Made by a program: the position numbers and the translations under genes. Below the pieces are notes generated by a model. That model did no database searches. It had not been told where the DNA came from and saw only the letters and a program-made list of their open reading frames with translations. A stretch of DNA of 63,475 bases, counting the filler. It is 6 parts of 6 records of this genome, joined end to end, with 100 filler letters (N's around TTAATTAATTAA, not from the genome) between each part and the next. Parts side by side here need not be neighbours in the genome. Positions count along the whole stretch, not along the records: positions 12,368 to 27,748 come from SRR22947725_1717; 5 more parts are not named here. One strand, given 5' to 3'. This document shows positions 1-63,475 of the stretch, in pieces. Position 1 is the stretch's first letter. Every line of letters starts with the position of its first letter.

Positions 1-30
1 GCTTCACTTCTGGCAGACCCAAGATTCTCG
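1..30 (+). repeat. 30-bp direct repeat, copy 1 (identical to 12238-12267)
   Basis: gcttcacttctggcagacccaagattctcg occurs at both ends of the first contig. Confidence 0.95.
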
Positions 31-555
31 CGTTTCGTAATCGAACGATGCCGACGCAGGGTCGAGTCAGGCAAGGACGTTTTTGTGCTGCTGGATTCCA
101 TTACGCGAGTAGCTAGATCCTACAATAGTGTGCATGGCGGAAGCGGACGCACGATGACGGGAGGAGTTGATGCGCGTGCCCTGGAAATCCCAAGAAAGAT
201 GTTTGCCTCTGCTCGTAAAATTGAAGAAGGGGGATCTCTGACGATTCTGGCAACGGCTCTGATTGATACTGGCTCAAGGATGGATGAACTGATTTTCCAG
301 GAATTCAAGGGCACTGGCAACATGGAGCTGATACTGGACAGAAAACTGTCTGACAGACGGCTCTACCCAGCTTTGGACATCCCAAAAAGCGGAACTCGCA
401 AGGAAGAGAAATTGTATGGGCAGAAGTGGATCCAAGCTATTCACAAACTACGCCGGGAGATGATTGATACCAATCCAATTGAAGCTTTGGAGACTTTGAG
501 TTCAGCGCTGAAGAAATACAAAACCAACGAAGAATTCCTGAAGCGCTTGCTTTGA
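31..555 (+). CDS. rho: Transcription termination factor Rho, C-terminal part (5'-truncated)
   Basis: Frame open from base 1; motifs [49 protein letters not shown]. Confidence 0.95.
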
Positions 556-663
556 TATCAGGGCTGTTGCAGGCAAGAGCTCATGACCTGTTTGCTCTGA
601 AATCGTCTTTGAAAATGGCATGAGATCTCATATTCCAGATCAACCTCTACTGGACTGAAACTT

Positions 664-1659
664 ATGTCTCGCGCCAAGCTTCATTCAAGGCCCCCGATGG
701 AGCGGATGCTCCGCATTCATCAGGCAATTCAGTCTGGAATTTTCCCAAACGCAACGCGTCTGGCAGAACAGCTGGAAGTCAGCAAGAAGTCGATTCATCG
801 TGATATTGATTTCATGCGAGATCGTCTGGATCTCCCCGTGGAGTATGATGCAGCCAAATATGGCTATTTCTATACAGAGGAAGTCAGCGGATTCCCTACC
901 TTCACGGTAACTGAAGGGGAAATGGTGGCATTGTTTGTAGCGGAAAAAGCACTTCAACAATACCGCGGCACAACTTTTGAAAAGCCGTTATTGAGCGCCT
1001 TTCAAAAAATAGAAGAAGCACTACCGGACACGATTTCGCTTAATCTGTCAGCTTGGGATGATTCTATTTCATTTCGAACCAGCGCCATCCCCCAGATTGA
1101 TCTCGATATTTTTGATCATCTGGCAAAAGCTGTATCCAAACACAAGCAGCTCAAGCTGAATTATCGTAAACCCGGACATAAAAAGCCAGAGGCACGAAAG
1201 GTTAATCCTTATCACCTTGCCAATATCAATGGCGAATGGTTCCTGTTTGCCTATTGTCACTTAAGGAATGACCTGAGAACCTTTGTACCGTCTAGAATAC
1301 AGGCGATTGAAGAAACGGGTGTGACATTTCATCGGCCAAAAAAATTCTCCATTGAAAACAGGTTGCAGGGTAGTTTTGGAGTACATCACGGCAAGGAGAG
1401 TTTTAAAGTTGTCATAAGGTTTTCACATTTGGTGGCCGATTACATTCGTGAAAAAACATGGCATCCATCTCAGAAACTGAAATCACTACCTGACGATGGA
1501 GTTGAGCTGTCTCTAAGCTTGAGTAGCCTGGTTGAAATTCACCGTTGGGTCCTTGGATGGGGCGAGCAGGCGACAGTCATCGAACCTCCTGTTCTCAAGG
1601 ATCGCATTGTCAGGAGCGCCAAGGAAATCACGGCCACCTATTCCACCAGGTCAACATGA
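664..1659 (+). CDS. HTH-WYL-WCX transcriptional regulator (YafY/PafB-like)
   Basis: N-terminal wHTH (LAEQLEVSKKSIHRDIDFMR); WYL core (RKVNPYHL..GEWFLFAYCHLRNDLRTF..SRI); WCX tail (WHPSQ, WVLGWG..ATVIEP). Confidence 0.9.
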   Translation: MSRAKLHSRPPMERMLRIHQAIQSGIFPNATRLAEQLEVSKKSIHRDIDFMRDRLDLPVEYDAAKYGYFYTEEVSGFPTFTVTEGEMVALFVAEKALQQYRGTTFEKPLLSAFQKIEEALPDTISLNLSAWDDSISFRTSAIPQIDLDIFDHLAKAVSKHKQLKLNYRKPGHKKPEARKVNPYHLANINGEWFLFAYCHLRNDLRTFVPSRIQAIEETGVTFHRPKKFSIENRLQGSFGVHHGKESFKVVIRFSHLVADYIREKTWHPSQKLKSLPDDGVELSLSLSSLVEIHRWVLGWGEQATVIEPPVLKDRIVRSAKEITATYSTRST

Positions 1660-3078
1660 AGTCGATGGAAGACAGTTCCAAAGGAGTAGCCTGTTAGTAA
1701 CTGAGGTAACCTTGAACGCTTCTGCGATTCGCATTCCCTGAACCCAAAAAATCCCCCTTCCGGGAGCTTCCGCAATAATCAATGCTCTTCGTTGTCTGAT
1801 ATCGATTTTTTCATTGGTAAACCAATCCTGAAGTTTGATGCTTCCAGGGGCGCCTATGGGTTGGATACGATCCCCTGCTCTCCAATGGCGCAGCAAGATT
1901 CTTTGCCCGATCCGGTCTGCGTCAAAAACCTCCTGTTCCGCTTTCAGTGATAAATACGAAAACTCTGTCCCCTCCGCCTTCTGAATTGTCCATTCAAAAC
2001 GGCATTGAGAAAAACTCGAGTAGCCTGAAATATCATTCAGAACCCATTCGACAGATGTGTTTTCAAATTCAAGATCTGAATGATTTTTGACCTGCTCCAG
2101 CCAGGGAAACCGATCCAAGACTTTCACCAAACAACCAGAGGGTAACATTTCAAATGATCCAGACAAAGCAAGCCTAAGCCTTTCAATCCATGTAAATTCA
2201 GGTTTTACCCCTAAGCGAATGAGCGCACGGCGCATCAATTCACGCTGAAGTCCTATATGAAGTTTTTTGAAATCAAGCAAGCTATCCTCTTTTGCCTCCA
2301 ATTGATCCGCTTCTTTGAGAAGAAAATCGTGCTCCACCTTGATCAATTCGGCAGATCGCAGCATGCCATTTTTTGCACTATCCCCAAATTGACCAAGCAG
2401 GACCGGGAGCAAGGAGTGGCGGACACGATTCCTTTCGTATTTCAGGTCTTTGTTAGACTGATCTTCCCTCCATTCGAACTGACATTCGAGCGCGTACGCC
2501 ACAATCGCTTCACGATCTACTCCCAAAAAGGGTCTCCATAATTTCAAGGTATGCTGATTGGCAGACGACTGAAACGAGGACATACCTGATAAGCCTCCAG
2601 GCCCGCTCCCGCGCATCAACCTCATCAAGATAAGTTCCCACTGATCGTCCGCATGGTGTGCGAGAACCAGAATATTACAGTTGTGCAAGCGAGCCTGTTC
2701 GGCAAAAAACTGATAACGAAGGTTGCGGGCAGCCATTTCAATGGACTCCCTCGATTCCCGCGCACGAGAGCGTACGTCACCCCTACCAATCACACATTCA
2801 ACCCCCAGGATGCGGCACTGATTTTCCACCCAGGATGCATCCACCTCAGAAGCTTGATCTCTTAACTGATGATTGAAATGAACAACAACAATGGATTTCT
2901 TGTGTAATTCTTTGGTTGCAATGAGAAAATGCAACAGCACCATTGAATCCACTCCACCTGACACAGCAACCATCCAAGACTCGGCATGTGCCAGTTTCTC
3001 GTGGCGTTGAAGCGAATCAGATAAGGTCCGCTCCATTTCCATGTGAAAGGGTTTCTTTTTTTTCATATGAGAAGCCAA
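1651..3078 (-). CDS. tilS: tRNA(Ile)-lysidine synthetase
   Basis: PP-loop SGGVDS, HFNHQLR, EMAARNLRY, AHHADDQ, RNRVRH; TilS C-terminal LRHWRAGDRI. Confidence 0.95.
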   Translation of the reverse strand: MASHMKKKKPFHMEMERTLSDSLQRHEKLAHAESWMVAVSGGVDSMVLLHFLIATKELHKKSIVVVHFNHQLRDQASEVDASWVENQCRILGVECVIGRGDVRSRARESRESIEMAARNLRYQFFAEQARLHNCNILVLAHHADDQWELILMRLMRGSGPGGLSGMSSFQSSANQHTLKLWRPFLGVDREAIVAYALECQFEWREDQSNKDLKYERNRVRHSLLPVLLGQFGDSAKNGMLRSAELIKVEHDFLLKEADQLEAKEDSLLDFKKLHIGLQRELMRRALIRLGVKPEFTWIERLRLALSGSFEMLPSGCLVKVLDRFPWLEQVKNHSDLEFENTSVEWVLNDISGYSSFSQCRFEWTIQKAEGTEFSYLSLKAEQEVFDADRIGQRILLRHWRAGDRIQPIGAPGSIKLQDWFTNEKIDIRQRRALIIAEAPGRGIFWVQGMRIAEAFKVTSVTNRLLLWNCLPSTSC

Positions 3079-3183
3079 GTTAAATGGATCCGCCAGAATG
3101 AATCAAATTTTCTTCAAAAGGTATTGAAATCCCATGAAAGGCACAATTAAGATACGCGCCTGCTTCTTAATTGAATCAGGGGT

Positions 3184-3261
3184 CGGGGCGTAGCGTAGTC
3201 TGGCTAGCGCGCCTGAATGGGGTTCAGGAGGTCGGGAGTTCGAATCTCCCCGCCCCGACCA
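3184..3261 (+). tRNA. tRNA-Pro (GGG)
   Basis: Acceptor stem cggggcg/cgccccg; anticodon arm cctga-atGGGgt-tcagg; T-loop gttcgaatc; encoded CCA. Confidence 0.95.
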
Positions 3262-3327
3262 TTTTTCTGTCCATCGTGTATTCAAAACGATGAATGCTTT
3301 ATTGCCACCGAGTTTTTTTTACAACAT

Positions 3328-3798
3328 TTAGTAAACTTGTTTGATATTACCTGACAGACCACTTTTTAGCTCATACCGATCTGATTGTTTTTTCCCAAGT
3401 ATGGCAATACCAACAGGAGATTCGGGAGTCACAACAGTCACTTCTCCAAAATCTAATTTCAATTCAGTACCTCCACCGTGATTCATCAGAAAGAAGAACA
3501 TCGTTTCTCCATCTGAATCCACTTTCACCAAAGCCCCCACTCCAATCTGTTTCCCCACAAATGATTGTGCTTCCATGGCACGCAGTTCATCCACCTGAGC
3601 GGCGGTCTGTTTGAACTGAAGTGCGTGCCCACGCGCTAAATAGGACGCTTCCAAACCACAGGTATCCCACTTGGTTTCAGCTCTGGATTCGGCATTGGTC
3701 GCTCCATCAGATGCATTCTTGTTGGCGTTGAATTGACGACGCAAATTGGATTCCATGACCTCTAAGAGGCCTGTGATAATTTGAGATTTGTCCAGCAT
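3328..3798 (-). CDS. GreA/GreB-family C-terminal domain protein
   Basis: AETKWDT..LEASYLARG coiled-coil and IGVGALVKV...VVTPESPVGIAILGKK. Confidence 0.8.
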   Translation of the reverse strand: MLDKSQIITGLLEVMESNLRRQFNANKNASDGATNAESRAETKWDTCGLEASYLARGHALQFKQTAAQVDELRAMEAQSFVGKQIGVGALVKVDSDGETMFFFLMNHGGGTELKLDFGEVTVVTPESPVGIAILGKKQSDRYELKSGLSGNIKQVY

Positions 3799-4026
3799 TT
3801 AAAGTTTCAATGCCTTTTTGAACCCCTTTTTGTCAATACAAGATCCTGAGTATCTCTGATTTCGTAATCCAAAACTGGTCAAGAAAAACAAAACCAGCAA
3901 ACGCCTTTATCATACATCGCAATCAGCATAAGTCTTCTTGTACCGCTTGACGCCTTACTTCCACACCTTAAAGTAGCTCTTGGGCGCAACTTTGGAGCCC
4001 CAATGTGTTCATTAGAGTTAAGGTTT

Positions 4027-5325
4027 ATGCCACAATTTTCATATAAAGCGCGCAAGCGAAGCGGCGAATTGGTCCAAGGCGTCCTGGAAGTTCCGGACCG
4101 CTCAGCAGCCCTTTCCCAAATTGAAATGGAAGGAATGCTCCCCATTGCTCTGGATGCTGTCAAGAGTAAGGGTAAGGGCGCAAGAAAGGCATCCTCTTCA
4201 TCATCACAAGCAAGCCGCAAGTCATCAAGTAACGGGGAAGGATCCGCACCTCCTATCCTCCGCGAAATCTTCGGACGGAAGCGCAAGCCAAAACTGCAGG
4301 AACTCGCGACTTACACCCAGCAATTGGCAAACCTTCTCCACTCTGGCATGCCCCTCACAGTAGCTTTGAACAGTATGACGCATCTGCAGAGCAAGGGGAT
4401 CCCCAAAGAAATTAGTGAACAATTGCGTCAGGACGTCATGGAAGGTAAAGGACTCTCAGATGCAATGAGTAAACAGCCTCATATTTTTACGGATCTATAT
4501 GTCAACATGATTCGAGCAGGTGAACAGAGCGGTGCATTAGAGGAAGTACTCCATCGACTGGCGGCCCACTTTGAGCGATTCGCAGAGGTAAGGCAAAAGT
4601 TTGTTTCAGCTCTTATTTACCCTATCATCGTAGGTTCCGTTGGATTAGGCATCATCATTCTGTTCATGACGGTCATTTTGCCTAAATTCACTCAGATCTT
4701 CACCGACATGAAGGTCCCTCTGCCAGCATCTACTCAAGCTTTGATCACGATGAGTCGAATTTCGGCCTCTTACTGGTGGCTGGCTCCCCTGGTGTTCGTC
4801 GTCTTTTTGATTATTTACAAAAGGTTCAGTTCAACACCTTCCGGGCGTCATTCCATTGATAAATGGAAGTTATCCATTCCGGTCATAGGAAATGTTTTCA
4901 AACTAAACCTATTCGGGCAATTTGCGCGCACACTGGCCACCTTGCTCAAAAATGGTGTCCCTGTCCTGACCGCATTGAAAATCACCGAGAAAGTCATCCC
5001 TAATACAGTTTTGTCGGAGGCTATTGCCAAGACACGTGAAGATGTCACCGACGGTAAAACCATTTCTCAACCACTCAACCGCAGCAAAGTCTTTCCCCAG
5101 CTAATGATCGATCTGATCAAGATCGGGGAAGAAACAGGGGATGTGCCAGGTTCATTGCAAAGCGTTGCTGAAACCTATGAAAACGAACTCACCATCGCCC
5201 TTCGTGTAATGACTAATCTGGTCGAACCTGCGATGATCATTCTCATGGCAATTGGTGTGGGCGGACTGCTGTTCAGCATCCTCTCCGCCATGTTCCAAAT
5301 CACTTCAACTATTGGTAGTCGATGA
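4027..5325 (+). CDS. gspF: Type II secretion/T4P inner-membrane platform protein (GspF/PilC family)
   Basis: Likely start MPQFSYKAR; QLANLLHSGMPL, MIRAGEQSGAL, ALIYP, IGEETGD, LVEPAMI. Confidence 0.92.
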   Translation: MPQFSYKARKRSGELVQGVLEVPDRSAALSQIEMEGMLPIALDAVKSKGKGARKASSSSSQASRKSSSNGEGSAPPILREIFGRKRKPKLQELATYTQQLANLLHSGMPLTVALNSMTHLQSKGIPKEISEQLRQDVMEGKGLSDAMSKQPHIFTDLYVNMIRAGEQSGALEEVLHRLAAHFERFAEVRQKFVSALIYPIIVGSVGLGIIILFMTVILPKFTQIFTDMKVPLPASTQALITMSRISASYWWLAPLVFVVFLIIYKRFSSTPSGRHSIDKWKLSIPVIGNVFKLNLFGQFARTLATLLKNGVPVLTALKITEKVIPNTVLSEAIAKTREDVTDGKTISQPLNRSKVFPQLMIDLIKIGEETGDVPGSLQSVAETYENELTIALRVMTNLVEPAMIILMAIGVGGLLFSILSAMFQITSTIGSR

Positions 5326-5918
5326 CGTTCTCCCTGACGCAAAAAAACAAGGGGTTCACCCTCATCGAAGTCATGCTTGTGACAGGCATGATGCTTTTAT
5401 TACTGGGTTGGGGCGTCCCTAATATGTTGCGAGCTCTGGAAAAGCACGGGATCGCAAAAGCCAGCATGGACATCATGGACGGCTGCAAACAGGCACGCGC
5501 TTTGGCCATTCTAAAAGGAACAACAGCTGAATTTGTGATCACTGACGACGGGGAGTCTTATGTTTTATTTGTCGCTCAAACAAGCACCCCTCGCTTGATG
5601 AACACCGAAGCGGCCCAGGCGCCAGAGGACATGTATGCGCCGGGGCCCTTGCCATCGACGACTTCAAGAAAGACCAAAAGCGCTCTCGAGGAGCTGGATG
5701 GCTTCAGGAGGCGCCTTGATCAAGATATTGCACTGGAAACAATTGACGTCAATTTCATTGACCAAATGGCAGGCAATGAGGCTCGTGTGCGTTTTTTTGC
5801 GAATGGAACCTCGGATGAGTTCACAACCACGGTTCTTATGAACGAGGATCGGCGCATTATCAGTCTGGACCCTATCACAGGATTACCGAGCATGGTGGAT
5901 CCCAAATACCTCGACTGA
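5322..5918 (+). CDS. Type II secretion minor pseudopilin, GspH-like
   Basis: Prepilin cleavage motif KG|FTLIEVMLV; ARALAI and RFFANGT motifs; 4-bp overlap with gspF. Confidence 0.8.
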   Translation: MTFSLTQKNKGFTLIEVMLVTGMMLLLLGWGVPNMLRALEKHGIAKASMDIMDGCKQARALAILKGTTAEFVITDDGESYVLFVAQTSTPRLMNTEAAQAPEDMYAPGPLPSTTSRKTKSALEELDGFRRRLDQDIALETIDVNFIDQMAGNEARVRFFANGTSDEFTTTVLMNEDRRIISLDPITGLPSMVDPKYLD

Positions 5919-5937
5919 ATCTGAAAAAGATTACCCC

Positions 5938-6372
5938 ATGCGCATCCAAACAGGAACTTCCAGATACAGGCAAGCCTCCATCAGGTGGGCCTTCAGTCTA
6001 TTGGAAGTCATGATTGCCATTGCGATCTTTTTTACATCCGTCTTTGTCATTCTTGAATTAACAAGTCAGCACCTTCGTACGGCCCGCATCCTTCAAACAC
6101 TGGATGTGGATCGCACCAGTTTACCTTCCTTGCTTTCCATTACCAATTACCTGGAAATGGGTCCGTTGCCCATTGACGTTAAAATTCAATACGAAGATGC
6201 TCACCCGGGTGTCACCGTCAATGGATTCATCGAAGAAGTTGCCACGAACGGTTTATTCAGGATCGACTATTCCATTCATTGGATGTCTGAAAACAGCATG
6301 CGCCAGTCCCGCAACAGCATCTTGTTGTGGCGACCTAACATGGCAGGGGCAAGGGGACCTCTCTCAAGATGA
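5938..6372 (+). CDS. Type II secretion minor pseudopilin, GspI-like
   Basis: A|FSLLEVMIAIAIF prepilin motif; small size and position in operon. Confidence 0.75.
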   Translation: MRIQTGTSRYRQASIRWAFSLLEVMIAIAIFFTSVFVILELTSQHLRTARILQTLDVDRTSLPSLLSITNYLEMGPLPIDVKIQYEDAHPGVTVNGFIEEVATNGLFRIDYSIHWMSENSMRQSRNSILLWRPNMAGARGPLSR

Positions 6373-7142
6373 AGATTCACCTCAACACTATTGGCGTTCA
6401 ATGCAGAGGCCCTGAAGCAAATAGAGCCAAAGAATCTGGAGTCCGCACCGGATCTGCCAATGCATTCACCCTCATTGAAATCATGGTAGCAGTGGGCGTA
6501 TTGGGGGGCCTGATGGTGGCAATCTTCGCTTCCTGGCACGTCATTGTTCGCAGTTCACAAATAGGTATAACCGCATCCGTGGAAGCTCACCGAACGCGTG
6601 TCGCCGTTCGATCCCTGACCGATGCCATGACTTCGGCGATTATTTATGAATTGAACATGCCCTATTACGCCTTTCTCACAGACACAACTGAATCTTTCGC
6701 TGCATTCAGTCTGGTCTCAAGATTGCCGTCCACCTTTCCTGGGAGCGGTTTATTTTTCGACCAACCTCTGCGGCGTGTGACGTTCAGTGTGGAACCTACA
6801 AATTCCATGCATCAACTCATTATGCGCCAGAACCCGATCCTTTCTCCATTGGATCAAGGGCAGGAACCCTATCCCATGGTGCTGGCGAATAATGTCGGTG
6901 AATTCAAGATGGAATTTCTTGATATTCAATCTGGTGAATGGGTGCCGGAATGGGGCTTTACCAACCAGATGCCCGCCATGATTCGATTTTCACTGGGTTT
7001 TATTTCTCCAGCTTCCGGAAAGGTTGATGAAAACAGGATCATCAAACGTATTGTGCAAATACCAGCAGGTACCGTGAGAGCAGCATGGCAGCGACCCGTA
7101 TCACCCGCTGGGGCCTCAGGGATTCCACGTCAACTTCAGTAG
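6369..7142 (+). CDS. Type II secretion minor pseudopilin, GspJ-like
   Basis: A|FTLIEIMVAV motif; C-terminal W..EW...NQMP; overlaps upstream gene. Confidence 0.8.
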   Translation: MKIHLNTIGVQCRGPEANRAKESGVRTGSANAFTLIEIMVAVGVLGGLMVAIFASWHVIVRSSQIGITASVEAHRTRVAVRSLTDAMTSAIIYELNMPYYAFLTDTTESFAAFSLVSRLPSTFPGSGLFFDQPLRRVTFSVEPTNSMHQLIMRQNPILSPLDQGQEPYPMVLANNVGEFKMEFLDIQSGEWVPEWGFTNQMPAMIRFSLGFISPASGKVDENRIIKRIVQIPAGTVRAAWQRPVSPAGASGIPRQLQ

Positions 7143-7147
7143 ATCCA

Positions 7148-8221
7148 ATGCGAATCCCTCACTCACAACAGCCTAATTCAGCGAAAGACCAATCAGGCAT
7201 TGCTCTGATTATGGTGATGGTGGTCGTTCTTGCTCTGGGTATCATGGCGGCGCATTTCAGCTTTTCAATGAAAATTGAAACTCGACTGGCTATCAATACG
7301 ACGAGAGATCCCGATATGGAATGGATGGGGCGCTCAGGCGTGGAACTTGCCAAATATGTCCTGTCTGAAAAGATGACCATCCCTATTGAAAACCAATTCG
7401 ATTCATTGAACCAAATGTGGGCGGGGGGCCCATTCGGAACAAACGAGGTACTGGCTGCGATTTCGCTGCGAGATGTCTCTTTGGGCGACGGTGTCATCAA
7501 TGTCAAAATTGAAGATTTGGAACGGAGATTTAATGTCAACGTCCATGGGCCAGAGATCATTGCTCAAGCCTTGCTTTACATGGGGGTCGAGTCATTTCAA
7601 TCTTCAGTTATCATGGATTCGTTGATGGACTGGGTAGACCCTGACTTGATGGTACGAACCAATGGTGCTGATGAGGAAGATTATCTGGCCGAGCCCAATC
7701 CTCCCTTCCCTCCTTACCTTGTCAAAAACGGCCCTATCGATGACCTCTCCGAACTTCTTTTCATCCGAGGCATCACGCCTGAGATCTATTACGGCATTCC
7801 TTCTTTAGATCCTTCAATGATGCCCATGGGGATGGGAACGGGAACATTTGGTTTGGTTGATTTATTCACCGCCGTTGGGGGGTTTCAGGTCAATATCAAC
7901 ACTGCTTCACCAGCCGTTTTGCAAATGATACCAGGAATGGACGAAAATCTCGCCTTTGACATTGTCATGACTCGCGCTGGATTCGATGGCATGGATGGAA
8001 CGGAAGACGACTTGCCTTATGTCCGCATCCAGGACTTGCTCACCGTGCCCAGTATCACTCCTGATATCATGCAAAGTCTCCGACGCTATGTGACGAATCG
8101 CAGCAACACATTTGAAGTGATTGTCGAAGCTCAAATCGATGAGTACAGTCGGATTTACAGGGCCTTAATCGTCCGCGTGAGTGCACGGGAATTCGCAGTC
8201 CTGAACATGCGGTGGGAGTAG
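7148..8221 (+). CDS. gspK: Type II secretion minor pseudopilin GspK
   Basis: G|IALIMVMVV lacking E5; DSLNQMWA, IEDLERRFNVN, DWVDPD, ELLFIRGIT, VNINTAS. Confidence 0.9.
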   Translation: MRIPHSQQPNSAKDQSGIALIMVMVVVLALGIMAAHFSFSMKIETRLAINTTRDPDMEWMGRSGVELAKYVLSEKMTIPIENQFDSLNQMWAGGPFGTNEVLAAISLRDVSLGDGVINVKIEDLERRFNVNVHGPEIIAQALLYMGVESFQSSVIMDSLMDWVDPDLMVRTNGADEEDYLAEPNPPFPPYLVKNGPIDDLSELLFIRGITPEIYYGIPSLDPSMMPMGMGTGTFGLVDLFTAVGGFQVNINTASPAVLQMIPGMDENLAFDIVMTRAGFDGMDGTEDDLPYVRIQDLLTVPSITPDIMQSLRRYVTNRSNTFEVIVEAQIDEYSRIYRALIVRVSAREFAVLNMRWE

Positions 8222-8241
8222 AGGATCTCATTAAAAGCTCC

Positions 8242-8922
8242 ATGCAAGCGAAGTTAATTTTCATCACCGGAACGAATACGGGCACTGGAAAAACCTTGCT
8301 GACATGCCTCGGATTACATTACTTGCGCCAACACAATCATGCAGCTGCCGGTTTTAAGCCGTTCTGTTCTGGCTCAAGAAGTGATGCACATCATATTCAT
8401 TTTCACAGCGGCAAAATCTGGAACATTGAAGAGGTGAACCCATGGCATTTCGCCCCCCCACTTTCGCCAGGCGCCATGCCCAAAAGATCTCAAATCGGCA
8501 TGGCACAAGTCATCGAACAGATAAGAGGTAAACAAACGCAGTGCAGCCATCTCATTGTCGAAGGTGCAGGTGGGATCATGTCACCACTCGGCGCTGATTA
8601 TCATTTCGGCGATTTAATCAAACATTTTAAACCATCCTTACTTCTTGCAGCCCCCAACAAACTAGGGGTCTTGAATCAGGTTCTTTTAACAAGTGATTAC
8701 CTGAAACAAACAAAGAAGCACATTCAATTGAAAATCGTGTTGATGGGACAGAAAAAAGCGGACCCATCATCTCAATCCAATGCAAAGATATTGCGTGAAT
8801 GGATCCCAAACAGCCCCGTGATTGAATTACCTTTCATGGGACCACAGGCTAAGTCTCGCGCATCCATTCAAAAAAACGGGCAAAGACTGAATCTCACACT
8901 GAAAGCACTGTTTTCGACGTGA
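8242..8922 (+). CDS. bioD: Dethiobiotin synthase
   Basis: FITGTNTGTGKT P-loop, FKP, PLSP, IVEGAGG, LGVLNQ; ATG at 8242 is the likely start. Confidence 0.9.
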   Translation: MQAKLIFITGTNTGTGKTLLTCLGLHYLRQHNHAAAGFKPFCSGSRSDAHHIHFHSGKIWNIEEVNPWHFAPPLSPGAMPKRSQIGMAQVIEQIRGKQTQCSHLIVEGAGGIMSPLGADYHFGDLIKHFKPSLLLAAPNKLGVLNQVLLTSDYLKQTKKHIQLKIVLMGQKKADPSSQSNAKILREWIPNSPVIELPFMGPQAKSRASIQKNGQRLNLTLKALFST

Positions 8923-9073
8923 CGCGCATCCTGATACCCTGCTGAAAGCAAGCGCAACGCCATCTATCCGTACTTCAGCATTGCCTCCCAAGGATTCCTT
9001 GAGGTTTTGAAGAAATCCTTCCACCAGCATTTCGGTAATCTGTGGATTCAGTCAAGCCTTGGAAATCCTTCCA

Positions 9074-9969
9074 TCAAGCCCATTTCAAGGATGTCGTTTT
9101 CCCATGATCAGCCATGTTTCCCCCTGCGGCATTTAAAGTCAGATCCACACCTTTGTCTTTGAATCGGGCATTTATCCAGCCAACCGGTTGTGCATCATTA
9201 AAATTATAGCCCACTGCAGGTAAATTGATCAGATGCTTTCCTTCACGGAATCCATATTCATAGACATGAGAGTGACCGTAAAAGATGGCTTTCACCTTTG
9301 GATGAGGTTTGAGAATTTGAAACATGCGATCAGCATCGAGTAAATCACCATCTCTATCGCCTAGAGTATGGTGCACAAAAAAAACAACCGGGCGATCATC
9401 TACCTGATTCAAAAATGTCTTTAGCCAGGTCCGCTGCGCTTTCCCAAGCAAGCCTGCAACTTTATCCACGTAGAGTAGCGAATCTAATTGAACAATACGA
9501 ACAGCCGGGTGTTCGATGACTACCACATGCTTATTTTCTATTTCAGCGGTGTTGTCCTTGCTGGGTTGCATGACCTTGTGAAAATTTTCACGATGATCGT
9601 GATTTCCCATCCCTATGAATATGGGGCACTCGGCGGCAAGTGGATTGAGCAATTGCTTTAATTCCCGGTAATCCTCTACCTCTCCTGTCAATCGAGCCGC
9701 GTCACCATTAATCAATGCCGCTTGAGGCTTGGCAGCAATGACATCAGGCATGATTCGATTCAAATTTTCCCAGGGCCTGAATCCACGATACTCATTGGAT
9801 TTATCCGCGGGGATGTGAGTGTCAGAAAGGAGTGCAAGATGAAAGGAGTCATCCCCTTCCTGAGACTGAACAGGAGCCAAGCCGATCATAGCCGTTGTTA
9901 ACACTCCATTTCGGATAAAGCTCCGCAGATTGGTTTCTTTGCTGAATAGGGATGGCATTTCATTAACAT
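9074..9969 (-). CDS. Calcineurin-like metallophosphoesterase (Icc/CpdA-like), probably exported
   Basis: DTH, GD, GNHD, HH, GHSH motifs; start codon uncertain (ORF open to 10057). Confidence 0.85.
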
Positions 9970-10096
9970 GCAAAAAATGGCACATTTCGCAAGGTTTATC
10001 ATGGTTTCGCGAAGACAAATGGTTACTTGATCGTCGACGGTATTTTCTGTGCGGCACTTACCCTGAATCCCCTTTCAATCAGCAAGGATGCCCTGA

Positions 10097-11845
10097 AACC
10101 TGAGGGACAATGAAACAATTGAGAAGGCATCGTTCACATCGAATGGTGGAGCGCGCATTCGACTGCTCAATCAAAGACTGATTCAAAGCCAGACTATCCA
10201 TGCGGGTGGACGCTGCTTATCCTCTGATGAACCTACCCGAACATTTGCCATCTCAAGCAAGGAATCCGAGCCGGTAACATTGGAAATCATCTGGCCTGAC
10301 AACCGCAAGACACGGATTGCCAATGTTGATTTCAATCAACATTATGTGGTGCGATACTCGGAAGAGCACTCAAGGCAAGAACAAAGGGGGACGACAGATA
10401 ATAAACCGCTTTTCACAGATATCAGTCATTTATTGAATTACAAACACCAAGCCTCGCCAAACGTCGCCTCCTCTGCAGACGCATCGAAACCATTGGTAGA
10501 ACCCAATGCTCCAGGTGTGAGTTGGTTTGGTGTAAATCAAGATGGCTGGGAAGAACTTTGGATTTCCAGTGGGCTCAATCAGGCTCCCGGCATTTTCATC
10601 AATCGCAAAGGCAAGAGTTTTGAGGCTCTCCCATCACAGGCTGAGCAAAGAGCCCCACTGGGAGCATCCGTGCCTTGGGACAATGGTGGGGGAAAGCGTT
10701 ATTGGTTGGTTGCCGCTTCCCACCGAGTAACTCGGCCTAACCGAAGCAGTGCGGTGTTTTTCTTCAATGGCACCTCTACTCAACCTGAGTTGCAAATAGA
10801 AATCGGCTCTGAAGGCATTGGTACTCTGTGCGTCGCAGATGTAGATATGGACGGAGACCAAGACTTGTTTATCGGTTCTACATCGCCATACAAAAGATAT
10901 CCAGAACCTGTGAATTCGCAAATCTGGTTGAATCAGGATGGGACACTCACGAAAAGTCGCGAATGGAGTCAACCTTTTGTAAAAGCTGGTTATATAAGCG
11001 CGGCTGTATTTCTTGACCTTGAGGGAGATGGTCGACCGGATTTGGCACTTGCAACCGAATGGGGACCTGTGAAAGTGTTTCACAACAGTTCAATCGGGTT
11101 TATCAATCAAACCAGCTCGCTGGGGCTCAACACTCAAACAGGGCGATCGAGATCCGTTGCTACAGGAGATTTTGATAATGATGGCAAAATGGATCTTGTC
11201 GCTGGCAACAAAGGATTGAACACCTCAAGTACACTTCATCATCATTCCAAAGAAAAAATTTGGTTTGGAAGCAAAAGGGAGAATAACCAAGTAGAATCCA
11301 TTGAATCTTTTTTGAGCGGTGAAGACTGGCTGCCCTACCGAGATCGAACTATTCTATCCATATTTTTCCCCGAGCTGACTCGTATCATCAACAATCACCA
11401 CCAGTTCAGCAAAAGCAGGATAAACTCTGTTCTGGGAGACAGGTTCAAAAACTTTAAATTTCAGGAGAACAGAATTTACGAACCCAGTGTCTTCCTGAAC
11501 CAACAAGTTGGTTTTCAACGACTACCGATTCATCCGGACGCTCATGAATCACCTGTTTTTTCCATAAGCTTAAGTAATATAAACAAAGACCATTTCTTGG
11601 ATATCTTTTTAGGTCAAAACAAGTTTCCGGATAATCCCGAAGTTACACGCAATGATAATGGCCAAGGAATTTGGTTAATGGGTGATGGAGAGGGGTCATT
11701 CGGGTATGCGGGATCAGTAAAAACAGGCATTGAAGTTTTCGGGCAATCGCGTGGTTCATCAATCAATGATTTCAATAAGGATGGAAAGCCAGATTTGGTA
11801 GTAGTGCAAAAAAATGCAGAAGCACGCCTTTTCAATGGGTTTTGA
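10097..11845 (+). pseudogene. 5'-truncated ASPIC/UnbV + FG-GAP/VCBS repeat (CRTAC1-like) gene
   Basis: Frame opens after a stop at 10094-96 with no ATG or signal peptide, mid-ASPIC domain (GARIRL..QSQ..GGRCLSSDEP..LEIIWP); DVDMDGDQDL, DFDNDGKMDL, DFNKDGKPDL repeats follow. Confidence 0.6.
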
Positions 11846-12078
11846 CCCAAAATAGGCTTGGCTTTTTTATTACCGCCAAGCAGGAGCTGTGAATGGGTAT
11901 GCGGATGACCACTCCAGAGTGCCTGAGAACTAACTCCTAATATAGCACATATCCATCCATAAATCTCACTTATTGCACTTTACTTTAAAAAATGCCCACC
12001 ATAGGGTTGGATCAAACCCAAATGTTGGAAGACGCTACGACGTCTGGAAATGTAAGGTACGAATAGCTAAACCAAATT

Positions 12079-12267
12079 ATGTTTAAATACAAAAACCTCC
12101 TGCTCACAGTAGCAGCAACCTTGACGCTTCAATGCACGGTTTCGGCCAATGACATTGAACCCGGCAAGGAATTCTACACAGCGATCAAGGCGCCTGCGCC
12201 GATCGTTTTGGATGGTGATCTCTCCGAATGGAGAGGCGCTTCACTTCTGGCAGACCCAAGATTCTCG
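12079..12267 (+). CDS. Secreted protein N-terminus (CBM9/sugar-binding-like), truncated at contig end
   Basis: Signal peptide then APIVLDGDLSEW motif. Confidence 0.6.
12238..12267 (+). repeat. 30-bp direct repeat, copy 2
   Basis: Identical to 1-30. Confidence 0.95.
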
Positions 12268-12367
12268 NNNNNNNNNNNNNNNNNNNNNNNNNNNNNNNNN
12301 NNNNNNNNNNNTTAATTAATTAANNNNNNNNNNNNNNNNNNNNNNNNNNNNNNNNNNNNNNNNNNNN
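12268..12367. other. Artificial contig spacer
   Basis: 100 bp: N-run, ttaattaattaa (stops in all six frames), N-run. Confidence 0.99.
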
Positions 12368-12684
12368 CATCTCTTATTATTAAAGAGCCACACAATCCAT
12401 GATGCGTACATCAGTGTATAAATAATTGCAAATATTGCATCCCAAATTTGAAGGAATTGGCTATAGCAAAGAAGCTGTTCTTGAGATCTTGATTCAAAGA
12501 AGCTCAGAACCATATCCTTTGTGTAAGAAAAAGAGAGGCCCAATGAATTTGAGCCGCTATCCAGCTTGAAACAGGCTCCAGCAGGAGTTAAGATAAGTGT
12601 GATATAAAGTATGAATGCCACAGTAGAGCCTATAGCAAAATAGAGAATATTTTTGTTCATTGAAACTAGAGTTGTTTTACTCAT
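12368..12684 (-). CDS. Hypothetical membrane protein (3'-truncated)
   Basis: Hydrophobic segments; runs into spacer. Confidence 0.6.
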
Positions 12685-12772
12685 ATTTTTAAATTGATGG
12701 TTATGTTAATATTAGTCCCTTATCTATTTATGAGTCAATATACACTATCCATTAGTTGCCAATAAAATTTGA

Positions 12773-12952
12773 ATGAGAATTAGAACTAAAGAGTGCTTTA
12801 ATTGTAGTAAAGAGAAAAACACACTGTATCGTTGTAAATATCAGCAGAGAGAGTGGTCATTTCTTTGTGGAGGGTGTCTTGAGAAGATAAAGGCCAAGTA
12901 CGAAGACTCTTATCACTATGGCGGCACCTGGAAGAGCGCTAAAAATTCTTAA
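12773..12952 (+). CDS. 59-aa zinc-ribbon-like small protein (missing from ORF track)
   Basis: MRIRTKECFNCSKEKNTLYRCKYQQREWSFLCGGCLEKIKAKYEDSYHYGGTWKSAKNS; two CxxC and YxYGGTWK tail. Confidence 0.75.
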   Translation: MRIRTKECFNCSKEKNTLYRCKYQQREWSFLCGGCLEKIKAKYEDSYHYGGTWKSAKNS

Positions 12953-12955
12953 AAG

Positions 12956-12979
12956 CTTTATTTAAAGAACTCTTAATCT
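12956..12979 (+). promoter_or_regulatory. Conserved upstream element, copy 1
   Basis: ctttatttaaagaactcttaatct; 22/24 identical to 18605-18628; starts 49 bp before TATAAT (13005). Confidence 0.6.
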
Positions 12980-13018
12980 TCACTTTTCTTGTTTATTGAT
13001 TCCTTATAATGTCATTTT

Positions 13019-13324
13019 ATGAAAAAGATTATTTTATTGGTTTTCTCATTAGGTTTGCTGAATGCCTCTTTAGCTAATGACTTGAGTGATTGGACTACTG
13101 AAGACCTTTGCAGATGGGTGGACTCTGTATCCATACCTGAGCCTATCTCTCAAGAGATTGATTTGAGAGAGGTGATCTGTTATGACAATCTAGAATCAAG
13201 TCAGTATGCACTAGAAACCCCAACCTATAACGAGTATGGAACTGTCTTTCCATCACCTGTAATTAAAGAGAAAAAGAAATCAAGCGGTCTTAGATTTATA
13301 TTTAATTATAAGATAACGCTCTAA
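13019..13324 (+). CDS. Secreted small protein, C-x22-C family paralog A
   Basis: Signal peptide; DWTTEDLC-x22-C; GTVFPSP. Confidence 0.8.
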   Translation: MKKIILLVFSLGLLNASLANDLSDWTTEDLCRWVDSVSIPEPISQEIDLREVICYDNLESSQYALETPTYNEYGTVFPSPVIKEKKKSSGLRFIFNYKITL

Positions 13325-13384
13325 TCCTTCCTTTAGAATAATTACTTTAAACTTTTCAAATTAAACATTAGATTCAATAATAAT

Positions 13385-13594
13385 ATGAGTGGTCAGAGGC
13401 GATTTTTAAAAGTTTGGGCAAGGACTGTTGGGATGCCAATCGGTGTCAATGATGAGGATAAGCCTGAGTTTTTACCTATTACGCAGACCGATGTAAAAAA
13501 GGCATTGGCTTTTAGAACATTTTGGATTGTTCTTCATATAGTCACCTGTGTTCTCATTATTGCAGGAAATGGAAGAGCATTAGGCTGGTGGTAA
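13385..13594 (+). CDS. Small conserved membrane protein
   Basis: 69 aa; WARTVG..., C-terminal TM ending IIAGNGR..GWW. Confidence 0.65.
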   Translation: MSGQRRFLKVWARTVGMPIGVNDEDKPEFLPITQTDVKKALAFRTFWIVLHIVTCVLIIAGNGRALGWW

Positions 13595-14187
13595 ACACTG
13601 CGAAACAATTTATAGCATTCATTTTGCTGTCTTTTATAGCGACTGTTTCTCTAGCACAGAATGATCTTGTGTTTCCAATTCAGGAGGGTGCAGTTAGTGA
13701 CTGGAAGTACGTTAGTGATCGAGTCATGGGAGGCGTTTCTGAGGGCAATGTTTACTTGGAGAAAGATGGAAATACTTCATTTGCAAGGCTCATTGGTGAT
13801 GTGAGCACAAGGAATAATGGGGGATTCATTCAGTTACGTTCTGCTGTCTCTCTATTTAAAAAGCCTAAGATGTTTCAGTTGATTCATGATGCGAATAAAG
13901 AAGGTCAAGAGCTTCAAGGAGTTCGATTGAACGTTCGCGGCAATGGAGAGACCTACCACGTTATGATTCGCACTTATTTCACTTGGAGGCCAAGTGATTA
14001 CTATTATCATACTTTTGAGGCAGGTGCTGATTGGAGTCAAGTAGAGATGCCGTTTAGTTTATTTAAGCGATCAACCTCAAAGACCTCTAAGCTGGACATT
14101 AATGACATAAGAGATTTTGGAATCGTAGCTTATGGGCGAGATTTTAACTCTGATGTTTCTGTCTCTGAGGTCAGCTTCTATTATTAA
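13588..14187 (+). CDS. CIA30-family (complex I intermediate-associated protein 30-like) secreted protein
   Basis: W..VSDRVMGGVS, GDVSTRNNGGFIQLR, VRGNGETY; probable GTG start near 13588 (ORF open from 13522). Confidence 0.85.
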   Translation: MVNTAKQFIAFILLSFIATVSLAQNDLVFPIQEGAVSDWKYVSDRVMGGVSEGNVYLEKDGNTSFARLIGDVSTRNNGGFIQLRSAVSLFKKPKMFQLIHDANKEGQELQGVRLNVRGNGETYHVMIRTYFTWRPSDYYYHTFEAGADWSQVEMPFSLFKRSTSKTSKLDINDIRDFGIVAYGRDFNSDVSVSEVSFYY

Positions 14188-14256
14188 GCTTTCTGTTTAG
14201 CCTAAAGAAAAACTTTGAACATCATTAAAGGTTAATTATGTTCTACAAACTAAGGT

Positions 14257-14454
14257 TTAAATCTCTTTAGATTTCTTTTGTTTTTCCTTGATCCAGCGAA
14301 CTCTTTTTCGCCAAAGCTTATAGGAGCTTGATTTAAGATTTGCTTGCATGATCCGTTTAACTTCGGGTTCCTTGATTCCGAGATCCCTCTCTATATCAGA
14401 AAATGTGACATCATCACTCCAGGCCATCTCAATTAACTCATTCGTATCGATCAT
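14257..14454 (-). CDS. TIGR03643/DUF2805 family protein
   Basis: IEMAWSDDVTF..I....GIKEPEV..IM..NLK.SSYKLWRKRV. Confidence 0.85.
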   Translation of the reverse strand: MIDTNELIEMAWSDDVTFSDIERDLGIKEPEVKRIMQANLKSSSYKLWRKRVRWIKEKQKKSKEI

Positions 14455-14624
14455 ATTGCATTATCCTCATTCATCAGAATAGGCCTACCATCTGGAGTGT
14501 TTAAGGGAATAATTTTGTCTTTGAACCTGGCACACAGAGTCGGACTATTTTGTTTTCTATCCCCTAGATTGACTTCAAGGTCAATGAGGACCAATTCGGC
14601 ATCTAAAACTTTTAGTACTTTCAT
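14451..14624 (-). CDS. 57-aa hypothetical protein (missing from ORF track)
   Basis: MKVLKVLDAELVLIDLEVNLGDRKQNSPTLCARFKDKIIPLNTPDGRPILMNEDNAI; GGAG SD; ATGA overlap with TIGR03643 gene. Confidence 0.7.
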   Translation of the reverse strand: MKVLKVLDAELVLIDLEVNLGDRKQNSPTLCARFKDKIIPLNTPDGRPILMNEDNAI

Positions 14625-15818
14625 TTACTCTCCATAATTAATAGCTTTATTTGGCTCAATGTTATCTAGAGCCGAGTTTATTAAATCACATTCTTGTTTA
14701 AAGATCTTTTCATCATCCGTTTCACTAAATTTATCAATTGCTGGCTTAAAAAATTGATCTTCAAGTGGATAGGTTGATGCGTAGTGTATATATTTTTTAA
14801 TATGTTCAAAAGGACTATTGGTTTGAATCAGTTTTCTGTTCACAATCTCATTAGCAAGGTAGTGGAGTGACATCCATGACATGCCATCTGCAAGATTCCA
14901 CATACAATCAAAAGATCCCTTGAGATAGCCAACTTCCACTAACCCATTGAAAAGACTGAATGCAAAACCCTCACCAAATGGACTTTCACCAGTATTTCTG
15001 ATCATAGGAACCCTGTCCTCTATATAGTTATTTTTATAAGCCCACTCGTTAAACTTTGCAGATGAGAGTCTGTCACTAAAGTCAGATGGCTGGCCTCTTG
15101 TTGCAAGCCTTTCAATGAGAACATACTCCTTTTTTTGTTTCAGATACCATTCAAGGTGCCCGTAATCATCATTTGAATAGAGGTTACTATTTATGACTAG
15201 TTTATTACCCTGATAATCTTGATATTCAATACTATCGGTTTCAAATAGTCTCTCACTCAGACTAAAGTTTTCAAAACCCTCGGTGCCTTGGACGGATGGA
15301 CTAAGACCAAGAAGAACAAAAAGAGCCTCCTCAATTCTGGTTGTTTGAGTCTGTGAAACTCTTCTCATATCGAAGCGTGCCATCTCAAGTTTATTGAGTC
15401 TAAAATGCCATTTCTGATAGTATTTATTCCATACTTTCCAAAACGATGAATACGATTTATCTAGCTCATAAGAGGCCCAAGTGCCACTCTGTTCATTGTC
15501 ACTGTTTCCCTCTATGGATGGAAGGGATGTAATCATATCTTCATCAATACTAACGCTTTTGGGATTATAGAAGCACCGGTATTCTTCAAGTTCTATCCAG
15601 CCAAAACTTGCATAAATTTCTCTCCATTTTTCAAAGGAAATATTGCCAGTTTTTATTTCACCAAATGCTCTTTTATTAGATTTTTCTTCCCAGTAATCAA
15701 CAATACTTTTGACTCGCAGTAACTCCTCTCTGAGCTCAGCAACAGCCTTATGAGTGTAGGCGCGTGTAACAGTAAATTTCATTTCACCGCTATATTTTTT
15801 ACGAGTAATATCGAGCAT
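14625..15818 (-). CDS. Hypothetical protein, 397 aa
   Basis: Long open frame in AT-rich DNA; no recognised domain. Confidence 0.7.
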   Translation of the reverse strand: MLDITRKKYSGEMKFTVTRAYTHKAVAELREELLRVKSIVDYWEEKSNKRAFGEIKTGNISFEKWREIYASFGWIELEEYRCFYNPKSVSIDEDMITSLPSIEGNSDNEQSGTWASYELDKSYSSFWKVWNKYYQKWHFRLNKLEMARFDMRRVSQTQTTRIEEALFVLLGLSPSVQGTEGFENFSLSERLFETDSIEYQDYQGNKLVINSNLYSNDDYGHLEWYLKQKKEYVLIERLATRGQPSDFSDRLSSAKFNEWAYKNNYIEDRVPMIRNTGESPFGEGFAFSLFNGLVEVGYLKGSFDCMWNLADGMSWMSLHYLANEIVNRKLIQTNSPFEHIKKYIHYASTYPLEDQFFKPAIDKFSETDDEKIFKQECDLINSALDNIEPNKAINYGE

Positions 15819-15930
15819 CTATTCCAAACTATTGAAAAACTATCTCTTTCATTAAAAAAACACTTAATTTACATTGATTCTCATAGAAAACAGCATATAT
15901 TAAGTGTTTTTTTTATAAACTTATCTTATT

Positions 15931-16227
15931 ATGAAAAGTCGATATTTAATTGCTTTTGTTCTAGGTTTTGCAAGCACTTCACATGGCGCTCTTTTGGATG
16001 ACTGGTCTAATGATGATTTGTGTGGATGGATGGAGTCGGCAGCAACTCCTGAATATATTCAGAAAGAAGTTCTTAAGAGAGAGATCATTTGTTATGGAGG
16101 TGTTGAGGTTTCTTCTTTGCCAGATGATAAATTAGTCACTTCAGGAGTTGGGACAACTTTTCCTTCACCAGATCCTTCTTTAATTCCTGTGACGACAAAT
16201 GATAAAGATAAGTCTTACTCATATTAG
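15931..16227 (+). CDS. Secreted small protein, C-x22-C family paralog B
   Basis: Signal peptide; DWSNDDLC-x22-C; GTTFPSP. Confidence 0.8.
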   Translation: MKSRYLIAFVLGFASTSHGALLDDWSNDDLCGWMESAATPEYIQKEVLKREIICYGGVEVSSLPDDKLVTSGVGTTFPSPDPSLIPVTTNDKDKSYSY

Positions 16228-16242
16228 GGTCGCTTGAAAGGT

Positions 16243-16815
16243 TTACTCGCTAAGCCTAAATGGTGGGTACTTATCCGTTGTCAAAAGAAGAGCAAATGCG
16301 CTAACCCTTAATGACCATCTTAAAAAACCTTCATTAAATCTAAATATGGCTATTGGATATTTACCTGTAAATAAGATAGCGATTAAACCAAAAATTGTGC
16401 CTAGTACAACACCAATAAAAATAATGATTAGCGCAATGATATGAGGGATTACGAGGATCCATTTAACGAGTGGCATCCATCTCTTTAGATCTTGTTTAAC
16501 ATCGGGAAAGGGGATAGTTAGGTGGACTGATTGATCATCATCCGTCGACGGGTACTCATCTCTCATGAGGAAAACATAAGCCACGATTCTGTATGCAAAT
16601 TTAGTGATGCCAATGTTCCAGTCAAACCACCACTTTGGGTATTTTTCTTTAAAGAGAATCATCATCGCAATCGCAAAGGATAAGGCTTCAGCATAGGTTG
16701 AAATCAGGGCTAGGATAATGACAACTGGGATGACAAGAATCAGCCTAAAGACGGCAGTTAACCGATCCGATGATTCAGGATAATCAATTTTTAAATTTAC
16801 GGGATACTCTTGCAT
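16243..16815 (-). CDS. DUF4389 domain membrane protein
   Basis: Duplicated unit: RLILVIP..LF..KYP.....R..AY...MRDEYP and LVKWILVIPH..LFTGKYP..LRWSLRV....LTTDKYPPF. Confidence 0.85.
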   Translation of the reverse strand: MQEYPVNLKIDYPESSDRLTAVFRLILVIPVVIILALISTYAEALSFAIAMMILFKEKYPKWWFDWNIGITKFAYRIVAYVFLMRDEYPSTDDDQSVHLTIPFPDVKQDLKRWMPLVKWILVIPHIIALIIIFIGVVLGTIFGLIAILFTGKYPIAIFRFNEGFLRWSLRVSAFALLLTTDKYPPFRLSE

Positions 16816-16993
16816 GCTTCCTCTATGAAAAAAATAATGAATTATTTAAAAAATTCTATATAGACAATATAACCCACAAGTATTAACCATATAAGGCCCA
16901 TATTATCACTGATTCTATTTGAGTTTTTTTGGAGTTTTTCTAGATTATTGTCAATACGGCTGAGTTGCTCGATCAACTGATTTTTTTCATTTG

Positions 16994-17179
16994 TCATTTT
17001 TCATCTCTCTTAAAGGTTTCATTAAAAATTGCATCAACCCTCCTAGTAAATTCATCCTGCGTATAGACATCGATGAAAAGACCTTGCACGTACTCTTTAA
17101 ACTTTTGAGTCTTTTGTTGATGCACTATGAGTTCGTCTTGAGTATCTTTTGTTTGTGGATCTAGTTCAGATATTTCCAT
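16994..17179 (-). CDS. Small hypothetical protein
   Basis: 61 aa with strong GGAGG SD. Confidence 0.6.
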   Translation of the reverse strand: MEISELDPQTKDTQDELIVHQQKTQKFKEYVQGLFIDVYTQDEFTRRVDAIFNETFKRDEK

Positions 17180-17201
17180 TACTTCCTCCTGGTATTAATT
17201 A

Positions 17202-17417
17202 TTAGTTTATAAAAAAAACTTCTTGTATTTCCCTATCAAATGCCAGCGCAATCTTAAATGCTAGATCTAGTGAGGGCGTGTACTTATACTTTTCAATAGC
17301 AACGATCGTCTGTCTTGAAACGCCAACAAGTTCTGCAAGTCCCTGCTGCGTCATTTCATCGTTATTAAACCTGAGCTTTCTGACGGCATTTTCTATGTGA
17401 ATCTTTTTCTTAATCAT
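17202..17417 (-). CDS. XRE/Cro-C1 HTH transcriptional regulator
   Basis: MTQQGLAELVGVSRQTIVAIEK.KY.PSL.LAFKIA..F...I.EVF. Confidence 0.92.
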   Translation of the reverse strand: MIKKKIHIENAVRKLRFNNDEMTQQGLAELVGVSRQTIVAIEKYKYTPSLDLAFKIALAFDREIQEVFFIN

Positions 17418-17419
17418 TA

Positions 17420-17839
17420 CTATCTGTAGAGGTAAATTTTTAAGAAAGTACTACAGATGCTTGCTAAGAACACTGAAAAAGTTATAGCAATTATTCCTAA
17501 GTTTATAGGTAGGTTAAACCATCCTAATAGAGCAAGAATAATTACAAGGGAGATACCAAATATGACACCACTTAACCTCCAAGCATAGAACTCAATCATA
17601 TTATCCCTTTCATCTACGACATTTTTTTCTTCGCTCTTAGTAATGATTGCTGAAACTATGGCGATAACTATGGCAAAAAAGATAGTTGCAAGTATTGATA
17701 TTCCAATGCCTTGAACAAGCACTTGAGTAATTGAAGCAATACTCATATTAGCAGCTGCATTTAATTTAGAGTACATCCAGATAATTGCTATTGAAGCTGA
17801 GATTATTTCGGTTAAAGTATTTCTAATTTTTATATTCAT
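17420..17839 (-). CDS. Four-TM membrane protein co-transcribed with XRE regulator (DUF2178-like)
   Basis: DERD motif between TM pairs; 2 bp from regulator start. Confidence 0.7.
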   Translation of the reverse strand: MNIKIRNTLTEIISASIAIIWMYSKLNAAANMSIASITQVLVQGIGISILATIFFAIVIAIVSAIITKSEEKNVVDERDNMIEFYAWRLSGVIFGISLVIILALLGWFNLPINLGIIAITFSVFLASICSTFLKIYLYR

Positions 17840-17863
17840 ATCTATATTTATAAGTTATTTAAT

Positions 17864-17925
17864 ATGTAAAGTATAACATACATAATGTAATAATTAATTT
17901 ACTTTATGTTAAAAAAATATTACAT
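17864..17925. promoter_or_regulatory. Three tandem 20-bp imperfect palindromes (putative XRE operators)
   Basis: ATGTAAAGTATAACATACAT, ATGTAATAATTAATTTACTT, ATGTTAAAAAAATATTACAT at a 21-bp period. Confidence 0.65.
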
Positions 17926-17983
17926 TTAGTATGATTGACAATATATTTATTGCGACAGATACACTTTATAATTTACAACCATA

Positions 17984-18334
17984 ATGAGAATATTTCTTTT
18001 TATTTCACTGGCACTTATCAGTCAATTTGTTTTTGCATCTTTAGATGCCAGTGATTATAGTGATGACCAGATTTGTATATTTGCAAAGGACCCTCCACTA
18101 CCTTCAAAGATTACTTTTGAGATAGAGTCTAGAGGTATTATTTGTAATGAGGGGGCTGCACTTAAAAAATCTGAAACATCAATCGCTCAAGAAAGCGAAC
18201 GATTTCTTAGATTAAAAAGATGGAATAAGATGCTTAGAGGAAAGAGGCCAGTATATTCAACGCGCTCAGGAACCAGCATCAAGATTAATACTTTTGGTGC
18301 TGAGAAGTCGATAACAGTTGATAAGGCGTTTTAA
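17984..18334 (+). CDS. Secreted small protein, C-x22-C family paralog C
   Basis: Signal peptide; DYSDDQIC-x22-C with P..I..EI..R.IIC. Confidence 0.75.
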   Translation: MRIFLFISLALISQFVFASLDASDYSDDQICIFAKDPPLPSKITFEIESRGIICNEGAALKKSETSIAQESERFLRLKRWNKMLRGKRPVYSTRSGTSIKINTFGAEKSITVDKAF

Positions 18335-18391
18335 TCTTTGAGTGGTGAAAAAAATAGATATTGCAAAACAATCTTAGCAAACTGATAGTTT

Positions 18392-18583
18392 ATGGCAAGA
18401 GGACAAAAATCGTTTCATCATTTAAACAGATCACTAGTCAATGACGATGAAATATATATGATGGTTATGCTGTATACCTACCAACATAAAAGTTTGGAGC
18501 ATTTAGCACGTAAATTCAAAGTCAGCACTTCAGTAGCGAAAGAGATTATTATTCGAAGTCGCTTTGGTGGGGCATGTGGTTAG
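18392..18583 (+). CDS. Small hypothetical protein, HTH-like
   Basis: SLEHLARKFKVSTSVAKEII resembles a helix-turn-helix. Confidence 0.55.
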   Translation: MARGQKSFHHLNRSLVNDDEIYMMVMLYTYQHKSLEHLARKFKVSTSVAKEIIIRSRFGGACG

Positions 18584-18604
18584 TGTTTAAGTTGGAATAA
18601 ATAT

Positions 18605-18628
18605 CTTTATCTAAAGAACTCTGAATCT
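18605..18628 (+). promoter_or_regulatory. Conserved upstream element, copy 2
   Basis: ctttatctaaagaactctgaatct; starts 49 bp before TATGAT (18654). Confidence 0.6.
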
Positions 18629-18654
18629 ACATTTAATCTTCATATCTTGTCGAT

Positions 18655-19101
18655 ATGATAGCGGTAATGAAAATTCTAAAAATACTATTTGTTCCATTAC
18701 TAATATTATCTTTCAATGTCAATGCAGACCTCAAAAGAGCTCTTGCATATGATCAAGCTGGTGAGTATGAGAAATCTGCAAAAGAGCTATATAAGATTAG
18801 CCAGCTCGCAACAAGGGGACACCCCAAGGCAATGTTCGAGTTTGGTACGATGTTCATGAAGGAGGGCATGTGGGTTGTTCAGAGTGATGAATCTGCCTTC
18901 GAGTGGTGGCTCAAATCTGCCAACCTTGGTTATGCGCCTGCGCAATTCTCAATCGGCGCTTCATACATTGGAGGGGTAGGTGTCAATCAGGATATGCAAG
19001 AGGCAAAGAAGTGGCTTGAAAAAGCCATGGATAGCACCTATGAGAAATATAGTAAGGTTGCAGAAGAGCTATATAACATCAATGAGCTAGATAAAATTTA
19101 A
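18655..19101 (+). CDS. Secreted Sel1-repeat (TPR-like) protein
   Basis: Signal peptide; GHPKAMFEFG, WWLKSANLGYAPAQFSIG...GVGVNQD..EAKKWLEKA; start may be 18667. Confidence 0.88.
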   Translation: MIAVMKILKILFVPLLILSFNVNADLKRALAYDQAGEYEKSAKELYKISQLATRGHPKAMFEFGTMFMKEGMWVVQSDESAFEWWLKSANLGYAPAQFSIGASYIGGVGVNQDMQEAKKWLEKAMDSTYEKYSKVAEELYNINELDKI

Positions 19102-19208
19102 ACTCCAATGCCAAGGTGAGATTGGCATGAAAGACCTACAGCAAGAACTCTCACACCAAAGCTAGTAAGACGCGTCGGCTTTGAAAGCTTGCTGTATTTT
19201 TTGTCCAT
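19098..19208 (-). CDS. 36-aa putative small protein (missing from ORF track)
   Basis: MDKKYSKLSKPTRLTSFGVRVLAVGLSCQSHLGIGV preceded by AAGGA SD. Confidence 0.45.
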   Translation of the reverse strand: MDKKYSKLSKPTRLTSFGVRVLAVGLSCQSHLGIGV

Positions 19209-19244
19209 GCATTAATTCCTTATCTATTATTTGACTCATATTAA

Positions 19245-19331
19245 TATGGCAGGGATTTGTCTCATCAAAAGAAGAGCATTTAAGAATTGCTTGAGGAGAA
19301 AGTAATTTATAAATCTTATCTCCCTGCCATA
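19245..19331. ncRNA. Candidate structured RNA / long imperfect hairpin
   Basis: Perfect 11-bp closing stem tatggcaggga/tccctgccata with nested ctcatcaa/ttgaggag and agca/tgct pairings. Confidence 0.35.
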
Positions 19332-19453
19332 ATTCCAAGTATACTAAATTTAGATGTCATAATGAGCTTAATTTTAAGATTCTATTATCCACCCTTAATA
19401 TTAACTAAAGGGTTATGGTATATTAAAATTTCTATTAATAATAAGGGGTTATT

Positions 19454-19822
19454 ATGAGTTTATCTTTAGTTTTCAGACTTCAAGCTGCCTTGATGGCAAT
19501 TTTTGGTATTGGGATGTTATTATCGCCAGCTTCTTTGATGGCAGGATTCAATGTCGGTGAAAATGCGCTTGCGGCAAATATGATGCAGGGCATGTCATTA
19601 ATGGTTATTGCTATTGCTTATATCAGTTGGCAGATGCCAAATTGGGCTGGTGATAACTTAAAGTCAGTTGGTATGTTCTTCGCTCTTTGGCATGTAATAT
19701 ATTTGATTTTAAGTGGTTACCAGATGATGACAGGTATGTTTCCTTCTGACGGTGCAAACCTCATTGGAAATTTAGGCCCTGATGTAATTTTTGCAATTTT
19801 GTTTTTCTGGAAATCTAGATAA
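19454..19822 (+). CDS. Four-TM hypothetical membrane protein
   Basis: 122 aa hydrophobic; SD aagggg; followed by terminator. Confidence 0.75.
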   Translation: MSLSLVFRLQAALMAIFGIGMLLSPASLMAGFNVGENALAANMMQGMSLMVIAIAYISWQMPNWAGDNLKSVGMFFALWHVIYLILSGYQMMTGMFPSDGANLIGNLGPDVIFAILFFWKSR

Positions 19823-19842
19823 AATTTAAAGAGTCAATAATG

Positions 19843-19870
19843 AAAGGTCCTAATGATTAGGGCCTTTTTT
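19843..19870 (+). terminator. Rho-independent terminator
   Basis: aaaggtcctaa-tga-ttagggcc then tttttt. Confidence 0.75.
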
Positions 19871-19890
19871 ATTTGAAGCAGCAAAACTAT

Positions 19891-20010
19891 TTATGTTTTG
19901 TTTCGTCTGCATCTCTCACTGCAATATAGAACATTATCCCAGTCCTTTCGCCATTTCTTTCTCCAGGTAAAGGGCTTACCACAAGTCTTACAAATCTTTT
20001 CAGGCTTCAT
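19891..20010 (-). CDS. DUF2256 family small zinc-binding protein (missing from ORF track)
   Basis: [39 protein letters not shown]. Confidence 0.9.
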
Positions 20011-20058
20011 AGTGATCTCTAATCTAGAATTATGGAGAGACTTAATTTTCTTTTGAGT

Positions 20059-20087
20059 AAAAAAAAGCCCTCTAATAAGAGGGCTTT
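20059..20087 (-). terminator. Rho-independent terminator of proteorhodopsin gene
   Basis: aagccctct-aata-agagggctt hairpin with a long A-run (U-tail on minus strand). Confidence 0.8.
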
Positions 20088-20103
20088 AACTGAGCTAAGA
20101 GGC

Positions 20104-20811
20104 TTAAGCGTCGCTAGACTCTCTTACAGCTACATTCCAAATAATTAAACCAAACAGAATCTTATTAACAAAATCTGCAAGGTTGTAAATAATGTTCAGT
20201 GAGCCTGAGTCAACACTACCCATCATATATCCAAAGATATATCCTAGAGGATAGATTGCCCAACCAACTAAAACAATAAGTCTTAGTGCGTTGAAGGCAG
20301 ATTTAACTCCTGCATTAGCATCTGCAGCCTTACTTGCTTCACCACCGAAGATTTCCCAGATGATGATTGCCCAACCTACCATTCCTATAATAAATCCTAG
20401 GGAAGCCGAGATTAGCATTGCCTCACCTGCAAATCCACCGATAAGCATAACCAGAGTACCAACTAGTAGTCTCCAGAAAGAGTTTGTTGAGATGCTGGCA
20501 CCAACTGCTTTAAGAATAATGAAGAATTCAATCATTAATAAAGGTACAGTGATTAACCAGTCAATATATCTATAAACTATAGGAGAATCTGGTGAGCCAG
20601 CAATTACTGAAGCAACCCAATAGTCTCTCATATAGTAGTAGTGAATTGCTGCAACTAGTGTCACTAGTCCTGCAATTGTCATTGAAAGTTTCCATTCTTT
20701 TTTTACTGACATTCCTTCATAAAAAAAGAACACTGTTGCAGCTACCATAGCAACAGATACTAACCAAAAAGAGACGCCAACAAAATCTCCAGCTTGTAAC
20801 ATGCCTTCCAT
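20104..20811 (-). CDS. Proteorhodopsin (DTE proton pump, Leu105 green-tuned)
   Basis: RYIDWLITVPLLMIEF (D97/T101/L105/E108), His75 in AIHYYYMR, retinal Lys in NLADFVNK. Confidence 0.97.
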   Translation of the reverse strand: MEGMLQAGDFVGVSFWLVSVAMVAATVFFFYEGMSVKKEWKLSMTIAGLVTLVAAIHYYYMRDYWVASVIAGSPDSPIVYRYIDWLITVPLLMIEFFIILKAVGASISTNSFWRLLVGTLVMLIGGFAGEAMLISASLGFIIGMVGWAIIIWEIFGGEASKAADANAGVKSAFNALRLIVLVGWAIYPLGYIFGYMMGSVDSGSLNIIYNLADFVNKILFGLIIWNVAVRESSDA

Positions 20812-21019
20812 ATTAACTCCTTAACTAAAAAGATAAAAATTTAAATTTTCTTGTAGCCCCTTTTTCTACAATTTCGGATTATACCAACAAAGAACTAAAT
20901 AAAAAATACATGATATTATTATGGTTTATTTTGATCTACTTTTATAAATATCTCTACATATATGTCTATAAGTTGATAGTATTATTAACTATAAATTTAA
21001 TTAAACTGGAGAGATTACA

Positions 21020-21712
21020 ATGGAAATAAAACTCATCTATTTTGATATGCCATTTTGGCGTGCTGAAGTTGCAAGACTTCCCTTATTTCTCTCAAATATA
21101 GAGTTTGAAGATTTCAGAATTACGAGTGATGATAACAGATATCTAAAAGAACATGGCAAGCTAAAAGATAAGACCATCATTCCCTTCAGGCAACTACCAG
21201 TTCTGGTCGTAAATGGGCAAAGCATTGCTCAGACTGGAGGCATTGCCAGGATCTGTGGAAAGATGAGTGGTATGTATCCTGATGATATGATTGAGGCCGC
21301 TAAGGTAGATCAAGTTATTGATACAGTGACTGACATCAATGTACTGATAAATCCTTCAATGCGCGAAAATGATCTGGTCATTAAAAAACAAATGAGAATT
21401 GAATTAAGTCATGGCGCCTTATCTCAATACTTTGGATACTTAGAGGAACTGTTGAAGTCAAATAACTCTGGCTGGTTTGTTGGAGCTGAGATGACAATTG
21501 CCGATATCGCGGTTTGGAGTATGCTCGGTTGGATTGCTCAGGGTGTGCTTGATGACATACCAAAAGATTTATCTAAGCCATTTAAGAGGTTAACTGATTT
21601 ATATAATAATATTAGCAGCCAGCCTGACGTCCAGGATTGGAAAAAAATGACTTATGCCTATGAAGAGTCATCAACAGGTGAGTATAACTATCATGTGCCT
21701 GACAGAATATAA
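21020..21712 (+). CDS. Glutathione S-transferase (Tyr-type, sigma-like)
   Basis: KLIYFD..WRAEVARL, PFRQLPVL, IAQTGGIAR, WFVG..MTIADI. Confidence 0.9.
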   Translation: MEIKLIYFDMPFWRAEVARLPLFLSNIEFEDFRITSDDNRYLKEHGKLKDKTIIPFRQLPVLVVNGQSIAQTGGIARICGKMSGMYPDDMIEAAKVDQVIDTVTDINVLINPSMRENDLVIKKQMRIELSHGALSQYFGYLEELLKSNNSGWFVGAEMTIADIAVWSMLGWIAQGVLDDIPKDLSKPFKRLTDLYNNISSQPDVQDWKKMTYAYEESSTGEYNYHVPDRI

Positions 21713-21735
21713 GACTCTTTCAGTCAACTACTATT

Positions 21736-22101
21736 TTAGCTATCCCAAACTGCAAATGACTTGCCCTGGTTATTGAACTCATAGCCAATAAATGGTTCAT
21801 CACTGATTATTTCACCATCATGCCCTGGAGATATAGAGTAGGCATCACCAGCTTTTACAATCATCTCTGTACCGTCATCATGAGTGACTCGCATGGTGCC
21901 TTGGATGCATGTTCCTAGATGTCCTGCCTGGCAACTCTCACCACCAACATGAGGCTTGATGCATTCTGACCACATCCATCCTGGTTGAAGTGTAATTCTA
22001 TTTGCTTTTACCGAGCCAAACTCTAACGTTGCTACGCTAGTTTTATCGGGCGTTACAGAATCATCTGGATTGTCAAAAGATTTTCTTACTAAATTAGCCA
22101 T
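21736..22101 (-). CDS. Cupin domain protein
   Basis: LQPGWMWSECIKP..G..SCQAGHLG...G; ISPGHDG. Confidence 0.85.
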   Translation of the reverse strand: MANLVRKSFDNPDDSVTPDKTSVATLEFGSVKANRITLQPGWMWSECIKPHVGGESCQAGHLGTCIQGTMRVTHDDGTEMIVKAGDAYSISPGHDGEIISDEPFIGYEFNNQGKSFAVWDS

Positions 22102-22191
22102 TTTGCTTCTCCTATGTTTTAAAAATAAACTTTTTTAATCATTCTGTGATATTCTATATTAAATAATTAAATTCTACAAATACTAGACATT

Positions 22192-22710
22192 ATGAAAAAT
22201 TTTCTACTCTTTTTCTTTCTTTCTATGACTATCGCTAGTTCTGCTAATGCTGATGGAGCTGACGACTGGCAAGATGTTGATTTTAATACAGATATATTAA
22301 ATCAACTGAATCAATGTAAGGGCTGTGACTTACGCGCCACCAATTTTATTGGCGCCAACCTCTCAGGCGCAAACTTGAGTGGCGCAAACTTTATTGAAGC
22401 TAAACTCAGTGGCGCAAACTTGAGTGGTGCAAATTTTGAAGGATCAAGCTTATTTGGAACTAGTTTTGAAGGGTCAAATTTAGAGAATACTTCATTTTTT
22501 GCAGCCAATCTTTTTGGCGTAACTCTTAAGGAGGCATGGTTGATTGGAGCTGACCTGAGACAAGCGGATTTAAGTAATGCTGATTTAACGCTAGCCAATC
22601 TTACCGGTGCAAACCTGACAAATGCAAATCTAAGAGGGGCAATCCTTAATGGCACAATTTTTTGTAATACTAAAACCCCATGGGGCATAGACAACTCTTC
22701 ATGTGAGTGA
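22192..22710 (+). CDS. Secreted pentapeptide-repeat protein
   Basis: Signal peptide, CKGCDL, tandem A(N/D)LxG repeats, TIFCNT...NSSC. Confidence 0.93.
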   Translation: MKNFLLFFFLSMTIASSANADGADDWQDVDFNTDILNQLNQCKGCDLRATNFIGANLSGANLSGANFIEAKLSGANLSGANFEGSSLFGTSFEGSNLENTSFFAANLFGVTLKEAWLIGADLRQADLSNADLTLANLTGANLTNANLRGAILNGTIFCNTKTPWGIDNSSCE

Positions 22711-22748
22711 AATAGGCTTAATCTTAGACTTATATCCTAAAGTTTAAA

Positions 22749-23522
22749 TTAATAGAATTTTCTTGAATCTTCTAGATAGGGTAATTTTTCACGTACTAAT
22801 AAAATATCATCTGTATTAATCTCAGCGCAAATCATTTTTTCACCTTGTTCTGCGTTAACAAGATCTATCCCATCCGGACCAATAATCTTACTCTCACCCA
22901 TGAAGTTAATATCATTAAGCCTACCTGTTGAGTTTGCATAAGCTACAAATATCCCATTCTCAAATGCTCTTGTTCTGCAGTTATGAAGAGCAGCAGCAGG
23001 CCAATTTGAAGACTGCCCTGTTGGAGCAATGATCAACTGTACATCTTGCAGTGCTAACTCTCTTATGAGCTCTGGAAACTCTAACTCATAGCATATAACG
23101 ATTGCAATTTTGATGTCATTGATTGAGAGGATTGAGCTTTCCTTGCCAGGTGTAAATATTGTTGATTCGTCAGCGGTTGGTGGCAACATTTTTTTGCGAT
23201 GATTGACAATCGATATGCCTTTTGAATCAAAAATTTGAGCTGAATTAAAAAGACTATCGCTCTGTATTTCTGGATATCCATAAACAATTGCAGTGCAGGT
23301 CTTTTTTGCAAGGGATGCTATTGTATTGGCAAATTTGCCGTCCCTATTCTCACTATATTCTTTTATTTTTTCAAAACTGCCATAACCAGATATAAATAAC
23401 TCGGGACAAACGACTAGATCTAATTGAGGTTTTTCATTTAATAGGGCTGCAAGCCTATCTATCTTTTCAAGAGGGCTTTCATCCTGCATTTCATATTGGA
23501 AAATTCCGATATTCATTTTCAT
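22749..23522 (-). CDS. Carbon-nitrogen hydrolase (nitrilase/amidase superfamily)
   Basis: Catalytic E (CPELF), K (HRKKML), C (ICYE); RAFENG. Confidence 0.9.
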   Translation of the reverse strand: MKMNIGIFQYEMQDESPLEKIDRLAALLNEKPQLDLVVCPELFISGYGSFEKIKEYSENRDGKFANTIASLAKKTCTAIVYGYPEIQSDSLFNSAQIFDSKGISIVNHRKKMLPPTADESTIFTPGKESSILSINDIKIAIVICYELEFPELIRELALQDVQLIIAPTGQSSNWPAAALHNCRTRAFENGIFVAYANSTGRLNDINFMGESKIIGPDGIDLVNAEQGEKMICAEINTDDILLVREKLPYLEDSRKFY

Positions 23523-23758
23523 TTGTTTCTATGACGAATTTTTTTTATCAATAGATAGGGCCTTATTCCTAGCCAGTATAGCCACACTGGAACGCCAACA
23601 ATAAAAAAGATATGCCAATATACATTACTTAAATCAAACCAACCCAGGATAATTTGATTATTGAGTTTGGAGTAGGTGGTCGCAATGAAGAAGGAAAAAA
23701 CCAACCAACTTCCACTCAGGTATAAACTAATTCTTGTTTTTAATGATAGCTCTATCAT
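23519..23758 (-). CDS. Small two-TM hypothetical protein
   Basis: Two hydrophobic segments; overlaps hydrolase start. Confidence 0.55.
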   Translation of the reverse strand: MIELSLKTRISLYLSGSWLVFSFFIATTYSKLNNQIILGWFDLSNVYWHIFFIVGVPVWLYWLGIRPYLLIKKIRHRNK

Positions 23759-23826
23759 CTGAAATAAATATACTTAATTTGTACTAAGATAACTATAATT
23801 TACTTTCTGAATTTATAGGAACTATT

Positions 23827-24834
23827 ATGATAAAAACATTGCAAATTTCTGAAAAAGAGGCGTGGGATTTAGCATTCAACGCTCTTGTCAATAACAATAC
23901 TTCAGAAGATAATGCCAAAGAGGTTGCTGATGCATTAATCAGTGCGGAGTTTGATGGCCAGGCCGGTCATGGACTTTCACGAATACCCTCTTATGTTGAG
24001 CAGCTGACTGCAGGAAAGGTTAAAGGCACGGAGGCGCCATCGATAATTAGTTCAAAGGGAAGCGTCATTAGAGTTGACGCTAAAAATGGCTTTGCCTACC
24101 CTGCCATTTCTTTAGCATTAAAAGAGATAACGACTGCCTGTAAAAAATTTGGAATTGCTGCTTCTAGCATAACGCGCTCTCATCACTTTGGTCAAGCTGG
24201 AAGGCATGTTGAGATCCTAGCTGACAATGGACTAATTGGTTTAATGTTTGGAAATACGCCCAAAGCGATTCCGCCTTGGGGTGGTACAAAGGCCTTATTT
24301 GGTACGAACCCAATAGCATTTTCTGCGCCTAGAGAAAACGATGCACCAATGGTAATAGATATGAGTCTAAGTAAAGTTGCACGCGGAAAAGTGATGGTCG
24401 CGAACCAGCAGGGTGAAAAAATTCCAGAGGGCTGGGCCATTGATAGTGAAGGTAAGCCTACGACTGACCCAAAGAAGGCTTTGGAGGGTGCGATGCTTCC
24501 AATCGGAGACGCCAAAGGAAGTGCTCTTGCGCTGATGGTAGAGGTATTGGCTGCAGGGCTTACTGGTTCTAATTTTGGGTTTGAGGCAAGCTCGTTTTTA
24601 AATGCTGAGGGAGACTCGCCGGGAGTTGGGCAGCTCATTATAGCAATTGACCCTAGCTTTTTTGCAGGTGATCAATTCTCTGAGAGAACAGAGACCATGG
24701 TAACTTCAATTCTTGAGCAGCCATCAACGAGACTTCCTGGCAATAAACGCCTGGAAAAAAGAAAGCTTCGTGAGAGTTCTCAGACTATAACTATTTCAAA
24801 AGAGTTGTTTGAAAAGATAAACAGTATTTCATAA
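23827..24834 (+). CDS. Ldh_2 (type-2 malate/lactate) family oxidoreductase, ComC/DpkA-like
   Basis: GHGLSRIPSY, SHHFG, FGTNPIAF, VARGK, IPEGWA, KGSALALMVEVL, RLPG. Confidence 0.9.
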   Translation: MIKTLQISEKEAWDLAFNALVNNNTSEDNAKEVADALISAEFDGQAGHGLSRIPSYVEQLTAGKVKGTEAPSIISSKGSVIRVDAKNGFAYPAISLALKEITTACKKFGIAASSITRSHHFGQAGRHVEILADNGLIGLMFGNTPKAIPPWGGTKALFGTNPIAFSAPRENDAPMVIDMSLSKVARGKVMVANQQGEKIPEGWAIDSEGKPTTDPKKALEGAMLPIGDAKGSALALMVEVLAAGLTGSNFGFEASSFLNAEGDSPGVGQLIIAIDPSFFAGDQFSERTETMVTSILEQPSTRLPGNKRLEKRKLRESSQTITISKELFEKINSIS

Positions 24835-24836
24835 AA

Positions 24837-24866
24837 GACCGTATTTTATATGACCGTATTTTATAT
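24837..24866 (+). repeat. 15-bp tandem duplication
   Basis: gaccgtattttatat x2, followed by agacc. Confidence 0.85.
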
Positions 24867-24913
24867 AGACCTTTTTAATCTTAGATTATTCATATAAAAT
24901 GTCCTTTTAAAAT

Positions 24914-25852
24914 TTGATTATTAGGATTATGAAAATATCAAGTTCCAACGTATCGAAGACATTAATTAGCTCGATTTTGACCATGTCACTCGGATTTTCT
25001 TTAAGTGTCAATGCGGATGATTCAGAGCAGATTAAATCATCACTCATGAGTAGGATGACCAGTGCGACTGGTTCCTTCATCTCATCCGGAATTGGAGCTA
25101 TGCTAAGCCCTAATTTTGATAAAGTTGAAGTTAGTACTAATTTGAAAGAAGGTGACTCCACAATTGATATAGGTGTTTTGAAGGCTTATGGTGATAATCC
25201 TAACTCCTTTATTTTTAATCAGATCAATCTTAATCGTTATGATAAGAGGACAACTTTAAATCTAGGTGTTGGCTATAGAAATCTTAATGCAGACCAGACC
25301 TGGATGACTGGTGTCAATGCATTCTATGATCATGAGTTCCCGGATGATCACAAACGTAACGGTGTTGGATTTGAAGTCGTTAGTTCAGTCTTAGAGTCTA
25401 GAGTAAATATTTATAACGGTACTACTGGGTATATCAAGGACAAGAGTGGAACAGATTCAAAAGCACTTGATGGAAGAGACATGGGTTTTAAGGTTGCGCT
25501 ACCATACATGCCTGGTATGAAGTTTGGTATGAATGCTTTTGCATGGAAAGGTATTGATGGCATGAAAGATAAAAAGGGCAGAAAATATACTCTAGGTGGA
25601 AATCTTTCAGACAACTTATCTCTGGAATACATTCGAACTGACTATAAAGATGCTGCTACTAAAGATACAGATAGCATCGCCTTGAACTACACCTGGAATT
25701 TTGGTCAGGACAACACACAACCGAAATTATTTGAATTCTCAAGTACGGCCTATGAGCTTACAAAATTAGGTGATGAAAGATACAACCTAGTTCAGCGTGA
25801 GAATCGAATTGTTAAGAAAAAGTCTGGTGTATTAACTGTGGCAGGATACTAA
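24914..25852 (+). CDS. Inverse autotransporter (intimin/invasin-type) beta-barrel with no passenger domain
   Basis: Signal peptide; TLNLGVGYR, GVNAFYD, GVGFE, LDGRD strands; linker RYNLVQRENRIV followed by only 12 residues; start may be 24929. Confidence 0.88.
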   Translation: MIIRIMKISSSNVSKTLISSILTMSLGFSLSVNADDSEQIKSSLMSRMTSATGSFISSGIGAMLSPNFDKVEVSTNLKEGDSTIDIGVLKAYGDNPNSFIFNQINLNRYDKRTTLNLGVGYRNLNADQTWMTGVNAFYDHEFPDDHKRNGVGFEVVSSVLESRVNIYNGTTGYIKDKSGTDSKALDGRDMGFKVALPYMPGMKFGMNAFAWKGIDGMKDKKGRKYTLGGNLSDNLSLEYIRTDYKDAATKDTDSIALNYTWNFGQDNTQPKLFEFSSTAYELTKLGDERYNLVQRENRIVKKKSGVLTVAGY

Positions 25853-25853
25853 T

Positions 25854-26825
25854 ATGAAAACAATACATTTAAACAAATTAATACTTTTAACTGGCTTATT
25901 TATAGTCTCAATTGTTTTCTCAGCTGGAGCTGATGCTAGCTGTAGATACAACTCCGGATTGCTTGATGTAAAATCTGGAGCTCAACAATATCAAGTTTAT
26001 GATACTGCAATTGGCGGAGGTCGCTATGTTGATGCCTGTAATGATACCCCAGACGAATATGAGATAACGTTTTATAAGTTGGGGCTTTGTACTGCAACAA
26101 CAGCAGCAAATGATTTGAATTCATGTCAGTACGTGGTGAATAATACTGCTGGTGTGACCCATGTAATTGAGAAAGGATCGTCTGGCGCTATGGCAATTCC
26201 AGAGTTTTCAATTGATCCTGGAACATACCCCTACATGGTTGTCGTGATTAGTAATAAACTTGGAATTAAGCACTCATTTACAGCTGCTTATAGCCTGACA
26301 GGACTGAGCTCTAGTGCTGGTGCAACATGTTGGACAGCTGATGCTGGACCTAGTGCTTATACAAATGAGCGAAAGAATACACCTCATGGATGGACCTCTG
26401 CAGATGGTGCGCAATTAATTAAGTGCGGAGCAGCATCTGCTAGTGCACCTGTATTCTCTTATGAAGTTATCAATAAGCTAACTGAAGAAGAATGCGCTGA
26501 TAGCTGGGTTGCCAACGGAGATTACTCTAGTTTTGGAACAGTTGGAAATGGAACTGCTGAAGTCTCTCTTCTTCAATCAACAGATGTTTTTGCAACAACT
26601 TGTGAAAATGCAGCAAAAATTCTGTGGACAACAACGCTGACAACGCCTTATGTTATAACAGCAGATTCTACTTATCAGTTAAACATGAAGACGACTGATT
26701 CAGTCTCTATTGATTTTGATAGTGGTGTTGTGGACGAAGCCGCTGATCCTGTAGTTGGTTCAAACAATAACATCATTAAGATGGGTGCTGATCCAGTTCA
26801 ATTGTATCTGACTGTTACTAATTAA
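25854..26825 (+). CDS. Secreted Cys-rich beta-rich protein, putative partner of the barrel
   Basis: Starts 1 bp after barrel stop; signal peptide; 8 Cys; Thr/Ala/Ser/Gly-rich. Confidence 0.8.
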   Translation: MKTIHLNKLILLTGLFIVSIVFSAGADASCRYNSGLLDVKSGAQQYQVYDTAIGGGRYVDACNDTPDEYEITFYKLGLCTATTAANDLNSCQYVVNNTAGVTHVIEKGSSGAMAIPEFSIDPGTYPYMVVVISNKLGIKHSFTAAYSLTGLSSSAGATCWTADAGPSAYTNERKNTPHGWTSADGAQLIKCGAASASAPVFSYEVINKLTEEECADSWVANGDYSSFGTVGNGTAEVSLLQSTDVFATTCENAAKILWTTTLTTPYVITADSTYQLNMKTTDSVSIDFDSGVVDEAADPVVGSNNNIIKMGADPVQLYLTVTN

Positions 26826-26843
26826 TTATTATTGAGGGAGGGT

Positions 26844-27560
26844 TTAGCTTAAGCTAGACCTTCCTCCATCTACTCCAATAATCTGGCCAGTTATCCAAGT
26901 TGAGTCTTCACTCAAAAGGAATTTAGCAATTGATGCGGAGTCTTTTCCTTCACCAAGTCTTTTGAGTGGGTGCGCCTTAGCAAGTGCCTCAGCAACCACT
27001 TTACTTTTAAGCATGGACTGAGAAATCTTGGAATCGGTAAGACTTGGAGCTATGCAGTTAACACGAATACTTGGCGCAAATTCGGCGGCAAGTGTGACAG
27101 TTAATCCTTCAAGAGCAGCTTTAGCAGATGCAATAATGGTGTGATTTGTAAATCCTTTCTGAGCAGTAACTGAGGAAAATAAAACAATTGATCCATTATT
27201 TGTTTTTAAATCATCTTGAAAGCCTTTGATTGCTTCAATAGCTGAGTAAAGGTTTAGTTTCATACACTGATGTAAGTCAGATTCGGTCACTCTCTTGATG
27301 GGCTTCAAGTCAATTGAACCGATACAGTAGGCAAGTCCATTAATATTAAATTCCGATGTATCAGAATTAATTTTATCTATAAAGCCATCCTCCAGAACGT
27401 CCGCCACCGTGAAAGTAAAACCTAAATTATCTGAAATAGATTTGAGCTCATCTTCATTTCTGGCAACAAGGTGTGCTTCCTGCCCAGACTCTTTAAGTTG
27501 ATGCGCAAGACTCGAGCCGATGGCACCAGTTGCCCCAAATATGAGATGTTTGTTAGACAT
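26844..27560 (-). CDS. Short-chain dehydrogenase/reductase
   Basis: GATGAIG, GSI.LKP, ASAKAALEGL, RVNCIAP, VDGG. Confidence 0.9.
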   Translation of the reverse strand: MSNKHLIFGATGAIGSSLAHQLKESGQEAHLVARNEDELKSISDNLGFTFTVADVLEDGFIDKINSDTSEFNINGLAYCIGSIDLKPIKRVTESDLHQCMKLNLYSAIEAIKGFQDDLKTNNGSIVLFSSVTAQKGFTNHTIIASAKAALEGLTVTLAAEFAPSIRVNCIAPSLTDSKISQSMLKSKVVAEALAKAHPLKRLGEGKDSASIAKFLLSEDSTWITGQIIGVDGGRSSLS

Positions 27561-27612
27561 AATTAGTTGATGTTTAAGTAAAGTTTCAATTTTAGCAATT
27601 TACCCATTCTAA

Positions 27613-27640
27613 AGATGTGATTTAGATGTGATTTAGATGT
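27613..27640. repeat. 11-bp tandem direct repeats upstream of SDR
   Basis: agatgtgattt x2 + agatgt. Confidence 0.7.
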
Positions 27641-27748
27641 ATATTTTGGTTATACTTTATCGCTTATTTATCAAATTTCTAATAAAAACTATGAAGAATC
27701 TACTCATTGCTTTCACACTTTTATGAAGTGCTTGCTGAGTCTGGCGTT

Positions 27749-27848
27749 NNNNNNNNNNNNNNNNNNNNNNNNNNNNNNNNNNNNNNNNNNNNTTAATTAA
27801 TTAANNNNNNNNNNNNNNNNNNNNNNNNNNNNNNNNNNNNNNNNNNNN
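27749..27848. other. Artificial contig spacer
   Basis: N-run/ttaattaattaa/N-run. Confidence 0.99.
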
Positions 27849-28227
27849 TATCATAAATTCCATGCCAATCAGCATCAGTAATGCATGCACCATGACCAAA
27901 CATGCATGAATCTCCAATTGAGATTTTGTCAGCAGCCATTATCCTAACTCCAGGAGAAATTAAGACATAGCTCCCAATATCAACTTCACCACTCCATTCT
28001 CCAGCATCCCAGCTTGTTATTTGAATGTAATCATCAGGAGCAGAAATAAATGTAGGAAAGTCACCAACAGAAATATTTGAACCAAATAACTTAATAAATT
28101 GAGGTTTAAAAAATACCGTTCCCTTTCCAAGATGCTTAAACTGCGGTCTCAGAAAGTGATTTACATAACGTAAAGTAAGCTTAGAGATAATTTTTTTTAA
28201 CCAATATGGTCGACTATCTTTTCTAAT
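27849..28227 (-). CDS. Hexapeptide-repeat (left-handed beta-helix) acyltransferase, 3'-truncated, probable ATT start (missing from ORF track)
   Basis: IRKDSRPYWLKK...VDIGSYVLISPGVRIMAADKISIGDSCMFGHGACITDADWH; GGAG 7 nt before ATT. Confidence 0.75.
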
Positions 28228-28257
28228 TTTATTTCTCCATTTTAGGATGATTCTTAT

Positions 28258-29661
28258 ATGATAAAGTACCGAGAAATTTCTGGGTTTATTTTTTTGAAAA
28301 AATTACTAAAAGAACTAAAGCAACTGCTAAAAATAGGTATACCAATCTATGGATCTCAAATTTCATATATGGGTATGGGAGTTACAGATACAATTGTTGC
28401 TGGTCGAGCAAGTGCACTTGATTTATCTGGACTTGCCATTGGTAATGCTTTGTCTATGCCATTTTATTTTCTCCTTGGAGGTTGTTTATTTGCAGTAACT
28501 CCAATAGTTGCCCAGCTATTCGGAGCAAAGAAGTATGAAGAAATTGGGCAAAAGGTTCGAGAAATATTATGGGTTAGCATAGCGTTAGGTTTAATTGGTT
28601 TTATTCTATATAGAAATCTAAGCTTTTTTATTCCTTACTTTGATATTGAAGAAAATATTGCTCAGATTTCGGATGGATATTTAAAAGCTATGTCATTTGG
28701 TTTTGTCGCCAACATGCTATTTACATGTCTTCGTTGCTATAGTGAAGGCATGGGTCTGACTCTTCCAGTTTTTTGGGTTGCATTTATTGGCATGTTATTA
28801 AATATTCCGCTTGATATCATTTTTGTCTATGGATATTTTGGAATACCTCCCATGGGTGGAGTTGGCTGTGGAATTGCAACTTCAATAAATATAATTATTG
28901 GTTTGTTTGTTTTGATACTAGTGATTTTTAAGAAGAAAGAATACAAACCAACAAAATTATTTTCAAAATTTTCTGGGCCCAATACTGATACCACAAAAGA
29001 AGCGCTGAAATTAGGTGTGCCGATTGGATTTGGCGTATTTGTAGAATTAAGTATGTTTTCAGGTGCAGCATTGATATTAGGATCACTTGGAGCAACTGTA
29101 ATTAGTGCCCATACAGTAGCAATAAACATAGCAAGTGTTTTATTTATATTGCCATTATCTTTTGGATTAGCTGCTGCAACAAGAATAGGTAATTTAGTGG
29201 GTGAAAAAGAACTGCGAAAAGCTAAATATGCCTCTCACATTGCTATATTGATTTGCTTGGTTGGCGCTATTTTAAATACAGCAATAATTCTATCTTTTAG
29301 AGAGGCTCTTGTTTCGCTTTATTCTGAAGATTTGGCCGTTATAGCAATAGCAATAAACCTATTACTTTTTGCAGCAATCTTTCAAATTCCTGATGGTATT
29401 CAAATGGGTGCCTTAGGAAGTTTGAGGGGCTATAAAGATACTTTTGCTCCAATGCTAATGTTAATTCTAACCTATTGGTTTATTGCATTGCCCGCAGGCT
29501 ATCACTTAACTTATTATGGTTTATTGGGTAATGCTTTGGGCCCTGCGGGGATTTGGATAGGAATGATTGCTGGGCTAACAGCATTCGCAAGTTTGATTAT
29601 TCCAAGGCTTAATTATATTGCTAATAAATATATAGCTAAATCTAGCTCAATACTTCCTTAG
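28258..29661 (+). CDS. MATE-family multidrug efflux transporter (NorM-like)
   Basis: [49 protein letters not shown]; start may be TTG near 28294. Confidence 0.93.
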
Positions 29662-30507
29662 CTTTTGCTCCGATTTGGAGTAAATTTTCAGCTATATGAA
29701 CTCCGCATTCTTCAAGTTTTTTAATTTTATCAGCAGCAGTGCCTTTACCACCTGCAATAATTGCACCTGCATGCCCCATCCTTTTTCCTGCTGGTGCAGT
29801 TTGTCCAGCTATATACGAAATAACAGGCTTGGTAACATTTTCTTTAATAAAATCTGCTGCTTCTTCTTCAGCGGTTCCTCCAATCTCACCTACCATGACA
29901 ATTGCTTTGGTCTGCTCGTCTTCTTGCATCATTTTTAAAACATCAACAAAAGAGGTTCCTGGTATTGGGTCTCCTCCAATACCGACGCATGTGCTCTGAC
30001 CAAGACCTAGATCACTGGTTTGCTTCACAGCTTCATAGGTCAAGGTACCAGATCTGGAAATAATTCCGACTGAGCCTTTCATATGAATACTTCCTGGCAT
30101 TATTCCTAACTTTGCCTCACCTGGGGTGATTATCCCAGGGCAATTAGGACCTATTAAGGTGATCCCTAGTTCATCAATTATCTTTTTTACGATAAGCATA
30201 TCCAAGGTAGGCACCCCTTCAGTAATACAAATTATTAATTTAATTCCAGCATCAGCAGCTTCTAAAATTGAGTCTTTGCAAAATTGCGCTGGAACAAAAA
30301 TAATTGAAGCATTAGGCTTAACTGCTTCCATAGCTTCATGAACTGAATTAAAAACAGGAGTCCCTAGATGCACTTGCCCCCCTTTACCTGGAGTCACTCC
30401 CCCAACAATATTGGTTCCATATTCAATTGACTGTTCTGAATGTAAAGTAGCTTGAGAGCCTGTGAAACCTTGGACTAAAAGACGTGTATTTTTATCTACC
30501 AATATAC

Positions 30508-30511
<4 letters not shown>
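29642..30511 (-). CDS. sucD: Succinyl-CoA synthetase alpha subunit
   Basis: [37 protein letters not shown]. Confidence 0.98.
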
Positions 30512-33095
<2,584 letters not shown>

Positions 33096-34328
33096 TCATA
33101 AATTTAAAAGAAGTTTTTCGGGCGATTCTAATTGATCTTTTATAGTAATTAGAAATGTCACAGCCTCCTTTCCATCAAGTAGTCTGTGATCATAACTTAG
33201 AGCTAAATACATCATAGGTCGAATAACTACCTCGCCATCTATGGCTACAGGCCTATCCTGAATAGTATGCATCCCTAAAATAGCAGTCTGAGGAGCATTT
33301 AAAATAGGAGTAGATAACAAAGATCCAAAAACACCTCCATTTGAGATGGTAAAAGTGCCTCCTTGCATTTCTGCTATTGAAAGCTTCCCATTCTTAGCTT
33401 TTTCAGAATAATCTAAAATTGATTTTTCGACATCTGGTATGCGGAGGCTATCTGCGTCTCTTATCACCGGAACTACAAGACCTCTTTCTGTAGAGACAGC
33501 TACACCGACATCCTGATAGCCATGATAAACAATATCGCTTCCATCAATAGATGCATTGACGACTGGAAACTTCTTCAAAGCTTGAACTGCTGCTAGAACA
33601 AAGAAACCCATAAAGCCAAGCTTGACACCATGTTCAGCAAAGAAATCTTCGCCATATTTAGATCTAAGATCTTTAATGGGTTTTAGGTCAACCTCATTAA
33701 AAGTTGTCAGCATTGCTGTTTCTTGTTTAACGCTCAATAATCTATTGGCTATGGTTGAGCGTAACCTGGACATCGGAACCCTCTCCTCTGATCTGTCGGC
33801 TGAAAATACAGGGGTTGGGACAGGAGAAGGAGAATGAATCTCCTTCGCAATCATCCCTTCTGTTTTGCCCTCCAAGGATTCATCAAGATGATTTACAACA
33901 TCTGCTTTAGTAAGCCTTCCATCTTTTCCAGATCCATCAATGCTTGCCTCATCCAAATTATGCTCTTTTAATAATTTTTTTACTGCCGGTCCATTTACTT
34001 TGGTTTTAACCTCACTGGGTTGGACACTTTCCACTTTCTTTGTCTCGCTATCTACAAGAGTATCTTTTTCAGTTAATTTTTTATCGTGGTTCTCCTCTTT
34101 AAACTCTGCAATTAACTCAGCGCTTAAAACAATCTCACCAGCTGGCTTTAAAACCCTAGAAATAACTCCATCAAAAGGTGCAACTACCTCTAGAACCACT
34201 TTATCAGTTTCAATTTCAGCAATAACTTCATCTTGTTTAACAGGCTCGCCCTCTTTCTTAACCCAGTTTGCAATTGTTCCGTCTGCAACAGATTCTGGGA
34301 ATGTTGGGGATTTAATTTCAATTGACAT
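33096..34328 (-). CDS. sucB: 2-oxoglutarate dehydrogenase E2 (dihydrolipoyl succinyltransferase)
   Basis: Lipoyl [31 protein letters not shown]. Confidence 0.97.
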
Positions 34329-34338
34329 AATTATTTCT

Positions 34339-37164
34339 CTAGAATGTTAGAGCTTCGATTACTAAAGCTTCTTGTTGTTGATTGTGTAGTTTGTTTAACC
34401 CAACTGCAGGCGCTGCTGATGCTTTCCTGCTAACTAGTTGTATTTCAGTGGCATTAATTCTATCTAAAACAATTTGTAATCTATGACGATGGCTGAACCA
34501 AGCTCCCTGGTTGCTGGGCTCCTCCTGACACCAAACAAATTGTCTTGCATTCTCATAAGGTCTTATAAGTTTCTCAAGAGCGTCATAGGGAAATGGATAC
34601 AATTGCTCAATTCTTAATAATGCTATGTTTTTAATTCCAAGCTCATTTCTTTTAGATTCCAAGTCGTAATAGACCTTTCCCGAACACATAATGATTTTCT
34701 CTACCAAAGCAGGATTTGAATTCAAATCATCAATTACATACTCAAAAGATCCCTCGGTTAGATCATTTATTGAAGACACAGCTTGAGGATTTCTTAATAA
34801 ACTTTTTGGAGAAATAACAATTAATGGCCTTCTCATTTTTCGAATTGTTTGCAATCTGAGCAAATGATAGATTTGTGCAGGTGAACTTGGTACGCATACC
34901 TGGATATTTTCATTTGCACACAATTGTAAAAATCTTTCCAGTCTGGCGCTGCTGTGCTCAGGGCCCTGACCTTCATAACCATGAGGTAGAAGCATAACCA
35001 AACCTGATAGCCTGTCCCATTTATGCTCAGCAGAGACAATAAATTGATCTATGACCACCTGAGCCCCATTAACAAAATCCCCAAACTGGGCCTCCCAAAT
35101 AACAAGCCCAGAAGGTCTGGTAGCTGAATAACCATACTCAAAACCAAGAACTGCTTCTTCAGATAATAGAGAATCGTAAATATCAATGGTGGTGTTAGCA
35201 CTATTTGCAATTTTGACCAATAGCATGGCGCCGTCACCATCCTTCTGATTTAACACAACTGCATGACGATGAGAAAATGTTCCTCTTCTTATATCTTGAC
35301 CTGAAAATCTTATAGGATAGCCTTGATCCAACAAAGTCGCGTATGCCATGTTTTCAGCAAACCCCCAATTTAAAGGGATTTTTTCATCTGCCATTTGAAG
35401 TCTATCTGTAAAAATTTTTTCTACTTGTCTTTGCAAAACAAAATCCTTTGGAGGGGTAAAAGCTATTTGAGCAAGCTCTTTGAATCTATCTTTATTAAAT
35501 GCAGATTCAATTTCAGCATCTCCTCTTTGATTAATATAAGGGGTCCAATCAAACCACATAGATTGATTAGGCTGTATTGCTAAATTATGAGCGACAGTGT
35601 CTCCATTTTCTAATGACGATCTGTATTTTTTTTCTATTCCATCACACTCAGATTGGCTCGTTACTCCCAATAAAATAAGTTGTTCTTGGTATGAGGTTTT
35701 AACGGATGGGTGATTAGCAATCTTTTGATACATCATGGGTTGAGTTGATGATGGCTCATCTGCCTCATTATGGCCTCTCCTTCTGTAACAAAAGAGATCT
35801 AGAATAATATCTTTTTTGAAGTTGTGCCTATATTCACAGGCTAATTTAGCTGCAAATACAACCATTTCTGGATCATCTCCATTTACATGTAGAATGGGAG
35901 CTTCAATCATTTTTGCTACATCAGTAGCATACTGAGTTGATCTAGAGTCCTCTTCATTGGATGTGGTAAATCCTATCTGGTTATTTACTATTACGTGTAT
36001 TGTTCCTCCGACACCGTAACCTCTAGTCTGGGACATCTGAAGAGTCTCCATGACAACTCCTTGACCCGAAAAAGAAGCATCACCATGAATTAAAATTGGA
36101 ACAACTCGCTCTTTATTCACATCCTTTAGTCTATCCTGCCTTCCTCGAACTGATCCTAAAACTACAGGATCAACAATCTCAAGATGCGAAGGATTGTTTG
36201 CTAGGGAGACATGCACCTCACCATTGGGAGTTAATATATTTGAAGAAAAACCTAGGTGATATTTTACATCGCCCGAACTTGCTCCCTCTAACTCAAAACT
36301 TTCTTCAAATTCTGTAAATAGCTCTTTTGGAGATTTTCCCAATACATTTACCAGTAAGTTCAACCTGCCCCTATGCGCCATACCAAAACAAATTTGTTCT
36401 GCTCCAAATATTCCACAGTTTTGTATCAAACTATCAACCATAGGAATAAGAGATTCAGCCCCATCAATGCCAAACCTTTTCATACCCGGATATCTAGAGG
36501 ACAAGAATTTTGCAAGACCTTCAGCTGAACTCAAGCGTTTTAAAATATATTTTTGCTCATCTTGATTAAAGTTTAATTTGCCTAAATTTGGCTCTAGTCT
36601 TTTTTGAAACCAAGTTCTCTCAGCCAGCGATGAAATATAGTTATACTCAATTCCTAAAGTACCGCAATATATTGCTTCTAAAGCCTCAATAATTTCTAAT
36701 AAAGTTGCTGATTCCTTACCTATCATCAAGGTGTCTGTTTCAAAGATATCTGAAAGATTTGATTCATCCAAATCATGGAAATTAAGATCAAGATCTTCGC
36801 AGTGACGAACTGGTTTTAAACCTAATGGATCTAATTGAGCCTTTTGATGTCCTCTATTACGATAAGCCTGTATTAGCTGAATGACTCTAACTTGCTTTGA
36901 ATGAGCGGTGTTATAATTAGAGCGTGTTTGAATTGAGGGATTGACCTCCGCCTCTTTAAACCTGTTAATGATTTCTTGATGGGATGTCTCTTTTTCAACC
37001 CCATTAATCTTTGGCAACGAGTCAAAGTATATTTTCCAATCATCAGAAACTGAGAACGGATCATCTAAATATGATTCATACAAAGATTCTAAGTATGAGC
37101 TCTGAGCGCCTGCTACATGCGAGGTCGACCAGAATGTCTCCATGTTATTCATTTTATAGATCAA
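34339..37164 (-). CDS. sucA: 2-oxoglutarate dehydrogenase E1
   Basis: [43 protein letters not shown]; true start may be a few codons downstream. Confidence 0.98.
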
Positions 37165-37898
37165 CTCACCCCATCAGACACGATAATGTTTTCTTTTTTC
37201 TTATCAGACAACAGCATTGATTTAATTTCACCAATTGCATGATTTGGATTTAAATCTTTCGGGCAAACATTCACACAATTCATAATTCCATGACATCTGT
37301 AAACACTGAATGGATCAGATAATCCTTCTAACCTCTCTGCAGTTTTGGTATCTCTTGAATCAGCAATAAATCTATAAGCCTGCAACAAAGCAGCTGGTCC
37401 AACAAATTTATCTGGATTCCACCAAAAAGATGGGCAGCTTGTTGAACAACATGCACATAAAATGCACTCATATAGACCATCAAGCTTATCTCTCTCAGCG
37501 GGAGACTGTAATCGTTCTTGAGCTGGGGGCTCAGTTTCATTTTGAAGAAAAGGTTTGATCTTGTCGTATTGTGCGTAGAACTCCGTCATATCAACAACCA
37601 AGTCACGAATTACTGGTAACCCTGGCAATGGTCTAAGTTCTATTTTGTTATTTTTGATTGCTTGAGAGATTGGAGTGATACATGCAAGCCCATTCTTTCC
37701 ATTGATATTCATTCCATCTGATCCGCATACCCCTTCTCTGCATGATCTTCTATATGATATTGAAGAATCTTGCTCTTTAAGAATATTTAATAATTCTAGC
37801 AGCATAATATCCTTCTCAGGTTTTTTAAGGGTGTACGTTTGTGTATAAGGAAACTTATCTGTTTCTGGATTGTATCTATAAATATTTACATCAATCAT
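37161..37898 (-). CDS. sdhB: Succinate dehydrogenase iron-sulfur subunit
   Basis: SCREGVCGSDG, CILCACCSTSCP, CHGIMNCVNVCP. Confidence 0.98.
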   Translation of the reverse strand: MIDVNIYRYNPETDKFPYTQTYTLKKPEKDIMLLELLNILKEQDSSISYRRSCREGVCGSDGMNINGKNGLACITPISQAIKNNKIELRPLPGLPVIRDLVVDMTEFYAQYDKIKPFLQNETEPPAQERLQSPAERDKLDGLYECILCACCSTSCPSFWWNPDKFVGPAALLQAYRFIADSRDTKTAERLEGLSDPFSVYRCHGIMNCVNVCPKDLNPNHAIGEIKSMLLSDKKKENIIVSDGVS

Positions 37899-37917
37899 TT
37901 TTTAATCTCAAATAAAA

Positions 37918-39574
37918 TTAATATGTTCTTACCTTTGGCTCAAAAGTATCCACTTGAATTGGTGTGAAATTAACATCTCTTTTGCTCAAAGTTTTTTTGA
38001 TAGGATCATACAAAGAATGACACAACCAATTTTCATCATCACGCTCTTTAAAATCATCTCGAGCATGGGCTCCTCTGCTTTCTGTTCTTTGAAGTGAAGC
38101 AATTGCAGTTGCCTCAGCAACTTCAAATAAATTCTGAAGTTCTAATGCTTCAACTCTACTGGTATTGAAAGCCATGCTCTTATCTTTTAGGTGAAGGTTA
38201 GAAACCTTTTCACGTATTTCTTCCAAAGCAGAAACACCTTTCTCCATATAATCGCCTCTTCGGAAGACACCAAAATAATTCTGCATAACTGATTGAAGTT
38301 CTCTCTTGACCTCAGCTACTTCAAAACCATCACTGGATGAATTAATCTTATTAAGACCATGAAGCGCTTTATTAATGTCATCGCTATCAGCATCTGCAAC
38401 CCCGCCACCTGTCTTTAATGCTTCTTGAATATGAATTCCAGCTGCCCTTCCAAATACTACTAAATCAAGAAGAGAATTACCTCCTAGTCTATTGGCTCCA
38501 TGAACTGAAACACATGCTGCTTCACCAACTGAGAATAAACCAGCAATAATCTTATCTTCGCCATTGGATTGAGTGAAAGCTTGGCCATGAATATTGGTTG
38601 GTGTTCCTCCCATCATATAATGACATGTCGGAACAACTGGGATCGGGTTAAATATTGGGTCAACTCCAGCAAATGTTCTTGAAAGCTCACATATTCCAGG
38701 AAGCTTTGCGTTTAGTACATCTGCACCTAAATGATCTAGTTTAAGGAAAACATGATCTTTATTTTCGCCACATCCTCGCCCCTCTAAAATTTCTAATACC
38801 ATTGATCTTGCAACAACATCTCTTCCAGCTAAATCTTTAGCATTAGGCGCATACCTTTCCATGAATCTCTCGCCTTCAGCGTTTATTAGGTAGCCTCCCT
38901 CTCCTCGACAACCTTCTGTAACGAGAGAGCCTGCTCCATAAATTCCGGTAGGATGAAACTGCCACATTTCCATATCCTGCGCTGGGAATCCTGCTCTTAA
39001 AGCCATGCCCAGACCATCTCCAGTATTTATAAGAGCATTTGTAGTGGAAGAATATATTCTTCCAGCGCCACCAGTAGCCATTACTGTTGCTTGAGATTTT
39101 AAATATGCTACTTCTCCGGACTCAATGGAAAATGCAATAACACCAGTCACTTCCTTAGATTGATTAAGAACCAAATCTACTGCAAACCATTCATTGAGAA
39201 AGTTTGAGCCTTCCTTGATATTATTTTGATAAAGAGTGTGAAGCAAAGCATGTCCTGTCCTGTCAGCTGCAGCACAGGTTCTTGCCGCTTGACCACCTTT
39301 ACCAAAATCTTTTGATTGCCCACCAAAAGGTCTCTGATATATTCGTCCATTCTCAAACCTAGAAAAAGGCAAGCCCATATGCTCTAGCTCAAATACCGCC
39401 TTGGGTCCCTCTGAACACATATATTCAATTGCATCTTGATCTCCTATGTAATCTGATCCCTTTACAGTGTCATACATATGCCAACGCCAATCGTCATTTG
39501 GGTCTTCACTTGCAATTGCGCACGTAATGCCTCCTTGGGCTGAAACAGTGTGCGATCTTGTTGGAAAAACTTTT
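37918..39574 (-). CDS. sdhA: Succinate dehydrogenase flavoprotein subunit (5'-truncated)
   Basis: [10 protein letters not shown] at contig edge; [23 protein letters not shown]. Confidence 0.98.
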
Positions 39575-39674
39575 NNNNNNNNNNNNNNNNNNNNNNNNNN
39601 NNNNNNNNNNNNNNNNNNTTAATTAATTAANNNNNNNNNNNNNNNNNNNNNNNNNNNNNNNNNNNNNNNNNNNN
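39575..39674. other. Artificial contig spacer
   Basis: N-run/ttaattaattaa/N-run. Confidence 0.99.
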
Positions 39675-40191
39675 GCAATTTTTTCATGATCACGTCTTGG
39701 TTAAAGAGCCTGGTACCTCAAAAGCAACTCCATGGCATCAAGATGGACCATATTACTTTATAGATGGTATTCAAAATGTTAGTCTTTGGTCACCACTTGA
39801 TATTGTCAAAGATGCAAGTTTGAGATGCGTCTCGGGGAGTCATTTGTGGGATAAGCCTGTTTTACCTACCAGATGGCTTTCGGAGACAAATTTCTACCCT
39901 GATGATGATAAATATATGAAAGTACCTGATCCCGATGTGGAAGGTATGGATATTAAGGAATGGGAAATGGAGCCCGGTGATGCGGTCGCATTTAATTATG
40001 GAATATTACATGGAGCGCGAGGTAATAAAACTAATTTGCGACGACGAGCATTTTCTTTGCGATTTCTAGGTGACGATGCCAGATATATTGATCGCCCAGG
40101 TCCAACATCTCCACCATTTCCAAATCATGGAATGAAAGCAGGTGATGAAATAAGAACTGATTGGTTTCCGGTAATATATGAGAAAAATTAA
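39675..40191 (+). CDS. Phytanoyl-CoA dioxygenase (PhyH) family 2OG-Fe(II) oxygenase, 5'-truncated
   Basis: TPWHQD (HxD), GSHLW, PGDAVAF..LHGA, RRAFS. Confidence 0.88.
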
Positions 40192-40244
40192 TGATTAGCG
40201 ATCAGTAAGTACATTAGCTTTATCGTATAACTATATAATAATTA

Positions 40245-40562
40245 TTAATTTTTACGTTCAGACTTTTCAATTAACCCAGACTTTCCTTCGCGACGTTCAA
40301 GTTCTTTTAGTACAGATCTGAAATCAACATCACATGATGAAAGCATGACAAGCATGTGAAAAAGAACATCAGCAGTCTCTTCAGTTAAATTTTTCTTATC
40401 GCGTTTAGCTGCAGCTATAATAGCTTCAACCGCTTCTTCACCAAATTTTTCAGCACATTTTTCAGAACCACTTTGAATTAATTCAGACACATATGATTTT
40501 TCATCACCACCGTTTTTGCGATTTTCTATTGTTTGCGCTAATCGTATTAATATATCTGTCAT
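40245..40562 (-). CDS. hisE: Phosphoribosyl-ATP pyrophosphatase
   Basis: SYV..L, KFGEEAVE, ETADVLFH, ELERREGKSG. Confidence 0.95.
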   Translation of the reverse strand: MTDILIRLAQTIENRKNGGDEKSYVSELIQSGSEKCAEKFGEEAVEAIIAAAKRDKKNLTEETADVLFHMLVMLSSCDVDFRSVLKELERREGKSGLIEKSERKN

Positions 40563-40563
40563 T

Positions 40564-41322
40564 TTAAATTCTCATTGCTACGCCAGCATTTTGCATGTGC
40601 GCTTTTGCTTGTTTAATTGTATAATCGCCAAAATGAAAAATAGAAGCAGCCAAAACCGCAGATGCTCCACCTTTTTTAACACCTTCTACAAGATGGTCCA
40701 AATTTCCAACCCCTCCAGATGCTATAACTGGTATGTTTACTGCACTACTTATAGCACGTGTTAGCGCTAAATTATAACCATCTCTTGTACCATCACGATC
40801 CATTGATGTTAATAAAATCTCGCCAGCGCCTTTACTTTCAACAAGTTTTGCGAATTCTACAGCATCAATACCTGTATTTTTACGCCCACCGTGAGTAAAT
40901 ATTTCCCATTTTCCTGGGCTTACAGTTTTTGCATCTATTGCTACAACAATACATTGTGATCCAAATTTGTTTGCGCTTTCTGATACAACATCTGGGTTTG
41001 CAACAGCGGCTGAATTAAAGCTAACTTTATCCGCTCCAGCAAGTAAGAGTTTTCTGACATCTTCTGGAACCCTCACTCCGCCACCTATCGTAAGTGGCAT
41101 GAAGCATTGTTCTGCAGTACGTTTTGCAACGTCAAACATCGTACTGCGGTTTTCAATAGTTGCAGCAATATCTAAAAAACATAATTCATCAGCTCCTGCG
41201 ATATCATAGGCTTTTGCGCTTTCAACTGGGTCACCAGCATCTATTAGATCTACAAAATTTACACCTTTTACAACGCGTCCGTCTTTAACATCTAAGCATG
41301 GTATTATTCGAGTTTTTAACAT
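40564..41322 (-). CDS. hisF: Imidazole glycerol phosphate synthase cyclase subunit
   Basis: [34 protein letters not shown]. Confidence 0.98.
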
Positions 41323-41392
41323 GATATTTTGTAAACTTTCTTAATACTAAAGACATAGAGATAATTTAAATCAAAAATTATATTTAATATAG

Positions 41393-42121
41393 TCAGGATT
41401 TTAAAAATGCGGCTGCTTCAGGAACATTTATGACACCATCATAGAGTGCACGCCCCGAAATAGCGCCATCTAACTTAGCACCACATGATTTTAATGCTTT
41501 TAGATCATCCATTGAGGATACGCCTCCTGATGCAATTATTGGAATATGGACAGCGTTTGCTAATGCTGCAGTTGCTTCTATGTTGGGGCCTTGCATAGCT
41601 CCATCACGATTTATATCTGTATAAATTATTGCTGATATTCCAACATCTTCAAACTTTTTTGCTAATTCTATAATATTTATATCCGTTTCTTCTGCCCAGC
41701 CTCGCGTTGCTATCATTCCATTGCGAGCATCCAACCCGACTGCAACTTTTCCAGGAAACTCAGATGCTGCTTGTTTTACCAAGCTTGGATCTTCTACGGC
41801 GACTGTCCCGAGTATCACTCGTGATAATCCTTTGCTTAGCCAGCTTTCTATAGTTTGAAGACTTCTAATTCCCCCACCTAATTGTACGGGAACATCCACA
41901 GATTTTAAGATTTCTTCAACTGGAGATGAATTTATTGGACTACCTGCAAAGGCTCCATTTAAATCTACTAAATGCAACCACTCACATCCATCATTTGCAA
42001 ATTTAATTGCTTGATCGGAAGGACTGTCATTAAAAACAGTTTCTTGTTCCATTCTTCCTTTATAAAGCCGAACGCATTTTCCATCTTTTAAATCAATTGC
42101 AGGGTAGAGTATCATAATCAA
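41393..42121 (-). CDS. hisA: ProFAR isomerase
   Basis: [35 protein letters not shown]. Confidence 0.97.
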
Positions 42122-42202
42122 TTTCCATATCAGAATTATATTTAGGGCTTACTCTTATGGAGCAAAAATTGCAAAGCCATGCGAAAAGTAAAAAATTATA
42201 TT

Positions 42203-42838
42203 TTAAGGGTTCCACTGCAAAAAGTTTTTAATTATCTGTAAGCCTACTGACTGGCTTTTTTCTGGATGGAATTGAGTTCCTATTATATTTTCATGGGCGA
42301 CAGCAGCAGTTATTTTGCCGCCATAATCTACATTTGCTAATAAATTATTATTATTTTCAACCTCAAAATGATATGAATGAACAAAGTATACATGATCATT
42401 TTCATTTATATTATTAAATACTGGGTGGCTATTTAAGATATTTAAATTGTTCCAGCCCATGTGAGGTATTTTTAAATTTTTGTCATTAGGTTCCATTATT
42501 TTAACGTCACCTTTTATCCAATTAAAACCTTCATGATATCCATGTTCGTGTCCACAAGTAGCCATCATCTGCATGCCTACACAGATGCCCATAAATGGTT
42601 TGCCTGTTTTTACGTGAGCTTCTATTGCTTCGTATAAGCCCATAATTGAACTTAACTCGTGTTTGCAATCAGCAAATGCTCCTACGCCTGGTAAAACAAC
42701 CCTATCAGCATTAACGACATCCTCAGGCTTGTTGGAAACTTTTACTTTTCCCAAATTAAGTTCTTCAGACATAAGCTGGAAACTTTTCTCGGCTGATCTT
42801 AAGTTTCCAGAATTATAATCAATTATAACTGTTGTCAT
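42203..42838 (-). CDS. hisH: Imidazole glycerol phosphate synthase glutaminase subunit
   Basis: [29 protein letters not shown]. Confidence 0.97.
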
Positions 42839-43431
42839 TCAGAAAGTGTGCCCTTTGTCGAAGGTATCTCGGTTGCTTTTCTTGGATCTGTTTCAACCGC
42901 AGTTCTTAATGCTTGCGCAACTGATTTAAATATTGCTTCAACAATATGGTGGCTATTAAAGCCATCAAGTGAATTAATATTAAGTGTTAACCCAGCCTGC
43001 GTTGAAAATGCAGTAAAAAATTCTCTAACAAGTTCTGTATCAAAAGTTCCTATTTTAGAATTTGGAATTTCAACATTCCAAACCAAAAAAGGCCGCCCAG
43101 ACATATCTAAAGCGCATCTAACTAATGCATCATCCATTGCTAACAAGCTTGATCCATAACGGTTAATGCCACGTTTTTCACCAGATGCTTTACTAAGTGC
43201 TTTACCTAAAGCAATTCCTACATCTTCAACTGTGTGGTGGTCATCAATGTGCAAATCACCATTTGCATGTACTTTAATATCAATCAAAGAATGACGTGAT
43301 AATTGGTCTAGCATATGGTCAAAAAAACCAATGCCAGTTTTGTTATCATATTGGCCTGTTCCATCAAGGTTGATTTCAACCAAAATCTTTGTTTCAGCCG
43401 TATTGCGGCTAATATTTGCTGTACGCATCAC
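42835..43431 (-). CDS. hisB: Imidazoleglycerol-phosphate dehydratase
   Basis: [30 protein letters not shown]. Confidence 0.97.
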
Positions 43432-43526
43432 ACTTTTCCTCTTGTGTTGATATATTGCTTATATAAGGGGTTTTCGATTGAGAAAACCCTTGAATTTAAT
43501 AAGAGTCAAATTGTGTGATATTTAAA

Positions 43527-44774
43527 CTAATCGAACCTGTCAGATGAATATGGTGTCATGTTAACATTACTTTGCCTTTCAAAAATAATATCGCGTACCA
43601 TTTTTCCAATTTTTGGGCCCATAGTTAGACCTAAATGTTGTCCTCCAAATGCAAATATAACAGATGTATTTTTACTACTTCTTCCAATAACAGGAAGACT
43701 ATCTGGCAATGTGGGTCTAGTACCTTGCCAAATTGTTTCAGTTTCATATTCAAGCTTTGGATAAAGCCTAAATAAAAATTTGCGCAAATTCTTTATTGCT
43801 TTTGGGTTTGGTGGCATTTCAAGTGGTGCAAACTCTGATTGTCCAGCGCAGCGTAAAAAACCGTCCATTGGAGTTAGTCCAAATTTTTTATCGGTAATTA
43901 AGTAAGTATTTGGTGGCATGTGAGAAGTATTTTTTAGAGATAAGTGATAGCCTCTTTCAGCTTGAAGTGGAATATTATGGCCTAATTGTGATGCTAAATT
44001 CTTTGACCATGCACCAGTTGCTAGAACAATATTTTCTGCCTTAAGTATAATGCCACCCTTTAATTCAACATTATTTCCATTAATTTTTGAAACCTCTCCA
44101 ATTAAAATTTTCCCACCATTTTCTTGAAAATGTTTAGCTAAACTTGAGACATATGCTGCAGGATTAGTTATCCAACCGTGATTTTTATAGGCTAAGCCAA
44201 ATTGATAAAGTTTAGATATATGAGGGTCTCGGTCTAATAATTTATCGCGTGTTAATTCTTCCCAAGTAATACCCAAATTTCTTCTTGTTTGATTTGCAAA
44301 TTTATCAGAACTAAATTGCTTTCGGTTTCTAAAAAGTAAAGTCATATCACCTTTTTCAATAAATCGAGCTGCGCCTGTATTTTTTGATAATTGAATATGA
44401 TTTTCAACAGTATCATAAATTAATTCGTTCAAAGCTAATATTATTGGCAGTGCTTTAGGCCTTGTTCCATTCATTATGAACTGAAGAGCCCAAGGAGAAA
44501 ATTTAGCTAAGTATGACCACTTTAAGTAAACAGGGCTATTTGGAGATAACAAAATTTGAGGTATCATTTTTAACATTGATGGGTTTGCTATTGGCATAAT
44601 ACCTTCACGAGCCAATATGCCAGCATTACCAAAAGATGTTTGCGTTGGATCTCCTGCTTTAACACGATCAATTAATGTTACATTGGCACCTGATCTTCTA
44701 AGCTCCTCTGCGCAACTCACACCTGTAATACCTGAGCCAATAACTATAACTGATTGTTTCATATTCTTTATCAT
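43527..44774 (-). CDS. FAD-dependent D-amino acid dehydrogenase (DadA/DAO family)
   Basis: GSGITG, TSFGNAG, ATGAWS, ERGYH, RPTLPDSLPVIG, GGQHLGLT. Confidence 0.9.
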   Translation of the reverse strand: MIKNMKQSVIVIGSGITGVSCAEELRRSGANVTLIDRVKAGDPTQTSFGNAGILAREGIMPIANPSMLKMIPQILLSPNSPVYLKWSYLAKFSPWALQFIMNGTRPKALPIILALNELIYDTVENHIQLSKNTGAARFIEKGDMTLLFRNRKQFSSDKFANQTRRNLGITWEELTRDKLLDRDPHISKLYQFGLAYKNHGWITNPAAYVSSLAKHFQENGGKILIGEVSKINGNNVELKGGIILKAENIVLATGAWSKNLASQLGHNIPLQAERGYHLSLKNTSHMPPNTYLITDKKFGLTPMDGFLRCAGQSEFAPLEMPPNPKAIKNLRKFLFRLYPKLEYETETIWQGTRPTLPDSLPVIGRSSKNTSVIFAFGGQHLGLTMGPKIGKMVRDIIFERQSNVNMTPYSSDRFD

Positions 44775-44855
44775 TAGTATAAAACCTACTTAGCAAATCA
44801 TTATTAACTCACAAGTTTGATGTTCTTTACATTAATAAATTAATAATAATATTGT

Positions 44856-44955
44856 NNNNNNNNNNNNNNNNNNNNNNNNNNNNNNNNNNNNNNNNNNNNT
44901 TAATTAATTAANNNNNNNNNNNNNNNNNNNNNNNNNNNNNNNNNNNNNNNNNNNN
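44856..44955. other. Artificial contig spacer
   Basis: N-run/ttaattaattaa/N-run. Confidence 0.99.
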
Positions 44956-45001
44956 GGTTTTCTAACTTCTAGCTTATTCATTTTAATGCATCCAATTTGT
45001 G

Positions 45002-45029
45002 TGATAAGGCCCAATAGTGGGCCTTATCA
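45002..45029. terminator. Stem-loop downstream of dctP (terminator or mRNA-stabilising hairpin)
   Basis: tgataaggccc-aatagt-gggccttatca perfect 11-bp stem. Confidence 0.6.
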
Positions 45030-45063
45030 AGTAAGCCTTCATTAGATTGAAGATGCCGCCATA

Positions 45064-46077
45064 TTATTCAGCTGCCATTTGCTCTTTAATAAATGCGTGA
45101 GCTGCAGTTGCATCAACACCTTTTGCACTCACTTCTGCAATGACTTTTGTAATTAAAGGGCCAGTCATTGCTTGCCATTTAGTTGCATCCGCAGCGGAAG
45201 CTTCGGTCAAGTTATTGTCCGAATTTTCATTTAGCGCTGCCATACCCGCTGTGTCGATCTTATCCCAAGCTTTACCGGCTGCGCGCGACAAGTTTTCTCC
45301 AAACACTTTGCTCAGAGCCATGCGGTCCACATCAGACAAATTGTCGAAGGTATCTTGGTTCATAATAACAGCGAAAGATCCACGATAAAAACCACCAGGT
45401 ACTTGGTATGTATTCTTGGCTACTTCAAATAGTTTAAAGCTTTTTTTCGCCTCCATGGGCATCATAACTCCGTCAGCTGAGTTTGAAGCTAATGTTTCAT
45501 AAACTTTTGGAGCAGGAACCCGGATACCTGTTGCGCCCAGTGCTGCACCAACATCGCCGGATACCCCTCCCCCGAGCCGCAGTTTCATGCCAGCTATGTC
45601 TTCCAAAGAAGATATTTGCGCATTGGAATGTAAAGCCCCTGGGCCATGGGTCATCATCGCCAATACTTTGACGCCCTTATGTTCGCCTAACCCAGCAAAG
45701 AATTTATCGTAGGCGCGCCAACTTGCAACTGAAGCTGCTTCTGCATTGCCTTGGTAACCTGGCAGTTCGATCATTTTTGTTGATACAAAACGGCCTGGAG
45801 AGTAACCGTGGAAAATCCATGTAATATCTGCTGCACCATCAAGAATTAGATCAAATTGTGCGGGTGGAGAACCCAGCCCATACTTAATTTCGGCACTCAC
45901 GCGGCCATTTGTTGCATCCTCCATTGCCTTGGTCAGTTCTGGAAACATTATCGCATTCATGCCATGGGTGGGTGGTGCCCAAGATGAAATTGTGAGGGTG
46001 GTGTCGGCGGCATACGCGGCAATAGATGCTACAGAAAATGCGGCGGCGGCAATGCCCGTTTTAATTAAATGGCTCAT
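45064..46077 (-). CDS. TRAP transporter substrate-binding protein (DctP family)
   Basis: Signal peptide; SSWAPPTH, DGAADI, PGRF, GMKLR, YETL..ADG. Confidence 0.92.
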   Translation of the reverse strand: MSHLIKTGIAAAAFSVASIAAYAADTTLTISSWAPPTHGMNAIMFPELTKAMEDATNGRVSAEIKYGLGSPPAQFDLILDGAADITWIFHGYSPGRFVSTKMIELPGYQGNAEAASVASWRAYDKFFAGLGEHKGVKVLAMMTHGPGALHSNAQISSLEDIAGMKLRLGGGVSGDVGAALGATGIRVPAPKVYETLASNSADGVMMPMEAKKSFKLFEVAKNTYQVPGGFYRGSFAVIMNQDTFDNLSDVDRMALSKVFGENLSRAAGKAWDKIDTAGMAALNENSDNNLTEASAADATKWQAMTGPLITKVIAEVSAKGVDATAAHAFIKEQMAAE

Positions 46078-46214
46078 TGTGTATCTTCTCCCTTTTGTTT
46101 GAGGTTTGTGTAAAAAGTTTAGCTATTTGCTTTGACCACGGAATTGCCATTTGTGAAATTGACCACCTGGCGGACAAATGACAGCATTATGATTGGTTAT
46201 TTTGCAATCTCTCT

Positions 46215-46982
46215 TCAAAGTATTCCAACAGAAATTTCAATAGCAGTTTGTTGCAATTCAGCTGCATACCTTTCGATGGCTCGCTCCATTTCCATTGCTT
46301 TAGTAACCCAGATAATTGACAGGCAACCGATAGCACGTTCATCAGAAATAATTGGTACTGAAAGGCTAGAAGTTTTAGGCCTAAACGTTTGCGGCCCACG
46401 AGTAGCAAATCCTTGTTTTAAATAAATATTAAGATTATTTTCGAGCCACTCCTCCTGTAAAAATGGCAAATCTTCCACAACATTTTCTGCTCGGAGCAAA
46501 TCAATTATTATTTCACGCTCCCGTCCCGCACAGACTGACAGATACGCTCGTCCAGATGAAGAGCGTAGCATAGGTAAGGAATAGCCAATCATGCCTGGGT
46601 CAACCGATAGTGGACTACGGCTATGAGTGGATTCTTGAATTATCATATGCGCGTCTGCATAAGTGGAAAGATCAACTGGCCATGCGTGCGCATCAGTAAA
46701 TTTAACCAAACTTGGGGCGGCTACTTGGCAAAGCTGCGAACGTGTCGATGAGCTGTCCCCTAAGGTGGCCGCCAGCGGCGATAAACGCACACGAGAGTCG
46801 CTTCCAGAATAAAGAACATAACCGTCTTCTTCCAGTGTATTGAGTAGGCGATAAACTGTCGTGCGAGGCAACCCTAATTCAAGGGCTATCTCACCGACGC
46901 GGGCTGCGCCCACTCTGTTTAATAACCGCATAATATTTAGCCCACGTGAAAGTGCCCGCACGTTATCAGGACCTGACGACAT
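46215..46982 (-). CDS. IclR-family transcriptional regulator (MhpR-like)
   Basis: VRALSRGL, LPRTTVYRLLNTL HTH; SSSGRAYLS effector domain. Confidence 0.9.
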   Translation of the reverse strand: MSSGPDNVRALSRGLNIMRLLNRVGAARVGEIALELGLPRTTVYRLLNTLEEDGYVLYSGSDSRVRLSPLAATLGDSSSTRSQLCQVAAPSLVKFTDAHAWPVDLSTYADAHMIIQESTHSRSPLSVDPGMIGYSLPMLRSSSGRAYLSVCAGREREIIIDLLRAENVVEDLPFLQEEWLENNLNIYLKQGFATRGPQTFRPKTSSLSVPIISDERAIGCLSIIWVTKAMEMERAIERYAAELQQTAIEISVGIL

Positions 46983-47032
46983 TTAACCTGCCCAATCTCA
47001 GGCAAACGAGATGTTCGCCTAGGCTTTTAGTT

Positions 47033-48013
47033 TCATCCCGCAACTATGGTTTGGTCAATAGCACCAAAAATACTTTTTCCTTCACTGTTGAGCATTTCAA
47101 ATCTAATGGTGTCCCCTGGATTCATGAATCGAGTGGTAGCCTTGCCATTCTGTATGGTCTCAATCATACGCTTTTCCGCCAAGCAGTTGGAACCCACTTC
47201 TTCGTTATTTTCATTACTAACCGTCCCCGAACCAATTATGGTACCGGCTGCCAGATTTCTGGTACGGGCTGCATGTGCTATTAAATCTGTGAACTCAAAG
47301 CTAAGGTCTTTGCCGGCATCTACTATCCCGAACTGATTGCCATTATAAGTCGTTATTAATGGTAAGTTAATGCGGCCGCCGGTCCATGCTGCACCCAGCT
47401 CGTCGGGTGTAACGCAAACGGGTGAAAAGGCGCTGGCAGGTTTTGATTGAAAAAAGCCAAAACCTTTTACTAATTCTGGGCGCATAATATTGCGCAGGCT
47501 GATATCATTACATAACATGATCAGCTTTATATGCGACTTGGCTTGCTCGGGAGAGCAACCCATGGGTACATCATCTGTAATAACGGCTATTTCACCCTCA
47601 AAATCTAGGCCCCAGTCTTTCTCAACACACGGTATGGGATCAACTGGACCAAGAAACCCGTCGCTGCCTCCTTGATAAAGCATTGGGTCTGTCTCAGAGT
47701 TTTCAGGCATCTCAGCACCGCGGGCTTTGCGTACCAGCCGCATGTGGCTTAAATAAGCACTGCCGTCAGCCCATTGAAATGCGCGTGGTAAGGGAGAAGC
47801 CAAAGCTCTGGGGTCATATGGGATAGTTTCGACCTCAAAAGCCTCCATTTTATCATTAAGAGCCCGCAGCAAAGGCTCAGTGACCCTCCAGTCTTCGATA
47901 GCATCACGAACGCTTTTAACAACAGATGTTGCTAGAACCATGCGTGACAAATCTCGGGATACTACAACTGGCGTGCCATCACGGCCACCAATCTTCAAGG
48001 ACGCAAGCTTCAT
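47033..48013 (-). CDS. Fumarylacetoacetate hydrolase family protein
   Basis: MKLASLK..GRDG, PLPRAFQWADGSAY, DFEGE, NDISLR, IIGSGTVSN. Confidence 0.93.
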   Translation of the reverse strand: MKLASLKIGGRDGTPVVVSRDLSRMVLATSVVKSVRDAIEDWRVTEPLLRALNDKMEAFEVETIPYDPRALASPLPRAFQWADGSAYLSHMRLVRKARGAEMPENSETDPMLYQGGSDGFLGPVDPIPCVEKDWGLDFEGEIAVITDDVPMGCSPEQAKSHIKLIMLCNDISLRNIMRPELVKGFGFFQSKPASAFSPVCVTPDELGAAWTGGRINLPLITTYNGNQFGIVDAGKDLSFEFTDLIAHAARTRNLAAGTIIGSGTVSNENNEEVGSNCLAEKRMIETIQNGKATTRFMNPGDTIRFEMLNSEGKSIFGAIDQTIVAG

Positions 48014-48039
48014 AGTAAGGGTTCTCTTTCTTTTGTTAA

Positions 48040-49527
48040 CTAGATTGGTGAAGGTAGGCCATTGACCGCCATATCTACAATATCATTTTCAGAAATAGCG
48101 CTCCCCGCAATATATCTGTCAGGGCGTACTAATATTGCGTTTGTATTGAAACTATCCAAGGCTATGGCTAAATCGGGGTGCTCTTCAGCATCTAAAACGG
48201 GGACTGCCGGAGAAATCTCCTTATCCAGTGGATGGCGCAGAATTAAAACAGGACAGTAACCAACTTTATCATCCAACCGCCGCCCGTCCCGAAGTATTGG
48301 TTGGCCAAACAAGTGACCGCAGTGTGATCTATTGCCGCCAATCAATTTACCAAGGTCACTAACACCAAGTGGTGGCGTAATTGATGAAATACGTGCAGTG
48401 CCATCTGCGTTGTTTTCGGACTGCGCTAGAGCAGTCCGACTATCAATTGTGTTAATCAGACCACCAAGCCGTATCGCCATTTCGATAAATGTGCGCACAT
48501 GGGGGGAGCGTTCCTGCTGATAGCTATCTAAAACATCCTCATTTGCTGCCCCCTTAATACAGAGCGCCAGCTTCCACGCTAGGTTAGCAGCATCACGGAT
48601 ACCTGCACACATACCTTGCCCCATAAACGGAGGGGTCAGGTGGGCCGCATCACCCGCTATTAGTAAGCGATCCTTACGCCAATTATTTGCAACGACAGAT
48701 TGGAAGGTATACACAGCGGTCCGTTCCAATTCAGCGTCCTCGGCATTAATCCAAGGCGCAAGGAACTTCCAAATTGTGTTACTGCGGGTAACCTCCTCAT
48801 GAGTTTCTCCCTCTAGCAAAGTGATTTCCCACCTCCGCCGTTTGGCTGGGTTGCGACAGTAAGTCATTGGACGTACAGGATCACAGAATTGAATAGAATA
48901 ATCGCCTAAATCAGGTCGCTCCCTTTTTAATAGCAAGTCCACAACAAGCCACCGCTCATTAAACCCCAAATCATCCACATCAGATCCAATAGAGCTTCTT
49001 ACTAAAGAGTTAGCACCATCACATCCCACTAAATATTTAGCACTCAGTGAATGCTCATGCCCATCGCTGATATTGCGGCAAATGAATTTTACATTTTTAG
49101 TATACTGCTCAATGTTTACAACTTCGGTCCCGTTCAGAACTACTGCATTAGGGTAACCAGAAAGCTTAGCGCGCAATAGTTGTTCCAAATCTGGCTGGTG
49201 TAAGCGGTAACTGGCGTGCCATCCTTGAAGGCCTATTTCTTGTGGACGTGGCCACTCTAAGATCACAGATTTTTTTTGATCTACGAAACGCATACCTGGA
49301 TTTATCCGGACCTTTTTACTAAGTGGATTCGCGACACCAACCGTTTGAAAAATTCGCATAGTTTCATCATCAAAATGTACCGCCCGTGGCAAGTGATACA
49401 TCACTTCATTCCGCTCAATGACAACTACACTTAGGTTACACTGTGCAAGCAAATTTGCTAGAGTTGCACCAGTCGGCCCATAACCAACAATGGCGACATC
49501 AAAAAGCTGAGTAATGGCCTCATTCAT
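48040..49527 (-). CDS. FAD-dependent aromatic hydroxylase, MhpA-like
   Basis: GYGPTG, PRAVHFDDE, HQPDLE, GCDGANS, AGDAAH.TPPFMGQGM, LVRPDRY. Confidence 0.9.
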   Translation of the reverse strand: MNEAITQLFDVAIVGYGPTGATLANLLAQCNLSVVVIERNEVMYHLPRAVHFDDETMRIFQTVGVANPLSKKVRINPGMRFVDQKKSVILEWPRPQEIGLQGWHASYRLHQPDLEQLLRAKLSGYPNAVVLNGTEVVNIEQYTKNVKFICRNISDGHEHSLSAKYLVGCDGANSLVRSSIGSDVDDLGFNERWLVVDLLLKRERPDLGDYSIQFCDPVRPMTYCRNPAKRRRWEITLLEGETHEEVTRSNTIWKFLAPWINAEDAELERTAVYTFQSVVANNWRKDRLLIAGDAAHLTPPFMGQGMCAGIRDAANLAWKLALCIKGAANEDVLDSYQQERSPHVRTFIEMAIRLGGLINTIDSRTALAQSENNADGTARISSITPPLGVSDLGKLIGGNRSHCGHLFGQPILRDGRRLDDKVGYCPVLILRHPLDKEISPAVPVLDAEEHPDLAIALDSFNTNAILVRPDRYIAGSAISENDIVDMAVNGLPSPI

Positions 49528-50498
49528 CTCTCACGTCCACGTAGTTCATAAAGCCACGGGCAATCCACCATTGGTGGCGCACGCAATCCACCCGCAGCAG
49601 CCTTCAATCGCATATCAACAAAAGCCCTTCGCTCGTCTTCTGGCAAATAAAGTCTATCATGACCCCAGAAACTAGGGCCCACTGTGGTTTCATGAGGCTC
49701 CCAAGTCACAGGATCTATCAACCTTCCGCCCCAACCGCTTTCAACAAAAAAACCTGACGGCGTATTGGCGTAAAAACTAGTTATATGGTCATTTGTATGA
49801 CGACCCAGCGTGTAAGCGATGCCATCTTTTTGTTGACTTGCCAGGTCATAACCTTGCCCCATATCATCGAGGTTTTCATACTCCACCATGAAGTGGTGAA
49901 ACCCGGAATTACCTGAGCCAACTATAGCAAAACTGTGATGCCGACCATTGACGTGAAAAAAGTAAAGAGGTATCGGATCAAGTCCATAATCACTGACGGC
50001 AAAACCTAATATATCGCAATAGAACGGCAAAAGAGCTGTTGCGTCTGGAACATGTAAAACTGCGTGCCCCATCCCTAATGGGCCTGTTTTGAAACCGTCA
50101 ATTGGACGTCCAGGAATGAAAGGTTCCTCTGCTTTTTGAGGGTTCCAAACTAGTTCAATTCGATTTCCGGCAGGATCACTGCACACAATTAAGTCTTCTA
50201 CAAAGCGACGGTCAGCTAGCTCACTCCCCCCCTCTGTTACTTTATGTCCGGCATCATCTAATTTGGCAGCAAAATATTGGAGGTCAGATTTTTTTGATAC
50301 TTCCCATCCGATAAAAGCCAACGTTTCACCAGGCTCATCCGATACAACCAAACGTTGTACTACATCATCCATGCGAAAAGAAAGCTGGCGTCCACCATGG
50401 TCAGCAAGATGCATGGCAAGAACCTTACCAGCAAAATATTTCCAATCATCCACTTTGTTAGACCTAACTCCAAGATAGCCCAAAGATTTAATCGGCAT
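49524..50498 (-). CDS. Type I extradiol ring-cleavage dioxygenase (BphC/HsaC-like, VOC fold)
   Basis: LGYLG, FRMD, GMGHAVL, RHHSFA, HHFMVE, LGRHTND..SFY..TPSGF.VESGWG. Confidence 0.92.
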   Translation of the reverse strand: MPIKSLGYLGVRSNKVDDWKYFAGKVLAMHLADHGGRQLSFRMDDVVQRLVVSDEPGETLAFIGWEVSKKSDLQYFAAKLDDAGHKVTEGGSELADRRFVEDLIVCSDPAGNRIELVWNPQKAEEPFIPGRPIDGFKTGPLGMGHAVLHVPDATALLPFYCDILGFAVSDYGLDPIPLYFFHVNGRHHSFAIVGSGNSGFHHFMVEYENLDDMGQGYDLASQQKDGIAYTLGRHTNDHITSFYANTPSGFFVESGWGGRLIDPVTWEPHETTVGPSFWGHDRLYLPEDERRAFVDMRLKAAAGGLRAPPMVDCPWLYELRGRER

Positions 50499-50643
50499 TT
50501 TTGTTACCTTCCCTGATCTCGGCTTAAATTACGCAGCAAAGAATATTCTTAGAACCGGTTCTCCACTTAACGTCCATCAGGCGGACAACTCTCGCTTTTT
50601 GTGGGCAACTCCAATCGTAAAGCCTCCCCTCCATGACATCGTT

Positions 50644-51996
50644 TCATTTGCGCCCTGGCGTCCCATCAAAGTGTTTTTTGAGGGTGCTCCAACAGTCTGC
50701 ATAGTTTTCTTGCAGCGGGGCCTCGGTGGCTGCAAAGGTTGTCAGATGCTGCGGAAAGCGCGTTTCAAACATAAAGGACATCGTGTTCTTCAGCTTCTCG
50801 GCTTTGAGATCGCTATTGGATGCGCCTTCGAACGCATCCCGATCCGGCCCATGCGGCAGCATCATATTATGCAGGCTTATTCCGCCGGGCACAAAACCCT
50901 CTGGCTTGGCATCATAAACGCCGTAAATGTTGCCCATAAGCTCCGACATGATGTTCTTGTGATACCATGGCGGGCGGAAGGTATCTTCAGCAACCATCCA
51001 ACGCTCCCGAAACAGAACAAAATCGATATTGGCAGTTCCTGGACTGCCAGATGGTGCGGTGAGCACGGTGAAAATTGAGGGGTCTGGGTGGTCAAATAAC
51101 ACTGCTCCCACGGGGCAATAGTTGCGCAAATCATATTTGTAAGGGGCGTAGTTGCCGTGCCATGCCACCACATCCAATGGGCTTTGGGAAATCTCGGTCA
51201 CATAAAATTGCCCGCACCATTTGATCGTAACGGTGGAAGGGACCTCGTGATCTTCAAACGCAGCTATTGGCGCTTTGAAATCCCGTGGATTTGCAAGGCA
51301 ATTCGCCCCAATAGGGCCGCGTGCAGGCAGCTCGAATTTCTCACCATAGTTTTCGCACACAAAACCCCGCGCTGGCCCGTCCATTAATTCAACGCGGTAA
51401 AGCAGGCCCCTCGGTATGATGGCAATTTCCTTGGGTTCTAGATCAATAATCCCAAGTTCCGTATGGAACCGTATCCGACCTTGCTGGGGGACCACCAACA
51501 GTTCGCTGTCGGCAGAATAAAAATAATCGTCTACCATGCTTTCTGTTACAAGATAGACATGTGTTGCCATGCCTATTTGGGTATTTACGTCACCGGCCGT
51601 TGTCATCGTGCGCATGCCGGTCACCCAGGTCAGAGGCGGGTCTGACACCGCGATCGGGCCCCAGCGATATTGACCCAAACTGATTACATCGTGATTGATG
51701 CAGGGCGCAGTTTTCCAATAGGGCATTTCGACCTTTGTATATCGGGTCGAGTGTTTAACTGATGGGCGAATGCGGTAACACCATGTGCGTTCGGGTGGAT
51801 GTTTCGTAAATGCGGTCCCGGACAACTGTTCTGCATAGAGGCCATAATCACATTTTTGCGGGCTGTTGCGACCTTGAGGCAAAGCCCCTTCCAGGGCCTC
51901 CGTCTCATGAGCGTTCCCAAAACCAGACATGTAGCCAGGGGAAATGCTATTGGATTTGGCTTGTTGCAGGATTTTGTGGCGGTCATAGGTCGTCAT
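50644..51996 (-). CDS. hmgA: Homogentisate 1,2-dioxygenase
   Basis: [55 protein letters not shown]. Confidence 0.97.
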
Positions 51997-52083
51997 AACG
52001 GATCTCCAAAGCCAGTAGAGGGCCTACATGCATAAAATCAAATCATCCAGTTTTTACAAGACGGATGCTAAGAAAACCGGATC

Positions 52084-52746
52084 TCACTCGATATATTTAA
52101 TTACAAATGCACCGGTGGTTTTGTAATGTTCACATAAGAGCTGATTGGCCTTATTAAAATCGCCTTCAATGACAGCATCTACAATACATTGATGTTCATC
52201 CCTCACCATTCTGGCTTCATACGCGAACGCACGGGACGCAATATACCTATAGCGAATGTTCAAATCATACAGTTGGCTACAAAATCCGAGCAAAACAGGA
52301 GAATTACAGTTGCCAATAAGCTTGAGATGAAACGCTTTGTGCAGGATTTCAAAATTCTTTTTTGGATCAACCTCTGCTCGGATCATGCGGTGATGCGACA
52401 ACACAACCTCTTCGATCCACGCGTCGGAAGTGTTCTCGATACTTTGACGCAGTGCGATGCTCTCGAGTTGACAACGTAATTCTAATATTTCTTGGAAATT
52501 CTCGATACTTGTCTCGGCGGCTCTAAATCCCCGTTGATCTTGACGCACAACCAATTGGTCTGAAGTCAGGAGGCTGAGCGCCTCACGAATAGGCGCCGCC
52601 CCCATGCCCAGGATTTTCCTAAGGTTGTCAATTTTGAGCTTTTCGCCAGGGGCCAGCTCACCGGTCAGAATAAGATCTCGCAGCGTCGAATAGGCGCCCT
52701 TTGTTGCGGAACTTTCCATTGCGGAAGAGGTTGAACCAATACTCAT
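52084..52746 (-). CDS. GntR/FCD-family transcriptional regulator
   Basis: ILTGELAPGEKL, PIREALSLL, QRGFR; FCD His residues (HKAFH, EH, EHY). Confidence 0.92.
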   Translation of the reverse strand: MSIGSTSSAMESSATKGAYSTLRDLILTGELAPGEKLKIDNLRKILGMGAAPIREALSLLTSDQLVVRQDQRGFRAAETSIENFQEILELRCQLESIALRQSIENTSDAWIEEVVLSHHRMIRAEVDPKKNFEILHKAFHLKLIGNCNSPVLLGFCSQLYDLNIRYRYIASRAFAYEARMVRDEHQCIVDAVIEGDFNKANQLLCEHYKTTGAFVIKYIE

Positions 52747-52755
52747 TCTGTTTCC

Positions 52756-53967
52756 TTAACCCGCCTGCACCGACGACACGATATTTACGAATTCTTCATT
52801 GGACAAGACATCACGTTTTGCGATCCCAGTTGCTTTAACCTCATCCAAAATTTTTGCAATCTTTTCATCGTCGAGTTCACCTAAGCCAAGCTCGCCCATT
52901 TTATAAATAATGGAAGCTTTGCCAGATTTTTTACCCAATACCACCTCACCTATTTTTCCAGTAAGTGAGGGATGGGTGGCGAACATGACCAACGGGTCAT
53001 TCATAACATAGTTAATACCGATGCCAGATTCGCGGATAAAGTTGCCATGACCAAGAACCGGTTTGTTTCTTGCGATTGGGATATTGCTTTTTGCTGCAAT
53101 CATTTCTGCGAGCTCAGGGATTTTATCCAGTCGGTAGTTCGTATCGTAACCGTATAGCAGATGCAGCCCCATCATGAGTTCCTCCAAGGCTGCATTGCCG
53201 GTTCTCTCTCCCAGGCCATTCGCGCAGCTATGAACGCACACGGCCCCGGCCGTTACAGCGGCAAGTTCTGTGGCAACACCCATCCCAAAATCGTTATGGG
53301 TATGAATCTCGATTGGAAGTCCAGTCATATCATTAACCCACCGCACCATATGTTTGATGGCTTCTGGAGTGGCACAGCCCATTGTGTCTACGATCCCAAT
53401 TGAATCAGGAGGCGCATTGTTCATGATGTAGCCACATAAGTTGGTCAAATCTTCCTTGCGGGCGCGCGTGGTGTCATACGGAAAAAATAAAGCATGCAAT
53501 CCGTTTTCACGCGCGTAATTTATAATCGGAGCCGTCTTTTCAGCAACATCTCGCCATGTCCAGCCAAATTGCGTTACCAATTTTGGGTATCCAATTGGCA
53601 CTTCGATCACAACGCCGTCTGCACCGCATTCTAGTGCCAGATCGATATCTTTTTTCATCGCACGCGCGAAAGTAAAAATTTTGGAGTTTAGGCCCAGTTT
53701 TGAAATTTCAGTTATCGCCTTTTGGTCATCTAACGAAACGGCTGGCATGCCCGCTTCAATTCGATCTACACCCAATTCATTGAGCTTAGTGGCAATTTCG
53801 ATTTTATCGTCAACTGAAAACACGACACCTGGTGTTTGCTCTCCGTCGCGCAAAGTCGCGTCATGGATCTCCACTTTTTCAGGTAGATTCAATCCATCGC
53901 GCACAGTAGACTCAAAATTATATGGGCTGACCCACCACTTGTCATTCTCTAGATGTGTCTCACGCAT
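52756..53967 (-). CDS. DRE-TIM metallolyase (homocitrate/isopropylmalate/citramalate synthase-like, no regulatory domain)
   Basis: DATLRDGEQTPG, DTMG, HTHNDFG, NGLGERTGNA, LGKKSG. Confidence 0.88.
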   Translation of the reverse strand: MRETHLENDKWWVSPYNFESTVRDGLNLPEKVEIHDATLRDGEQTPGVVFSVDDKIEIATKLNELGVDRIEAGMPAVSLDDQKAITEISKLGLNSKIFTFARAMKKDIDLALECGADGVVIEVPIGYPKLVTQFGWTWRDVAEKTAPIINYARENGLHALFFPYDTTRARKEDLTNLCGYIMNNAPPDSIGIVDTMGCATPEAIKHMVRWVNDMTGLPIEIHTHNDFGMGVATELAAVTAGAVCVHSCANGLGERTGNAALEELMMGLHLLYGYDTNYRLDKIPELAEMIAAKSNIPIARNKPVLGHGNFIRESGIGINYVMNDPLVMFATHPSLTGKIGEVVLGKKSGKASIIYKMGELGLGELDDEKIAKILDEVKATGIAKRDVLSNEEFVNIVSSVQAG

Positions 53968-54866
53968 TATGTGTCCTCTCGTTCAGGCGTTATTGTATTT
54001 TCAGCAACTAGAACAAAATCGAAATCCACCTTGAAATAAGGCAGTGTGACCTTGTCGCCAACTTCTAAATCTTTGGGCAGTGCGCTCAGATCGGAATGTT
54101 CTACATAGTCCATGATCAAGTCTTCGCGCACGCCGAACACGGCATCAGCGTCCAAATACGGGTCTTTATTTGCAAAGACTTCCGTCACCAAGGATTTGTA
54201 TCCAGTTCTCTGGACGATGAAATGTAGATGTGATGGCCGCCAAGGGGTGCGGCCCGTTGCACGAAAAAGCTCGCCGACTGGGCCATCGTCGGGCACCATA
54301 TAGGGAGCCGGTTTAACCGTGGTAAACGCGTACCGCCCTTCCAAATTACTGTGCATCGAACAACAAAGATTAAAATCATTTTGCGCCTCATCTTGGCTGT
54401 AATAGAGGCCATTTTCTGCAGTTTGCCACAATTCTATCGTTGCGCCGCTTATCGCATTGCCATCGGTGTCTTTGACAAAACCTTCTACGACCACAGTGGC
54501 GCCTTCATTGTCTTTTTTCAAATCCGCTCCCACTGGCAAAAGTGGCGCACCGACAGAATGAAAGGGCCCAAGGACACTGGATGACGTCCCCTCGTGTTGC
54601 GATCCAATCATATCGATCAAAGAGGATAGGCCCGTGACATCTGAGATCAGTACAAATTCATTGCGTTCATCATCCGAAATTTTGCCCGCATCGGTCAGGA
54701 ATTTGAGGCCGCGCGCCCATTCTGCATGTGTGAGCTGGGTTTCTTTGGCAAATGCGTGCAGGTGTTCTACCATTTTTTGCAATACAAACATGGTGCGTGC
54801 GTCGGTGTCATCACTGCAATAATCCACAAACGCCTGTGTTATTGTATCGATGGAAACATTCTTCAT
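53967..54866 (-). CDS. Intradiol ring-cleavage dioxygenase (hydroxyquinol/catechol 1,2-dioxygenase-like)
   Basis: RNEFVLISDVTG, VLGPF, GLYYSQ, PAPYMVPDDGPVG, WRPSHLHF, DAVFGV. Confidence 0.92.
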   Translation of the reverse strand: MKNVSIDTITQAFVDYCSDDTDARTMFVLQKMVEHLHAFAKETQLTHAEWARGLKFLTDAGKISDDERNEFVLISDVTGLSSLIDMIGSQHEGTSSSVLGPFHSVGAPLLPVGADLKKDNEGATVVVEGFVKDTDGNAISGATIELWQTAENGLYYSQDEAQNDFNLCCSMHSNLEGRYAFTTVKPAPYMVPDDGPVGELFRATGRTPWRPSHLHFIVQRTGYKSLVTEVFANKDPYLDADAVFGVREDLIMDYVEHSDLSALPKDLEVGDKVTLPYFKVDFDFVLVAENTITPEREDT

Positions 54867-54884
54867 TGGATGAGCTCCGATTGG

Positions 54885-54987
54885 CTAGAGTAAGACCGTG
54901 GATAAGATTGGGAACTTTATCAGAACGATAAGTACGACAAGCATAATTACAGCAAATGGAAATGAACCCAAGAACACGTCTTTCAAA
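54885..54987 (-). CDS. TRAP transporter large permease (DctM) C-terminus, 5'-truncated
   Basis: LKDVFLGSFPFAVIMLVVLIVLIKFPILSTVLL resembles the DctM tail. Confidence 0.65.
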
Positions 54988-55087
54988 NNNNNNNNNNNNN
55001 NNNNNNNNNNNNNNNNNNNNNNNNNNNNNNNTTAATTAATTAANNNNNNNNNNNNNNNNNNNNNNNNNNNNNNNNNNNNNNNNNNNN
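54988..55087. other. Artificial contig spacer
   Basis: N-run/ttaattaattaa/N-run. Confidence 0.99.
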
Positions 55088-55316
55088 CACTGTTGTTGAT
55101 GATCAAATAGAGACAACTATTAATTATGCGGACTATGTTGAGAAGGTCGAAAAGTTGGTTGCAGCATCTTCATTTAACCTTATTGAGACATTAGCTAAAT
55201 ATATATATGAAAATTTAATTGATGCAAAAATTAATAAATTAATCATTACAGTCCATAAACCAAATACAGCTCTTAGCAAAAAGACCAAAGACATCAGCGT
55301 TACCTACAGTGGATAA
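55088..55316 (+). CDS. folB: Dihydroneopterin aldolase, 5'-truncated (missing from ORF track)
   Basis: DDQIETTINYA..FNLIETLA..TVHKP; overlaps folK start. Confidence 0.85.
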
Positions 55317-55782
55317 CTATCAGGGAATTATTCTTTCATTAGGATCTAATATTGGTGATCGTCAAAAAAATTTAAGGAATGCTCTGATAGAGCTTGAAAA
55401 AATAGCTCAAATAAATCTGGTTTCATCAATTTTTGAATCAGATGCATTGTTGGAAACCAATCAGAGAAATTTTTATAATATAGTGACTGAAATTGAGTAC
55501 TCAAGAACTTCTTCAGATCTCTTAAATGAAGTTAAAGAAATAGAAGAGTTCCTTGGTAGAAAAAAAACTTATCGATATGGCCCTCGATTAATTGACATCG
55601 ATATTATTTTTTTCAACAACGAAAATAATTCTTCTAAAGAATTAACAATTCCACACTACGATTGGAGAAATAGATTGTTTGTAGTTGAACCACTCTGCGA
55701 AATCATCAATGTATTTGACATCGCTGACTTTAATTTAAATGATCAAAAAGTAGAAAAAAAAGGTAATATAAGTTACAAGTAA
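55309..55782 (+). CDS. folK: 6-hydroxymethyl-7,8-dihydropterin pyrophosphokinase
   Basis: LSLGSNIGD, FYN, IE..LGR, YGPRLIDIDI, IPH, RLFV..PL. Confidence 0.95.
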   Translation: MDNYQGIILSLGSNIGDRQKNLRNALIELEKIAQINLVSSIFESDALLETNQRNFYNIVTEIEYSRTSSDLLNEVKEIEEFLGRKKTYRYGPRLIDIDIIFFNNENNSSKELTIPHYDWRNRLFVVEPLCEIINVFDIADFNLNDQKVEKKGNISYK

Positions 55783-55812
55783 TTACGGGCACCAATATAG
55801 GGCACGATAAAT

Positions 55813-56634
55813 ATGAAAAATGTAAAAAAAATAACACATGATATGTATGAAGAAAATCTATTTTTTGTACCAACTATGGGATCCCTACACAGAGGACATT
55901 TTTCATTAATAGAACAAGCTAAGAAATCTGGATTAAAAACTATTGTCTCAATTTTTGTAAACCCAAAACAATTCAATGACACTAATGACTACCAAAAATA
56001 TCCCAGGGACATTCAAAAAGACTCTATAAATTTAGAGAAGCTAAACGTAGATTATCTTTTTACACCTGATGAAAACTACATATATGGTGATAGTTTTTTA
56101 GATCTGCTTAGTTCTGGTCATATAGGCGAACAGTACGAGGGTAAATCAAGACTGGGACACTTCGATGGAGTTCTGACTGTAGTGAATAGATTATTTGAGC
56201 TAATAAAACCTAAAAAAGTCATTTTTGGGAAAAAAGATGCACAGCAATTATTTTTAATTAAAGATTATATTGGGCGCACGAATAAAGATATTGATCTTCT
56301 TGAAGGGGAAATAGTACGTGATAAATTGGGCTTAGCGTTAAGTAGTAGAAATTTACTTTTGAGCGCTAAAGGCAAGAAAACTGCCAGTGGTTTAAAGAAA
56401 CAACTCGATACTCTAAAAGAAATATTTCTTGAAACTGGTCTAGTAAGTACATCAATTGAAAGAACACTACAAAGGAATAAAGATGGCCTACTTGAAATTG
56501 ATTATCTCGAAATATTAGATAAAGATACTTTTAGTGCAATAAGTGATAACACGAAAAATTTTATAATTATTATTGCTGGATACGTAGAGGGAATTAGGTT
56601 GATAGACAACATTGATTTCAGAATAGAGGGATAG
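55813..56634 (+). CDS. panC: Pantoate-beta-alanine ligase
   Basis: VPTMGSLHRGH, SIFVNPKQF, GHFDGV, FGKKDAQQ, GLALSSRN, RLIDN. Confidence 0.95.
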   Translation: MKNVKKITHDMYEENLFFVPTMGSLHRGHFSLIEQAKKSGLKTIVSIFVNPKQFNDTNDYQKYPRDIQKDSINLEKLNVDYLFTPDENYIYGDSFLDLLSSGHIGEQYEGKSRLGHFDGVLTVVNRLFELIKPKKVIFGKKDAQQLFLIKDYIGRTNKDIDLLEGEIVRDKLGLALSSRNLLLSAKGKKTASGLKKQLDTLKEIFLETGLVSTSIERTLQRNKDGLLEIDYLEILDKDTFSAISDNTKNFIIIIAGYVEGIRLIDNIDFRIEG

Positions 56635-57402
56635 ATGAAAAAAATCATAGCCATAGATGTTGGTAATAGTGAAACTACTGTCGGTGTAGGTAACTCAGAT
56701 AATTGGGAAAGTTATAGGTATACGACAAGGAAAACAATTACCTCGGATGAGCTATTAATGATGTTTAGAACAACAATTGATCTTTCGAAAGCTGATGATG
56801 AACTTCTTCATGGAGCTATAGTTTGTTCTGTTGTGCCTCAAATTACAGATAGTGTTGTGTCTGCAATAAATAAATTTTCATCTAAAGAGGTTTTAGTTGT
56901 TGGCCCTGGTGTTAAAACTGGTTTAAAAGTAAACATTGACAATCCTAAAGAACTGGGACCAGATCGCATTGCAAATTCAGTCGGAGGTTACAAAAAAATT
57001 AATAAAGAAGTTATAATTGTTGATCTTGGAACAGCTACAACTTTTGATGTTGTGAACCACAATAAAGAATATCTTGGTGGATCAATTGCTCCGGGAATAA
57101 AAATAAGCTTAGATGCTTTAATTTCAAGAACTTCTTCATTAAAGTCTGTCGAACTTAAAGAACCAAACAAAGTTATAGGTAAAAATACTTACGAGGCTAT
57201 ACAAAGCGGACTAGTTTTAGGACACGCCTCAATGATTGATTCAATGCTGGAAAAGATAGTACTAGAATCAGAACTTTCTCTAGGTGTAGTTGTAACCGGA
57301 GGACTTGGAACTTTAATTCAACCAGTCTTAAACATAAATACATCTTATGAAAGAAATCTAACTTTAGATGGACTTGAAGAGATATATAATTTAAATAATT
57401 AA
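56635..57402 (+). CDS. coaX: Type III pantothenate kinase
   Basis: IDVGNS, LGPDRIAN, VDLGTATTFD, GGSIAPG, TGG. Confidence 0.95.
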   Translation: MKKIIAIDVGNSETTVGVGNSDNWESYRYTTRKTITSDELLMMFRTTIDLSKADDELLHGAIVCSVVPQITDSVVSAINKFSSKEVLVVGPGVKTGLKVNIDNPKELGPDRIANSVGGYKKINKEVIIVDLGTATTFDVVNHNKEYLGGSIAPGIKISLDALISRTSSLKSVELKEPNKVIGKNTYEAIQSGLVLGHASMIDSMLEKIVLESELSLGVVVTGGLGTLIQPVLNINTSYERNLTLDGLEEIYNLNN

Positions 57403-57412
57403 TATACATATT

Positions 57413-58903
57413 GTGAGTAATCTTTCAAAATCAGAGCAAGAAATATATGACCTTAGGGCCGAAAAAATCCAATTTTTTTTGGATAATAATCAAGATGCTT
57501 TTCCAACAGAATTTAAAGGAACTTCCCAAATAGTAGACATTATTAAAAATCATACAACCCTAAAAGATGCTGAACATTCAGGAGTTGAAGTCAAAATTCA
57601 CGGTCGAATATTGAATGGAAGATCTTTTGGGAAGCTTTCTTTTTTTGACTTGATTGATAATTCTGGAAAAATACAGATTCTTGTCGACTCAAAAACCTTA
57701 TCCGAAGAAGAGAGTGTCTTATTTTCAAAATATGATTCTGGAGACATCATCGGTGTAAAGGGCGAGATAATGAAAACTAAAAAAGGCCAACTTTCAATCA
57801 AAGTTTCTACAAGTAGTATTTTGTCTAAATCATTAAGAACCCTTCCTGAAAAATGGCATGGCTTAAAAGATAAAGAAACAAGGTTTCGTCAAAGGTATCT
57901 AGATTTCATTGTAAATCCGGATGCAAAACAAACAATAGAAATTCGTTCAAAAATAATCAACTCCATCAGACAATTTATGCATGGCAAAGATTTTATTGAA
58001 GTTGAAACTCCAATATTACAACCTAAAGCTGGTGGGGCGATTGCCAAGCCATTTATAACTCATCACAATGCTCTTGATGTCGAAATGTATTTAAGAATTG
58101 CTCCAGAGTTATATTTGAAAAGAATGATAGTTGGAGGTTTTGAGAAAGTCTTTGAACTAGGTAGAGTTTTTAGAAATGAGGGCATAGATCAAACCCATTC
58201 CCCTGAATTTACAATGATGGAAAGTTATGAAGCCTACACAAATGTCAATGGTGTTATTGAAATGGTAGAAAATATGTGTTCTACAGTCTTTGACGACTTG
58301 GAATTAAGTACTGATATCTCTTTTGATGAAAAAAATGCTGATTTTTCATTTCCCTGGGCTAAAGCATCTATGTTTACTTTAGTTTCAGAGGAGGTGGGTA
58401 TCAAAGTTGAATTTTCTAGTGATTTTAATGAAGTTGTTGAACAGTTGAATAAAAAAGATATAGAAGTTAATACTGAGATAAATACTACGGGGCTTCTGGT
58501 CTATGATTTATTTGAAAGATTTGTTGAGGAGAAAATAATAAATCCTACATTCGTAATTGATTACCCAGTAGAGGTTTCCCCTTTTGCTAGAAACAGTAAA
58601 AATAATCCAAGCATAACTGAGAGATTTGAGCTATTTGCTTTTGGAAGTGAGCTTGCAAATGGCTTCTCTGAATTAATAGATTCCGTTGAACAAGAAGCAA
58701 GACTAAAATCTCAAGCTATAAAAAAAGAGTCAGGGGATGAAGAGGCACATGTTGAAGATATGGATTACATAGAAGCTTTGGAACATGGGTTACCCCCAAC
58801 AGGTGGTCTAGGTTTTGGAATTGATAGATTTGTAATGATGCTTACGGGGAATACCTCGATACGTGAAGTTGTTGCATTTCCTCATTTAAAACCTGAAAAC
58901 TAA
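57413..58903 (+). CDS. lysS: Lysyl-tRNA synthetase (class II)
   Basis: LPEKWHGL, RFRQRYLD, YLRIAPELYLKR, FRNEG, PPTGGLGFGIDR. Confidence 0.97.
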   Translation: MSNLSKSEQEIYDLRAEKIQFFLDNNQDAFPTEFKGTSQIVDIIKNHTTLKDAEHSGVEVKIHGRILNGRSFGKLSFFDLIDNSGKIQILVDSKTLSEEESVLFSKYDSGDIIGVKGEIMKTKKGQLSIKVSTSSILSKSLRTLPEKWHGLKDKETRFRQRYLDFIVNPDAKQTIEIRSKIINSIRQFMHGKDFIEVETPILQPKAGGAIAKPFITHHNALDVEMYLRIAPELYLKRMIVGGFEKVFELGRVFRNEGIDQTHSPEFTMMESYEAYTNVNGVIEMVENMCSTVFDDLELSTDISFDEKNADFSFPWAKASMFTLVSEEVGIKVEFSSDFNEVVEQLNKKDIEVNTEINTTGLLVYDLFERFVEEKIINPTFVIDYPVEVSPFARNSKNNPSITERFELFAFGSELANGFSELIDSVEQEARLKSQAIKKESGDEEAHVEDMDYIEALEHGLPPTGGLGFGIDRFVMMLTGNTSIREVVAFPHLKPEN

Positions 58904-59877
58904 TTACTTCTTTGAAGTAAGTATTCATTTAGGTTATTTAAAATATTTGAAATTTTCTTATTCTCTATATTTTTTATGGCATCATTACTTTGTTTAAAAT
59001 GAAGATTTACAAATTTTTTTGATTCTTCAACTATCTCATCGTTGTTAAACTCTCCTAGAACATCAGTGAGTGCAATTTCAGAATTCTTAACCTGGCGCAA
59101 TAATTCTTCAACCTTCTTAGGGTTTTTTTCAAGTGCAATAAGTACTGGCAGTGTATAGGTGCCTTCGAGGATATCATTACCAGCTGGTTTACCCAACGTT
59201 TCGCTGTCTGAATTTAGGTCTAAGATGTCGTCTGTAATTTGAAAAATAATTCCATTGTGCCAAGCCCACGAACTAATTGAATCAGTAGTATTTTTAGAAC
59301 AATTTGATGCCATTGCTCCAAGCTTTGCACTTGTTCTAATTAAACTTGCTGTTTTTCCACCTATTACTTCTAGGTAATCATCTTTACTATGAGTCGTGCT
59401 GTAGGAAAATTGAACTTCTTTTGTTTGACCAACTACTAATTCCGCATAAGTAGATGCGAGCAATTTGACAGATTCTAGTCCTAAGTTATCTGCTGCAAGT
59501 TCAGAGGACCTAGCAAGTAAATAATCACCAGCCAATATAGCGAGGGTTGCATTCCACTTACGATTAGTACTTTCAACACCCCTACGTGTTGTAGCTTCGT
59601 CGATAACATCGTCATGATACAAGCTACCTAAGTGAATTAATTCAACTGAAATACCCGCATCAATTACCCTTTCTTGGTTTCCAGTTCCCAACTCACCAGC
59701 TAGGAGAGAAATTATTGGCCTAAATCTTTTCCCACCAGCTTCAATAAGATACTGAGAAATTTCTGTGAGATAATTATCTTCCGATACGGTAACTTCAAAT
59801 AAGCGTTTTTCAAGTTTTTCTAAATTTTCCCATAAACTAGGTATGGGTATGATGTTTGTTAGCTCATTTGAATCCAT
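58900..59877 (-). CDS. Long-chain trans-polyprenyl diphosphate synthase (HepT/IspB-like)
   Basis: GGKRFRP, FARM HDDVID..RRG, KTASL, SARM FQITDDILD, GKPAGND. Confidence 0.93.
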   Translation of the reverse strand: MDSNELTNIIPIPSLWENLEKLEKRLFEVTVSEDNYLTEISQYLIEAGGKRFRPIISLLAGELGTGNQERVIDAGISVELIHLGSLYHDDVIDEATTRRGVESTNRKWNATLAILAGDYLLARSSELAADNLGLESVKLLASTYAELVVGQTKEVQFSYSTTHSKDDYLEVIGGKTASLIRTSAKLGAMASNCSKNTTDSISSWAWHNGIIFQITDDILDLNSDSETLGKPAGNDILEGTYTLPVLIALEKNPKKVEELLRQVKNSEIALTDVLGEFNNDEIVEESKKFVNLHFKQSNDAIKNIENKKISNILNNLNEYLLQRSN

Positions 59878-59956
59878 ATTTATAGATTAAGTTGATTTAA
59901 TAAATACATGTAATTTTCATTTAGGCGTATAAACGGAGACTTATTAATATAAACAT

Positions 59957-62437
59957 ATGTTTGAAAGATTTACAGATAGAGCTCGTAGAGTAGTTGTCCT
60001 CGCCCAAGAAGAGGCAAGAAGACTTAATCATAATTACATAGGTACAGAGCATATTCTGTTAGGGCTGATTCAAGAGGGTGAAGGCCATGCTGCCAAGGCT
60101 CTTGAAGAATTGAGCATAAATATAGATTCAGTGCGGTCTGAGGTAGTTGAAATTATTGGAGAAGGTCAGCAGTCACCAAGTGGGCATATTCCTTTTACAC
60201 CAAGAGCAAAAAAAGTACTTGAACTTTCACTAAGAGAAGCCTTACAACTTGGACACAACTACATTGGCACAGAACACATTTTATTAGGTCTCATTCGAGA
60301 AGGAGAAGGTGTAGCAGCACAGGTATTGAAAAAACTCGGCGCAGAACTCTCACAAGTAAGACAGACAGTAATAAAGTTGATCTCTTCTTCAGGTGAGGGT
60401 AAAAAGCCACAATCAGCCTCAACTGGTGGTCGTGAAAGATCTGGCTCAGGTACTGGTTCTGCAATATTAGATCAATTTGGAAGAAACCTTACAAGAATGG
60501 CTAAAGAAGGTAAGTTAGACCCTGTTATTGGTAGATCAACAGAAATCGAACGAGTTATGCAAATACTCTCTCGTAGAACAAAAAATAATCCGGTTTTAAT
60601 TGGTGAACCTGGTGTTGGTAAAACAGCAATAGTTGAAGGCTTAGCACAAAAAATTGTGTCAGGAGACATCCCAGTAACACTAAAAGGTAAACAAATTTAT
60701 ACACTTGACCTTTCATCACTTGTTGCAGGATCAAGATATCGTGGAGATTTTGAGGAGAGACTTAAAAAAGTTTTAAAAGAAATTAAAACACGTGGCGATA
60801 TTGTTCTTTTTATAGATGAAATTCACACTTTGGTAGGTGCTGGAGCTGCAGAGGGAGCTATTGATGCAGCATCAATTCTGAAGCCAATGCTTGCTAGAGG
60901 TGAATTACAAACAGTAGGTGCAACGACCTTAGAAGAATTTAGAAAGCATTTTGAAAAAGATGCTGCTTTAGAAAGACGTTTTCAATCTGTAAAAGTTGAT
61001 GAGCCTAATTTGTCTGATGCTATAGAAATACTTGGTGGACTTAAGGATAGATATGAAGTACATCATGGTGTGAGATTTACAGATCAGGCCATTGCATCTG
61101 CTGTAAATATGGCTGACCGATATATTTCAGATAGATTCTTACCTGATAAAGCTATTGACTTAATTGATGAAGCTGGAAGCCGAATGAGGGTGTACAAAAA
61201 ACCACTAGATCCAGAGAAACAAGAATTATCTGATAAATTAAAAAATTATAGAGAACAAAAAATTGACGCTGTTGAGTCACAACTTTTTGAAAAAGCTGCA
61301 CAAATTAGAGATCAGGAAAAAATTTTACTAGAGGAAATTGATTCTCTTGATGGAGTTTCTTCTACAGATGTAGAGATGGTCATTGACGAAGAAGAAATCG
61401 CAGAAGTGTTGGCGCAATGGACAGGCATACCTGTTCATAGACTAACACAAGAGGAAACTGCAAGATTACTTGAAATGGAAAATGAGTTACACAAGAGAAT
61501 TGTTGGTCAAAACGAAGCCATTAATGCTGTTTCAAAAGCAATAAGAAGAACCAGATCAGGATTAAAAGACCCTAAAAGACCATCTGGTTCATTTATTTTC
61601 TTAGGTCCATCTGGTGTAGGAAAAACAGAAACTGCAAAAGCACTCGCTGAATTCCTTTTTGGTGATGAAGACTCCTTAATCCAGATAGATATGTCTGAAT
61701 ACATGGAAAAGCACACGGTCAGTAGATTGATAGGATCACCTCCGGGATACGTTGGATATGATGAGGGTGGTCAGTTAACTGAAGCAGTTAGAAGAAAACC
61801 ATTTAGTATTGTTTTGTTAGATGAGGTCGAAAAAGCTCATCCAGATGTATTTAACACTCTTCTTCAGATTCTTGAAGATGGTAGATTGACAGATGCCCAA
61901 GGTAGAACTGTTGACTTTAAAAATACTGTAATAATAATGACTTCTAACTTAGGTACTAAAGATTTAAGTAAAAATATTGGTTTTAGCAACTTAACTGATA
62001 CAGGTTCTTACGACAAAATGAAATCTAAAGTTGCGGAAGAGCTTAAAAGACACTTTAGACCTGAATTTTTAAATCGAATTGACGAAACAATTGTATTCCA
62101 TCAGCTCACTGTTGAAGAGGTAACAGAAATTGTAGATTTGATGCTAGACAGAGTGCATAAACAACTTAAGAACTCTGATATTGAGATAGTTTTATCCGAA
62201 GAGTCAAAAGAATTTTTAGCGACTGAAGGGTATAACAAAGAATTTGGAGCTAGGCCTCTACGAAGATCCATACAAAGATTACTCGAAGATCCTTTATCTG
62301 AAGAACTTCTTCAAGGTAAGTATAAGGCTGGATCAACAATTGTAATATCTCTTAACTCTGAAGAGGGTATTTTAAAATTTGAAGCCGTTGAAGCTCCAAC
62401 TGAGCCACCGGTTGACTTTGCCGACTCTGAGTCTTAA
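59957..62437 (+). CDS. clpC: ATP-dependent Clp protease ATPase subunit ClpC (actinobacterial ClpC1 type)
   Basis: [22 protein letters not shown]-domain; Walker A GEPGVGKT and [16 protein letters not shown]. Confidence 0.97.
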
Positions 62438-62452
62438 TATTAACTAAATCAA

Positions 62453-63385
62453 ATGAGAATAATTATCGATACTGATCCAGGTACTGACGACGCTGTAGCT
62501 ATATTAATCGCACTTGCACACTTCACGGATAAAGAAATACTTGGAATAACTACAGTAGCTGGAAATGTTGGAGTAAAAGTAGGAACTACTAATGCTCTAA
62601 GAATTCTTGAGCAAGCTGGAAGGAATAATATTAAAGTTTTTGAAGGAGAGAGTGCTCCTTTAAAAAGAGAGCTTTTAACGGCTGAGTGGGTTCATGGTAC
62701 GGATGGATTAGGAGGAGTTCCCTTTCCAGCACCATCAAAAACCGAGGAAGGTCAAGATGCTGTCACTTTCCTAAAAGATGCTATTTCAAATTCCGAAGAG
62801 AAAGTAACATTATGTGTTTTAGGTCCTATGACCAATATTGGAAAAGCTATATCAGAGATGCCAAAAATTGTTGAGAATATTGAACAGATAGTTTTTATGG
62901 GAGGAAGTGCAACTGGTGGAAATACAACTCCTGCGGCAGAGTTTAATATACTCGTCGACCCAGATGCTACCCATATTGTTTTACACTCTGGTGTAAAGCT
63001 TGTAATGATGGGATTAGATGTCACCCATCAAGCAATTTCAACTTCGAATAGAATAAAAAATATTTCTGACACTAAAACAAAAACTTCAGAACTACTTGTA
63101 GGACTCATGTCGCGTTTAGCAAATTTAGAGATTGTCAAAAAGAAATTTCCGGATGGAACACCCGTTCATGATGCATTTGTAACAGCGTATCTTGTTGACA
63201 ACTCTTTAACCAAGGGGAGTTTTGTAAATGTAGAAGTTGAGACTCTTTCAGATCTTACCCTTGGCCAGACAGTAGTAGATGTTAATGAAATATCTGGTAG
63301 AGATAAAAATGTTTACTGGATGAATGAAGTTGATGATGATAAATTATTTTCAATCATAACAAAAAGTTCTTCGCTACTCCCTTAA
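62453..63385 (+). CDS. Inosine/uridine-preferring nucleoside hydrolase (Rih family)
   Basis: IIDTDPGTDD, GNV, VHGTDGL, AEFNI..DP, GLDVTH, HD. Confidence 0.93.
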   Translation: MRIIIDTDPGTDDAVAILIALAHFTDKEILGITTVAGNVGVKVGTTNALRILEQAGRNNIKVFEGESAPLKRELLTAEWVHGTDGLGGVPFPAPSKTEEGQDAVTFLKDAISNSEEKVTLCVLGPMTNIGKAISEMPKIVENIEQIVFMGGSATGGNTTPAAEFNILVDPDATHIVLHSGVKLVMMGLDVTHQAISTSNRIKNISDTKTKTSELLVGLMSRLANLEIVKKKFPDGTPVHDAFVTAYLVDNSLTKGSFVNVEVETLSDLTLGQTVVDVNEISGRDKNVYWMNEVDDDKLFSIITKSSSLLP

Positions 63386-63475
63386 AAATAAAAATATAAC
63401 CTATATCAATTCGGCAGTTTTTAAAATATGTTATAGAATTAATCCATCATTATTTAAATAATGAAGGAGTAAATA

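Follow-up and report, generated by a model that had tools for sequence, protein, structure and literature searches.

A passenger-less inverse autotransporter barrel and its variable, separately encoded partner in a Pseudothioglobus-like marine bacterium: a candidate split type Ve display module

The window, by which we mean the whole stretch of DNA that was analysed (63,475 nucleotides, filler included), is joined from six parts, and the locus described here lies in the part at positions 12,368 to 27,748, which comes from SRR22947725_1717. It comprises a gene for a barrel of the intimin/invasin type and, directly behind it on the same strand, a gene for an exported partner protein, with the following features:

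24929..25852, + strand: barrel gene, encoding a 307-aa passenger-less inverse autotransporter (type Ve) beta-domain protein, assigned through PF11924, the 4E1T and 4E1S matches and its homologues
24929..25015, + strand: barrel signal peptide, aa 1-29, with cleavage after V-N-A, as read from the sequence
25778..25813, + strand: lumen linker, aa 284-295, with the sequence RYNLVQRENRIV, which aligns with the linker of intimin and invasin
25814..25849, + strand: C-terminal tail, aa 296-307, with the sequence KKKSGVLTVAGY, the strand proposed as a 'handle' docking into the partner
25854..26825, + strand: partner gene, encoding an exported all-beta protein of 323 aa with 8 Cys, which belongs to an unnamed family
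25854..25937, + strand: partner signal peptide, aa 1-28, cleaved between A-D-A and S-C, as judged from a model helix (8-21) and the A-x-A-x-C consensus
26160..26213, + strand: partner segment aa 103-120 (end of strand 91-106 and the next loop), touching the barrel tail in the model
26661..26696, + strand: partner segment aa 270-281 (strand 273-279), in parallel pairing with barrel tail residues 302-307 in the model
26799..26819, + strand: partner C-terminal strand QLYLTVT, aa 316-322, a strand in the AF2 model
26837..26864, no strand assigned: palindrome between the partner stop and a convergent SDR gene, an inverted repeat with 17-nt arms, 88% complementary

At the junction, the barrel stop codon (TAA, 25850-25852) is followed by a single T at 25853 and then by the partner's ATG at 25854. 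The open reading frames as listed run from 24914 to 25852 (+), giving 312 aa from a TTG, and from 25854 to 26825 (+); the start of the barrel is likely to be the ATG at 24929 rather than the TTG at 24914, since nearly all of the 120 homologues listed have the resulting length of 307 aa. The layout is thus as originally described, with a passenger-less barrel, a gap of one base, and a partner of 323 aa with 8 Cys that ends in QLYLTVTN. The palindrome at 26837..26864 is a possible two-way terminator; it is absent from the calls of the terminator scan, and the counts of the promoter and terminator scan do not exceed those in shuffled sequence. The flanking genes encode an Ldh_2 dehydrogenase and an SDR, and these two neighbours recur in relatives. 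The barrel is 85-86% identical to proteins named by NCBI as Candidatus Pseudothioglobus singularis, and the nearest genome loci of the partner are found in a Candidatus Thioglobus SAG and an uncultured gammaproteobacterial SAG; judged by these identities the host is a Pseudothioglobus-like marine bacterium and neither SAR86 nor SAR11, so that the SAR86/SAR11 setting first suggested is not supported. The same stretch is present in runs filed as RNA from several marine studies, whose contigs do not prove transcription and are unable to rank genes or to mark transcript ends.

The barrel protein matches the Pfam family IAT_beta (PF11924) with an E-value of 4.6e-34 and 118.7 bits (cut-off 22.3), the match spanning residues 33-297 of the 312-aa form and positions 12-279 of the 279 in the model; it also matches the crystal chains of invasin (4E1T, E 1.5e-14) and intimin (4E1S, E 7.6e-11). 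Matches in NCBIfam cover only the barrel portion of full-length adhesins and lie far under their cut-offs. There are 636 homologues, and the 120 listed, some of which carry the name 'inverse autotransporter beta domain-containing protein', measure 265-314 aa, almost all of them 307-314 aa. In an alignment of 15 barrels that are 27-85% identical (A3), A29, the last residue of the signal peptide, is nearly invariant. With intimin and invasin the protein shares both the barrel domain and the lumen linker: RYNLVQRENRIV aligns onto their linker (consensus R-Y-x-L-V-x-R-x-N-x-I), which in intimin comprises residues 434-444 (PMC13078405), and within it V288, R290 and N292 do not vary across the 15 barrels, while Y285 and E291 hardly vary. 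The alignment to the crystal chains ends 3 residues before the ends of the constructs, and the barrel product is therefore only about 8 residues longer, ending in KKKSGVLTVAGY. This tail takes the place of the connector and of the first strand of the first extracellular domain (D00) of intimin, and where intimin has the cap strand L446-E447-Y448, the residues here are K-K-K. It is near constant in length (11-14 residues), with T303 and G306 nearly invariant in the same alignment. Unlike in intimin and invasin, a covalent C-terminal passenger, Big/Ig-like or other, is absent, the barrel ending 12 residues past the linker, and a LysM domain gives no Pfam match in the barrel; among the 120 homologues listed none exceeds 314 aa.

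The partner begins with a hydrophobic helix (residues 8-21 in the model), followed by A-D-A and, after the putative cleavage site, S; an alignment of partners (A1) has the consensus A-x-A-x-C, in which C30 is invariant. The remaining cysteines occupy positions 62, 79, 91, 159, 191, 214 and 250. The C-terminus (QLYLTVTN) resembles the barrel tail, and both contain LTV. The searches gave 451 homologues and 201 representative clusters, and no match is obtained in Pfam or NCBIfam. AF2 predicts the monomer with a pLDDT of 91.3 and a pTM of 0.86 as nearly all beta strand (omitting the alignment gives a pLDDT of 35 and an unusable model). Searches against the PDB by sequence profile, against the PDB with Foldseek, with VIA-align in its wide form and against the BFVD viral library return nothing significant: the best Foldseek match in the PDB has an E-value of 0.011 and a TM of 0.10, and the best of 48,161 chains in VIA-align a Z of 4.1, with an rmsd of 3.2 Å over 91 aligned residues. 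Ig-like chains do not stand out in either search, though a fold of that kind would be compatible with a weak or missing match. The partner thus appears to have a confidently predicted fold that lacks a relative among the solved and viral structures searched, and a fold of DUF4382-like, pilin-like or Ig-like type, as had been considered for it, is unsupported by Pfam, hhalign, Foldseek and VIA-align.

DUF4382 (PF14321) proteins are likewise about 300 aa long and beta-rich; they carry lipoprotein signal peptides, which most partners do not. An Atlas feature score of 0.90 and a distant partner (L035, E 0.012, 16.3 bits) hint at this family and leave the relationship as a weak lead, membership of the family being unsupported: 0 of the 52 members of A1 match at E-values up to 0.1, the profile-profile probability in hhalign is 3.9%, and all scores stay under the Pfam cut-off of 25 bits. 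The Atlas also offers DUF3060 as a lead (0.91), on 19% of a cluster. A second type of partner (L005) aligns to A1 in hhalign with a probability of 48% and an E-value of 1.8e-4 over the N-terminal domain only, which is suggestive of homology between the two types.

The pairing of the two genes is conserved. Among the 122 genomes of the order containing the Thioglobus SAG, the barrel lies immediately upstream at 19 of the 24 partner places (20 genomes), and the Thioglobus SAG carries a second, paralogous pair elsewhere, whose barrel and partner are 31% and 26% identical to those of the window. In metagenomes, where loci were gathered with the barrel protein as the query, 58 of the 73 evaluable loci have a partner behind the barrel, full-length in 46 and truncated by the contig end in 12, the intergenic gaps at the 46 full-length partners ranging from -13 to +2 nt. 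In a sample of 400 genomes from the class, all 7 barrel-only inverse autotransporter genes (5 genomes) are followed by a gene for a secreted protein, and in 2 of the 7 (L063, L064) by two tandem partners. Orphan partner genes occur as well (L031, L032). None of the 61 and none of the 401 genomes drawn round G001, the supposed nearest genome, gave a match, a misleading null, since the likeness of G001 to the window is confined to its foreign first 12 kb. The pairing persists among barrels that are merely 27-38% identical; the two-gene arrangement recurs in distant lineages and exceeds chance, and the adjacency, whose absence would have refuted the original prediction, holds far past local synteny.

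The two members of the pair differ sharply in variability. Pairwise identity between partners has a median of 44% and a minimum of 33%, against a median of 83% and a minimum of 73% for their own barrels, and in 1023 of 1035 pairs conservation is higher for the barrel than for the partner; at least 11 partner types can be told apart. In one genome, two barrel copies that are 99.6% identical over 1025 nt are each followed by an unrelated partner type. DNA similarity to relatives is lost about 50 nt into the partner gene and returns at the next gene. Among the 73 metagenome loci, 9 carry a broken partner and 6 have none, the barrel remaining intact; in L133 and L135 the partner has been deleted in such a way that the barrel tail is fused in frame to the partner's last residues. 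Since barrels stay intact where the partner is deleted, and partners occur as orphans, each part may also act without its neighbour. The expectation of a hypervariable partner is therefore borne out, whereas the tail does not covary with partner type, as had also been proposed: identical tails accompany several types. Type diversity and loss are what one would expect if phages, grazers or other outside agents exert pressure on a protein at the cell surface, a cause that we read from the pattern.

Prediction of the barrel-partner complex with ESMFold2 yields a median score of 0.75 (runs 0.76, 0.71 and 0.75), against 0.01 for the best of three controls; the score comes from one model family, operating on no alignments, and the mark that it passes is attained by 51 of 78 solved complexes, by 2 of 108 mismatched pairs and by 7 of 44 blindly drawn pairs of neighbouring genes. 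The runs share at least 87% of their contacts, and the partner keeps a pLDDT of at least 74 in the complex. On the barrel side the predicted interface comprises residues 176 and 297-307, on the partner side 76, 94-95, 103, 105-113, 115, 117-120 and 270-281. The contacts with the lowest error are formed in parallel between barrel residues 302-307 and partner residues 274-279, at an expected error of 0.9-1.5 Å. D176 of the barrel aligns to residue 323 of intimin, beside the loop-4 residue Y322, which is extracellular (PMC13078405), and the predicted contact would thus sit at the outer face of the barrel. The model supports binding between tail and partner. In two tests the interface residues proved not to be better conserved than the partner's other residues (mean column entropy 2.42 vs 2.26, p 0.61; 1.43 vs 1.41, p 0.91). 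Of the proposal that the barrel offers a free donor strand to complete an incomplete partner, the first half is upheld by the model, in which the tail is a strand on the partner, and the second is not, the monomer alone being predicted at the high pLDDT given above; the contact may be an edge-strand addition only.

We consider it reasonably probable that the pair constitutes a split type Ve system, in which a conserved 'handle' strand holds an exchangeable surface partner. The two genes would be translationally coupled and form one surface-display module. By homology, the barrel would be exported by Sec and inserted into the outer membrane, and the intimin-like linker would thread through the barrel lumen, so that the last 8-12 residues emerge on the cell surface. 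There the tail, as predicted, would act as the beta-strand handle, lying parallel to partner strand 274-279 and covered by segment 103-120, and the docking would keep the partner at the outer face of the barrel, beside loop 4; the partner would be the exposed part, disulfide-rich and all-beta, exchangeable behind a near-constant barrel and tail. The partner would most likely cross the outer membrane via the barrel or its BAM/TAM assembly, as proposed for ZirT/ZirS. Against the module stands the barrel itself, with 12 strands and a lumen filled by the linker, which offers no obvious way for the passage of a 30-kDa protein with 3-4 disulfides. Export by a type II secretion system was considered and rejected: GspF and GspK of the window fall in a part that is 100% identical to an unrelated genome, and a secretin was found in merely 2 of 5 related genomes that carry the pair (not found in the other 3). 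A more far-reaching form of the module is rather improbable: an invariant tail of 8 residues would enter, as a beta strand, a socket common to all partner types, serving as a universal plug and a non-covalent, load-bearing surface anchor in a 'split passenger' form of type V secretion; the partners would be cassettes that phage and grazer pressure causes to be swapped, duplicated or deleted; and their LTV-type ends would link them, where a barrel has two partner genes or where orphan partners occur, into short hetero-oligomeric fibres.

The known systems closest in layout are the two-partner inverse autotransporters described by Heinz et al. (2016; PMC4943183), namely ZirT/ZirS/ZirU of Salmonella, SinH/SinI and Yfr4, in which, by that account, one or two genes downstream of the barrel gene encode barrel-less proteins with signal peptides, which the barrel is proposed to serve. 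The pair could work in the same way, with the barrel releasing the partner to the medium and the tail contact being one of transient targeting or priming, a reading that is unlikely. The order of a barrel and one or two secreted proteins is that of ZirT-ZirS-ZirU as presented there, loci with two tandem partners per barrel (L063, L064) extend the likeness, and the 3 of 5 genomes in which a secretin was not found fit it too. However, ZirT, SinH and Yfr4 as described in PMC4943183 have Ig-like passenger domains of their own, which resemble the downstream proteins and are thought to bind the substrate, whereas here only 12 residues of the barrel protein follow the linker, and the partner, not Ig-like in any search run, has no likeness to any part of that protein. 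The regular strand pairing in the model, at its low expected error, looks like a stable contact made by one terminal strand, and the constant length and end of the tail suit a structural element. The present system, moreover, belongs to free-living marine bacteria and has a partner of many exchangeable types.

In chaperone-usher pili (by donor-strand complementation) and in the type V pili of Bacteroidia (by strand exchange), a terminal strand joins the sheet of another polypeptide. The split module shares with them a terminal strand that is predicted to join the sheet of another protein, and a non-covalent anchor in the outer membrane; the pairing differs from that of strand-exchange pili in being, in the model, parallel to one strand and capped by a loop. 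The likeness can be carried further, to a strand-linked chain or short filament in which the tail plugs the first partner and the C-terminal LTV-type strand of each partner plugs the next. In every lineage seen, the tail and the C-terminus of the partner resemble each other as alternating strands, the in-frame fusions of L133 and L135 show a natural deletion joining the tail to the partner's last residues, and the tandem-partner operons and orphan partners are compatible with a chain. Such a chain is nevertheless quite improbable: strand 316-322 is already part of the AF2 monomer fold, which is predicted complete, unlike the subunits of chaperone-usher pili; an alternating pattern is common to any terminal beta strand; most loci have a single partner; and chaperone or usher genes are lacking near the pair, its neighbours being the Ldh_2 and SDR genes.

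Very unlikely, in turn, are separate or periplasmic roles, with the barrel as a plugged outer-membrane protein and the partner residing in the periplasm, co-regulated with the barrel or bound to its periplasmic face. This would account for the intact barrels where the partner is deleted and for the orphan partners; the 8 Cys point to folding in an oxidising periplasm, and an export route for the partner is not evident. Yet adjacency is maintained across barrels of only 27-38% identity, the modelled contacts are made by the tail and extracellular loop 4 and not by turns on the periplasmic side, and switching between types at 33-45% identity behind a neighbour of 83% identity is rare for periplasmic proteins. 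That the pair is a single inverse autotransporter gene split by a frameshift, as the one-base offset of the frames could suggest, is practically excluded and was rejected, since the partner is equipped with a start codon and a signal peptide of its own, the intact two-frame layout recurs in 46 of the 73 evaluable metagenome loci, contigs of four runs contain no insertion or deletion (two of them crossing the junction without a difference) and, as weak evidence, a fused homologue of 567-2000 aa was not found; layout, contigs and homologue lengths agree with the original prediction of a barrel without a passenger and a separate, Sec-type exported partner.

How a barrel serves a separately encoded protein was called a "Gordian knot" in the discussion of these systems by Heinz et al. 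(2016; PMC4943183), and the problem has been open in type V secretion since ZirT/ZirS. The split module reduces the arrangement to a barrel, a 12-residue tail and one partner, which makes it simpler than any earlier case, and its predicted tail contact would be specific enough for testing. Our literature searches brought up no description of a barrel-only inverse autotransporter to which a partner docks by a strand, nor of such a system in Pseudothioglobus or SUP05, though barrel-only members may be listed in the supplementary tables of PMC4943183. The partner is of structural interest in its own right, as a confident predicted fold without a solved relative. If the far-reaching reading with its fibres were true, strand-exchange pili would gain a third kind, needing two genes and neither chaperone nor usher, and some of its carriers would be among the most abundant bacteria of the sea. 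The pair is found in many marine samples, and the partner, with its at least 11 types and its frequent loss, behaves like a variable surface antigen; it may thus serve as a phage receptor in the Pseudothioglobus/SUP05 group, or help to determine grazing or attachment there.

The locus consists of two adjoining reading frames, which appear in the ORF listing as follows:

24914-25852, + strand, barrel ORF
25854-26825, + strand, partner ORF, adjoining the barrel ORF

The barrel most likely starts at the ATG at 24929; this makes it 307 aa long, as are nearly all of the 120 homologues listed. In the window sequence a single base separates its stop codon TAA (25850-25852) from the partner's ATG. It matches the Pfam family IAT_beta along the entire model (E 4.6e-34) and aligns with the barrel domains in the crystal structures of invasin (4E1T, E 1.5e-14) and of intimin (4E1S, E 7.6e-11); in these alignments, which end three residues short of the ends of the crystal constructs, RYNLVQRENRIV falls on the lumen-crossing linker. 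In intimin, according to PMC13078405, the linker (residues 434-444) leads into a short strand (445-449) that packs on extracellular loops 4 and 5, and then, by way of a four-residue connector, into the first Ig-like domain. In contrast, the window barrel has no Ig-like domain after its linker; the protein ends at KKKSGVLTVAGY, and the original prediction of an intimin/invasin-type barrel without a passenger domain is thus borne out. About 70 nt upstream of the barrel start, a 15-nt unit (…GACCGTATTT…) is directly repeated in tandem in the intergenic sequence (24832-24861), which makes this a possible regulator site.

In an alignment of 15 barrels with identities of 27-85%, between 11 and 14 residues follow the linker in every one, T303 and G306 are nearly invariant, and most of the proteins end in G-Y, G-I or G-F. 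Judged by this alignment, the tail of the barrel is a conserved element; it would also be functional, because a functionless end would lose its constant length and ending over such distances.

The partner follows this barrel well beyond the window. In the order that holds one of its closest genome loci, a Candidatus Thioglobus single-cell genome, a profile search with the partner-family alignment (52 sequences) finds the family in 20 of 122 genomes, at 24 distinct places. A barrel gene lies directly upstream at 19 of these; two are orphans in a single genome (L031, L032), two are fragmentary or at contig ends (L019, L020), and one (L025) is a short hybrid remnant, a 128-aa ORF that matches the ends of both barrel and partner. 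The Thioglobus genome carries a second, very divergent pair elsewhere (L005; barrel 31% and partner 26% identical to those of the window), and by profile comparison the two partner types are only weakly related, through their N-terminal domains (probability 48%). In a sample of 400 genomes of the class, IAT_beta is present in 32; five genomes contain seven barrel-only genes (frames of 296-331 codons), and all seven are immediately followed by a gene for a signal-peptide protein. Four of these proteins are recognisable partners (L004, L034, L038, L063) and one is of the L005 type. The other two, from high-G+C genomes (L035 in G652, L037 in G842), have 238 and 244 aa and are 34% identical to each other; they are missed by the partner profile, show the partner N-terminal pattern and a similar C-terminal strand, follow barrels with tails ending in …ARGN or …GRRN, and possibly constitute a third, very distant partner family. 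One barrel can also precede two tandem partners (L063, L064).

A metagenome scan with the barrel as query yielded 80 loci, of which 7 could not be judged. Among the 73 evaluable ones, a full-length partner, starting between -13 and +2 nt from the barrel stop, is found in 46; the partner is cut by the contig end in 12, broken or partial in 9, and missing in 6, where an intact barrel adjoins a convergent SDR gene. The adjacency that the original prediction proposed to survey is thus conserved, and by the evidence of these sequences barrel and partner are a conserved module, beyond a shared neighbourhood. The genome with the loci L062, L064 and L065 (G488, 1.7 Mb) encodes three barrels, of which two share 99.6% of their DNA sequence, and its partner genes include two barrel-linked ones of different types, two tandem ones of L005 type, and two orphans. 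About 3.6 kb separate one of the orphans from a type IV pilus/T2SS-like cluster that comprises a secretin, an ATPase, a platform protein and two prepilin-like genes, and a 250-aa secreted protein ending in …RVFF comes after one partner.

The partner has 323 aa, a signal peptide with the site A-D-A|S, and 8 Cys; in the family alignment, six Cys and one Pro never vary. With this alignment, AlphaFold2 gives a model of mean pLDDT 91.3 and pTM 0.86 (without it, an unusable pLDDT of 35), which is almost all beta, with 18 strands besides the signal-peptide helix. The suggestion of a pilin-like or DUF4382-like protein found no backing: neither Pfam nor NCBIfam matches the partner, and Foldseek against the PDB retrieves no structural relative (best E 0.011, TM 0.10). 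The best hit in a viral structure library has E 0.036, and among 48,161 representative chains VIA-align reaches no Z of 5 or more, its best being Z 4.1 (rmsd 3.2 Å over 91 residues), against a best Z of 7-8 given as background for models that lack a clear match. The weak VIA-align rows mostly cover residues about 68-323, with roughly 80-110 aligned positions.

When the mature barrel (30-307) and mature partner (29-323) are predicted together with ESMFold2, without alignments, the complex scores 0.75 (runs 0.76, 0.71 and 0.75), and the highest-scoring of three controls 0.01. This supports binding, at a mark that 51 of 78 solved complexes reach, as do 2 of 108 mismatched pairs and 7 of 44 blindly drawn neighbouring gene pairs. 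Contacts agree between runs to at least 87%, and the partner pLDDT is at least 74. The predicted interface comprises residue 176 and the tail (297-307) of the barrel, and residues 76, 94-95, 103, 105-113, 115, 117-120 and 270-281 of the partner. Its lowest-error contacts pair barrel 302-307 with partner 274-279 in register, and are therefore those of parallel strands; D176 aligns with intimin residue 323, adjoining the loop-4 residue Y322, so that the model sets the partner on the extracellular face of the barrel. On this prediction, barrel and partner probably bind via the tail. The predicted interface shows no extra conservation over the rest of the partner, which is neutral to mildly against a fixed socket.

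The original prediction had the tail complete the fold of the partner. Its docking as a strand on 274-279 is what the model shows, but the partner monomer is predicted to be complete already, and edge-strand addition, capped by the loop 107-122, would fit the tail contacts as well as fold completion would.

The partner varies far more than the barrel. Against the window, barrels of related genomes are 77-90% identical, and partners fall in steps of about 75%, 45% and 32%; among the 46 full-length metagenome pairs, median pairwise identity is 83% for barrels (minimum 73%) and 44% for partners (minimum 33%), the barrel being more conserved in 1023 of 1035 comparisons. The expected hypervariability of the partner is thus present, with at least 11 types by single linkage at 65% identity in these pairs. 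Covariation with the tail, also anticipated, is absent: the same tails (…SGVLTVSGY, …SGTLTVSGY) go with several partner types. In one genome, two copies of the barrel agree in 99.6% of 1025 nt, a stretch made up of the barrel gene and the first partner bases, and then continue into unrelated partner types; likewise, DNA similarity between the window and its relatives ends about 50 nt into the partner and returns at the downstream gene. L133 and L135 lack the partner through deletion, and the end of their barrel is a hybrid in which residues of the barrel tail are combined with the last ones of the partner; by their sequences these two loci and L025 are natural deletion products.

In the model-based mechanism we propose, the tail would form a strand that docks on the partner at the barrel's outer face, so displaying the partner on the cell surface, where it may be under diversifying or fluctuating selection from outside agents. 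Its default route across the outer membrane would, by analogy with what is argued for ZirT, depend on the barrel or on BAM/TAM; a type II route is not general, because a secretin is found in only 2 of 5 related genomes carrying the pair. We regard this surface-anchor reading as a whole as moderately probable. Chains or filaments of partners, which two-partner operons, orphan partners and the likeness of the terminal strands of barrel and partner would all fit, are improbable. A frameshift or fused-gene artefact is ruled out: both genes recur nearly identically, with no insertions or deletions listed, on contigs of four runs filed as RNA, from four studies; two of these contigs (X5, 25771-25921; X8, 25802-26014) bridge the junction without difference, and the two frames are separate, as proposed. 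No fused homologue of 567-2000 aa was found, which is weak evidence. The stretch occurs wholly or partly in 19 runs listed, which come from 15 studies; 9 of the 19 runs are on record as RNA, and 17 contain at least half of its sampled words. Because RNA libraries may contain DNA, presence in RNA runs is compatible with expression of the pair but is no proof of it.

As to the host, the original prediction turned to SAR86/SAR11 genomes for its survey; barrel and partner point instead to Pseudothioglobus/Thioglobus. Among the matches listed, the barrel is 85-86% identical to Candidatus Pseudothioglobus singularis proteins, named 'inverse autotransporter beta domain-containing' by NCBI, and the nearest genome loci of the partner, in the Thioglobus and an uncultured gammaproteobacterial single-cell genome, have the same neighbouring genes. 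Positions 23-12267 of the window match, at 100% identity, a contig of G001, which is a 3.6-Mb genome from another family and lacks the pair. From 12368 on, the match is to a Pseudothioglobus-like genome, at 92% identity and some 10 kb away from the barrel/partner locus which that genome itself has; G+C, 46-49% before this point, is about 36% after it. Probably, therefore, the window is a chimeric contig or else contains DNA that was transferred very recently, and G001 is misleading as nearest genome because its match is 23-12267. The type II secretion genes at 4-8 kb belong to this foreign part, which also encodes a WYL/WCX regulator and TilS. A second block of 46-50% G+C (46000-54000) contains aromatic-degradation genes, among them an FAA hydrolase, an FAD monooxygenase, a glyoxalase-type dioxygenase and an IclR regulator; it is unmatched in G001 and two Pseudothioglobus-like genomes, and may be an island or a further foreign piece.

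Other features of the window
3184-3258, tRNA, foreign part
4003-5325, GspF, foreign part
7085-8221, GspK, foreign part
20104-20811, - strand, rhodopsin gene (Bac_rhodopsin, E 1.2e-47), 4 kb from the pair
22192-22710, + strand, 172-aa signal-peptide protein, almost all pentapeptide repeats (E 2.3e-37)
50644-51996, homogentisate dioxygenase, within the 46000-54000 block

Among described systems, those closest to the pair are ZirT/ZirS/ZirU (see also Gal-Mor 2008, PMC2270342) and the inverse autotransporters that Heinz et al. 2016 (PMC4943183) class as two-partner. In these systems the barrels keep Ig-like domains resembling their own substrates, whereas the window barrel has none and its partner is not detectably Ig-like. 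Our literature search found no account of an inverse autotransporter that consists of the barrel alone and has a strand-docked partner, nor of such a system in the Pseudothioglobus-like group. The pair is a real, conserved two-gene outer-membrane module, and would represent a variant of type Ve secretion in which a minimal barrel with a conserved handle strand is combined with an exchangeable partner without known fold.
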